From: Malacoraja senta
Taxonomy: Eukaryota
Length of the DNA stretch: 64,000 bases
Direction of reading: 5' to 3'
Assembly: GCA_038087875.1 (NCBI GenBank)
Contig: CM075995.1
Coordinates: forward strand, 4,342,001 to 4,406,000
Made by a program: the position numbers and the translations under genes. This document shows positions 1 to 64,000 of this stretch, in pieces (positions within the stretch are counted from its first letter, which is position 1; each line of letters opens with the position of its first letter). The notes beneath the pieces were generated by a model. That model saw nothing but the letters and a program-made list of their open reading frames with translations. It was not told the DNA's origin and ran no database searches.

Positions 1-264
1 CTGAGAGATTTCTTGCTCTATCCCATTCTCAGCGATGGACAAGAAATCTCCCTCTGACCAAAAAATAATGCTGGGGAATTCCTCTCCAAATAACTTCCCT
101 CTGCAGAATGCCCTTTTGCATGACTTTACCTTCATCATCCTTCTGGTTGGAATCCAGTCCCAATTATTACAGTCAATATCATTTTTATTTTTACATTGCG
201 CTGACGAACAAAATATAAGAATCGTCTTGCAGTGAAATTGGACTAGAGTGTGGAATACAGTGAT

Positions 265-715
265 ACAGTCATAGAGTGATACAGTGTGGAAACAGGCCCT
301 TCGGCCCCACTTGCCCACGCCGGCCAACATATCCCAGCTACACTAGCCCCACCTGCCTGCATTTGTTCCATATCCCTTCAAACATGTCCTATCCATGTAG
401 CTACCTAACTGTTTCTTAAACGTTGGGATAGTCCCTGCCTCAATTACCTCAGCTTGTACCATACACCCACCACACTTTGTGTGAAAAAGTTACCCCTCAG
501 ATTCCTATTAAATCTTTTCCCCTTCACCTTGAACCTATGTCCTCTGGTCCTCGATTCCATTAGATTCTGTGCATCTTCCTGATCTATTCCTCTCATGATT
601 TTATACACCTCTATAAGATCACCCCTCATCCTCCTACGCTCCAAGGAATAGAGACCCAGTCTACCCAACCTCTCCCTATAGCTCACACCCTCTAGTCCTG
701 GCAACATCCTCGTAA
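265..715 (-). mobile_element. CR1-clade LINE 3' fragment
   Basis: ORF 444-707 MLPGLEGVSYRERLGRLGLYSLERRRMRGDLIEVYKI...TRGH is the typical CR1 ORF2 C-terminus, followed by 3'UTR. Confidence 0.85.
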
Positions 716-816
716 AAATGAGGATGGCTGAAGACTGTGGACATCATTTTTTTTTAATCCACTATAGATTTCATTGCTTTAATATTTTACTAAAGCAGGA
801 TTAACCCCAGCCTTAC

Positions 817-963
817 CTGTTTGTCCTTCTTGGATATGATTTATCGAAAATAAGTTCGTTGTAGGGTAACTTCTTAAATTTATCTCTACCCACGGCAACA
901 TAGTATCCTCCATTCTCGAGTTCTGAGCCGTCATTGACAGACCTTCCATCCAGAGTGTGAAGC
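817..963 (-). CDS. DCDC2: Doublecortin domain-containing protein 2, internal coding exon (147 bp; C-terminal half of second DCX domain)
   Basis: Translates (R)LHTLDGRSVNDGSELENGGYYVAVGRDKFKKLPYNELIFDKSYPRRTN, closely resembling human DCDC2 RLYTLEGKLVESGAELENGQFYVAVGRDKFKKLPYSELLFDKS as recalled. Bounded by ttccAG acceptor and AG|GTAAGG donor; phase fits the 20174-20305 exon. Confidence 0.92.
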
Positions 964-2135
964 CTGGAAGATATTACGTGCAAGCAGAAAATGTTCACAT
1001 TGCAATAAAATTAAGGATGATCATGACATAACCCACGAGCAACTTCTTCACAACTTGGCTCAAGGTGCAATGAAATAAGTAATAGTCACAATGTTGTTAT
1101 TCACAGCATTGGGACTTAACGATTCAAACAAACCCATGCAATAATAGGCTTTATCATTCAGCTAACTAGGAACGCAACTTATGTGGATCCAAGGAACTGC
1201 AGACGCTGGTTTACATGTCGGCACTGGGCCTGTACTCGCTGGAGTTTAGAAGAATGAGCGGGGACCTCATTGAAATGTACAGAATAGTGAAAGACTTGGA
1301 TAGAGTGGATGTGGAGAGGATGCTTCCACTAGTGGGAGAGTCTAGGACTGGAGATGGGGAGAAGGCAGGAGAATGGGGTTAGGAGGGAGAGATAGATTGG
1401 ATGGGTATATGGAAGGGAAAGGAATGGAAGGTTATGGTCTGAGTGCAGGTAGATGGGACTAGGGGGAAGTATTTTTTTTTTTTTTTAATTTATTTATTTA
1501 TTTGTTTTTTAATGTTCGGCACGGACTTGAAGGGCCGAGATGGCCTGTTTCCGTGCTGTAATGGTTATATGGTTATATGGTTAGATAGATCAGCCATGAT
1601 TGAATGGCAGAGTAGACTTGAATTGGCCGATTGGCATAACTCCTATCACTTATGACCTTATGAATTTATGCCAATAGAAGGCACAAAGTGGTGGACTAAC
1701 TCAGCGGGTCAAGCTGCATCACTGGAGAAGACGAGCAGGTGACTTTTCAGGTCAGGACATCTTCTTCAAACGGATTGTAGATGTGGGAGGGGGTAGAAAG
1801 CTGGAAGAGAGGAGGGGCAGGACAAAGTCTGGCAGTGATAGGTTGATAGAGGTGAGGGGGATTTTTTAACAGGCAGATGGTGGACAACGGCCAGAGATGA
1901 AAAGACACAAAGTGTGAGACAAAAGGATTGAAGAGTTGTGAATTAAGATCATGTTCATCCGTTATAGGAGCAGAATTAGACCATTTGGCCCATCAAGTGT
2001 AATTCGCTATTGAATCATGGCTGATCTATCTTTTCCTCCCAACCCCATCCTCCAGAAGTAATAGGGCAGAAAGTTGAAGAAGGGATAAGACAGTAAGGTC
2101 AGGTAAAATCAGGCGCAATGTGAGAAGAATACCAA

Positions 2136-5100
2136 ATTTTACTTCGGAGTCACGTGAGTGATTACGTGAAGAAGACCCGTCAGACGCATTGGCGCTCACG
2201 GACGTGAGGTAGTGGAATGTAGTTTTTACAACTCCAAGGTAAGTAAAACACTTTTTGGGAGTTTTTTAGGTCCGTTTGCTGTGGTGGTCTGTTGCGATTT
2301 TTTCACAGGCGCCGTGAACAAAACGGGCACGGGCAAGAGGCGAGGCGCAAAGCCGATAGAGAGCCACAGGAATGCGGTTGGTGAAGGGCTGCCTCATACC
2401 CCTGTAACAGTCGCCGGCTGGGAGCGGGGCGACTGTGGACTTGTGTATTTAGAAAAAGAACGGAGCCAGCGTCAGTTGGGCGCTAGCCAACATGCAAGTC
2501 AGGTCCATGGAGCAAGAGTCAGTTTGGGATTCACCTCCAAGGCTGGATACCACTTTCTGAGTGGATATTCCAAATGGAGAACCTGTACACAGGTTGCTCC
2601 AACAAGACATACTCCAGGAGGAGTGATGTCAGAGCCAGGCTGCAGAATCCAGGTCAGCAGCACCTAGTAAAAAAAAATTGTGCATCCCAGTTTGGCAAAA
2701 GAATAAATCAGGGAAGGTAGTGCATCCGTGGATAACAAGGGAAATCAGGGATAGTATCAAAGCAAAAGATGAAGCGTACAAATTAGCCAGAAAAAGCAGC
2801 CGACTAGAGGACTGGGAGAAATTCAGAGACCAGCAGAGGAGGACAAAGGGCTCAATTAGGAAAGGGAAAATAGATTATGAAAGAAAACTGGCAGGCAACA
2901 TTAAAACTGACTGCAAAAGTTTTCATAGATATGTGAAGAGAAAGAGATTAGTTAAAACAAATGTAGGTCCCTTGCAGTCAGAAACAGGTGAATTGATCAT
3001 GGGGAACAAGGACATGGCGGACCAATTGAATAAGTACTTTGGTTTCGTCTTCACTAAGGAAGACATAAATAATCTGCCGGAAATAGCAGGGGACCGCGGG
3101 TCAAAGGAGATGGAGGAACTGAGTGAAATCCAGGTGAGCCGGGAAGTGGTGTTAGGCAAATTGAATGGATTAAAGGCCGATAAATCCCCAGGGCCAGATA
3201 GGCTGCATCCCAGAGTACTTAAGGAAGTAGCCCCAGAAATAGTGGATGCATTAGTGATAATTTTTCAAAACTCTTTAGATTCTGGAGTAGTTCCTGAGGA
3301 TTGGAGGGTAGCTAATGTAACACCTTTTTAAAAAGGGAGGGAGAGAGAAAACGGGGAATTACAGACCAGTTAGTCTAACATCGGTAGTGGGGAAACTGCT
3401 AGAGTCAGTTATTAAAGATGGAATAGCAGCACATTTGAAAAGTGGTGAAATCATTGGACAAAGTCAGCATGGATTTACGACAGGTAAATCATGTCTGAAG
3501 AATCTTATAGAATTTTTCGAGGATGTAACTAGTAGAGTGGATAGGGGAGAACCAGTGGATGTGTTATATCTGGACTTTCAGAAGGCTTTCGACAAGGTCC
3601 CACATAAGAGATTAGTATACAAATTTAAAGCACACGGTATTGGGGGTTCAGTATTGATGTGGATAGAGAACTGGCTGGCAAACAGGAAGCAAAGAGTAGG
3701 AGTAAACGGGTCCTTTTCAGAATGGTAGGCAGTGACTAGTGGGGTACCGCAAGGCTCAGTGCTGGGACCCCAGCTATTTACAATATATATTAATGATTTG
3801 GACGAGGGAATTGAATGCAACATCTCCAAGTTTGCGGTTGACACTAAGCTACGGGGCAGTGTTAGCTGTGAGGAGGTTGCTAGGAGGCTGCAAGGTGACT
3901 TGGATAGGCTGGGTGAGTGGGCAAATGCATGGCAGATGCAGTATAATGTGGATAAATGTGAGGTTATCCACTTTGGTGGCAAAAACAGAAAAGCAGACTA
4001 TTATCTAAATGGTGGCCGATTAGGAAAAGGGGAGATGCAACGAGACCTGGGTGTCATGGTACACCAGTCATTGAAAGTAGGCATGCAGGTGCAGCAGGCA
4101 GTGAAGAAAGCGAATGGTATGTTAGCATTCATAGCAAAAGGATTTGAGTATAGGAGCAGGGAAGTTCTACTGCAGTTACACAGGGTCTTGGTGAGACCAC
4201 ACCTGGAGTATTGCGTACAGTTTTGGTCTCCAAATCTGAGGAAGGACATTATTGCAATAGAGGGAGTGCATAGAAGGTTCACCAGACTGATTCCTGGGAT
4301 GTCAGGACTTTGATATGAAGAAAGACTGGATAAACTCAGCTTGTACTCGCTAGAATTTAGGAGATTGAGGGGGGATCTTATAGAAACTTACAAAATTCTT
4401 AAGGGGTTGGACAGGTTAGATGCAGGAAGATTGTTCCCGATGTTGGGGAAGTCCAGGACAAGGGGTCACAGCTTAAGGATAGAGGGGAAATCATTTAGGA
4501 CCGAGATGAGAAAAACTTTTTTCACACAGAGAGTGGTGAATCGCTGGAACTCTCTGCCACAGAGGGTAGTTGAGGCCAGTTCATTGGCTATATTTAAGAT
4601 GGAGTTAGATGTGGCCCTTGTGGCTAAAGGGATCAGGGGGTATGGAGAGAAGGCAGGTACGGGATACTGAGTTGGATGATCAGCCATGATCATATTGAAT
4701 GGCGGTGCAGGCTCGAAGGGCCGAATGGCCTACTCCTGCACCTATTTTCTATGTTTCTATGTTTCTAAAGAGCTGCTTGATAGCACCCTCATTGATGAGG
4801 CGCGTGCACAGGGTCAGCAGAGTTCTCCGATACAAGCGAAGACGGCAGCTGCCAGATGTTCTATTTCTGGCAGTACGATTCGCTGCTCTGTGAGAGTTCT
4901 GACCCTGACTCTGACGGTGAGGCCGATACAAGCGAAGACGGCAGCTGCCAGATGTTCTACTCCTGGCAGTACGATTCGCTGCCCCGTCAGAGTCAGGAGA
5001 GCCACTGGGAGAAGAAGTGGCCTCTACGATCAACTATTTTGTCTTCCATCAGCTCCAGTAGCTTACGATGGATGAAAATGCCAAAAAAGCACGAGACCCC

Positions 5101-8100
5101 AAGGAACTGCGTATTGCTGAAAGTACTAGCAGTGAACCAAGATATAAGGGGTCAGATGGGCGAGGGCATGTGAGCCTAAGAAATAAAACTGCAGAGAATA
5201 TTGAAGCTGCTGGGTTGAGGAACAACTGCATTTTTGCAAGAACAATGGATGGAGGCCAGGGATGGAGATGCAGCAAGAGGCACTAGGGTTGCTATGTAGC
5301 GCCCACTTTGAGATGAATTGTTTCAGGAAGTATGCCATTTGGCCCACCATCAACCCCAAGTTGCAGCAACTCTGTAAAGCCCAGCAATGTGCAGTCACTC
5401 AACTTACTCTTCGGCGAAAAACCTCACGAAACGTGGGAAAGAGTTGGATGATGAGGCAAAAACAGCAAGGTTGATCAAAACATCGATGGTCGGCAAGTCT
5501 GTGAAGAGGAGGTATCCTTTCAGACATCATACAGAATCCTGGGCCTACACCAGGAACAAGTCGACCATTGAAGCAGGGGCGCAGTTGGCGTCCTGCAGCG
5601 GGAACACGAAAAAGCGTGGGTTTTCCTGCCAGGAGCCAGGGACCACAGGTCACTCAGGTGACAAAGGAGGTAAGTGGACCTGGTTCTCATGGGAACATAT
5701 TAAGGCAAAAACAGGCAAATATTGGAAGCAAATTACTTCAGATTCATTATTCTGAGTATTATTCAAAGGTTTCGAATTGATTCGATCCAAATAGTGATTT
5801 GCCATCCAGCATGTTCCTAGCAGAACACTCCAATTTCACAAAAAGAAGTGATGGAGGTTCAAGCTGAATTTGAAAACTTGTCTATAAACAAGTAATTGAA
5901 AAGTTGGTTTATCAAAACCACCAAATTGTGTTTAAATTTTCTCGACCAAAAAAGGTGAGGAGTATTTTAGATCTGACAAGTCTTGTGAAATTTGTGAAGT
6001 ATAGACACTTCAAAATGGAGACTTTGAGATTGCCAAACAACTTATTTCAAAAGATGTTATATGGCACCTATAGATCTGAAAGATGTATATTACTCAGTGT
6101 CTGTTCATTTGTAAAATAAAAATATTTGACATTTATCTGAATGAAACAATTATGGCAATTCAAAGTTCTGTCTAATGGGTTAACTTCAGTTCCTAGAATT
6201 TCACTAAATTGGTCAAACCAATTTTGGGGCTAATTAGAGTCCAAGGACAGATGTTGATGGCTTACCTGGATGATGTCCTAATTAGGACAAACAAGAGAAT
6301 TAGTGAGTTATCTCTCTCAATTGTTCAATCCACTTTTGAAAGTTTTGGGTTTAATTCATCCAGAGAAATCAAGGTTAACGCCACTTACAACAATTGATTA
6401 TTTTAATTTCACAATTGATTCAATTGACATGGTAGTAATTTTACCCAGGGTAAAGGGTAGAACTGATTGATGGTTGCATTAAGCTGTTGAAAAAGCAACA
6501 ATCTTCAATTAAGACAGGTGGCCAGCTTGCTAGGAAAATTAGTGTTATTTCCAGCAATACAATATGGGCCATTGCACTACCAGCAACTACAGACGGCAAA
6601 AAGAAAAGGCAGTAAGGTGCATGGTGGCCATTTTGTTAGGCCATGCAGTTAAACAACAAATGCTGCTTCTGATTTGCAGTGGTGGATTTAACATGTCTCC
6701 AGTACTTCGAGCAAGATACTGATTGAACAGCCTTCCATGGTCTTACAGACTGATGTCAGTGCACTAGGATTGGTGCCACTGAAATGGTATCCATCTGTGG
6801 ACAGATGGAAGAGGCATTATTTTTTGCAGACATGGAGAATCAACGTTTTACAGCGGTTGGAAGGCTTATGAGCTCCAAGCTTGTTGTTAATACAACTAAT
6901 CTGCATGTTCAGCTTCAAATTAACAATACTACTTCAATGGCATGTATTAATCGTATGGGTGGAATTAAGTCGGTGTCATGTGACAAATTGGCTTATCAAA
7001 TGTGGACTTGGTGTGTTGACAAATATTTGGTTTCAGCTATTTATCTACCAGGTAGATTCAATATAGTAGCAGACACCAGGTTATGGGAATTTCCATGATA
7101 ACAAAGAATGGATGTTGAACCTTAAGATTTTAATGATATAGTAGTCAGATTTGTGAAGCCAGATACGACTTGTTTCCATCCAGACTCAATCACCAGTTAC
7201 AGAGATATGTGTTATGGGATCTACATCGGGAGACAGTAGCGATTGATGTTTTCTCGCTACATTAGGGTGGTATGTTTTATATGCATTTTCCATCATTCTG
7301 TCTCATAAACCGGTGTCTGCTTAAAATGAAGCAGGATGCTGCCTCTGGGGTACTGGTGGTACCGGACTGGTCTACGCAGCCATGGTTCCCTTTGATATTG
7401 GAATTAATGACACCGTTTCTTATAAAGGTTCCCAAAAGAAGGGATTTACTGATGTATCCGATAATTGGAGTGTAACATCCGTTATATGCCTGTATGGATC
7501 TGTTAATTTGCAGGTTTTAAAAAGAGGATTGTCTGGGCATACTGTGGACATGCTTACAGCAGTCTGGTGGAAGAGCACTCAAAAGCAGTACATTTGCGAA
7601 TCTGAGGTTGTGACTGTAAATGCTGCTTTCCCATTATGTAAAGAATGGGAAAATTTTCTGTGTACAAAAGAATATTGAATGTTGTACGGCACATGTCTCA
7701 AATGTCTTAAGTTTTCTCAACACTCTATTATGAGGGGTTGAGTTATAGTGCGATTTATTCAGCCAGAAGTACATTGTCCTCGTTTTCTATTGATGGGGTC
7801 GGAAAGACATCCTGTTGAGTCTCGTTCTTTCGTTTCCAGATTAATGAAAGGAATTTTAATTCCAGACCTTCTAAACCTAGGTATGGCAATCTGGAATATA
7901 GAGTGGTTTTAAGCTACTTCATCAATGGACTCTTGGTACGATTCTGATTTTGGCCAAATTCAGCATGAAGGTAGTCATGCCTATGGCACTTGTAACAAGC
8001 ACAGAGAGTGCAGATATTACAAAAGTTACAGATACACAGGATGGAAGTACCTCAGGATAATGTTATGTTTTACATTTATGACCTACTCAAATGAAGTAGG

Positions 8101-9015
8101 GTCAGGTGTGACAGGATTCAAGAGTGTTTTATTAGCATATTCCATGGATCCATGTCTATGTGTTAAGACATATTTGTTGCAATTCATTGAGGCTACAAAG
8201 GTCTTATGAAATATGAAAACAAGATTGTTTATCATTCACGAAAAACCATACAAGATAGTGTCAGTTCAGACTATTTCAAGATGGTTAAAACAAGTCTTGG
8301 TTGCTGCAGGTGTTAACAGTGATGTTTTTACATCCCATTCAATTTAGCAGCAACATCGGCGGCCAGGGCGAAGGACGTCCCGTCGACCATATTTTCGCAG
8401 CCGCCGGGTGGTCTAATAAGTTGGTGTTTCAACACTTTTACCGTCGGCCTATTGCCAATACGTGGCTGTTTGCAGATACTATATTAAGTTCTGCTTAAAT
8501 TCCCCTGGGTTAATGGGGATACTGTTAATTCTATTATTCAAATAAATGACTTACTGCATTTTTTCATGCAAATGTCATTAATGCATTATTGATTATTTCT
8601 CGTTCCGAGTCAATCAATGCAGTGAGAAGCCTGGATTTGAATCTGCGGCATGAAATCACAAAGCTTTAAAGTCTTCACGTAGTCACTCGCGTGACTCCGA
8701 AGTAAAATAGTAAGATTAAACGAGAACTTACCAGTTTGAAGTTTGACCTTTATTTTATGAGGAGTTACGTTGGTGATTACGTGCCCACCACGCCCAACCC
8801 TCTTTCATAAAGGTCAGCTGGAAGTTCTAAAATTTACTCGTTTTTACTATGTTACTATGTTACTTCGTTATTGGTATTTTGTGATTTCACACCGCTGCTT
8901 TGAAGATTGACACGCATGCGCCCTGACGGGTCTTCTTCACGTAATCACCAACGTAACTCCTCATAAAATAAAGATCAAACTTCAAACTGGTAAGTTCTCA
9001 TTTAATCTTACTATT
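2136..9015 (+). mobile_element. DIRS1-like tyrosine-recombinase retrotransposon, full-length but degenerate (copy A), interrupted by a CR1
   Basis: Inverted terminal repeats plus ICR at 8672-8783 complementary to both ends. Frameshifted RT (MAYLDDVLI, ~6260), RNase H (LQINNTTSMACINRMGGIKS; IYLPGRFNIVAD), DAM-methylase-like region (VLVVPDWSTQPWFP) and YR C-terminus (VDHIFAAAGWSNKLVFQHFYRRPI). Confidence 0.93.
2668..4766 (+). mobile_element. Young 5'-truncated CR1 LINE nested in the DIRS gag region
   Basis: Near-continuous ORF2 RT pieces (YLDFQKAFDKVPH, SGVPQGSVLGP, degenerate FAVDTK) with few stops; ends in a (TATGTTTC)n tail. Confidence 0.95.
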
Positions 9016-9032
9016 AAAGGTGTGATATGGGG

Positions 9033-9349
9033 ACCGCACGGTGGCACAGCGGTAGAGTTGCTGCCTTACAGCGTCAGAGACCCGGGTTTGATCCTGACTA
9101 CGGGTGTTGTCTGTATGGAGTTTGTACGTTCTCCTCGTGACCGGCGTGGGTTTTCTCCGGGATCTCCCGGTTTCCTCCTACACTCCAAAAATGCGCAGGT
9201 TTGTAGGTTAATTGGCTTGGTAAAAATTGTAAATTGTCCCTAGTGTGTGTAGGATAGTGTTAGTGTACAAGGATCGCTGGTCGGCCTGGACTCAGTGGAT
9301 TAGAGGACCTGTTTACGTGCTGTATCTCTAAACTAAACTACACTAAACT
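9033..9349 (+). mobile_element. tRNA-derived V-type (HE1-like) SINE
   Basis: GGTGGCACAGCGGTAGAG A-box, GGTTTGATCC B-box, V-like core (GGTTTCCTCCTACACTCCAAA) and (TAAAC)n tail. Similar copies at ~10497-10793(-), 17235-17530(-), 18976-19270(+), 22600-22900(+), 24604-24905(-), 25561-25840(+), 31157-31870(+, interrupted), 33765-34077(+), 42775-43060(+), 45705-45994(+). Confidence 0.85.
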
Positions 9350-9409
9350 ATTTGAATACACATAGTATACAGAACAAAGGAGAAGAGCTTGTAGCACAAT
9401 TAGAAATTC

Positions 9410-10380
9410 CTGCCTGTGCTGTTCCACCGTTATTCCTGCTAGGATCCCTTTCCAAACAACCTTAGCCAGTTCCTCCATCATGCCTCTGTAATCACCATTG
9501 TTCAACAGTAATACCAACGTATTTTATCTTCTCCCTCTCAAATTGCAGGTTGAATTTTATCATGTTATGGTCACTACCTCCTAGTGGTTCCTTTATCTTA
9601 AGCTCCCTTATCAAATCTAATTCATTACAGATACCAAATCCAGAATTGCTTGTCCCAAACTGCTCGAAGAAACCATCTCGGAGGCACTCTACAAATTCCC
9701 TCTCTAGGGGTCCAGTACTAACCTGATTTCCCCAGTCTACCTGCATATTGAAATCCCCCATGACCACTGTAACATTGCCTCTCTTACATGCCGATTGTAT
9801 CTCCTGATGTACTTGGTACCCTACAACCTTGCGACTGTTTGCGGGCCTGTAAATAACTCCCATCAGGGTCTTTTTACTCATGCAGTTTCTTAGTTCTACC
9901 TACAAGGACTCTACATCTTCCGATCCTATGTCACCCCTTGCTAAGGACCGAGTTTCATTCCTCACCAGCAGAGCTACCCCACTCCCCTCTGCCCACCTGT
10001 CTGTTTTTTCGATAGAACGCAAAACCTTGAATATACACCCAACCCCTCTCTCAGCCACATCTCTGTAATGCCCACAACGTCGTACCTACCAATTTCCAAC
10101 TCTGCCACAAGCTCATCAACTTTGTTCCATATATAGATATTCAAATATAATAATAATAATAATACATTTTATTTATATAGCGCTTTTGAGGACTCAAAGT
10201 CGTATACTTCAGCATTCATCATCCATCTTCTTACATTCCTCACAATTTTACCTGACCTTACTCTCTTATCCCTTCTTAAATGTTTTGCCCTATTGTTTCT
10301 GGAGACTTCAGTAACCTCTCCTGCACGCTCCTTCACTTTAACTTCATCCATACAATTACAATTTGCTGGCTAGAGGAGTG
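9410..10380 (-). mobile_element. CR1 LINE fragment (APE endonuclease region), degenerate
   Basis: ORF 9492-9881 contains GVIYRP, VVMGDFN and GGSDHNMI APE motifs. Confidence 0.85.
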
Positions 10381-11126
10381 CCGTGGAGATCAGTCCCATC
10401 TGTTCACAATAGTGGTTTAGAAGAGCAGTTGCAAGAAGCATTTTCATTTTATCTTCAAACCTTGGCTTTGGATTAATATTGCTGTGGTGACCATTTCAGT
10501 TTAGTTTAGTTTAGAGATACAGCGCGGATAAACAGGCCCTTCGGTCCGCACTGACCAGCGATCCCCGCACACTAACACTATCCTACACAGACTAGGGACA
10601 ATTTACATTTATACCGAGCCAGTTAACCTGCAAACCTGCACGTCTTTAGAGTGTGGGAGGAAATGGAAGATCTCGGAGAAAGCCGCGCGGTCACGGCGAG
10701 AACGTACAAACTCCGTACAGACAGCACCCGTAGTCGGGATCGAACCCTGATCTCTGGCGCTGTAAGGCAGCAATTCTATGGCTGCGCCACCGTGATACCC
10801 ATTTCACTGCTCTCATTTTACATAATTATTTAAAGATTGTGGTTGTTATCACAATTCAAAGAGTCTGATCTCGTTTTTTGTGTCTATCTTCATGATAAAT
10901 GAACAGTCTACTAATTTCTAAGAGTCTGACCTCCAGTACTAGTACAAATGTTGAGACAATCCTTTACCTCGCCATGGTTGAATATGTTCCTTTAACAATG
11001 TATGAATCAGAAATTTAGCGTCTATTGAAATAACCTCAAATCCGCAAGAATTCACATCCCTGAGACTGAGGAAAACAGCTGCTTTTAGTATGACTCCTCA
11101 ATGAGAACATTATGTAGACGTTATAT

Positions 11127-12171
11127 TAGGTATGTTACAAAACTTACCTTCAGCGGCGCTGCAGTTCTGTCACTGCCTGTGTGCGCGACTTTGGCGCCTT
11201 TGAGAGGGGGGCGGGTTTAAAATGCCTTGTTTCTCCAACCTATTCAAATCGATGTCTGTTCAGGCTATTTAGCTGCTAAAGAATAATCGCTTCAACTGCC
11301 GTTTTATTAAGTTTCTTTTAAACTGCACTGGATATTTTACGAACAGGAGTAAATTAAAAATAATCTTGTATAGCCGTCAACGCCGACAACGGGGACGGAT
11401 TTCATGTACGGGACAGGTAAAGGTAAGCCGTTCATTTTATATATAAACTAGCTTCCAAGGATGCCTTTAATCAAAATTTCACGTTGCGAAAATGTAATTA
11501 TGTAAATATACGAGCCGGCAGTATTTTTCCTGCCGATATGAGGTTTAAATTCACCGCAAATGCAACGTTCCAAACCAGCGCGTTCCACAAAAACCCACTC
11601 GCAAGATGATTTAAATGGCCATTAATTTACGGGAATTAAACACTAAATTCCTTCCATTTGGCCTATAAATTAATGACAATGAGATTTTAAAATCATGTTA
11701 TATTGTGAATTATTGTGTGAATGTTATTTGAACACTTAGGCTATTTAAAAATGTTAACTTTTTCTTAAGAAATGGATAGATGTTTAGATCTAGTAATTGA
11801 ATTTTGTAATTAGCTACAATTGGGTAACTAACTAATTATATGCTATAATTTCAGGTCATCCAAGTAAGATTGTTTCACATTTGTTTCAGAATGCTTCAAT
11901 CTATAATAACTGAAAATTTCATTCAGTTCTCTTAATTTTTAAGAAAGTTATGGGCTTTTGACTGTCCTTGATCACAGCTTTTGTGTTAAGTCAATGGAAA
12001 AGCAATAGGGAACAAGATGCTAATTTCAGAGTATGTAAATGGCCATAACCTTTTTAATACTGAAGATATGAAAGTGAATTAGGTGTCAAATTAAACTTAT
12101 TTTTATGCTTTATCTGATGGGATAAATTGCAGACTTGATTTTTTAAATCTCAAGATTTTGTAACGCTAGTA
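11127..12171. mobile_element. Putative non-autonomous DNA transposon, unclassified (~1.05 kb)
   Basis: Short imperfect inverted ends TAGGTATGTTACAAAA ... TTTTGTAACGCTAGTA in an AT-rich target; no ORF; TSD unclear. Confidence 0.5.
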
Positions 12172-12224
12172 TATAGCGTACATATATATATATAAAGTAC
12201 ACATAATGTTCCCATGAGTGTATA

Positions 12225-13839
12225 CAGTGGCTTGCAAAAGTATTCATACCCCTTGAACTTTTCCACATTTTGTCACGTTACAACCACAAACGTAAATGTA
12301 TTTTATTGGGATTTTATGTGATAGACCAACACAAAGTGGCGCATAATTGTGAAGTGGAAGGCAAATGATACATGGTTTTCAAATTTTTTTACAAATAAAA
12401 AACTGAAAAGTGTGGCGTGCAAAAGTATTCAGCCCCCTTTACTCTGATATCCCTAAATAAATTCCAGTGCAACCAATTGCCTTCAGAAGTCACCTAATTA
12501 GTAAATAGAGTCCACTTGTGTGTAATCTAATCTCAGTATAAATACAGCTGTTCTGTGAAGGCCTCAGTGGTTTGTTAGAGAACATTAGTGAACAAACAGC
12601 ATGATGAAGCCCAAGGAACACACCAGACAGGTCAGGGATAAAGTTGTGGAGAAGTTTAAAGCAGGGTTAGGTTATAAAAAAATATCCCAAGCTTTGAACA
12701 TCTCACGGAGCACTGTTCAATCCATCATCCGAAAATGGAAAGAGTATGGCACAACTGCAAACCTACCAAGACATGGCCGTCCACCTAAACTGACAGGCCG
12801 GGCAAGGAGAGCATTGATCAGAGAAGCAGCCAAGAGGCCCATGGTAACTCTGGACGAGCTGCAGAGATCCACAGCTCGGGTGGGAGAATCTGTCCACAGG
12901 ACAACTATTAGTCGTGCACTCCACAAATCGGGCCTTTATGGAAGAGTGGCAAGAAGAAAGCCATTGTTGAAAAAAAACCATAAGAAGTCCCGTTTGCAGT
13001 TTGCCACAAGCCATGTGGGGGACACAGCAAACATGTGGAGGAAGGTGCTCTGGTTAGATGAGACCAAAATGGAAGTTTTTGGCCTAAATGCAAAACGCTA
13101 TGTGTGGCGGAAAACTAACACTGCACATCACCCTGAACACACCATCCCCACTGTGAAACATGGTGGTGGCAGCATCGTGCTGTGGGGATGCTTTTCTTCA
13201 GCAGGGACAGGGAAGCTGGTCAGAGTTGATGGGAAGATGGATGGAGCCAAATACAGGGCAATCTTGGAAGAAAACCTGTTAGAGTCTGCAAAAGAATTGA
13301 GACTGGGGCGGAGGTTCACCTTCCAGCAGGACAACGACCCTAAACATACAGCCAGAGCTACAATGGAATGGTTTAGATCAAAGCATATTCATGTGTTAGA
13401 ATGGCCCAGTCAAAGTCCAGACCTAAATCCAATTGAGAATCTCTGGCAAGACTTGAAAATTGCTGTTCACAGACGCTCTCCATCCAATCTGACTGAGCTT
13501 GAGCTATTTTGCAAAGAAAAATGGGCAAAAAATTCAGTCTCTAGAAGTGCAAAGCTGGTAGAGACATACCCCAAAAGACTTGCAGCTGTAATTGCAGCGA
13601 ATGGTGGTTCTACAAAGTATTGACTCGGGGGGGCTGAATACTTTTGCACGCCACTCTTCAGTTTTTTATTTGTAAAAAAATTTGAAAACCATGTATCATT
13701 TTCCTTCCACTTCACAATTATGCACCACTTTATGTTGGTCTATCACATAAAATCCCAATAAAATACATTTACGTTTGTGGTTGTAACGTGACAAAATGTG
13801 GAAAAGTTCAAGGGGTATGAATACTTTTGCAAGCCACTG
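12225..13839 (+). mobile_element. Full-length Tc1/mariner transposon (IR/DR type, DD34E), 1615 bp
   Basis: TA TSDs at 12223-12224 and 13840-13841. About 210-bp near-identical TIRs starting CAGTGGCTTGCAAAAGTATTCA, each with outer and inner direct repeats (TGCAAAAGTATTCA). Confidence 0.97.
12601..13623 (+). CDS. Tc1-family transposase, 340 aa, uninterrupted
   Basis: Paired-like HTH with GRPPK linker, ARRKPLL, WLDETK, QQDNDPKH and SPDLNPIENLW; 34 residues between the second D and the E. Confidence 0.96.
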   Translation: MMKPKEHTRQVRDKVVEKFKAGLGYKKISQALNISRSTVQSIIRKWKEYGTTANLPRHGRPPKLTGRARRALIREAAKRPMVTLDELQRSTARVGESVHRTTISRALHKSGLYGRVARRKPLLKKNHKKSRLQFATSHVGDTANMWRKVLWLDETKMEVFGLNAKRYVWRKTNTAHHPEHTIPTVKHGGGSIVLWGCFSSAGTGKLVRVDGKMDGAKYRAILEENLLESAKELRLGRRFTFQQDNDPKHTARATMEWFRSKHIHVLEWPSQSPDLNPIENLWQDLKIAVHRRSPSNLTELELFCKEKWAKNSVSRSAKLVETYPKRLAAVIAANGGSTKY

Positions 13840-14018
13840 TATATATATACACGTCTGAAAAAGGGTCTTGACCCAAAACTTCACCCAGAGATGCTGCCTG
13901 TCCCGCAGATTTACTCCAGCTTTTCGTGTCTATCTACGGTTTAAACCAGCATCTGCAGTTCCTTCCCACACGCATATATATATATTTTTTACATGTGTGT
14001 GCATATGTGTATGTGTAT

Positions 14019-15411
14019 CAGGCACGTGCCATGCGTAATTACTCCGGGTAGGTAGTCAGTCGGCTTTTTTTTAAATATCTTAAACCGCGCATGCGTAGAT
14101 TATTCTCCTCTCCATAAAAATAAAAAATAAAAATAAGTAACAATTCAATTTGCCCAAGGCTTCCAAATCTCCTTCATTTTGTATTACTGAATGGGTGGGG
14201 ATGGAGGATGAAGGCAGGTGGAGAGATGGTGGGAAAAACGGGAGCACACCGGGACAAGTTGAATCAGTTGTCATCTTATTGAATGACAATACTTGTTCAA
14301 GGGACCAAGTGGGGGGAGAGTTCCTTTCACAGCTTGTGGGAAGTCTGGCCAGGGGTTAAAGTTGCGGGGAGGGCAGGAGCATTGAGAAGGAGGGGGTCAG
14401 GGATCATGCCAGTAACCCACACACTCACCGCTGCCGTGGCGCTCTGGGCACGGAGACACCACATTATGGCCGGGGAAGGAAGCAGCTCGGGTGGCTGCGA
14501 GCGGCCGTCGGGACCTCAGCGCTTTCTGCCGAAGCGCGTACCTCTGGCAGTGCTCTCCATCTGAACATCTCTCACCTGCTTCGCTCATGTCAGCCGCTTC
14601 CCGCAAATCCTTACATTCCGACAGCCGAGTAACCTCAGTTGGTCCCTTGATCGCGCAGTCGGAATTTAAGGATTTGCAGGAAGCGGTTGACATGAGCGAG
14701 GCCGGCGAGCGGCAGGAGAGAAGTTTTCAGATGGAGAGCACTGCCAGAGGTGAGCGGGGGCCGGCAGAAGGGGCTGTCCGGTCCAGGCGGCCGCTCACAG
14801 CCACCCAAGCTAATTCACTCCCCGGCCACAATGCGGTAGCTCCGTGCCCGGAGCGTCGCAAGTGGGTTACTGGCATGATCCCCGACCCCCTCCTTCACAA
14901 CGCTCCTGCCCTCCACGCAACTTTACCCCGGGCCAGACTCCCCAAACGCTGTGAAAGGAGCTCTCTCCCCCCCCCCCCGGGAAATACGGTATTTAAAAAC
15001 ATATAGCACCATGAGATTTTCCTACCACATCATTTGTACACAAACTCCATTCTTCTCTCTTTGTTTGTTAAGATATTCTTAGGATAATGACAATCTATAT
15101 TTTAAAAACCCGCCAAGAAACTTGCGCTGCGCATGCGCAGTACTGCAAAGGCAGAATTTCAGCTGCCTTCAGCTCCCCTTGAAATTGACGGCTTGAAGCA
15201 GCGCCGATGGCACGTGGGCTGCACAGACCTTCGTGTGTTGCAAGTACTGCGCATGAAAGGCACGGAGAATTATGCCTACCTAAGAGATCGATCTCTTATG
15301 TAGGCATAATTCTCCCATGCCTTTACTATATATATATTTAATAATTACCATTTTATAATTTTAATCAGGGTAGGCAGTGCCTACCTTTCCTACCCTGACG
15401 GCACATGCCTG
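14019..15411. mobile_element. Non-autonomous hAT-type transposon with long internal palindrome
   Basis: TIRs CAGGCACGTGCC / GGCACATGCCTG; exact 8-bp TSD ATGTGTAT (14011-14018, 15412-15419); no transposase ORF. Confidence 0.88.
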
Positions 15412-15501
15412 ATGTGTATATATATATACACACACTGAACCATTTTTCTCATTTATAATATTGTTTACAGTGTACTATGTTTACATATTCTGTTGTGCTG
15501 C

Positions 15502-15909
15502 CTTCTCCGTGGATAGCCACCTTGTCGTGGTGGAGAAGCTTGTGTGGACCTGCGATCCTGAGAACGATGCCGTCTGGAGCTATGCTCCTGGTAGGGCCAC
15601 TCATGGGGTATGGTCGAGGGGGAGGTCCCTGACAAAGAGCAATCCAACCAAGACCTCAATGGTGGAACAGGCAGAGGATGATGGCTAACTATAGTGAAGC
15701 GTCACAACGGCTGGGAAGGCGGATGAAGGCTGCAGCAGAAAGGGTTCCCGGTCGTCTTGGACTCCATGCAACTGGATCCTGACCCAGATCTGTCAAGGAC
15801 CGTGTGGTGGCTGTCTGTGCACCAGTCTCCCCACGTTAAACAAAGTCATGCACAGGCGTACTCCCAAAAGAGGACAGTCATACTTGTTTTGAGTGACCGC
15901 CGATGATGA
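15502..15909 (+). mobile_element. Short non-autonomous RTE-clade (Expander/Rex3-like) retroelement
   Basis: 5' part CACCTTGTCGTGGTGGAG...GAGCTATGCTCCTGGTAGGG...GACAAAGAGCA resembles RTE 5'UTRs as recalled; (GAT)n tail; TSD TGTGCTGC on both sides. Confidence 0.7.
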
Positions 15910-15923
15910 TGTGCTGCTGCAAG

Positions 15924-16735
15924 TAAATGTGAGGTTATCCACTTTGGTGGCAAAAACAGGAAAGCAGACTATCTAAATGGTGGCTGATTAGGAAATGGGG
16001 AGATGCAGCGAGACCTGGGTGTCATGGTACACCAGTCATTGAAAGTAGGCATGCAGGTGCAGCAGGCAGTGAAGAAAGCGAATGGTATGTTAGCTTTCAT
16101 AGCAAAAGGATTTGAGTATAGGAGCAGGGAGGTTCTACTGCAGTTGTACAGGGTCTTGGTGAGACCACACCTGGAGTATTGCGTACAGTTTTGGTCTCCA
16201 AATCTGAGGAAGGACATTATAGCCATAGAGGGAGTGCAGAGAAGGTTCACCAGACTGATTCCTGGGATGTCAGGACTTTCATATGAAGAAAGACTGGATA
16301 GACTTGGCTTATACTCGCTAGAATTTAGGAGATTGAGAGGGGATCTTATAGAAACGTACAAAATTCTTATGGGGTTGGACAGGCTAGATGCAGGAAGATT
16401 GTTCCCGATGTTGGGGAAGTCCAGGACAAGGGGTCACAGCTTAAGGATAAGGGGGAAATCCTTTAAGACCGAGATGAGGAAAAACTTTTTCACACAGAGA
16501 GTGGTGAATCTCTGGAACTCTCTGCCACAGAGGGTAGTTGAGGCCAGTTCATTGGCTATATTTAAGAGGGAGTTAGATGTGGCCCTTGTGGCTAAAGGGA
16601 TCAGGGGGTATGGAGAGAAGGCAGGTACGGGATACTGAGTTGGATGATCAGCCATGATCATATTGAATGACGGTGCAGGCTCGAAGGGCCGAATGGCCTA
16701 CTCCTGCACCTATTTTCTATGTATCTATGTATCTA
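15924..16735 (+). mobile_element. Young CR1 LINE 3' fragment
   Basis: Open 211-aa ORF2 C-terminus (16003-16638), 3'UTR and tail; nearly identical to 37343-37876(-). Confidence 0.95.
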
Positions 16736-19309
16736 ATTGTTCTATCTGGGATATATGGCAATAAAACACTCTTGACTCATCTCTTGACACTGGCCACTAA
16801 ACTTCAGTTGAAGAATACCAGCAATTATCCTGCCCTACACAGCTGGTATTCCCAGCAAGTTACTCACCTGCGTATATTATCCATTCCCAAGAAGATTAAT
16901 CTATTAGCTATTTCCAGACAGCTAGATTAATTTAAGAGTTTAAACCAGAATTTGGCAGCCAAGCAGTTTAGCGCAAAAGGTATTTCACTCAAGTTAAAAT
17001 AAATTGCTGCAATTTAAAAAAAAAAACAGGGCATAAAGATAGGGGTTGGGAAAGCTTTAAGCCTGTTAGTAAAATGACCCATTTATTTCTACACTAGAAG
17101 TGATAAATGAAGGGCACGACCCGAAACGTCACCCATTCCTTCTCTCCAGAGATGCTGCCTGTACCGCAAGTTACTCCAGCTTTTTGTGTCTATCTTCATG
17201 ATAAATGAACAGTTCTTACTAATTGCCTTCAAGCTTTAGACTTTAGCAATACAGCACAGAAACAGGGTCTTTGGCCCACCGAGTCCGCCCTGACCAGCAA
17301 TCAACCCACACACTAACACAATCCACACACTAGGGGCAATTTTAGAATTTTACCAAAGCCAATGAACCTACAAGCCTGTACATCTTTGGAGTGTGGGAGG
17401 AAACCGGAGCACCCAGAGAAAACCCACGCAGGTCACGGGGAAAACGTACAAACTCGATACAGACAGCACCCGTAGTGAGGATCGAACCCATGTCTCAGGC
17501 ACTGTAAAGTAGCAACTCTACCACTGTGTCTCACCTAATGTAGGCAGAACTGCTGTTCAACGATGAACTACAATGGCTACAGTATTCACCACGATTCCAG
17601 CTTCACAATGGTATCACTTTAGTGCACGGCAACCAAGCAACCTTCACACAAACTTCTGTCTCCAAAACAAATGACCAAGAGGCATTTGGGCTTTCCTTTT
17701 CATGAGACACTTTCCTCTATCCCCATCTCTGTCTGCCAGAAGTATCCAGAAGGCCACAAATCTGTGTCAAATGTTCAAACCTGACAGGTAATCCATTTTC
17801 ACTCCTCTCTAGAGAGAAAAAAAATAACGTCTCGTGTTAAGTTCTGCCTGAACTACCTCCTCCGGCAGCTCGTTCCACGCAAAGTGTGGTACGTTTATGA
17901 AAGGAGCTGCCAGAGGAGGTAGTTGAGGTAGGTACTATAGCTATGTTTAAGAAACATTCTGACAGGTACATGGATAGGTCAGGTTTAGAGGGATATGGGC
18001 CAAATGCAGGCAGGTGGGACTGGTGTAGATGGGACTTGTTGACCAGTGTGGACAAATTGAGCCAAGGGGCCTGTTTCCACGCTGTATGCTTCTTTAAGTG
18101 GCAGTGACTTCAGTCAGTTCAGTTACAGGAAAATTGGCGTCAACAAATTTTCAAATGTTTCAGAAACCAATTTCTTCCCACAATTGATGACGGACACAAA
18201 AAGCTGGAGTAACTCAGCGGGTCAGACAGCATCTCTGGAGGAAAGAAATAGGTGACGTTTAGAGTCGAGAACTTGCTTCAGACAGAGTCAGGGGAAAGGG
18301 AAACGAGAGATAGAGATGGTGAAATAGAGATATTAAACAAACGAATGAAATATAGGCAAACAAGTAACAATGACAAAGAAAACAGGCCATTGTTAACTGT
18401 GGGCTCGGTGAAAACGAGTTATAGACAATGAAACTCAACAGACACTAAAACGTTAAAACTGGTACAATGACTGGCGTCGGGGAGGGACAGAGAGAGAGGG
18501 GATGCAAGTTAGAGAAATCAATATTATCACAAAAAGCTTCCCACCATCACTTGTTTTGTGATGGCTGAGGATAGTGACTTACAATTAAAGGTCTAATTGA
18601 AATAAGTTCAATGTGAGTGTTTTATCAAATCCAAGACGCCAAGACCTGCACCAATGGATTTCTGTGACATTTCTTTACTCAAATCAATAGGAAAGCGCTC
18701 CTTTTACAGGTCCCAAAGTTATAGACACAAAGTGCTGGAGTAACTCAGCGGGTCGGGCAGCATCTCTGGAGACAAATGATGGGTAGGATGGGTGACATTT
18801 CGGGTCGGGACCTTTCTTCAGACTGAAAGTAGGGGGTGGGGGAGGTAAAGAGCTGGAGGTAAGAAAAGACCAGGACCAATCAGGGCAATCCACAAATGAC
18901 CTCAGGCAAGGTGTTGCCTGGTAAGTCCATTGTTAGATAGGGAAGGTGTGATCTCAAGAGAAACAACATGGAGGGTGGCAGGGTGGCGCACCATTAGATT
19001 TGCTGCCTTACAGCACCCGAGACCTGGGTTCAATCCTGACTACAGGTGCTTGTCTGTACATTCTCCCTGTGACCTGTGTGGGTTTTCCCCGGGTGCTCCG
19101 GTTTCCTCCCACACACCAAAGACGTACAGTTTTGGCTTGGTAAATTTGTAAATTGTCCCTAGTGTGTGTAGTATAGTGTTAATGTGCAGGCATTGCTGGT
19201 CGGCGAGGACGCGGTGGGCCAAAGGGCCTGTTTCCGCGCTGTATCTCTAAACTACAACTCAACTAAACCGTAGAACTAGTAAAAACAACTAGGAAAGAGA
19301 AGTGGGAAA

Positions 19310-19890
19310 CATAAAAAATAGGTGCATGAGTAGGCCATTTGGCCCTTCAAATCCCTTCAATGGCTGATCATTCAAAATCAGTACCCCGTTGCTGATTTCT
19401 CCCCATAGTCCTTGATCCCGTTAGCCCGAAGAGCTATATCTAACTATCTCTTGAAAACACCCAGTGAATTGGCCTCCACTGCCTTCTGTGATAGAGAATT
19501 GCACAGATTCACAACTCTCTGGCTGAAAAAGTGTTTCCTCATCTCAGTCCTAAATGGCCTACCCCTTATTCTTAAACTGTGACCCCTGGTTCTGGACACC
19601 CCCAACATCGGAAAATTTTTTCCTGCATCTAGCCTGTCCAATCCCTTAAAAATTTGATATGTTTCTATAAGATTCCCTCTCATCCTTCCAAATTCCAGTG
19701 AATATAAGCGCACTCAATCCATTCTTTCATCGTATGTCAGTCCCGCTATCCCGGTAATTAAACTGGTGAACGTACGCTGCACTCCCTCAATAGCAAGAAG
19801 GTCCTGTCTCAAATTAGGAGACCAAAACTGCACACAATACTCCAGGTGTGGTCTCACCAGGGCCCTGTACCACTGCAGAGGGACCTCCTG
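19310..19890 (-). mobile_element. CR1 LINE 3' fragment
   Basis: ORF 19444-19713 ...TRGHSLRIRGRPFRTEMRKHFFSQRVV. Confidence 0.88.
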
Positions 19891-20173
19891 AAACTCTCTC
19901 GCTAGGAAAGGAGGGAGGGCAAGGGAAAGGCTTGTGTGAGGCTAGTCTGCTGAAGGCACGGTCACCAGTGGTGGAGTGAAAAAAAGTTGGGGATTACACA
20001 AAAGGCCAGAGATTTTCCACCTCAAAGAGTCTCATGGCAACAGAATTTTGAAGTCTAAATCTTTGGCCATGCTACCATGGTACAATCTCCTCTTGCTGCT
20101 CATGCAACTGCATTACATTTCCCAACAGGCTGTGAATTCACTGCATTCAGCTGCTGTCTTCTTTGGGACTTAC

Positions 20174-20305
20174 CTTCTTACAGCACCGGTCCTGAGGTTC
20201 ACTTTCTCCGTGATACTGGCGAGCACTTGTTCCCACTGGCCCAGCACTCTCTTTGGAATGAGCAGCCGGATTGCTGGACTCAAGAGGTCTCCATTTGCAA
20301 TCACA
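20174..20305 (-). CDS. DCDC2: DCDC2 internal coding exon (132 bp; N-terminal half of second DCX domain)
   Basis: Manual translation VIANGDLLSPAIRLLIPKRVLGQWEQVLASITEKVNLRTGAVR (human, recalled: LIANGDLINPASRLLIPRKTLNQWDHVLQMVTEKITLRSGAVH). cacAG acceptor and AAG|GTAAGT donor; phase 2/2. Confidence 0.92.
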
Positions 20306-20387
20306 CTGTGAACAGAAGTGGAACGTGTAGGCATTAGAATATGAGATTACAGGCAAAAGCAAAAGAAGCAGGAGACAGCATCCACCC

Positions 20388-20884
20388 TGGACCGACCTCA
20401 TCTCCCGGTTGCTGGACACTTTAATTCTCCTTCCCATTCCTGCACAGGCCTTTCTGTCCTCAGTCTCCTCCATTGTCAGAGAGAGGTTAAACGCAAATTG
20501 GAGAAACAGCATCTCGTATTTCGCTTGGGCAGCTTAAAACCCAGTGGTATGAATTTTGACTTCTCTCACTTCAAGTAACCCTGTCATTCCCTCCCTCTCT
20601 CTCTGTCCCTCCCCCACCCAAGTCACACCAGCTTCTCGTTTTCACCCAACAAACAGCTAACAATGGCCTGTTTCCTTTATAATCATTACTTTCTTGCAAT
20701 ATCTTTCATTCATTATTCTTTATCTCTCTACATCATCGTCTATATCTCTCGTTTCCCATGACTTTCAGTCTGAAGAAGGGTCTCAACCCGAAACATCACC
20801 CATTCCTTCTCTTCAGAGATGCCTGTCTGTCCCACTGCGTCCATCTTCGGTTTAAACCAGCATCTACAGTTCCTTCCTACACAT
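20388..20884 (+). mobile_element. Penelope-like element 3' end (GIY-YIG endonuclease C-terminus plus pLTR)
   Basis: Manual translation PVAGHFNSPSH...KRKLEKQHLVFRLGSLKPSGMNFDFSHFK*, followed by a pLTR containing CTGAAGAAGGGTCTCAACCCGAAACATC. pLTR fragments recur across the window, e.g. 1680-1940, 17105-17200, 18190-18530, 18720-18900, 36990-37210, 41390-41500, 44050-44455. Confidence 0.8.
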
Positions 20885-20927
20885 CCAGCCCCTAATGGCT
20901 GCTCCATCACTCTGCGAGATCATGGCG

Positions 20928-21770
20928 AAATCAAATCAAATCAAATCAAATCAAAAACTTTATTTGCCACTTGTGCTTACACACATAGGAATTCTTGTGC
21001 GGTTGTTCAGAGAGTCAAGTCAAGTCAAGTTAAAAAGACACACAGAAAAACACATAATCTATAAACTATAAACACATATACTATGATATGTAATGAGGTG
21101 GGTCAGGACATCAGTTCATTTTGTTTTGGCCAAGAGTCTCACTGTGGCAGGGAAGAAGCTCTTGAAAAAGCGTGTTCTGTTTGTGGCGATGCTGTCCGCT
21201 CGTCTGTGCCTGAGGTTGTATGTGCAGTTTTTGTGTTTGAGCAGGGAGTGAGCTGGATGTAGTGTGTCTCTGATGATTCTCTCTGCTCTTTTTTGACAGC
21301 GCTGTGTGTAGATTGTTTCCATGGAGGGAAGTTCCGTTCTGATAATCCTCTCTGCAGTCTTTATGACTCTTTGCAGAGCCTTCCTCTCTGTCTGTGTGGT
21401 GTTTCCATACCACACCGTAATGCCTGTGGTGAGGATGCTCTCTATCAGTCCTTTGTAGACCTGGGTGAGAGGGCGACAGTGCAGACCAGCTTTTCGGAGC
21501 AGCCAGATGAAGTACAGTCTCTGCTGGGCTTTTTTCACTGTTGCGGCAGTGTTCAAAGTCCATTTCAGATCTGATGTTACATGTAATCCCAGGTATCTGT
21601 AACTGTCAGCCCTCTCCACCACAGTCCCCTTGATGATGAGGGGCTGCAGGGGGGGTGGATTTTTTCTGAAGTCCATTATTATTTCTCTTGTCTTGTCTGT
21701 GTTGAGGCTCGGGTCGTTCACCTCACCATAGGCAAGAATGTCATTCACCAGATTCCTGTAGAAATGTTCT
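20928..21770 (-). mobile_element. Rex1/Babar-like LINE 3' fragment
   Basis: ORF 21116-21748 LNTDKTREIIMDFRK...YRYLGLHV...KKAQQRLYF...IESILT...SFFPATVRLL; (TTTGA)n tail. Confidence 0.85.
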
Positions 21771-23687
21771 CCCAGAGCAACACATTCCGCACTAATTCCT
21801 TTTTCCCTTCATATCCAAACATCTATTGATTTCTTTCTCAAGCGTGCTCAGGAACAGAAGCTTCTGGGCAGAGTATTGGGAGAGTATTTCCACGCTGTAT
21901 GACTTTATGACTCCCTTTGACTAACCAGGTTGCCATTGATAAGGCAGGCAAATGGGCACCCACACCTCTATGCCAGATTTCCAATAAGAAAAGTCCAACG
22001 TTGCAGGCAGTAATGGGACCTATTGCAAGACGTGCTTCGATACATGATAAACTTTTGTTCTCATTCAGCCATAGAGCCATAGCATCATACAGTGTGGAAA
22101 CAGGCCCTTCAGCCCAACTTGCCCACACCAACCAACTTGTCCCATCTACACTAGTCCCACCTACCTGCATTTGGCACAGCATGTGGATTTTTACGTTGCC
22201 ATGAGATTCTTTGAGGTGGAAAATTTCTGGCCTTTTGTGTAATCCCCAAACCTATCCTATCATGTACCTGTCCAAACGTTTTTTTAAACGTTGTGATACT
22301 ACCTGACCTAACTACCTCCTGTAGCAGCTGATTCGATATCCCTACCACCTTTTATGATAAAAAGTCGCCCCTCAGGTTCCTATTAAATGTTCCCCCCCCT
22401 CATCTTAAACAGGTGAGAGGGGAAACTTGACAGTTTTCTTTCTACTTTCTACTTTATTCTAACAGAAACTTTGACAAGGCTTAGATATGAAAGGTTTAGA
22501 GGGATGTGGGCCAAATGCAGGCAAATAGGACGAGCTTAGATACAGAATCTTGGTCGGTTTGGACATGTTGGTCAGAAGAGCCTCGATGTGCTCATGAACC
22601 ACTGGCGCAGCGGTAGAGTTGCTGCCTTACAGTGCTTTCCGCACCAGAGATCCAGGTTCGATCCCGACTATGAGTTCTTATCTGTACGGAGCTTGCACGT
22701 TCTCCCCGTGACCGCGTGGGTTTTCTCCGAGATCTTCGGTTTCCTCCCACACTCCAAACACGTACAGGTATGTAAGTTAATTGGCCTGGTATAAATGTAA
22801 ATTGTCCCTAATGTGTGTACGATAGTGTTAATATGTGGGGATCGCTGGTCGACGCGGACTCGGTGGACCAAAGGTCCACTATATCTCTAAACTAAACTAA
22901 ATATTCTCTTCTGCGCTCCAAATGATCAAGAAAGTGAAATCTTGCTGTTTTCAAACAGAAGTAATGTTATTTCATAAACACTGCTTTGACCTGTTATTCT
23001 CCAGTGTAGCATGTAAAATAACATCACATACTTGCATGCAGCTGGAAGAAAGGAAAGCTTCTGTGGGTGTGGTATTGTTCTTCATTTGGTAAACTCTTAA
23101 TTGAGACAATCAGTTGAGAGGAGGCAGTGACCTGGTAAGTGAATTGGAGCCCAAAAGCACATTGACACGAAATACTATGTAACCTGAATGAACATCTGAT
23201 AGGTTCCTATGATGCACAATTCCATTGAATTAACAGCCGACCAAGTAGAAGTTTTTAATTAATGTGGACTTGTAAAAAGGAGAATGGGTAGTTTTGTTTC
23301 ACTTCAGTGAACTTTGGATGCACTGCGCTATCCCAATTGCTCCAATGTCATTAAAGAATCACAGAAATTCGCCATGATGAAAAAAGGTTTCTGTACTTCA
23401 GAGAATTCTGATGAGAGGAGACATTTTGCTTTTGAGCTGCTTCACTATTCTGTATTTTATGAATGGAGCTATTCAGGAAGCAAGGAACTCCACCCTGTGC
23501 CAAGCAGCAAAAAATATTAAAGACAGGTTATCTTTACCCAGCATATATTTGTTTTAAAATGGGTAAGAATTATTGGAAACTAAGCATTGCCAACCCAGTC
23601 ACACTTCACTTTCCTTCCATGTACTCAAAGAGTTTAAGGCATGTTACAAAGCTTAAATACAAGCATGTACATCGCCCAACTTGCTCG

Positions 23688-24110
23688 TTTAGTTTAGTTT
23701 AGTTTATTGTCACATGTGCCAGGGTACAGTGAAAAGCTTTTTTATTGCATGCTAGGCAGCGGAAAGACATGATAACAATCGAGCCATCACAGTGTACAGA
23801 TAAAGTCCAGTAAAGATAGCCCGACGAGGTAGATAGTAGCTCAGGGCCGCTTTCTAGTTGTTGATGGGATGGTTCAGTTGCCTGATAACAGCTGGGAAGA
23901 AACTGTCCCTGAAACTGGAGGTGTGCGTTTTCAAACTTCTGTACCTCTTGCCTGAAGGGAGAAGGGAGAAGAGGGAGTAACTGGGGTGAGACTCGTCCTT
24001 GATTATGCTGGTGGCCTTGCTGAGGCAATCTGAAGTGTAGATGGACTCAATGGAAGGGAGGTTGGTTAGTGTGATGGTCTGGGCTGCGTCCACAATTCTC
24101 TGCAATTTCT
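23688..24110 (-). mobile_element. Rex1/Babar-like LINE 3' fragment
   Basis: ORF 23854-24105 QRIVDAAQTI...LLPSGKRYRSLK...DSFFPAVIRQLN; (TAAAC)n tail. Confidence 0.8.
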
Positions 24111-24998
24111 CCAGTTCTCCAATCTAATACGAATTGGTTCAATGAGCAATGTAATGAACATTATATCTAGACAATGTAATGCATTGTCTAGCCATTGTCT
24201 AGGCAAAGTATTGAATAATATATTATCTAGACTGTAACAAAGTGTGAAAAAAACATTTGTTTTCTGCTGCACGTGCACATTCTCCTCTGGGGCAACAGAA
24301 TGGAGATGTGGTCCCTGTTACACTTCAGTTCATCACATGGACAATGTTGTGGCAGGACTTTTGGATAAATTCTGTTATTGGTTTATCAAACTACTGGCTT
24401 AACAGGCAGATGGAACAGGTAACCAGATCTCACACCGGGAAGGATTAAACATGGGCCAGAATACAAGAGCATGAGTGTTTTTTAAAATAAAATCTGGACA
24501 CTTAAAGCTGACTGCTCGTGGATCTCAGTGAATGGATGCAACCATTCTTGCCTGGGTGTAAAGTTTTGTGTTGGTGCCAACCCAATACATAGCCGCAAGC
24601 CATGTTTAGTTTAGTTTAGTTTAGTTTAGTTTAGTTTAGTTCAGAGATACAGCACGGAAACTGGCCCTTCGGCTCACAGAGTCCGCGCCGACCAGCGATC
24701 CCCGCACACTAACACTATCCTGCACACTAGGGACAATTCACAGTCAATGAACCTACAAACTTGTACAACTTTGGAGTGTGGGGTGAAACCGGAGCACCCG
24801 GAAAAAAACCCACGCAGGTCACCGGGAGAACGTACAAAATCCATACAGACGGTTGTCAGGATCGAACCCGGGTCTCTGGCGCTGTAAGGCAGATACTCCA
24901 CTGTCCTGTCCCAGCATGAAAGGTCAATTCACCTGGTTACATATTTGATTCATCATTATGCATGTGTATATCCACAGCTGTCTGAGTTCTGTACTCAC

Positions 24999-25075
24999 CA
25001 AATAATGCATGGCTCTTGTGTAAACTTCCGAAATCTTGCTGATGCTATTATCCGACTGTGGGCAACAGGCCTGAT
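24999..25075 (-). CDS. DCDC2: DCDC2 internal coding exon (77 bp; inter-DCX linker)
   Basis: Manual translation IRPVAHSRIIASARFRKFTQEPCII (human, recalled: VKPVIHSRINVSARFRKPLQEPCTI). Polypyrimidine-ttccAG acceptor and TG|GTGAGT donor; phase 0/2. Confidence 0.9.
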
Positions 25076-26538
25076 CTGGAAGAAAAAGAAAATATCGGTC
25101 ATATCTCTTGTACCAGTGAGTCACGACTTTCATTTGAAGTCCAAGACAGCCTTATCATCAAACCCTCCAATTACAACAGTACAACATATCCATGTTAAAG
25201 CATTACCCGTTGAAAAGCAACTGCACAATAAATAGATTCGAAGCTAACAATGCATTCTCTCAGCAGCTGAGATCTGCATGCTATATTCTAAGAAATTTCC
25301 TACTATAACTGACAATCGCTGGCAGGAGAGGGCTGTGTGTGGGAGAGGAGGAGGAGGTGAGAAAAATTGCGTTAATGATGTGGAACATAAATCACATAGC
25401 TAAATAGATGTCTCCCTAGTAAGCCTCGTAAGTACGATGACAAAACTGGAGCACCCAGAGAAAACCCATGAGGTCTCAAAATACAAAATGAGCTTAAAAA
25501 AATACAAAACCACGAGCTTGAAGAATTTCACCGACTCTTCAATCATCCTCCCATCAACTGCGGCACGGTGGAGCAGCAGTAGATTTGCTGCCTTACAGTG
25601 CCAGAGTCCCGGGTTCGATCCTGACTACAGGTTCTCTCTGTCTGCAGTTTGTATGTTCTCCGTGTGACCGTGTGGCTTTTCTCCAGGTGCTCCGGTTCCC
25701 TCCCACACGCCACAGGTTTGTAGGCTTCTGTAAACATTGTAAATTGCCCCCAGTGTGTAGGATAGCGCAAGTTTACGGAGTGATCCCTGGTCGGCGCGGA
25801 CTCAGTGGACCGTAGGGGCCTGTTACCAGGCTGTATCTCAACACCACGTTCAAAGTTAATCCCTCACACAACCCACACATATATTAAGAAACACCATCGC
25901 AACGCACACTCTCCACAAAATACAGATAAATCCTATTAAAAAGTACGCAAAGCGCTGGGGTAACTCAGCAGGTCAGGCAGCATTTCTGGTGAACATGGAT
26001 AGTTGATGTTTCGGGTCGGGACCCTTCTTGGTATTTATGACCCTTCTTCAGACACTCTGAAGATGCTGCCTGACCCACTGAGCTAATCCAGCACTTTATG
26101 TCCTTTTGGGTAACTGCAACTGCAGTTCTATCTCAAATCGGTCTTTATCTTGCACAGAACGTTATATCCTTTATCCTGTATCTGTACGCTGTGGACGGCT
26201 TGATTGTAACCATGTACTGTCTTTTCGCTGACTGGATAGCATGCAACAAAAAGGCTTTTCACTGTACCTCGGTACATGTGACAATAATATACTGCACGAA
26301 AACTAAAACTTTTCTACATTAAAAGTTTCAATATCTGTATAAATGCAGGGAAGAGTGAAATGAGGACTGCTCCATGTATCCCATAAATAGGTGGCATAGG
26401 TTGTCATGTATTTCTCACCTATCCACGTTCACCAGAGATGCTGCCTGACCTGTCGAGTTACTCCAGCACTTTGTATCCTTTTGGGTAAACCAGCATCAGT
26501 GATTCCTTGTTTCTACTATATATAATTATATATACTCT

Positions 26539-29500
26539 ATTTTACTTCGGAGTCACGTGAGTGATTCCGTGAAGAAGCTCGCCAGTGCGCATGCGCGTCA
26601 TTACGTCTAGCGCATTGCGCAACGACTGACTGGCAGGCGTGCTGCTCCTTCCAGCGGTAAGTTTAAACCTGCAGGTAAGTTTTACAACTTATTTCCAGGT
26701 TTTGTTTTTTGTCTTGCAGGAAGCTCTGTTATGGAGTTTGCCTGCTGGATTCAATTTCGGGGCGAAGTCTGGACGGGCCGCGGGGAAACCGGCTATGGAC
26801 TGTGGGGAGATCCCGGTTCGGACCGCGGAAGCGCGGGTAGCCGGCGGCCGTTGGGTTCGCTACCTAAGTCGCTGACAATGGGGTCAGCGGCTCCCAGACC
26901 GCTATGGTGCCCCAGAAAGGGGGTAAAACCAGGAGGAAGTCGGTCAGACCTTTGGACTCGGAAGAGTCAGGCCAGGAGGGTTCCCCTCCTTCAATGGGTA
27001 GCGTCTGCGGACGTCTAAACCCACATGGAGCACCTGATCGAGAGGTTGCTCCACAATGATACTCCAAAGGAGGGAGTTATCAGCGCGGGTCTCCTCGGGG
27101 GCCCGTGGCAGCGGCACCTGTTTCAGGTCTGCACAATGTCTCCCTCTCTGAGGAGGGAAGCATTCGGGGTCAGTTTCTGTCCGACTCAGAGCAAAAATTC
27201 TGATATAGGTCCGTAGGAGGAGCCGCATCAGCGCAGGTATCCTCAGGGGCCTGCGGCAGCACCTGTTTCAGGGCTGCCTACGAATCTCACTCTCAGTGGA
27301 GGGGAGTGCGAGTGGTCAGTGTGTAACTGACTTCAAATTCGAAAGTATGTCCGTGGAACATACTGGAGCACATCCATATGGCTCCAAGGAAATACTCGCA
27401 AACGAAAGGGTTACTGCCGGAAGAGTTGGTTCCAGCCGTTGGCAGAAAACCCAGAAGGGGCCAGAGTTCCCCTCAAGGTACAAGTGCCGGCAGTGAACAG
27501 CGCTATCAGGGGTGACATTGGAGGCAAGAAATCCAGGAAATGAAACCAGCCGCCGAATCTTCTCTTCAGATAAGACTTATCCAACAAGTATACCTGGATG
27601 AGGAAGCAAAAGCTGTCGGACTGATCAAGGTACCAACGACGAACAAAGCCTCATCGTTTCGGCGACGACACACCCCATGCCTCATCGGCAGTAAGCAGTT
27701 CACTGAAGCTGGTGGCAGCTTGAAAGCTGGGCAGAGGTCTTTCAGGCCAAGGTCCAAGCCGGTCTCAGCAAATATGGAATCCACACACCCTACCAGTCCA
27801 ACTCTCCAATCAAGGACGGGAATAGAACCCACATCAGGGGCCTTTGGGCTCACCATAAGACCACCGGTAACCATGGAGGTAGGTGGGTCTGGTTCTTCCG
27901 AAACATGGGGTATGTGGACCATTTACAAGTTGGTAATATTTACACTTGTTTTTTGTACAAATGACAATGATAACATGAGATTCAGATCCGTTTATAAACT
28001 AAAATGATAACATGTGATTGGTTTATTTTGCACAGTATACAAGGGTTCCAAGCATGGCTTGGAATTGGGGCCAGAGTTGTATTTCGAGGCAGGCAAAGTA
28101 TTACGGCCAGGATTGCCTTCCGAGACAAGCTCGAAAATATGGCCAGCGTGGTCTTTCGAGGCAGGCTCAGAATTATGGCCGGAGTTGTCTTTCAAGGCAG
28201 GCCCAGTATTATGGCCAGAGTTGTCTTTCGAGGCAGGCTCAGTATTATGGCCAGAATTACCTTTCGAGACAGGCTCGGGAATCTGGTCAGAGTTGTCGTT
28301 CGAGGCAGGCACGGAATTATGGCAGGCGTGGCCTGTTCATTGTGAACGATGGAGGATGTTGGTTCATCCTTGATTTAACTCGCATGTACAACATAGACTT
28401 TTCAGAATATGGAACTTTGCTACTGTTAAACAACTGATTTCCATTCTCAGGGATCACTGGAGACATTTGAAATTTATCTGGATGGGGCAATGATAACAGT
28501 TAAAACGTTGCAAAATGGGCTAACTTCTGCTCCCAGGTTCTTTACCAAATTAGTAAACCGGTGCTTGGACTGCCAAAAGCTCAAAAACACTTGTTCTGGT
28601 TTACCTGGATGATATTCTAAACGCTGTATGTTGCTAAAATCAACTGTTTCAGCCGCAAACTATAATTGAGAAATTGAGGTTCCTCATCCATCCAGTTAAA
28701 TTTAAGTTGATACCAACTAGTGTTATTGATTATTGGGATTTACCTTTAATTATTAATTTGTCTGTGACTCCGCCCTGGGGCAAGAGATTGGAAACAATAG
28801 AAGCCTGTATGAAGCAGCCTTTATTCATCAAGTGTAATTGGCAATATAGCAGCTGTGTTTCAGCTGTGCAAATTGGGCCTTTGCATTATCAGAACTTACA
28901 ACGTGCAAAGTAGTAACCTCTCAGGTGCCATGTAGGTCATTGTTAACAGACCTATACTATTACCAGCTGAAGCTACCAAAGTCACAATGGTGGACGAACA
29001 GTATTCAGCATTGCTCCAGTGGTTTTGGTCACTAAATCTTCAGTTATATTACAAACTGATGCTAGTGATCAAAGATGGAAAATTATGAATGCCATCTCTA
29101 GTCACGGAGGCAGATGGGATTTGCATGAGTTACCAATTCTTCAGTTATTGGTATCAACTACCTATAGACACTATGTGCATTATATGGGTTAAAGGGTTAT
29201 TGTGCGAATATGCATAATTTGCATGCTCAATTCCAAGTTGATACACTGTGGTGGTGCCATATGTTAGTCACATGGGTGCAATCAAGTCAAAGTATCCTGT
29301 CATATTTACCTAACCTCATTTGGCGCTGGTGTATCATCACATAAAATCAATGACAACACAGAATAGATGTTGGATCACAAAGTATTTTATGACATTATGG
29401 CTCGATGGAACACCGAATATCGATATGTTTGCATCCAGGCTCATTCACCGGTTGCAAAAATATGTGGCATCACAGTGGCGAGAGATTCATTCTCGCTACA

Positions 29501-30894
29501 CAGGGGAGGAATGTTCTTTTATGTCTTTTCTCCATTTTGCCTCATCAGTCAGGTCTTGCAATAAATTCAGCAAGATCCCACTTCAGGGTTTTTCGTACTG
29601 TCTGACTGGTTCAGCCATGGTTCCCGCTTATGTTGGGAATATAATAGAACCTTATATGGTTATTCTAAACATAAAACTTTGCTGGTTCAGCCTGGGACTC
29701 AGGAAACCAGCCCCTGCATGATAAAATCAATTCATTGACTTGCAGACTCTGAGAAGACTGCTCCTGCGGTTCAGATTGTCAGACCGATCCATGTATGTGC
29801 TCACTGCAGAGTGCAGGGATAGCACCAAAAAATCAGTACATTTCCTCTTCAGGAGATGGGAAGCGTTTTGTTTAAATACTATGTTACATATAATACGGCA
29901 CGGATTACTGACGTCTTGGAGTTCATTTCAAATGGGTCCTTGACAATAAATTAAGTTATAAAGCCATTAACTGTGCCCAACGTGCCTTCTCATCATATTT
30001 GTTGTAGCGAGCGGGACCCACACTGTCGGGTCTCACCCTCTGATATTCAGTTTATAAAGAATATCTTTAACACAAGTTCTCCCAGGCCCAAGCACATGGA
30101 AGTATGGGATATTGACATTGTGTTAACACTACTTCACCAGGGTGCTCCAGCTACATCCTTATCTTTGGCCCGGCTCTCATAAGGTAGTTATCCTCAGGGT
30201 GCTGGTCTCAGCGCAACAGGTCCAGTCACTATGGACCTGTGGTCCAGTCACTAGGATGCCGCTGGACCACATCCTAGCGACTGCAGGATGGTCTAATGAA
30301 CGAGCTTTCCAAAACATTTTATAATAACCCATAGCCAGACCGGGGGTATTTGCCAACTCTATTTTAGGTTCTATTTTATAGTTCCTCCCGGATGAGAGGG
30401 GTTACTATTATTATTATTTGTTCAGTAAATAGCATCAGCATGTTTTAAATCCATGTTATGGCTGCATGCATTATCAATGTTTCCCTTATCTGTGGTCAAC
30501 TGATGCAGTTGTGTTTGTGTGGACTCGTTTCCACGGCATGAAATCAGAGCTTTGAAATCTTCACGGAATCACTCACGTGACTCCGAAGCAAAATAGTAAG
30601 ATTAAACGAGAACTTACCAGTTTGAAGTTTGATCTTTATTTTATGAGGAGTTACGATGAGCGATTACGTGCCCTCCGCTCCCAACCCTCGTATCATAAAG
30701 GTCATCTGGTAGTTCTAGTCTTCTCTAATCTTACTATGTCACTTCAACTACTGTTATCTGTGATTTCACACCGCTGCTTTGAAGATTGACGCGCATGCGC
30801 ACTGGCGGGCTTCTTCAAGTAATCGCTCATCGTAACTCCTCATAAAATAAAGATCAAACTTCAAACTGGTAAATTCTCGCTTAATCTTACTATT
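26539..30894 (+). mobile_element. DIRS1-like retrotransposon, degenerate and internally deleted (copy B)
   Basis: Same terminal/ICR design as copy A (ICR 30558-30670). Remnants: RT (GLTSAPRFFTK, VYLDDIL), RNase H (LQTDAS), methylase-like (PNIDMFASR, YVFSPFCLI) and YR ends (VSAQQVQSL; PLDHILATAGWSNERAF) with the YR middle missing. Confidence 0.92.
28061..28325. repeat. 36-bp tandem repeat, about 7 diverged copies, inside DIRS copy B
   Basis: Unit approx. GAATTATGGCCAGAGTTGTCTTTCGAGGCAGGCTCA; 12-aa periodicity in the ORF track (ELWPELSFEAGS / PASKDNSGHNTE). Confidence 0.9.
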
Positions 30895-31351
30895 AAATGC
30901 TCATTTATCTATTGAATTTTCACTGCCTGATAGATCAGCATAGTCTAAACAATTGGTGAACCACAACCATGCATGAGACAGATCACCATACAGGGAAAGA
31001 GTAAGCTTGCAGACTACATTTCGAATGGAAAAAGTCCTAAGTGTTATTCTTTGTCCAATTTTATCATCTTTCCTCTATGTACAAGGAGGTAGATCTGCAG
31101 TACTATCCATTTGCCCAAAAGTCAAGTTGCGAGATGGTGTGTTCTTTGTAACGCTTGGCGGCACAGTGGCGCAGCAGTAGAGTTGCTTCCTTACAGCGCC
31201 AGAGACCCGTGTTTGATCCTGACTACAGGTGCTGTCTGTACGGAGTTTTTTACGTTCTCCCTGTGACTTGTGTGGGTTTTCTCCGAGATCTTCGGTTTCC
31301 TTCCACACTCCAAAGACGTACAGGTTTGTAGGTTAATTGGCTTGGTATAAA

Positions 31352-31747
31352 TGAATGAATCAATCAATCAATTAATTAATTAATTGATTAATTCATTCAT
31401 TTTTTTAAATGTTGTCCAAGTATGTATACGTACAAGGAGAAATTTGCCTTGGTACTTTGCTCACAAAAGGATAAAAACACGATTTACAGCAGACAATCAA
31501 AAATAAAACATTATAATTTAAACATGTGAAAATAAAGTACCAGAGTAAAAAGAGGCTACAGACTTTTGGCTGTTGAGTAGAACTACTGCTGTTTTTATGT
31601 CTGACCCCTCTCACCCTGGCCAATAACTCTTTGACAGCCCGGAGTCTCCTCCCAGAGGGAAGTGCTTCAAAGAGTTATTGGCCAGGGTGAGAGGGGTCAG
31701 AGATGATATTACCCACTCACTTCCTGGCCCTTGCAGTGTACAGTTCG
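31352..31747 (-). mobile_element. LINE (Rex1-like) 3' fragment inserted within a SINE
   Basis: Splits the SINE at 31157-31870; simple-repeat tail at 31352-31400; contains a 35-bp perfect inverted repeat. Confidence 0.6.
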
Positions 31748-32674
31748 ATGTAAATTGTCCCTAGTGTGTGTAGGATAGTTTTAATGTGTGCAGGGATCGC
31801 TGGTCTGTGCAGACTCGGTGGGCCGAAGGGCCCGTTTCCGCACTGTATCTCGAAACTAAACTCACCTAAAAAAAACTAAACAGCCCTCAAGCCCAAGAAA
31901 GAGTTAACATAGGGTTCAATATGGAAAGAAGCATTTGGGAAAAGTAAAGTAATAGAACACATGCAATGGATTTTAGAGATGGTCCTCGAGTAAAGTGATC
32001 TTACAGTGTGCACGGCATCCAGGTGCATTTGCCCAGTATTTCCGGGCCCGATGGGTGTAAATGGTTAGATTGTAATCATATATTGTCTTTCTGCTGACTG
32101 GCTAGCACGCAACAAAAAGCTTTTCACTGTACCTCGGTACACGTGACAATAAACTAAACTGAACTCTGCCCCATGCATTGCTATTGTTCACCAATTATTT
32201 AGCCTACACTAATCCATCAGGTGGTGGAAATACAATGCAAAATGAGCATGCGTTTCTTGCTCACTATATTGGAGACTTAGGAGTGAGACGTCTATTGGTC
32301 ATTTTTTTAGGTTACAACTTCACACAGAGCAAAATGTAATAAATTAGATTTGCCATCAAATGATTGACTAACTGATGGCTAAGAAATAAGTCACGTGTTC
32401 AACCATCATTTACTGCCATCACAATGACTACATGATAACATCCAAACACTTGCTTAGAAATTACCAATTTTTGTGTTTGGATTGCAAGCTGAGAGCACTT
32501 GAATCAAATTTTTTACCTAACGAAGCATGAAGCAGAGTTCATTACTGCAAAGGCTCCAAATTGAATTAATCAATGATGGTGTACAGTCCTATCGACTAAA
32601 ATAACGCTTTATCATTATCATCAACCAGAACAATTCATCTTAAAAATAATTACAGCAATCTATGTTTCCACCCT

Positions 32675-33565
32675 CAAGTCAAGTCAAGTTTATTCGTCAC
32701 ATACACATACGAGATGTGCAGTGAAATGAAAAGGGCGATTGTGCAAAAACAAAACAACAAACAAACAAACTACAACAGAATGGAAGAATAGAATCACATA
32801 TTCTTTTACATATTAAATATTGTGGGCGGAAGGAAAAAGGGGAAAAAAAACAGGGGAAAAACAAAAAACAGCAATTTTTTTTAAACAGTAGAGTGGTCCA
32901 GTAAAGTTAGTCCCTGGTGAGATAGGTGTTTACAGGCCTCTGGGAAGAAACTCCTTCTCAACCTCTCTGTTCTCACAGCATGGTAACGGAGGCGTTTGCC
33001 TGACCGTAGCAGCTGGAACAGTCCGTTGCAGGGGTGGAAGGGGTCTCCCATGATCTTATTGCCTCTGGAGTTGCACCTCCTGATGTATAGTTCCTGCAGA
33101 GGGGCGAGTGAAGTTTCCATTGTGCGTTCGGCCGAACGCACTACTCTCTGCAGAGCCTTTTTGTCCTGGGCAGAGCAATTCCCAAACCAGATTGTAATAT
33201 TTCCGGACAAGATGCTTTCCACAGCCGCTGAGTAAAAGCACTGGAGGATCTTCGGAGACACTCTGAATTTCCTCAATTGCCTGAGGTGGTAAAGGCGCTG
33301 CCTTGCCTTACTCACCAGTGCTGCAGCGTGTGATGTCCATGTCATATCCTCAGAGATGTGGACTCCCAGGTATTTAAAACAGCTCACCCTATCCACAGTT
33401 TCCCCATTTATCCTCGTGTGTACGTTCTCGGATGATGTGCCCTCCTAAAGTCCACGATCAGCTCCTTAGTTTTTTTGATGTTCAAGAGGAGGCTGTTGTC
33501 CTGACACCAGAGTGCCAGATCAGCCACCTCCTCCCGGTAGGCCTTCTCATCGTTGTCTGAGTTAG
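32675..33565 (-). mobile_element. Rex1/Babar-like LINE 3' fragment
   Basis: ORF 32881-33396 FKYLGVHISEDMTW...KARQRLYHLRQLRKF...ERLRRSFFP; (CTTGA)n tail. Confidence 0.85.
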
Positions 33566-35839
33566 AACAGCTTGTGTATTATGAGGGAAATTGGTTGTGC
33601 TCCATGAATAAATTCTGAAATATATTGGTTTTGGGTCTTTCGTATATGCGAGAGTATTACAATTCTTTTTCAAGTTAATCTTTAAAATTCACCCACGATG
33701 GTCTTTTTTACTTGGATGAAATTAGGCTTGAATGTTGCTTTAAACCATTATATATCAATGACTGGGTGGCACGGTGGCATGGTGGTAGAGCTACTGCCTT
33801 ACAGCTCCAGAGTCCCAGGTTTGATCGTGACCGCGAGTGCTTGTCTGTACGGAGTTTGTATGTTCTCCCCATGATCTGCATGGGTTTTCTCCGAGATCTT
33901 CGGTTTCCTCCCACACTCCAAAGACGTACAGGTTTGTAGGTTAATTGTCTTGGCATGAATGTAAAATTGTCCCTAGTGTGTGTCGGGTAGTGTTAGTGTA
34001 CGGGAATCGCTGGTCGGCCTGGACTCGGATGGATCAAAGGGCCTGTTTCCACGCTGTATCTCTAAACTAAACTAAACTGTCAACTTTGACATTATTCCAA
34101 CTTTGTATGTCCCATTATTGAAATACTCCAAATGAGAACTACAATTTAAATAATAGTTCATTTATTACATTATTGTCGTGTATATCTAGATACAGAGCAA
34201 TCATTTGTTTTGCATTCATTCCAGTAAAGGCATATTATTCATAAGCACAATCATACATTAGTTAAATAGGTTAACTTTTAGTTAAATTTTTAGTGCAACT
34301 AAAAATATGAGGTCCCAAATAACTCCTGGTTACTGCAACCAGCAATTAGTTAGTCTCAACTAACTAATTTGATTCGTCAAAATAAGGACTCAGTGAGAAG
34401 TTGTACCATTTGTAGCACTCTTCTTCCATCCCCTTAACTTGCTTTGTGACTATGGATCGATGATCCACGATCTTAAAACACATCTTGCCACCACACGATT
34501 ACTCAACCTTTTTCCTACCACTTTGGCACCAATAGTATCAAAAAGGGTGGTGGGTGTATGGAGCAAGCTGCCAGAGGAGGTAATTGAAGCTGGGACTATC
34601 CCAACATTTAAGAAACAAATGGACACGTACATGGAGAGGACAAATTTGTAGGAATATGGACCAAACGCAGGCAGGTGAGACTAGTGTAGCTGGGACACGT
34701 GGGACGGTGTGGGGAAGTTGGGCCGAAGGGCCTGTTTCCACACTGCATCGCTCTATAACTCAATGAAAATGGGGTCTCCCGCATGTGTAATATGCAAAAT
34801 GAATTTCGCTGTGCAGTTGCATAGGTGATAAATAAAACACTATTGAACTACTGTTTCATTTGTGGAATAGAGCATGGCATGGATCGTTTCCCAATGTCAT
34901 CCGAATAAAAACATTTAACAAGTCTGCATCAAACTACTTATTCTTCTAATGGAACCATCTAAAGTGAGCACATTACTCCTGCACAAATTTTCTCCTGAAA
35001 ACAACTATTCTTGTTCAAATATCAAGCTCACAAAGAATTTGCACTTTGCAAATCACTGGTATTCGACACTTCGAGGATGAGATACGCCACTTGTTTTTGG
35101 AAAACTCCATTCATCGCTCAACCCGACACAAAATTTACAATTTCTATTACAAATGCTTGGTTAAAATGTATGAACTAACCTAATAAGTTGGTGAAATTTC
35201 CATTCATCAGCAAGTTTCCCCAATATGTTGAACAAGTGCTATCATAAGGTCATCAGCGATAGGAACAGAATTAGGCCATTCGGCCCATCAAGTCCACTCC
35301 ACCATTCAATCATGCCTGATCTATCTCTCCCTCCTAACCCCATTCTCCTGCCTTCTCCCCGTAACCTCCGACACCCCTAATGCCTATCAACATTAAGCAT
35401 GCCATTTACATACTAAATTGATACATTTAGATTATTATTATCAATATAACCCGCAGAATGTTTTATTTTCCATATTCCAAATAGATATTATAATATTGTT
35501 GTTGGATACATTTTGTTATGCCAGAATTTTTGACCTGTAAGTTAATTTTAAAAGGATATTTTCCAGTTTTTAATTTCTGTTGCAGAGTTTCGAGATGAAA
35601 GGCTACAAGTGCCAGTTTGCAATCACGTACATGCTTTACAATTATATTTTGAGATTAATTGGTAGCTTGGCCTTCTATTTTAATCCTAATCACCACAAAG
35701 TGAAATTACAGGGTACAGAAGCACTTCAAAGGCCAGTTCTTGAATAAAGCAGTAATTTTAAAACATCCATTTCCGCAATATATAAGAAGCCTAAACATTA
35801 ATCACAGCTATTACTGAAGTGGGTACTTTCGAGTCATAG

Positions 35840-36990
35840 TCAATAGACAATAGACAATAGACAACAGGTGCAGGAGTAGGCCATTCAGCCCTTCGAGTCA
35901 GCACCGCCATTCAATGTGATCATTGCTGATCATTCCCAATCAGTAACCCGTTCCTGCCTTTTCCCCATATCCCCATATCTTTAAGAGCCCTATCCAGCTC
36001 TCTCTTGAAAGCATCCAGAGAACCTGCCTCCACCGCCCTCTGAGGCAGAGAATTCCACACACTCACAACTCTCTGTGAGAAAAAGTGTTTCCTCGTCTCC
36101 GTTCTAAATGGCTTACCCCTTATTCTTAAACTGTGGCCCCTTGTTCTGGACTCCGCCGACATCGGGAACATGTTTCCTGCCTCCAGCGTGTCCAAACCCT
36201 TAACAATCTTATATGTTTCAATAAGATTACCTCTCATCCTTCTAAACTCCAGAGTGTACAAGCCCAGCTGCTTCATTCTCTCAGCATATGAAAGTCCTGC
36301 CATCCCAGGAATTAACCTTGTAAACCTACTCTACACTCCCTCAATAGCAAGAATGTCCTTCCTCAAATTAGGGGACCAAAACTGCACACAATACTCCAGG
36401 TGTGGTCTCACTAGGGCTCTGTACAACCGCAGAAGGAGTCATAGAGTCACAGAGCCTTACAGCATGGAAACATGCCCTTCGGCCCAACTTGCCCACACCA
36501 GCCAACATGTCCCATCTACACTTGTCCCACTTGTCTGCGTTTGCCTCGTATCCCTCCAAACCTATCCTATCCATGTACCTGTCCTAATGTTTCTTAAAGG
36601 TTGAGATAGCCCCAGCCTCAACTACCTCTTCTGGCATCTTGTTCCATTACACCCACCAACCTTTGACTGAAAAAGTTACCCCTTCAGATTCCTATTACAT
36701 CTTTCCCCCCTCAACTAAAACCTATGTTCATTTTGTTCTTGATTCCCCTACTCTGGGCAAGAGACTCTGTGTCTACCTGATCTATTCCTCTCATGATTTT
36801 ATACACCTCTATAAGATCACCCCTCATCCTTCTGCGCTCCAAGGAATAGAGTCCTTGCCTTCTCAAACTCTCCCGATAGTCCAGGCCCTCGAGTCCTGGC
36901 AACATCCTGGTAAATCTTGCCTAAACACTTTCAAGATTGACAACATCTTTCCGACAACATGGTGACCAAAACTGAACATAATAATCTAAA
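35840..36990 (-). mobile_element. Two adjacent CR1 3' fragments (different subfamilies)
   Basis: ORFs 35920-36303 and 36711-36905 are CR1 ORF2 C-termini; (CTATTGT)n tail at ~35840-35865. Confidence 0.85.
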
Positions 36991-37342
36991 GGTAGACAAA
37001 AGTGCTGGAGAAGCTCAGCGGGTGCAGCGGCATCTATGGAGCGAAGGAAATAGGCAACATTTCTGGCCGAAACCCTTCTTCAGACTGATGTAGGGTGGGG
37101 GGGGGGGCTGGAAGAAGGAAGGACGAGGAGGAGCCAAAGGGCTGAGAGGAGCTGAGAAGGGGAAGAGACAATAAGGGCTACCGGAAATTGGAGGGCAATG
37201 TTCATGCCGCTACATAATAATCTAAATATGGCCTCACCAACATCTTACAGTATATAACTGTAACATTACCTCCCAATTTTTATATTCAAAACTCTGACTG
37301 ATGAAGGTCAATGTGCCAAACGCCATCTTGACCTCCCTATCA

Positions 37343-37876
37343 TAGAAACATAGAAACATAGAAAATAGGTGCAGGAGTAGGCCATTCGGCCCTTCGAGCC
37401 TGCACCGCCATTCAATATGATCATGGCTGATCATCCAACTCAGTATCACGTATCTGCCTTCTCTCCATACCCCCTGATCCCCTTAGCCACAAGGGCCACA
37501 TCTAACTCCCTCTTAAATATAGCCAATGAACTGGCCTCAACTACCCTCTGTGGCAGAGAGTTCCAGAGATTCACCACTCTCTGTGTGAAAAAGTTTTTCC
37601 TCATCTCGGTCTTAAAGGATTTCCCCCTTATCCTTAAGCTGTGACCCCTTGTCCTGGACTTCCCCAACATCGGGAACAATCTTCCTGCATCTAGCCTGTC
37701 CAACCCCATAAGAATTTTGTACGTTTCTATAAGATCCCCTCTCAATCTCCTAAATTCTAGCGAGTATAAGCCAAGTCTATCCAGTCTTTCTTCATATGAA
37801 AGTCCTGACATCCCAGGAATCAGTCTGGTGAACCTTCTCTGCACTCCCTCTATGGCTATAATGTCCTTCCTCAGAT
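37343..37876 (-). mobile_element. Young CR1 3' fragment nested in an older CR1
   Basis: Protein identical to that of 16003-16638 over most of the shared span; (TATGTTTC)n tail. Confidence 0.92.
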
Positions 37877-38059
37877 TATCCACCTGTGACACCGCATTCA
37901 CGGATTTATGCACATGCACTCCGAGATCCCTCTGCTTCACATCACGACCCAGAGCCCTACTCATGAGAAACTACAATGGTTATCCATGTGAGGAGCTGCA
38001 GGAGATGAGCAAGGTCTTCAATGACTATTTCACCTCTTTTACTGCGGAGAAAGACATGA

Positions 38060-38685
38060 AGCAAGCAAGCAGGTTGCACATATATAGCACATTTCAGCAA
38101 CAAGGCAACTCAAAGTGCTTTACACAGAGCATTAAAGAGCAATCAAAAGCAAATAAAAACAGCCATTAAAAAGAATAGAAAATAAAAATAAACTAAAATA
38201 GAATAAGACAAGTATAAAATACGGGAATACAAGTTACAGTGCAGTGTAAGAAATGAATAATTATTTAATTTAATTAAAGGCAGCCTCAAACAGAAAAGTC
38301 TTCAGCCCCAATTTAAAAGAACTGAGAGTTGAAACGGACCTGCATTTTTCTGGAAGTTTGTTCCATGTATGTGGTGCATAAAAACTAAACGCTGCTTCTC
38401 CATGTTTAGGTCTGACTCTGGGGACAGAAAGCAGACCTGTCCCAGACGACCTCAAAGGTCTGGATGGTTCATAATGTAGCAGAATATCAGAAATGTATTT
38501 TGGCCCTAGACCATTCAGTGTTTTATAAACCAACAGTAATACTTTGAAATCAATTCTTTGACAGACTGGAAGCCAGTGTAAAGACCTCGAAACTGGAGTG
38601 ATGTGATCCACTTTCTTGGTCTTAGAGAGGACTCGAGCAGCAGCGTTCTGAATCAGCTGCAGCTGTCTAATCGAATTTTTTATGA
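38060..38685 (-). mobile_element. L2-clade LINE 3' fragment inserted in a CR1
   Basis: ORF 38270-38728 LQLIQNAAARVL...HITPVSRSLHWLPV..RIDFKVLLL, the L2 C-terminal signature; flanked by repeated ATGAAGCAA. Confidence 0.85.
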
Positions 38686-40180
38686 AGATGAAGCAACTTG
38701 GGACAGGCAATGGAGATGTTGTGAGCACAGTCAGTATTGTAATCGAGGAGGTGTATGAAGGTAGATAAATCTCCTGGGCCTGAGCAGATGTATCCGAGGA
38801 TACTGTGGGAAGTTAGTGAAGAAATTGTAGCAGCTCCAACTGAGATACATGCTGTTAGAATTGGGTGAGGTGCCTGACTGGAGGATGGCTAATGTTTCGT
38901 CTAAGTTTAAGAAGGGCTACAATGAAACGACTGGGAACTATAGACGGGTGAGTTTAATATCTGTGGTCAGTAAGTTATTGGAAATGATTCTTAGAGATAA
39001 GGTGTCTCTGCATTTGGATAGACAGGGGCTGATCAGGGTTAGTCAACATGGTTTTGTGTGTGGGAGATCGTGTCTCACAAATTTGATTGGTTTTTTTGAA
39101 GAAGTAACCAAGAAGCTTGACGAGGGCAAAGCAGTAGATGTTGTCTATACGGACTTCAACAAGGCCTTTGATAAGGTTCTGCATGTAGGCTGCTCAGGAA
39201 GGTTTGGTAGCAAAAATAGGAAGGAAGATTATTATCTAAATGGTGTCAAGTTGGGAAAGGAGGAAGTACAACGGGATCTGGGGGGTCCTTGTTCATCAGT
39301 CAATGAAAGTGAGCATGCAGGTACAGCAGGCAGTGAAGAAAGCGAATGGCATGTTGGCCTTCAAAACAAGAGGAGTTGAGTATAGGAGCAAAGAGGTCCT
39401 TCTGCAGTTGTACAGGGCCCTAGTGAGACCACACCTGGAGTATTGTGTGCAGTTTTGGTCTCCAAATTTGAGGAAGGACATTCTTGCTATTGAGGGAGTA
39501 CAGCGTAGGTTCACAAAGTTAAATCCAGGGATGGCGGGATTGTCATATGCTGAGAGAATGGAGCAGCTGGGCTTGTATACTCTGGAATTTAGAAGGATGA
39601 GAGGGATTCTCATTGAAACATATAAGATTATTAAGGGTTTGGACATGCTAGAGGCAGGAAACATGTTCCCGATGTTGGGGGAGTTCAGAACCAGGGGCCA
39701 AAGTTTAAGAATAAGGGGAAAGCCATTTAGGATGGAGATGAGGAACCACTTTTTCCCACAGAGAGTTGTGAGTCTGTGGAATTCTCTGTCTCAGAGGGCA
39801 GTGGAGGCTGGTTCTCTGGATACTTTCAAGAGAGAGTTAGATAGGGCTCTTTAAGACAGCGGAGTCAGGGGATTTGGGGAGAAGGCAGGAACGGGGTACT
39901 GATTGTGAATGTACATAAAAATGCTGGAGAAACTCAGCGGGTGCAGCAGCATCTATGGAGCGAAGGAAATGGGCAACGTTTCGGGCCGAAACCCTTCATC
40001 TGAAGATGCCGCTGCACCCGCTGAGTTTCTCCAGTATTTTTGTGTACCTTTGATTTTCCAGCATCTGCAGTTCCTTCTTAAATACTGATTGTGAATGATC
40101 AGCCATGATCACAGTGAATGGCAGTGCTGGCTTGAGGGACCGAATGGCCTACTCCTGCACCTATTGTCTATTGTCTATTA
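38686..40180 (+). mobile_element. Composite CR1 ORF2 fragments with 3' end
   Basis: ORFs 38849-39379 (NYRRVSLISVVSK, QHGF, DFNKAFDKV) and 39240-39854; the 3'UTR is interrupted by a pLTR fold-back. Confidence 0.85.
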
Positions 40181-42391
40181 TCACATGGCATACAGGGAGA
40201 GCCAGCTGCCTGGAAATAGAAGATAGACACAAAATGCTGGATACAGGCAGATACAGAGGGTACAGGCAGCATCTCTGGAGAAAAGGAATGGGTGACGTAT
40301 CGGGTCAAGACTGAAGAAGGGTCTCGAGCCAAAACGTCACCCATTCCTTTTCTCCAGAGATGCTGCCCGTCCTGCTGAGTTACTCCAGCATTTTGTGTCT
40401 ATCTTCGATTTAAACCAGCATCTGCAGTTCCTTCCTGCACATTTTGCCTGGATATAGAATTGGCTTCATGGAAGGAAGCAGAGGGTGGTGATGGCAGTTT
40501 TTTTTTCAGACTGGACTAGTGACTAGTGGTTGTCTGCTACCTAAGACAGTCTCCTTCTCTATTTCCCATTCGACAAAGGGCTCTAACAGATTCTCTCTCC
40601 GCAGATGCTGCCTGAACTGTCAAGTGCTTCCAGCCCTTTCTGTTTTTATTTCAGATTTCTAGCATCTGCCATATTTATTTCACTTAGTAGTGATGAATTA
40701 CTACAAACATGACAGAGTAAGGGCAAAATGTTAATATTGAGGTAAATGAAATCCGTCACAAATCCTATGACCGCAATTGCAATGAAGACCATGTCAAATC
40801 TGATGAGGAAGTGGCTTAAAATATGATGCTGCCAAAGCAAAAAGCATGGTTACAACATTTATTCTAGTTAACTTTTGACACAACGGCCCAGAGGTGGGAT
40901 GCCAGCTAAATCTTCCCAATAGAAAAGGAATCACAAAGTAGATCTTGTCATAGAGTCATACAGCATGGAAGAATTATCTTTAGTCAGAGGGTAATTAATC
41001 TGTGGAACTCATTGCCACAGAGGCCAAGTCAGTGGATATTTTAAAGACAGAGATAGACAAATTCTTGATTAGAACAGGTGTCAAAGGTTATGGGGAGAAG
41101 GCAGGAAAACGGGATTCAGAGGCAGGGATCAGCCAGGATTGAATGAATGGCGGAGTAGACTCGTTGGGCCAAATGGCCTAATTCTACGCCTATATCTTGT
41201 GAACATGTGAAGAAGCCTCTTTGTAGTCTTTCCTTTGCCTGATTTCAAAAGATAAAGTGATGATGTACAGGAGATTCTTTGTTATAATTGAAAGCATATC
41301 AAACAGCAAATACACCTTTTATATTAAAAGCAGTGGACCCAAGGAAATCTGTTAAAACCTATCTTGTAGCCATCTAATAATACATCCAAAGTAGACATAA
41401 AATGTTGGAGTAACTCAACGGGACAGGCAGTATCTCTGGAGAGAAGGAATGGGTGATGTTTCGGGTCGAGACCCTTCTTCAGACTAATCAGGGAAAATGG
41501 AAATGAAAGATATAGAGGTTTGGCAGAGAGCAATAAAATTTAAAAAGCTTACATCTTCTGAGCTACAAGTAGAGGTTGAAAATACAAAGTATTTCAACAT
41601 CTTATTCATCTCAGCGATGTCCCCAAGACACAAACAATGGGCCAAACTCTTTCTACAAGTGACATCCACCTGGCCCAACATTTCAGTTGTCCCTATTCAT
41701 TAGTCCACAGAGACTACTTTTTGGTGTAGGAAGGAACTATAGACTCAAAAAGCTTCTTCTGAAGAAGGGTCTCTACCCAAAACGTCACCTATTCCTTTCC
41801 TCCAGAGATGCTGCCTGACCCAGATGCTGAATGACTCCAGCTTCTTGTGTCTATCAAGAACCGTAGATGCTTGGTTACACTGAAGATAGACACAAAATGC
41901 TGGAGTAACTCAGCGGGTCAGGCAGCATCTCCTGGTCGAGACCCTTCTTCACCTTTTTGGGTGCGTTTTGTTTAAACCTCCTTGTGCTTATTTAGATTTA
42001 ACACATTTTGCTCAAACATTTGATAACAATACAAACTGAAAATGCAAGGACACCAGGGATCTTAGTGAGCTATGGAACAGAGAGATTATCTCCTTGACAA
42101 ATTGGATGAAGGGATTGAGAAGTAAACCTAGAATGGATTGAGAAGCAAGGCGTATTAAAGTGGATGTGTTGAATGACAAAGAGATGGAAACAGTATTTGA
42201 TAAAGACAAAGAGGAAAAGATTTTAGAGGGAATATAATTTGTAACATCTGAAAAAAAAAAAAAATTGCAACCCTAAGGAATGCTTAACATTTTATTCAAT
42301 CTCTGGACTAGAAAGGTTGATGAGCAGCCGTGAGGAGTAATCATGAGATTCAATGTTAAGTACTTTCCCTGGTGAGTCAAGTGGTAACTAA

Positions 42392-42587
42392 TGGGCCTGT
42401 CCCACGACTGCCAGAGACTAGTTTTAATGGAATTCACCTACGACATCTGGCGACAACATACGACAGCATCTACGACAACCTATGACAACCTACGACTGCA
42501 AAAATTGTCGGCACTCGCCGAAATTTTTTCAACATGTTGAAAATTTTGCGGCAGTGGCCCAAAAAATCGCCTGTGGGACAGGCTCTT
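42392..42587. mobile_element. PIF/Harbinger-like MITE (deleted copy)
   Basis: Ends GGGCCTGTCCCAC ... GTGGGACAGGCTC; internal CTACGACA-type repeats shared with 58623-59055. Confidence 0.65.
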
Positions 42588-44713
42588 ATCCACCAAATCT
42601 AGCAAATTGCTGGAAATTAAGGAGGAGTGAAAATCCTTCTTCATAAAGCTAACAGCAAAGCAAACAACTAAACCAGCATCTTGCAGAGATTCACGATTTG
42701 CGACATTTTTAATCCCATCCCCTCCCTGCCTCTCCTAAATTTACAGCCTAATTTGTAAGTTGATAATGATAATGCACGGTGGCGCAGCAGTAGAGTTGCT
42801 GCCTTACAGTGCCAGAGACCCGGGTTCGATCCTGGCTACAGGTGCTTGTCAGTACGGAGTTCATACATTCTCCCCGTGACCTGCGTGGGTTTTAATCCGA
42901 GAACTTTGGTTTCCTCCCACAGTCGAAAGACCTACAGGTTTGTAGGTTAATTGGCATGGTATAGATGTAAAGATTGTCCCTAGTGTAGGATCGTGTTAAT
43001 ATACGGTGCGGACTCGACAGGCTGAAGGGCATGTTTCCACATTGTGTCTCAATACTAAAAACAAATTCATTCTTTTCAGGAAAGTCTATCCCTAATCTCC
43101 TGACTTGTTTCACCTCCCAGAAGTTGAAGAGCAATCCATTCAGCTGGGTTCATGTTCATAAGTGATAGGAGCAGAATTGGGCCATTCGGCCCATCGAATC
43201 CATTCAATCATGGCTGATCTATCTCTCCCCCCTAACCCATTCTCCTTCTCTAACCTCTGACACATCTGCATGTTGTAATCAATATCCAATATCCAATTTC
43301 CTCTCCTGATCGACTTGGCTTCCACCACCCTTTCGGGACGAGGGCTCCTAGCATTTCCTCATATCCGCCTTTTACCCTTCACTTAAAACCCTTCAACTAT
43401 CTGGGCTAACGGAAACAGATTTAACATAGTGCACAGAATATAGGAACAGGCCCCTCGCTCCGTGATGTCTGTGATGACGTTGCCAAATTAAACTAAACCC
43501 CATCTGCCTGCACGTTATCGATATCTCTCCACACACTCCTTGTTCATGTGTGTCGGAAGGAACTGCAGATGCTGGGTTAAACCGAAGATAGATACAAAAT
43601 GCTGGAGTAACTCAGCAGGACAGACAGCATCTCTGGTGAGAAGGAATGGGTGACGTTTTGGGTTTTCCTTCTATCCAGAGATGCTGCCTGCCCCGCTGAG
43701 TTACTCCAGCATTTTGTGTCTATCTTCGGTGTAAACCAGTATCTGCAGTTCCTTCCTGCACATCGTCACCATGGCTCCTTTGATAATATCTGAGAAAACC
43801 AAACATTCTACCACCTAGAAAGACATAGCCAACCAATTCTTGTGTGTCCTACCACCCTTCAATTCACACATCATCCAGACTTGGCAATACATAGCCAGTC
43901 CTCTAAGGTTACCAGCTCATACTGGAACAACCCATCCAATGACACTGTGGAAGCTCCTTGTGAATAGTGCTGCATGGGGCTTAAGAGTGGAACTCTGTAT
44001 CATCTTCTCAAGGACAATCAGTGTGGCTTGGGCAGCATGCAACCCGGCGGTGTGAGTATCGATTTATTTTAACTTTAGGTAACCCTTGCATTCCCTCTCT
44101 CTCCATCCCTCCCCCACCCATGTTGTCCATCTAGTTTCACTGTCATCTTGCTTAGTTTCACTCGTTAGTTTTCACCTTCCCCAGAGCCAACAATGGACCA
44201 TTGTGGGCTCCACCTATCCTTGATCATCGTTGCTGGCCTTGATTTGTCCTTTTGCATACCTTTCACTCAATTGTTCTTTGTATCTCTTCATAACTTTAGT
44301 TTCCCTCTCCCCTGCCTCTCAATCTGAAGAAGGGTCTCGACCCGAAGATCCACTTATTCCTTTTCTCCAGAGATGCCGCCTGACCCGCTGAGTTACCCCA
44401 GCCTTTTGTGTGTACCTTCGATGTAAACCAGCATCTGCAGTTCCTTCCTACACGTTCATTATGTGTCCATCTCCCATGAAAATAAAGCAGAACTAGAATC
44501 CCTATGGCAACATAATTCCCAACTCTTGTTGCTGTTCATCACAAATCGTGAAAACTAGAGCCAACAAGTCAACTGCCAATCTTGACCGATCGCCCTTGTG
44601 CACATCCTGAGTACCTTTGTCTGTCGAACTAAGCGGGGCATTCTGAGGCTGCTCCCTTGCAGTTAAGTGGCTGTAAAAGGACAGAACGGTCACCTATTCA
44701 TTTTCTCCAGAGA

Positions 44714-45288
44714 TAGACAATAGACAATAGACGACAATAGACAATAGACAATAGACAATAGACAATAGACAATAGACAATAGGTGCAGGAGTAGGCCATT
44801 TGATTGATTCAATGTGATCATGGCTGATCATCCACAATCAGTACCCCATTCCTGCCTTCTCCCCATATCCCCTGACTCCGCTATTTTTAAGAGCCTTATC
44901 TAGCTCTCTCTTGAAAGCATCCAGAGAACCTGCCTCCACCGCCCTCTGAGGCAGAGAATTCCACAGACTCACCACTCTCTGTGAGAAAAAGTGTTTCCTC
45001 GTCTCCGTTCAAAATGGCTTACTCCTTATTCTTAAACTGTGGTCCCTGGCTCTGGACTCCCCCAACATCGGGAACATGTTTCCTGCCTCTAGCGTGTCCA
45101 AACCCTTAACAATCTTATATGTTTCAATGAGATCCCCTCTCATCCTTCTAAACTCCAGAGTGTACAAGCCCAGCTGCTCCATTCTCTCAGCATATGACAG
45201 TCCCGCCTTCCCGGGAATTAACCTTGTAAACCTGCGCTGCACTCCCTCAATAGCAAGAATGTCCTTCCTCAAATTAGGGGACCAAATT
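44714..45288 (-). mobile_element. CR1 3' fragment with expanded (CTATTGT)n tail
   Basis: ORF 45009-45272; about 9 ACAATAG units at 44714-44782. Confidence 0.88.
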
Positions 45289-45314
45289 AGGATGCTGCCT
45301 GACTCGCTGAATTA

Positions 45315-45670
45315 AGCCCCTGTCCCACTGTACGAGGCAATTCACGAGTTCTCACGAGTTTTCCCCTGATTCGAACACGGAGAATGTCCGTAGTGGGTCC
45401 ATAGGAGTTCGTGGATGTCTCGTAGCGGCTCGTAATGCTAACGGTAGGTACTCGGGACATCCGGTAAACCCGTGACGTTTTTTCATCCATGTAAAAAATG
45501 TCCACGAGTAAAAAATACTCGTGATGAAAAAAATTGTTACTTTTTACTCGTTTGAGCCGCTAGGAGACATCCACGAACTCCTACGGACCCGCAACGGACA
45601 TTCCCCAAGTTCGAATCAGGGGAAAACTCGGGAGAACTCATGAGTTACCTCGTACAGTGGGACAGGGGCT
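45315..45670. mobile_element. Palindromic PIF/Harbinger-like MITE (356 bp)
   Basis: Long TIRs AGCCCCTGTCCCACTGTACGAGG...; TTA TSD on both sides. It cleanly splits the pLTR motif GCTGA(A/G)TTACTCCAGC. Confidence 0.85.
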
Positions 45671-46729
45671 TTACTCCAGCATTTTGTTTCTATCTTGAAT
45701 AGTTCAGCAGTAGAGTTGCTGCCTTACAGCGCCAGAGACCCGGGTCCAACCCTGACTACGGGTACCGAGGTTGCACGTTCTCTCTGCGACCGCGTGGGTT
45801 TCCTCCGGTTGATCCGGTTTTCTCACACAATTTCAGTTTACTCCCAAAAAGTGCAAATTTGTAGGTTAATTGGCTTCTGTAAATTGTCCCTGGTCTGTAG
45901 GATAGAGCTGGTGTGAATGAATGGGTGATCGGCATGGACTCAGTTGGCCCAAGGACCTGTTTCCACACTGTATCTCTAAACTAAACTAAACTAAAGCTCC
46001 AGGATCAGATGGTGTTGTCAGCAATCTGGCTTAGCTGGCAGGCAGTGGGATCATGAGTGCTGGCCTCTCCCTTCAGCAATCCGAGTAACCCTAGAAGGGT
46101 CCCGACCCAAAATGTCACCTCTTCATATTGACCAGGGATGCTGTCTGACACACTGTTCCTCCATCACTTTCTGCCTTTTATCTCCAGTTGAAAAGTCTTG
46201 CAGATTAGCTGTGGGAGGATGTGGCCAAAGACATCATTACCTGAATGGAGCCACTAAGGATATTGGTGCAATGCTGAGACATATAAAATTGGTGCAATGC
46301 TGAGGCATATATAATTCTTAACGGATTGGACAGGCTAGATGCAGGAAAATGTTTACCGATGTTGGGGGAGTCCAGAACCAAGGGTCACAATTTAAGAATA
46401 AGTGGTAGGCCATTTAGGACAGAGGAACATTTTTTTTCAACCAAAGTGTGGTGTGAATCTTGTGGAATTATCTGCCACAGAAGGCAGTGGAGGCCAATTC
46501 ACTGGATATTTTCAAGAGAGAGTTAGATTTAGCTCATAAAAAGCAGGAACGGGGCACTGATTTTAGATGATCAGCCATGATCATATTGAATGGCGGTGCT
46601 GGCTCGAAAGGCCGAGTGACCTACTCCTGCACCTATGTTTCTATGTTTCTAAGTTTCTAAAAGCTTATTAAAGTCCCAAACATGGTCAAAGACAGCTCTA
46701 GTTGGGTTCAGCTGATATAAGCAGGCTCT

Positions 46730-47335
46730 GAAACTGCACCTATTTATCGACTATAGCTCCACCTTCAACACCATAATCCCATCCAAAGTCATCTCCACAC
46801 TTCTGGATCTAGGAATCAGCTCCCTTCCCTGCCATGAATCCTCGACTTTCTGTCCCACAGACCACAATTAATGAGGATGAGTGATAACACCTCCTCCACA
46901 ATATTTCTCAATGCCGGTGAGCTTAAATGGATGCGTTCTCAGTCCCTTACTATACTCCCTTTGCACTCGCGTCTGTGCAGCCAAATATGGCTCCAACTCC
47001 ATCTACAAGTGTGCAGATGACACCACTGTTGTGGACCAGATCACGAACATTGATGAGACAGACCACAGGAAGGAGAGAGGGTAACATAGTGTCAGCACAA
47101 CAACCTCTCCCTCAATGTTGACAAGATGAAAGAGCTAGTTATTGACTTCAGGAAGCATGAAGTGGAGTAGATGCCCCAATTAGCATCAACCGTGCAGAAG
47201 TGGAAATGGTTGAAAGCTTCTAGTTCCTTGGAGTAAATGTTACAATGATATGTCGTGGATTGGGCTACATCCACAGATTGAAGCAGCTGCCAAGAAGGCA
47301 CAATGCCTCTACTTCCTGAGGAGAATGAGGAAATG
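46730..47335 (+). mobile_element. Degenerate Rex1/Babar-like RT fragment
   Basis: GCVLSPLLYSL...IYKCADDTTVV motifs in ORF 46881-47084. Confidence 0.75.
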
Positions 47336-47342
47336 TGAAATG

Positions 47343-47726
47343 AAACAGGAAAGTAGACTATTATCTGAATGGTGGCCGATTAGGAAAAGGGGAGATGCAA
47401 CGAGACCTGGGTGTCATGGTACACCAGTCATTGAAAGTAGGCATGCAGGTGCAGCAGGCAATGAAGAAAGCGAATGGTATGTTAGCATTCATAGCAAAAA
47501 GATTTGAGTATAAGAGCAGGGAGGTTCTACTGCAGTTGTACAGGGTCTTGGTGAGACCACACCTGGAGTATTGCGTACAGTTTTGGTCTCCTAACCTGAG
47601 GAAAGACATTCTTGCCATAGAGGGAGTACAGAGAAGGTTCACCAGACTGATTCCTGGGATGGCAGGACTTTCATATGAAGAAAGACTGGATAGACTCGGC
47701 TTGTACTCGCTAAAATTTAGAAGATT
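47343..47726 (+). mobile_element. Young CR1 fragment running into the assembly gap
   Basis: ORF from 47395 is almost identical to the other young CR1 copies. Confidence 0.9.
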
Positions 47727-47926
47727 NNNNNNNNNNNNNNNNNNNNNNNNNNNNNNNNNNNNNNNNNNNNNNNNNNNNNNNNNNNNNNNNNNNNNNNNNN
47801 NNNNNNNNNNNNNNNNNNNNNNNNNNNNNNNNNNNNNNNNNNNNNNNNNNNNNNNNNNNNNNNNNNNNNNNNNNNNNNNNNNNNNNNNNNNNNNNNNNNN
47901 NNNNNNNNNNNNNNNNNNNNNNNNNN
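47727..47926. other. Assembly gap (200 N)
   Basis: Run of N; contiguity across it is unverified. Confidence 1.
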
Positions 47927-48759
47927 TCACATCACCTATCAGCACGGGATCATTTTCACATTGTTACCTATAGATTCCAGCTGTCCTTTTCCATGAGAAC
48001 AAGTGAGGCCAACTCAGGGCTCCCATGGATTTTGAAGAAACAGCAGCAAAGAGAAGCAGGAAAAAGCAGTGATTGGCTCTAGCCCGAGTGGGAGGAGAGT
48101 TAGAAGTGAGTCAGAGGGGGAAACAATTTAAAACTGAGGAATTTGGTTTGTAAATTGTTAAATTGGTAAATTAGGCAATTTATCAGTCAATAAGCAAGAC
48201 GGCTCTTAGGGAGCGGCAGTGAGGGAAGTGCCTTGTGAGGGAAGTGCCAGACTTTGGCTCGAGAGTCTTCGGCGAGGAGGCTGAGGGGAGGAGGCTATGC
48301 ATAAAGCTCGAGAGGATGGAACACGGTGAACACATGTCGGGGCAGATGAGACAGTGTGAGGCTTGCAGAATGTGGGAGCCCAGGGACACGGATGGAGCCT
48401 CTGGCTGCTACAACTGTGGCAAATGCATCCAGCTTCAGCTCCTAAAGGACCGTGTTGGGTCACTGGAGAAGCAGCTGGATGACCTCAGGGCCAACCGGGA
48501 AAACGAGTTTCCTGGACAGGAGTTACAGTGAGGTTCTCACGCCGAGGATACGGGAAGAACGAAGGTGTGTGACGGAGAGAAAGGGTGGAAATCGTGGAGT
48601 GCAGAAGACCCAGGTGGCTGTGCCTAATGAAAACAGGTACAGGAAAACGTCTCTTGGGAACTGTCCGGGGAGACGATGTTTCCAGTCCGAGCGGCGGACA
48701 CGTCTGTAGCTCCAATCCTAGAGATGGGACTCGACTGGCGAGACCGACGTCGGGCAGAG

Positions 48760-51508
48760 CAGGGCTCGAAATTAGCGGTTGCCCGGGTGCCCCTGACCAC
48801 TCAAAGCGCCGCTGGGCAACCTAAACACCGAGTCATTTTGCCCGGCTTGGGAACCAGATACTGGTTTGTACCGAAGATAGACACAAAAAACTGGAGTAAC
48901 TCCGCGGGTCAGGCAGCATCTCTGGAGAAAAGGAACGCGACGTGTTGTGTCGGTGACGGCTGTATTGCGGGGCAAATATACTAGGTGCGGGGTGAGGAAG
49001 GGTCGGAGCGAATGACGGGCCCCGAACAGTGGCAGCAGCGGCCGCGATAGCGGCACCATCTCGTCCTCCCTGATAGCGGTCGCTGCTTGTTTCAAAACAA
49101 ACCCTCCCGCACGCCGAGGCTGGGAGGAGGGAGGGAGGGAGGAGGAGGGAGGGGGAGGCCTCGGCGTGCGGGAGGGTTTGTTTTGAAACAAGCAGCGGCC
49201 GATATCAGGGAGGAGGAGGAGATGGAGCTGCTGTTCTGAAGCCTTCTGAAGCCCCACTCTCTCCCCCCTCTCACTCCTCCCCCCTCTCTCTCTCCTCCCC
49301 CCTCTCTCTCTCCTCCCCCCTCTCTCTCTCCTCCCCCCTCTCTCTCTCCTCCCCCCTCTCTCTCTCCTCCCCCCCTCCCCCCCTCTCTCTCCTCCCCCCC
49401 TCCCCCCCTCTCTCTCCTCCCCCCCTCCCCCCCTCCCCCCCTCTCTCTCCTCCCCCCCTCCCCCCCTCTCTCTCCCTCCCCCCCCTCTCTCCTCCCCCCT
49501 TGCTCTCTCCCCCCCCCTCTCTCCTCCCCCCCCCCTCTCTCCTCCCCCCCCCTCTCTCCTCCCCCCCTCCTCTCTCCTCCCCCCCTCCTCTCTCCTCCCC
49601 CCCTCTCCCCCCCCCTCTCTCTCCTCCCTGACATCCCCTGTGCTCCCCTTCCCATCACCCCCCCATCTATTCATCCGGCACTGATCACCCTATCCACCTC
49701 GCATTGATTCTCCTGCCCCCCCCCCAATCCATCCTCCACTGGTTCCCTAAATTCACCCCTGTACTTACCCCTTTCCCATCCATCCTGCACTTCTCCTCCA
49801 TCCATCCTGTCCTGATCCCCATCCATCCTATACTAATCCACGCATTCATCCCGTACTAACCCACCCTCCATTTACCCTGCACAGACCCTCTCCCCCTTCC
49901 CCTCATTCATCCTGTAGTGATTCCCCCATTTATCCTGCACAGACCCTCTGATCCACACTGTACTGACCCCCACCCCCATTCATCCTGCGCTGATCTCCCC
50001 CCCCCATCCATCCTGTACTGATCCTCCCATTCAAGAAGAATGGGGGGAACAGTCTGAAGACCTGAAATGTTGCCTATTTCCTTCGCTCCATAGATGCTGC
50101 CTCACCCACTGAGTTTCTCCAGCACTGAGTGTCTACCCCCATCCATCCTGTACTGAACCCCCCCATTCAACACCACTGACATCCCCCGTGCTCTCCCCTC
50201 AGAATTTTACCTACTCCAACCAACACGTACTAATTCACCTGCCTCAATCCATCCATTCTGCACCGACTGCCTTCTAATCCCCCCCCCCCCCCACCACACC
50301 CGCCATCTATCCACCCCGCACTGATTCACACACACCCCCCTCCCTGACCCTATTGTGCTGGAAATGTCTTCAGAGCGAACATTGACTATGTTTTTATAAC
50401 GGAATGCAATCAAATGTGTTTTAATTCCCAATGTTATTATTTGTTTTAATCCATAAAGATCGATTAATTAAATTGTGAACACGTGAAACATTAAAACCGC
50501 AGTGTTCGATTGTCACTGCTGCCGTTGACACGTTATTACATAATTCATTTTAACGGCAAATCCATGCTCTTAATATGGAGTATCAGTACTGTAGTTATTT
50601 AATGAGCAACATCCACAACTATACGTTGGATTTATCCAGGTTTTACTTCTACAGTCGGTCATATACATCACAAATTTGGTCAGGAGATATTTCAGTTGAA
50701 ATTTTAACGTTAATTCTGGTGGGAATGATGGAAACAGCGTTTATCAATAATTTTTTTTAAATCTGGTGCTTACAAACTGGGTATCTTCATTGCTGTTCAC
50801 AACACGTACATTTAATCTGAATGTCCATTAATGTGGCGTCTTGACACCTTTAAACATATTACCAAAAGAACATTTGCTGCAGTTATGTCCTTTGGCCATC
50901 TCTTGTCAGCTAGTGTAATGTTTAACCTGTCAGATGGGTATAGTTGGTTTTAACAGCTATTATCATAAAATGCCTGTAGAAATGTCCTTGCAACCTGTAT
51001 ATTTTGTTGTGGATAAATTATGTGCGAAGCGAGAGTGTTTCTGTACCAATAGCAATAACGACCCATGCTATGGCCATGTTATGGTAATTTTCGGTCCTTC
51101 ACAGAAAACATGCTTGCATCAATCAATCTGTAGTGTGCATGGTTAAGCATATATGTTACCATGGTCCAGGATTTATTGACACAGGTTGATCATATGCTGA
51201 ATAATCCAACCACATTGTTGTTTGGAAGTGGAAAGAACTAATAGAAATTGCATTAATTGCAATGTGTAAAAAGAGTTGAGACTCTGTCTTATAATTTTGC
51301 TGCATGTCATTGTGAAATATATCATGTCTTGATTGGTGAATATGTTTAGTTTGTGACTTTATTTGAAGCAGAAATAATATGTGAATGCTTCATTGAGTAT
51401 AATTCAGCCTGGTAACTACGCACTTCGTCGGAGCACATTATTGCACGCGTCGTGCAAGCCATCTTAAATGACCACCTAAACTGTCAGTTGGCAACCTAAA
51501 AAGCTGCC
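48760..51508 (+). mobile_element. Non-autonomous hAT-like DNA element, copy 1 (distal end deleted)
   Basis: Begins CAGGGCTCGAAATTAGCGGTTGCCCGG; colinear reverse complement of 60764-63992; repeated GGCAAC subterminal motifs. Confidence 0.75.
49255..49630. repeat. Polypyrimidine/polypurine low-complexity tract
   Basis: (CCCCCCTCTCTCTCTCCT)n-like units, almost purely C/T. Confidence 0.95.
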
Positions 51509-53351
51509 AAGGGCTCATGGGCTGGTGCAGGGAGCAAGGATTTAGATTTATAGACCACTGGGATCTCTTCTGGGGTAGGGGTGACCTGTACAAAAGGGAC
51601 AGGTTACACCTTAACTGGAGGGTGACCGACATTCTGGCAGGCAGGTTTGCTAGGGCTACACGTGTGGGTTTAAACTAAATAGTGGGGGGGAGGGATTGAC
51701 AAATTGGGAGTATAAAGATGGAGTTGAAGGGGAAGTGACTACAGGAAATATTACAAAAGATTCTTGATTTAATGGGAAGGAAAGCTCGAGAAGGGACAAC
51801 AGCGTAAGGTCAGGGCCAATTGCGAGCGGTGCGAGGGGGGAAGTGAATACAGAGGTCAAAGTGCTGTATATGAATGCGCGAAGTATAAGGAATAAAGTGG
51901 ACGAGCTTGAGGCTCAGTTAGAAACTGGCAAGTATGATGTTGTGGGAATTACTGAGACATGGCTGCAAGAGGGCCAGGGAACTGAATAATCAAGGATATA
52001 TACAGGGGGGCAGAGGGGGTGGGGTTGCCCTGTTGGTGAGGAATGAAATTCAGTCCCTTGCAAGGGGTGACATTGAAACAGGAGATGTGGAGTCAGTATG
52101 GATAGAACTAAGGAATTGTAAGGGAAAAAAACCCTAATGGGACTAATCTACAGGCCCCCAAACAGTAGGTTGGACATAGGGCGCAAGAATCAGGAGTTAA
52201 AATTGGCATGTAGCAAAAGTATTGCAGTGGTTTTTATGGGAGATTTCAACATGCAGGTAGACTGGGAAAATCAGGTTGGTACTGAACCCCAAGAAAGGGA
52301 CTTTGTAGAGTGCCTTTATGACGGGTTCTTAGAACAGCTTGTATTGGAGCCTACCAGGGAGAAGGCAATTCTGGATTTAGAGTTATGTAATGAACCGGAT
52401 TTGATAAAAGACCTCGAGGTTAATGAGTCATTAGGAGGCAGGTTTAATCTACAATTGGAGAGGGAGAAGGATGGATTGGAGGTGTCAGTGTCGCAGTTGA
52501 CTAAAGGGGACTATGGGGCCATGAGGGAGGAGCTGGCCAAAGTTGACTGGAAAGATACACTAGCAGGGATGAAAGTGGAACAAAAATGGCAGGTGTTTCT
52601 AGGAATAATACAGAAGGTGCAGGATCAGTTCATTCCTAGGAGGAAGAAAGATTCCAAGGGGCGAAAGGGACGACCATGGCTGACAAGGGACGTCAGGGAC
52701 AGTATAAAAATTAAAGCGAAGATGTACAACGTAGTAAAGATGAGCGGGAAGCAAGAGAATTGGGTAATGTTTAAAGAACAACAGAAGATAACCAAAAAGA
52801 CAATACGGGAAGAAAAGATGAGGTACGAAGGTAAGCTAGCCAAGAATATAAAGCAGGATGGTAAAAGCTTCTTTCAGTATGTGAAGGGAAAAAAATTAGT
52901 TAAGACCAAAGATGGACCCGTGAAGACCGAAAAATGTGAATTTATTATGGGGAACAAGGAAATGGCAGATGAGTTGAACAGATACTTTGGATCTATCTTC
53001 ACTAAGGAGGACACAAACAATCTTCCTGATATAGTAGTGGCCAGAGGATCTGGGGACGGAGGAACTGAAGGAAATCCACATTAGGCAGGAAATGGTGTTG
53101 GATAGACTGATGGGACTGAAGGCTGATAAATCCCCAGGGCCTGATGGTCTGCATCCCAGGGTACTTAAGGAAGTGGCTCCAGAAATTGTGGATGCATTGT
53201 TGATGTTCCAATGTTCTATCGACCCAGGATGTAGGCTAATGTTATCCCACTTTTTAAGAAAGGCGGAAGAGAGAAAACAGGGAATTATAGACCAGTTAGC
53301 CTGACATCGGTGGTGGGGAAGATGCTGGAGTCAGTTATAAAAGATGAGATA

Positions 53352-56300
53352 TCTCCATGACTTCCGGTGGCGCCATAGAGCAGTATGTGGTGCTGCATTT
53401 AGCTCCGCTCCCGAAAAATCCTGTAAAAAGCTAAAAAGCCTGTAAAAGAAAAAGGGACGATTCAAAAACATTCACCAGGGATGCCTGACGTCGCGTAAGT
53501 GACGTAATCAGAAATCGCCGCAAACTAACGGGGATACCCGCACATTTAAATGCCAAAACGGTATTTACCTAAATGACCCCTGACAAGATCTTTAACCAGA
53601 CTCACTCAAGAGTTGGAAACACCTCAAACAACTCCAGAAGGATCTGGAGTTGTTTCAAAATGTTGAAGCTTTTCAAAATAAAAAGAATAGGACTGAACAA
53701 TTGCAACTAGAAGAACAGATTAGACAACTTGATTTAGAAAACGTGAAAGATCCAACTATAGATAAACACAACAAGATAGCAATATTGAAATTTAAACTAA
53801 ACCATATTTTATCTGCAAGAGTTATTAAATTATTTCAAATTACAAAACAGGAAAATTTCAAATTTGGCGACAAGCCACACAAACTTTTGGCACGTCAGTT
53901 GAAAAAAGTGGCAAAGGATCAGACTATTCTAGAAATCAAATCAGATAAAGGTGAATTGTTAATGCTGCCCAAAGACATTAACGGAAGATTTGCCCAATTT
54001 TATCAAAATTTATATACATCCAAAACATCGACAGCAATAAAATTACAAACTTTCTGGACAACTGTAATCTTCCAACACTTAACCCGCTGGAAAAAGAGGA
54101 ATTAGGAGGACAGGTTTCAATCAAAGAAATAGAAGAGACAATAAATTCACTGAAGAACGGTAAAACACCGGGACCAGACGGGTCCAGTAATGAATTTTAT
54201 AAAAGATTTCACGAGGTAATTTCTCCACGTTTACACAAGCTTTATACATATGCATTTAAAGAATAGACATTACCACAAACACTAGCTGAATCAACTATCA
54301 CACTTATACCCAAAAAAGATAAAGATCTAGAAGACCCCGGTTCATATAGAGCAATTGCCCTGCTAAATACAGATCATAAAATATTAGCGAAAACTTTGGC
54401 AAGAAGATTAAGCAAATACATTAATAAATTAATACATTCGGATCAAATGGGGTTCATATATTAATTTAATAATTTGAGACGTCTTTTTAATATAATGTAC
54501 CCACACAAAATTGAAGAAGATGACATCAATTATTTCATTAGATGCAGAAAAAGCATTTAACCAAGTAGAATGGAAATACCTTTTCACAGTACTACAAAAA
54601 TATCAGATGGGAGAGAATTTTATTTCATGGATAAAATTACTATATGATAGGCCGACTGCCAGAGTACTGACCAACCACATACTTTCTCCGAAATTTCAAC
54701 TATCCAGGAGCAATAGACAGAGTTGTGCATTATCACCCCTGTTATTTGCCCTTGCGATTGAACCCTTAGCGGAAAGTATAAGAATACATTCGAACATCCA
54801 CGGCTATAATACTAAACATTCCAATAATAAAATATCATATGCAGATGATGTATTATTATACATCACCAATTCTCAAGTTAGTATTCCAAATATATTAAAT
54901 CTTATAGAGGAATTCGGTTCCTTCTCAGGATATAGAATAAACTGGAACAAAAGTGAAATTATGACAATAAAACCGCAAGAACCGACACACCTTTTAAAAT
55001 TCCCTTTTAGAATTGCTACAGAAAAATTTAAATATCTGGGTATCCAAGTAAACAGAAAATATAATTTGTTAATCAATGTAAACTTTCTGCCTTTAGTTAC
55101 TAAATTAAACGCTCTTATTCAATTCTGGAAAACACTTCTGATGTCTCTAATAGGCAGAATAAATGCCATAAAAATGATTTTCCTCCCACAAATTCTCTAT
55201 TTATTTCAATCAATACCGATATATCTACCTACATTTTTTTTTAAATCTTGATTCCCGGATTACAAACTTTATTTGGGATTATAAATCACATAGAATTCAT
55301 AAACGACATCTATGTAAACCAAAAGAAATGGGCGGATTGGCGCTCCCCAATTTCTTATACTACTATTGGGCAGCGAATATTAATAATGTAATTTGCTGGT
55401 TGGATAACGCATGCCAACATGCCAATAACGACTGGTTAGTAATGGAGTGAGAGGATTGCTTGCCTTTTAATATAGGTGCGATCCTTCTCTCACCAATAAA
55501 GTTGAAGAACACAATATATGAGAAAAATCTGATTATTCACAGCACTTTACGAATTTGGAGACAAGTAAAATCTACTTTTAAACTAAGAAATCTATCTCTT
55601 CTTTCACCAATAGCTAATAACCCGTTGTTCAAGCCATCTATAATAGATAAAACATTTATTTATTGGGAAAGACTAGGAATTAAAAAGGTTGGAGATTTGT
55701 ACGAGATGGGAAACCTCCTATCATTCCAGAAATTACAGTCGAAATACAATCTGAAAGGTAATCAATATTTTAGATATCTTCAAATTCGAGATTATTTGAA
55801 AGCATATACCCACGATTATCAAACTCTGCTGCCAGATATATTAGACGAAGGTATGAATAGAAACTCTGACACAAACAATCTAATATCATACTTGTACAAT
55901 ATCCTTCTAAATATAGAAATCCCATCGTCAGATGTAATTAGAAGAGAATGGGAAAATCTCCAAAGACAGATGGGAAAAATATCTCTTATATATACATCAT
56001 TATTCGATTCATGTTAGACACATTTTAATCTAATTCAAAATACTCCACAGACTCTACTACTCAAAAACTAAACTGAATAAGATTTTTTCAAATGTATCTC
56101 CTATTTGCGACAAATGTCTCTGTCAAGAAGCAACTATAACACACTCCTTTGCCTCTTGCATAAAACTCCATAACTTTTGGAAAGAAATCTTTGAAATTTT
56201 CTCAAAATTATTTTTAAAAAACTGGACCCCCATATAGAACTGATTATTTTCGGAACAGCAGGAGCCTGCTGTGAGCTATCAATATTTCAAAGACGTTTCC

Positions 56301-58112
56301 TTAATTATGGCCTTAATTATGGCGAAAAAACGTATACTTAAATTTTGGAAAAATACATTAGAAGGGCCAAAAGGGGCTGTGAAATAACTGTGAAATAACA
56401 TTGGCGAGTCAGATTAGAGAGAATCCCAAGGCTTTTTATAAGTACATAAGTACAAGAGGTAATCAAGGTCCGTTCAATAATAAAGGAGGGAATTTATGCT
56501 TGGCCACAGAGGACTTGGAAGAGAGTTAAGAGTCAAGAGTGTTTTATACAGTCATAAATTTTGGAAAAATACATTTCCCCACATTTCCCCCAACTCTTAA
56601 AATGTGGATTACAAACATGTCTGCGACGCTACATCTTAGAGATTAGAGATTAGAGATTCCTTTATTTGTCATTCAGACCTTTCGGTCTGAATGAAATTTC
56701 GTTGCCTGCAGTCATACATATAATAATAAATGACAAAACACACAATAAACACAAATTAACATCCACCACAGTGAGTTCACCAGGTACCTCCTCACTGTGA
56801 TGGAGGCAAAAGTCTTAAAGTCTCTGTCTCTTCCCGCTTTCTTCTCCCTCTGCGCTGAGGCGATCCAGGCTTCTGATGCTGTGGCCCCGCCGGGCGACGG
56901 TAAGCCAGTCCAGCGGCCGAATCCATGCTCCGCGACGGGCCGGCTCAAACTCCGCGGCCCGGGGTGGTCGAAGCTGCCGAAGCTGCCGAAGCTGCCGCCC
57001 TCCAGTCCAGCGGACGCAGCTGTAGTTGCGGGAGCCCCAGAAAAACAGGTCACCAACCTGTGACCTGCGCGCTCCCGACGATGTCGTCCACCGAGCCTCC
57101 GGATTCAGGTCGCCACCGCCAGAACGCCACCGCAGCTCCGAAGCCGGCCAGCCTCGCGCTCCCGAAGATGTCGTCCACTGGGCCAGCTGCGGCCGAGCCT
57201 CCGGACTCAGGTCGCCACCAGTGTCCTCGGTCGCCACCGCCGGAACGCCACCGCAGCCCCGAAGTTGGCCAGCCTCGCGCTGGTAAGTCCTGGCTCTGCC
57301 TCCGGAGCCTCGAGGTCGGTCGGTCGCTCGCAGTTGGAGTTGGAGGCCGGCAGCTCGCAGTTGGAGTTGGAGGCCGGCAGCTCCGCCATTTTGGCCTCAG
57401 CGCAGACGGAGGCAGAGAAGGGGGACACGACAAGAAAAAGTCGCATTCCCCCGAAGGAAGAGACAAAAGTCATGTTTCACCCCCCCACCCCACACATACA
57501 CAACCCAATAAACTAAAATTTAACTGAAACAGGACAAAAGAAAACAACAAAAAAAGTAAAAACAGACGGACTGCAGGCGAGCCGCTGCTGTACGACAGCG
57601 CCGCCACTTCCGGAACAATATCTTGAAGATATGAGACTTGTCTTAGCAGAAAAATCAGAGCAATTTTCAAAGATATGGTCTCCTTTCATTGATTCATTAC
57701 AAGGATAGTATGGTGCAACACAACTTTGGAATTAAACCGAATTACGGACTGGGTGATGGGTGTGGTGAGAAATGAAGCAGGTATATCAACACTTTTGGGG
57801 GGGGGGTTTCTGGGTTTTTCCCTTTTTTTCGTTTTTGTCTTTTTATTTTTTTTTAAGTTTTTACTTACTCACTCTTTGATTACACTCATTTGGTAGCTTA
57901 GGGGTTCTATTCTTACACATTCACTTTCTTTTTCACTTTCTTTCTGTCTTGCTCTTTTTCTCTTTTTCTATTTCATCTTTGTTAAAAGTAAATGGAAGCT
58001 GTACAATAAATGTATTATGTCATATGCCGCATTTATACTTTTGTACACTGCTTCTAATAAAAATAAAAATAAATAAAAATAAACAATAATTTTTTTTTTT
58101 TAATAAAAAAAA
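53352..58112 (+). mobile_element. L1-clade LINE with 5' end and poly(A) tail, but lacking ORF1 and endonuclease
   Basis: 13-bp TSD AAAAGATGAGATA (53339-53351, 58113-58125); 5' GACTTCCGGTGGCGCC; ORF2 remnants FGDKPHKLLARQLK, ISLDAEKAFNQVEW, SYADDV, FSGYRINWNKS, GGLALPN and a C-terminal Cys/His motif; AATAAA and A-tail. Confidence 0.9.
56638..57620 (-). mobile_element. GC-rich non-autonomous retroposon nested in the L1
   Basis: Flanked by ATCTT duplication (removing it restores L1 LHLEDMR); (AATCTCT)n tail; 5' TTCCGGAAGTGGCGGCGC; internal tandem duplications. Confidence 0.65.
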
Positions 58113-58622
58113 AAAAGATGAGATAGCCGAACATTTAGATAGCAGTAACAGGATCGGTCCGAGTCAGCATGGATTTACGAAGGGGAAATCATGCTTGACT
58201 AATCTTCTGGAATTTTTTGAAGATGTAACTAGGAAAATGGACAAGGGAGAGCCAGTGGATGTGGTGTACCTGGACTTTCAGAAAGCATTTGATAAGGTCC
58301 CACATAGGAGATTAGTGGGCAAAATTAGGGCACATGGTATTGGGGGCAGAGTGCTGACATGGATAGAGAAGTGGTTGGCAGACAGGAAACAAAGAGTAGG
58401 GATTAACGGGTCCCTTTCAGAATGGCAGGCAGTGACTAGTGGGATACCACAAGGCTCGGTGCTGGGACAGCAGCTATTTACAATATTCATCAATGATTTT
58501 GATGAAGGGATTCAAAGTAACAGTTCAGATTCCCTCATCAGCTCAATGGATTTGGTAAAAATCCTGAAAAATCAGATAGTGTGCTAAGGAATTGTTTTCC
58601 AAGCTTTCTCATTGTTTGTTTA

Positions 58623-59055
58623 AGGGCCTGTTCCACTTGGACAATTTTTTAGGCAACTAGGCTGTCGCCACATGGTCGCCAATGGTCGCCTTGGTGTCGC
58701 CTGTATGGTCGTGAGTGTATAGTCTCCTAAAGTCGGCCAAAGGGTCGTAGCGTCTTTCAAGTCGCCGCTGGATTTTCAACATGTTGAAAAATTTTCGGCG
58801 ACATTGCCGACCGTGGGATGGGCGCCAATGAGTGTAGCTTGACGTAATTGCTGTCATAGGTTGTCACCAGGTTAGCGTAGGTTGTCGCCAGGATGTCGTA
58901 GGTTGTCGCCGGTGCTGACTTTGGTGAATTCCATTGTCGTATTCGCCGGCAGTCGCCTAAAAAATCGCCTAACGTCACCGGTTTTTCGGCGACCTCCTAC
59001 GACTATGACAGACGCCAGCAGTCGCCTAAAAATCGCATCAGTGGGACAGGCCCAT
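58623..59055. mobile_element. PIF/Harbinger-like MITE
   Basis: Ends GGGCCTGTTCCAC ... GTGGGACAGGCCC; many GTCGCC repeats; related to 42392-42587. Confidence 0.7.
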
Positions 59056-59175
59056 TTTTTTCCAGATGTCTGGCTAATTGATTGAACTGAAGATAGACAT
59101 AAAATTCTGGAGTATCTCAGTGGGACAGACAGCATCTCTGGAGAGAAGGAAGGAGTGATATTTCGGGTCGAAATA

Positions 59176-59910
59176 TTAATCATAATCATAATAATTATTA
59201 TCATAATCATACTTTATTAGCCAAGTATGTTTTGCAACATACAAGGATTTGATTTGCCATACAGTCATACCAATAAAAAGCAACAAGACACACAAAATAA
59301 ATTTTAACATAAACATCCTCCACATTCCTCACTGTGATGGAAGGCAAGAAAAAGTTCAACCTCTTCCCTTCTTTGTTCTCCCGTGGTCGGGGACCTCGAG
59401 CCTTCCGTTGATGGGACGATCTTGGCTTCCATCACCAGTGGACGGGCCCTCCGCGTCAGGGCGATGAAGCTCTTGCATTGGGGAGAAGTCATCTCCCCGC
59501 GCCGGGCAATCGACCCCGAGTTCGGACTAGTTGAACCTCCTGCGATTTTGGAGCTTCCCGACATCTGTCTCTAAACCGATACTGCGACCTCCTCGATGGT
59601 GAAATCCCAGGCATGGGATCGGTAAGTCCACGGCCCCGCAGTGGGGCTCAAAATCAGTCCCGAGCAAGGCCGCCAGCTCCACGATGTCAGGCCGCAGAGC
59701 AACCGGAGATACGATCCGGAATGTAATCGCATCTCCAGCAAGGTAAGAGATTGAAAATAAGTTTCCCCTGACCCCCTCCCCCACCCACCACATAAAACAA
59801 ACCAGAGAACATTAACACAAACTTTTAAAAGCACTAAAAATAATAAAAAGGACGAAAAGACAGGCAGACCATTGGCGAGGCTGCCATCGCTGACGGCGCC
59901 ACTCAGTGGA
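59176..59910 (-). mobile_element. Non-autonomous retroposon related in design to 56638-57620
   Basis: (ATGATT)n tail; shared CCTCACTGTGATGGA motif; similar GGCGCC-containing 5' end and A-rich leader. Confidence 0.6.
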
Positions 59911-60384
59911 AAAAGACCTTCAGACCTTTTTCAGTTCCTTCCTATTCATAATTGATTGAACTGTTTATGCAAAAATCATGCTGGGCATTGTAGTCTTGCA
60001 GTTACTTAAAAATACAATCCTCTTACAAAACCTTACCTTTCTTTCAGTAAGTTAACACAGATGGTTTGTAAGTTCACAAGTTGTAGGAGTAGAATTAGGC
60101 CATTCGGCCCATCGAGTCTACTCCGCCATTTAATCATGGCTGATCTCTGCCTCCTAATCCCATTTTCCTGCCTTATAATTGACACCAAGTGTTGTTATGA
60201 AACACCTCAGGGAAATAACTTATTCTCTCTGACGCATCCTATCACCATTTAATCCATTACTTAAATAGCAAAACATATTAGGAAACCAAGCAACAAATCA
60301 ACTCAAGCAGTGGATATGCATGGAATGTAGAACACGTGACTTCCTTTATCACTTAAGCCTTTCCGGTAATACCATATGATTTTG

Positions 60385-60744
60385 GTAGTCCAGCCCACCT
60401 GGACTGGCTCGCTCAGGTCCAAATGCGAATTAGGCTTTACACGAGCCACCAACACGGTCTCTTGCTGACCCCCCCCATCTCCAATACAAAAGTCATTGGC
60501 CCGTGCCGTAGCAACCGAAAAGGACCTTCATATGGGCGCTGTAAGGGCGACCTGTGGGCGTCGCGGCGGAGGAAGACATACTGACTGTCTGCAAGAGCCG
60601 GCGGCACATGCGATGGGGCGACACCATTCCGAGACGTTGGGACAGAAGAAAGGGCGCCGACCATCTCCCGCAGACAGACCAACATGAATGACGGCGACTC
60701 CTGGGGGCCGCCAGCGGTTCGGATAAACACCCTGGGCACGGTTA
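60385..60744 (-). mobile_element. Ty3/Gypsy integrase C-terminal fragment
   Basis: ORF 60437-60739 ...YVFLRRDAHRSPLQRPYEGPFRLL (GPY/F motif). Confidence 0.8.
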
Positions 60745-60763
60745 CAGGGCTCTCACTTGGTTA

Positions 60764-63700
60764 CAGGGCTCTCACTTAACTATTTTTCCCTGTTGCCAGC
60801 CGGGCAACCAAGGCAGCTTTTTAGGTTGCCAAATGACAGTTTAGGTGGTCATTTAAAACAGTTTGCATGACGCGTGCGATAATGTGCTCGGACGAAGTCC
60901 GTAGTTACCAGTCGGAAATATGCTCAATGAAGCATTCACATATTATTTCTGCTTCAAATAAAGTCACAAACTAAACATATTCACCAATCAAGACATGATA
61001 TATACCGCAATGACATGCAGCAAAATTATAATACAATATCTCAACTCTTTTTACACATTGCAATTAATGCAATTTCTATTAGTTCTTTCCACTTCCAAAC
61101 AAAAATGTGGTTGGATTATTCAGCGTATGATCAACCTGTGACAATAAATCCTGGACCATGGTAACATATATGCTTAACCATTCACACTATAGATTGATGC
61201 AAGCATGTTTTCTGTGAAGGACCGAAAATGACCATGACATGGCCATAGTATGGGTCGTTATTGCTATTGGCACAGAAACACTCTCGCTTCCCACATAATT
61301 TATCCATAACAGAATATACAGGTTGGATGGAACTTTCTAAAGGCATTTTATGATTATAGCTGTTAAAACTGACCATACCCATCTGACAGGTTAATCTGCA
61401 TTACACTAACTGACAAGAGATGTCCAAAGGACATAACTGCAGTTATGGTAATATGTTTAATGGTGTCAAAATGCCACATTACCAGACATTCAGATTAGAT
61501 GTATGTGTTATGAACAGCAATGAAGATACCCAGTTTGTACGCACCAGATTTTTTTAAAAACTATTGATAAACGCTGTTTCCATCATTCCCACTTCAGAAT
61601 TAACATTACAATTTAAACTGAAATATCTCCTGATCAAATTCGTGATGTATATGACCGACTGTAGAAATAAAACCTGGATAAATCCAGCGTATAGTTGTGA
61701 ATGTTGCTCATTAAATAACTACAGTACTGATACTCCATATTAAGAGCATGGATTTGCCGTTAAAATGTAATAACATGTCAACGGTAGCAGTGACAATCGA
61801 ACACTGCGGTTTTAATGTTTCACGTGTTCACAATTTAATTAATCCATCTTTATGGACTAAAACAAATAATAACATTGGGAATTAAAACACATTTGATTGC
61901 ATTCCATTATCAAACATAGTCAATGTTCGCTCTGAAGACATTTCCAGCACAAAAGGTCAGGGAGGGGGTTGGGTGTGTGTGAATCAGTGCGGGGTGGATA
62001 GATGGCAGGGGGGGGGGGGGTTAAGAAGGCAATCGGTGCGGAATGGATGGATTGAGGCAGGTGAATTAGTACGTGTTGGTTGGAGTATGTAAAATTGTAA
62101 GGGGAGAGCACGGGGGATATCAGTGGTTTTGAATGGGGGGATCTGTACGGGATCGATGGGGGGGGATCAGTACAGGATGAATGGGAGAATCAGTACCAGG
62201 ATGAATGGGGGTAGACAAAAATGCTGGAGAAACTCAGCAGGTGAGGCATCATCTATGGAGCGAAGGAAATAGGCAACGTTTTGGGTCGAGACCCTTCTTC
62301 AGACTGTTCCCCCATTCTTCTTGAATGGGGGGATCAGTACAGGATGGATAGGGGGGGGTCAGTGCAGGATGAATTGGGGGGTCAGTACAGGATGAATGGG
62401 AAGATCACTACAGGATGGATGGGAAGATCACTACAGGATGGATGGGGGGATCGATGCAGGATAAATGGAGGGCGGATCAGTACAGGTTGAATGGAGGGTG
62501 GGTCAGTACAGGATGAATGGGGGGCCAATAGACAATAGACAATAAACAATAGACAATAGACAATAGACAATAGGTGCAGGAGTAGGCCATTTGGCCCTAG
62601 ATGATGCCTCACCTGCTGAGTTTCTCCAGCATTTTTGTCTAATCCCATTCATCCTGGTACTGATTCTCCCATTCATCCTGTACTGATCCCCCCCCATCAT
62701 GGCTGATCATCCACAATCAGTACCCCATTCCTGCCTTCTCCCCATATCCCCTGACTCCGCTATTTTTAAGAGCCCTATCTAGCTCTCTCTTGAAAGCATC
62801 CAGAGAACCTGCCTCCACCGCCCTCTGAGGCAGAGAATTCCACAGACTCACCACTCTCTGTGAGAAAAAGTGTTTCCTCGTCTCCGTTCTAAATGGCTTA
62901 CTCCTTATTCTTAAACTGTGGCCCCTGGTTCTGGACTCCCCCAACATCGGGACATGTTTCCTGCCTCTAGTGTGTCCAAGCCCTTAACAATCTTATATCT
63001 TTCAAACAGGATGGATCAGTACAGGATGGATGGGGGTCAGTTCAGGATGGATGGGGTAGCAGTGCAGGATGAATGGGGGAGATCAGTGCAGGATGGATGG
63101 GAAGGGGGGTCAGTACAGGATGAATTGGGGGACCAGTGTAGGATGGATGGGGGTGGCAGGAGAATCAATGCGAGGTGGATAGGGTGATCAGTGCAGGATG
63201 AATAGATTGTTGGGGGGGGGGGGCGTATATGGGGAGGGGAGAACAGGGGATGTCAGTGAGGACTGAATAGAGGCGGGAATGGGGATCAGTGCGGGATGGA
63301 GAGGAGGGGTCTCCGGATAAGAGGGGTGGAGGGGGCATACAAGAGAGAGAGAGAGAGAGAGGGGGTGAGGTGGGGAGGAAGGAAGGTCAGCGCTCCACGG
63401 ACAACATCGCTGCCTTGGCCGTCCCTGTCCACCGCCAAGTGCCGCCGCCAAAGGGGGAGGCGGTTGGGATCTCCTCGCCACCGCCTCCCCTCCTCCGCCA
63501 GCCAACAGCAAGGTGCGGGGCCGAGCGGTGCAGCTCAAAGATCCTATAGCTATAGGATCTTTGGTGCAGCTGCTTCAGACGGCGGAAGGAGGCCTCCCCC
63601 TCCCTCCCTCGGTGTGCGAGAGGGTTTGGTTTGTTTGGTTATCGCCGTTAGGGGATTTGCAAGCAGCGGCCGCTATCAGGACGGGCGGGGTGCGGCAGGA

Positions 63701-63992
63701 GGAGGAGGTGGAGCCGCTATCGCGGCTGCTGCTGCCGCTGTGCGGGGCCCGTCATTCGCTCCGACCCTTCGTCACCCCGCACCTAGAAACTTTGCCCCGC
63801 ACACGAAACGTCACGTTCCTTTTCTCCAGAGATGCTGCCTGACCCGCTGAGTTACTCCAGTTTTTTGTGTCTATCTTCGGTATAAACCAGTATCTGCAGT
63901 GCCAAGCCGGGCAAAATGACTCGGCGTTTAGGTTGCCCGGCGGCACTTTGGGTGGTCATTGGCACCCGGGCAACCGCTAATTTCGAGCCCTG
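60764..63992 (-). mobile_element. Non-autonomous hAT-like DNA element, copy 2 (both ends present, ~3.2 kb)
   Basis: Ends CAGGGCTC...GAGCCCTG; contains a ~22-bp GGATG(A/G)ATGGGGGGATCAGTACA minisatellite (62140-63200) and a nested CR1 3' fragment (62528-63005). No matching TSD. Confidence 0.75.
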
Positions 63993-64000
63993 GACGCCGT

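What the first reader, a model, noticed from the sequence alone, without database searches (positions are those of the whole stretch)
12225..13839. Intact Tc1 transposon resembling teleost/amphibian Passport-type elements: recent activity or horizontal-transfer candidate
This is the only uninterrupted TE ORF of full length in the window. It has 340 aa, an intact DD34E triad, TA TSDs and ~210-bp TIRs differing at only a few positions. The protein (MKPKEHTRQVRDKVVEKFKAGLGYKKISQALNI...) closely resembles Passport-like fish and frog Tc1s as I recall them, which is unexpected for vertical descent if the host is a chondrichthyan. A few atypical residues (WLDETK instead of WSDETK, AANGG instead of AAKGG) may impair this copy.
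Basis: partly seen in the sequence, partly recalled or inferred. Interest (0 to 1): 0.7.

Follow-up and report, generated by a model that had tools for sequence, protein, structure and literature searches.

The report
Skate jumping gene shared with amphibians
A complete but ageing copy of a known kind of cut-and-paste jumping gene sits in what looks like a skate genome, and an almost identical version turns up in an amphibian sample, so it most likely crossed between these very distant animals instead of being inherited.

Summary
Confirmed: a 1,615-bp DD34E Tc1 element with TA target duplications, 213-bp IR/DR terminal repeats and an open 340-codon transposase frame, amid batoid (probably skate) repeats. 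It is in the Passport-like family but is not Passport (84–85% aa). It is not pristine: 11 residues differ from the family-type protein P0190, four of them seen in 0 of 114–124 homologues. About 1.2% decay gives roughly 8–19 My at shark rates, so this copy is probably impaired.

Horizontal transfer is well supported. A run labelled 'amphibian metagenome' holds the whole element in thousands of contigs but none of the flanks or CR1 (12 of 30 bins). It lies about 2% (at most about 4.5%) from the skate-type element, whereas vertical descent over 473 My predicts dS of at least 0.58. Direction and vector are unknown, and the amphibian host rests on a run label.

Fish–frog and chimaera Tc1 transfers are published; my 10 paper searches found no skate case for this family. 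The scan noted a similar Sleeping Beauty-type case in a devil ray. New member of a known kind.

The parts
12223..12224 (+). left TA target-site duplication
   Evidence: sequence
12225..12437 (+). left terminal inverted repeat (213 bp), IR/DR type
12227..12254 (+). outer direct repeat of left TIR (inferred transposase-binding site)
   Evidence: family D1; function inferred from SB/Passport
12412..12439 (+). inner direct repeat of left TIR (inferred transposase-binding site)
   Evidence: family D1, 89% to outer repeat
12601..13623 (+). transposase ORF, 340 codons (family start is the second ATG at 12604, 339 aa): paired-like HTH domains (1-52, 69-139), DDE domain (149-300), triad D153/D244/E279
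13629..13839 (-). right terminal inverted repeat (211 bp) with inner (13629-13655) and outer (13812-13838) direct repeats and an AATAAA at 13757
13840..13841 (+). right TA target-site duplication, start of a (TA)5 run
   Evidence: sequence

Best explanation
A full-length copy of a multi-copy Passport-like DD34E Tc1 family in a batoid, probably skate, genome. Mechanism, inferred from SB and Passport: the transposase binds the paired direct repeats in each 213-bp TIR with its N-terminal HTH domains, excises the element with the DD34E site and inserts it at TA, duplicating it. The lineage entered skates by horizontal transfer from, or through a vector shared with, bony vertebrates, and then amplified. 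This copy has decayed neutrally for roughly 8-19 My; its protein is probably weak or dead, while its ends may still be mobilisable in trans. Shown: anatomy, family placement, multi-copy presence in two runs with the window's repeat set, presence without those repeats in a run labelled amphibian. Inferred: host names, age, impairment, transfer, direction.
For: Host: 14 of 16 hits of a window CR1 ORF are named chondrichthyans, best Leucoraja erinacea 78%. Resident family: X21 and X3 cover 30 of 30 bins, element, flanks and CR1. Outside skates: X16 ('amphibian metagenome' RNA) lays 6,855 contigs (1,540 at 99% or more, 2,551 at 95-99%) on the 12 bins of the element, TIRs included, with depth 0 in the 18 flank and CR1 bins, although CR1 is about 10-25 times deeper than the element in X21 and X3. 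Distance: X16 holds 0.39 of 150 sampled 31-mers against about 0.70 expected for the family master, i.e. about 2% extra difference; ceiling 72 variable places of 1,615 (4.5%), which includes the copy's own changes. Vertical expectation: dS 0.58-1.05 even if both lineages ran at whale/zebra-shark rates for 473 My. Tree: window plus four unnamed proteins (100/96) lie inside a 31-row clade (100/99) whose named rows are all bony vertebrates, sister to plaice Passport. Patchiness: TcMar is 3.28% in skates, 2.30% in rays, 0.14% in sharks, 0.03% in chimaera (PMC12361510, passages). Decay: 11 residues differ from P0190; L152, N311, S316 and N334 occur in 0 of 114-124 homologues; terminal branch 0.034 against 0 for P0190.
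Against: The amphibian host rests on a run label; the signal could come from another animal in that sample. No assembled amphibian copy or named protein above 95.4% to P0190 was found. The 2% figure is indirect (word shares from pooled contigs; 40 of 258 difference rows shown). No host-gene dS was computed; no Pfam host-gene hit among 21 other ORFs scanned. Skate identity rests on one CR1 search. The age uses shark, not skate, rates. Only 4 of 24 runs were laid. Transposase activity was not tested.
Confidence: 0.85

Rival explanations
1. Horizontal transfer into skates is real, but the near-identical sequence in the 'amphibian' run comes from another animal (prey, parasite, cross-library contamination from a teleost); the partner is a bony fish and no amphibian is involved.
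For: X16 is a metagenome-labelled RNA run. The closest named proteins are pangasiid catfish (92-95% to P0190). Ray-finned fishes take part in 93.7% of vertebrate transfers (PMC7070016, passages).
Against: X16 shows 19-87 distinct contigs at the fixed sites, like the 42-86 of X21, which points to a high-copy family of a dominant genome; a second run of that study holds a similar share, 0.36. Family members are known from Xenopus and Rana (PMC2651795).
Confidence: 0.2
2. The family, or this copy, is currently active in the skate.
For: Open frame, intact triad and direct repeats. Full-length family-type proteins exist (P0190-P0192, P0196). Native Passport is active (PMC2651795).
Against: About 19 private changes (1.2%), TIRs 2.8% apart, and changes at S152, M193, E307, I311, C316 and K334, residues shared even with SB100X. 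No empty-site joint among the 15 of 194 joints shown (inconclusive). P0190 and P0191 may be assembler-collapsed averages, not single copies.
Confidence: 0.15
3. Vertical inheritance from the jawed-vertebrate ancestor with strong conservation or slow evolution.
For: Sharks evolve slowly (PMC10587355 and PMC13100897, passages). Clark et al. read the Eagle/Glan distribution as vertical.
Against: About 2-4.5% total difference including non-coding TIRs against dS of at least 0.58. [quoted passage not shown] TcMar is scarce in sharks and chimaera.
Confidence: 0.03
4. Assembly artefact: a foreign Tc1 contig joined into skate sequence.
For: No single laid contig spans the stretch. The window holds a 200-N gap elsewhere (47727-47926).
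Against: Clean TA junctions on both sides; the family is abundant in two runs that also carry the flanking repeats and CR1; composition is not anomalous.
Confidence: 0.02

Closest known systems
Passport/PPTN of Pleuronectes platessa (CAB51371, CAB51372; Clark et al. 2009, PMC2651795, parts 2-4 of 5 read)
   Same: DD34E Tc1, about 1.6 kb (1,626 vs 1,615 bp), 339-aa transposase, TA target, ITRs with repeated units; 84-85% aa (87% for P0190); sister in the tree.
   Different: Below the 98-99% DNA identity of flatfish Passport copies; the N-terminal DNA-binding domain is of the Xenopus/tilapia/trout type; host is a batoid; this copy has 11 private substitutions and is untested.
Eagle/Glan subfamily of the Passport-like family (Xenopus tropicalis, trout, pufferfish, medaka; named in PMC2651795)
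   Same: Falls in the clade holding Xenopus, Oreochromis, Polypterus, Pygocentrus and Oncorhynchus proteins (80-90% aa); terminal repeat resembles the trout-type loci L001/L004.
   Different: A distinct sub-clade (P4, R147, V159) about 9% aa from the Xenopus/tilapia type; Ks 0.53-0.55 to trout-type loci. No reference Eagle or Glan sequence was obtained, so the name is inferred from host species and tree shape.
ZB-like Tc1 in Callorhinchus milii (Jia et al. 2022, PMC9777934; passages, part 3, parts of the supplement)
   Same: A DD34E Tc1 of 1,612 bp with a 340-aa ORF and 201-203-bp TIRs in a chondrichthyan, shared with bony fishes and lampreys.
   Different: Different family (its coding start reads unlike this ORF) and a chimaera host; Ambrad and Leueri labels had 0 hits in the supplement text held (the main spreadsheet could not be read).
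Sleeping Beauty SB100X (PDB 5CR4)
   Same: Same catalytic domain and triad alignment (E 3.7e-84); IR/DR ends.
   Different: A more distant, separate subfamily; SB was rebuilt from dead salmonid copies.

Membership tests
DD34E/Tc1 | D-D-34-E catalytic triad in a DDE_3 domain | tested here: met
   D153, D244, E279
DD34E/Tc1 | paired-like HTH DNA-binding N-terminus, about 340 aa single ORF | tested here: met
   HTH_SB 1-52, HTH_Tnp_Tc3_2 69-139
DD34E/Tc1 | TIRs beginning CAGTG and TA target duplication | tested here: met
IR/DR group (SB, Passport, Frog Prince type) | about 200-250-bp TIRs each with an outer and inner direct repeat | tested here: met
   213/211 bp, 27-28-nt repeats. The group definition is recalled.
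Passport-like family | transposase groups with plaice Passport | tested here: met
   33-row clade with CAB51371/2, support 100/97; midpoint root, no SB or Tc1 outgroup
Passport-like family | >80% nucleotide identity to Passport DNA | not testable with these tools
   no Passport DNA was fetched; 84-85% aa
Passport sensu stricto | 98-99% identity to flatfish PPTN | tested here: not met
   84-85% aa; criterion from PMC2651795
Eagle/Glan subfamily | diagnostic DNA-binding-domain residues and ITR of Clark et al. Fig. 5 | tested here: inconclusive
   figure not held; clade membership with Xenopus and trout proteins only
active autonomous element | transposase catalyses excision and integration | not testable with these tools
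   four substitutions unseen in 114-124 homologues argue against
horizontal transposon transfer (Zhang et al. 2020 criterion) | TE Ks below 99.5% of orthologue Ks between hosts split >120 My | tested here: inconclusive
   orthologue distribution not computable; proxy: about 2-4.5% total difference against at least 0.58 expected

The most novel reading that the evidence does not exclude
One Tc1 subfamily moved within the last roughly 10-20 My among skates, an amphibian lineage and possibly further hosts, with more than one entry into skates: at 12973 the window, X21 and X16 read A while X3 and the single X18 contig read C. If such transfers seeded the Tc1/mariner bursts that set skates and rays apart from sharks, then at least the youngest burst is imported and far younger than the batoid body plan it has been proposed to shape (PMC12361510).
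Probability: 0.3. Interest if true: 0.6.

Novelty: new member of a known kind. Interest (0 to 1): 0.4.

Why it matters
Large vertebrate transfer surveys had no batoid: Zhang et al. 2020 list Callorhinchus and Rhincodon with 0 hits for Leucoraja or Rajiformes, and Muller et al. 2025 gave 0 hits for five chondrichthyan names. A marine, slowly evolving skate sharing a roughly 98%-identical element with an amphibian sample adds a link to the fish-frog Tc1 exchange network and offers a source and a date for part of the skate/ray TcMar expansion. Slow host evolution also preserves near-intact copies, a possible source of native transposon tools. The phenomenon itself is common and published.

Tried and rejected
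No whole genome is held, so copy number, divergence landscape and orthologous empty sites could not be computed. Exact look-up of the window protein: not in the collection. Viral contigs: 7 pattern matches, 0 relatives, so no viral vector seen. Metagenome contigs: 39 loci of 203 matches, none near-identical; L008, L023, L027 and L031 are decayed copies of a sister, Pangasius-like subfamily (Ks 0.09-0.14, Ka/Ks 0.6-1.2) with flanks unlike the window's repeats and host unknown, so not counted as proof. Search of shorter proteins: 120 of 1,725 listed, no named chondrichthyan and none above 94%. Insertion polymorphism: no 12224-to-13842 joint among 15 of 194 joints shown; inconclusive. X18 (organism D) covers only the element at about 96% (47 differences in 1,237 letters over five pieces), but with 34 shallow contigs and an unknown host, which could be a non-skate ray; a hint only. 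Excess of non-synonymous change (10 of 10 listed) is not significant (P 0.08). The sigma-70 promoter scan is irrelevant to a vertebrate and was disregarded. Identity with the published chimaera ZB-like element was rejected. Kuraku et al. 2012 found their lamprey-teleost Tc1 absent from cartilaginous fish (PMC3516227, passages); I did not compare its sequence. No structure prediction was run.

Full report
Observation. The element runs from 12225 to 13839 (1,615 bp) between TA dinucleotides. Its TIRs (213 and 211 bp) are 97.2% identical, and each holds an outer and an inner 27-28-nt direct repeat. The ORF at 12601-13623 encodes 340 residues with HTH_SB, HTH_Tnp_Tc3_2 and DDE_3 domains. D153, D244 and E279 align with the SB100X catalytic domain and give DD34E. 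There is no second copy in the window, and the other TE ORFs are LINE fragments.

Host. No genome is held. A CR1 ORF of the window (52137-53084) gave 16 hits, 14 named chondrichthyans, best Leucoraja erinacea at 78%, then the stingray Hypanus at 72-73%. The host is a batoid, probably a skate (inference from one search).

Family. The transposase search found 757 proteins at E 1e-100 or better among 8,000 candidates; the 120 listed have named hosts among teleosts, bichir, gar, sturgeons, paddlefish and frogs (plus one E. coli-labelled entry and one with an added ferret label), and no chondrichthyan. That absence is weak because TE frames are seldom annotated. Identities to the window protein: four unnamed proteins 96-97% (P0190, P0191, P0192, P0196), pangasiid catfish 90-92%, tilapia and Xenopus 88-90%, plaice Passport 84-85%. 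CAB51371 is labelled Passport in the supplement of PMC9777934. In a 49-row tree, chosen by me from the hits, the window and the four unnamed proteins form a clade (100/96) inside a 31-row clade (100/99) whose named rows are all bony vertebrates, with Passport as sister (100/97; midpoint root). It is therefore a member of the Passport-like family, probably on the Eagle/Glan side of Clark et al. (PMC2651795, parts 2-4 read), and not Passport itself.

State of this copy. It differs from P0190 at 11 residues plus an extra first Met. L152, N311, S316 and N334 occur in 0 of 114-124 aligned homologues; S152, M193, E307, I311, C316 and K334 are the residues of SB100X too. In the laid runs, 13 listed sites show another letter at 96% or more in X21 and X3, and also in X16 and X18 (56% in X16 at 12855, 48% in X18 at 12603, about 100% elsewhere); 40 of 258 difference rows were shown. 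Ten of the 13 lie in codons 85-334 and all ten change the residue; this fits neutral decay (P 0.08). Adding codon 157 and five TIR differences gives 19 sites (1.2%), which would spare 0.70 of 31-mers, close to the 0.59-0.73 seen in the best runs, so the list is nearly complete. Whale shark-zebra shark dS of 0.061-0.111 over about 50 My (PMC13100897, passages) gives 0.6-1.1e-9 per site per year and an insertion age of about 8-19 My; faster skate rates would shorten it. The copy is old enough to be called decayed, and its protein is probably impaired (inference, untested).

Horizontal transfer. Twenty-four runs in 13 studies hold the element or part of it; I laid 4 on 11900-16300 at 88% likeness. 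X21 (organism E) and X3 (organism A) cover 30 of 30 bins, including flanking repeats and CR1, so they share the window's repeat set and carry the family in many copies. X16, labelled 'amphibian metagenome', lays 6,855 contigs on the 12 bins of the element, both TIRs included, and nothing on the other 18 bins, where CR1 is about 10-25 times deeper than the element in the DNA runs. Skate contamination is thus unlikely. X16 has its own near-fixed letters (12412, 12457, 12561, 12930). Its word share of 0.39 against a ceiling of 0.70-0.73 implies about 2% difference from the skate-type master; the 72 places with 25% or more of another letter set a ceiling of 4.5% that includes the copy's own changes and more distant subfamilies. 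With a 473-My split (time tree in the supplement of PMC7070016) vertical descent predicts dS 0.58-1.05 even at shark rates on both branches. Trout-type loci give Ks 0.53-0.55 with Ka/Ks 0.2, the purifying pattern that Zhang et al. link to transfer, and decayed sister-subfamily loci of unknown host give Ks 0.09-0.14. TcMar makes up 3.28% of skate, 2.30% of ray, 0.14% of shark and 0.03% of chimaera genomes (PMC12361510, passages; 'horizontal' occurs 0 times in its main text). Nesting among bony-vertebrate elements and scarcity in sharks favour entry into batoids; whether skate and amphibian exchanged it directly or through a third host is unknown. No viral carrier was found.

Against and open. 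The amphibian host is a run label; no amphibian assembly was examined. The distance is estimated from word shares of pooled contigs. No host-gene dS was measured. X18 is shallow and its host unknown. No empty site was seen, but only 15 of 194 joints were shown. At 12973 the window, X21 and X16 read A, X3 and the one X18 contig read C, matching the K/Q125 split between P0190 and P0191; this may mark two entries or lineage-specific sorting.

Comparison with what is known. Transfer within this family between salmonids and Rana frogs is stated in PMC2651795 (citing Leaver 2001, not read). Zhang et al. 2020 report 975 vertebrate transfers, mostly Tc1/mariner in ray-finned fishes, with two chondrichthyans and no batoid found in their lists (passages and supplements). 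Jia et al. 2022 report a ZB-like Tc1 in Callorhinchus, another family (main spreadsheet unreadable, so a skate entry there cannot be excluded). Muller et al. 2025 gave no chondrichthyan hits. Ten searches found no paper on this family in skates; subscription journals and Repbase/Dfam were not searchable, and the family may be catalogued there. This scan earlier noted a Sleeping Beauty-type transfer in a devil ray (e1-7808042, not checked here); look-ups by sequence and place found nothing.

Verdict. A real, complete but decayed Passport-like Tc1 copy in a probable skate, with good evidence (about 85%) of horizontal transfer within the last few tens of millions of years at most, and an amphibian sample as the closest non-skate holder found. 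New host and subfamily of a well-known phenomenon; interest 0.4.

Noticed in passing
window 14019-15415: About 1.4-kb fold-back element: nested inverted arms 14311-14625 and 14655-14970 (83-93% complementary), outer arms 13995-14030 and 15400-15435, set among TA runs; folds as one long hairpin (-420 kcal/mol as DNA, no shuffle control); multi-copy in X21 and X3. Probably a non-autonomous DNA transposon.
   Followed up: partly
window 11101-12215: Stretch with 26-nt inverted arms (85%) ending 10 bp left of the Tc1; depth in X21 is 3-4 times that of the Tc1. Probable high-copy non-autonomous DNA element.
   Followed up: partly
window 9036-9350 and at least nine other places (e.g. 10495-10807, 17235-17528, 33769-34078): About 300-bp dispersed repeat, 70-87% alike between copies, SINE-like.
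   Followed up: no
window 3953-4768, 15924-16736, 37343-37877, 47343-47726: Young CR1 3' ends, 94-99% alike, beside older CR1 subfamilies.
   Followed up: partly
window 53650-56017: Fragmented LINE ORF2 of another, AT-rich type (RVT_1 at 54511-55251); L1/Tx1-like by recall.
   Followed up: no
window 21116-21748 and 32881-33396, minus strand: Two ORFs hitting Pfam ALKBH8_N; by recall this model matches the C-terminus of Rex1/Babar-type LINEs, not a host gene.
   Followed up: no
window 49817-51508 and 60812-62522: Inverted duplication of about 1.7 kb, 86% identical, next to GC-rich low-complexity arrays.
   Followed up: no
window 28062-28323: 36-bp tandem array, 7.3 copies, inside an open frame of 139 codons with no Pfam hit.
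   Followed up: partly
protein P0062: A 339-aa vertebrate-type Tc1 transposase (66% to the query) labelled Escherichia coli IS630 family; probably contamination or a vector.
   Followed up: no
proteins P0276, P0334: Fragments about 90% identical to P0190 from the lizard Phrynocephalus forsythii: the family also reached squamates.
   Followed up: no
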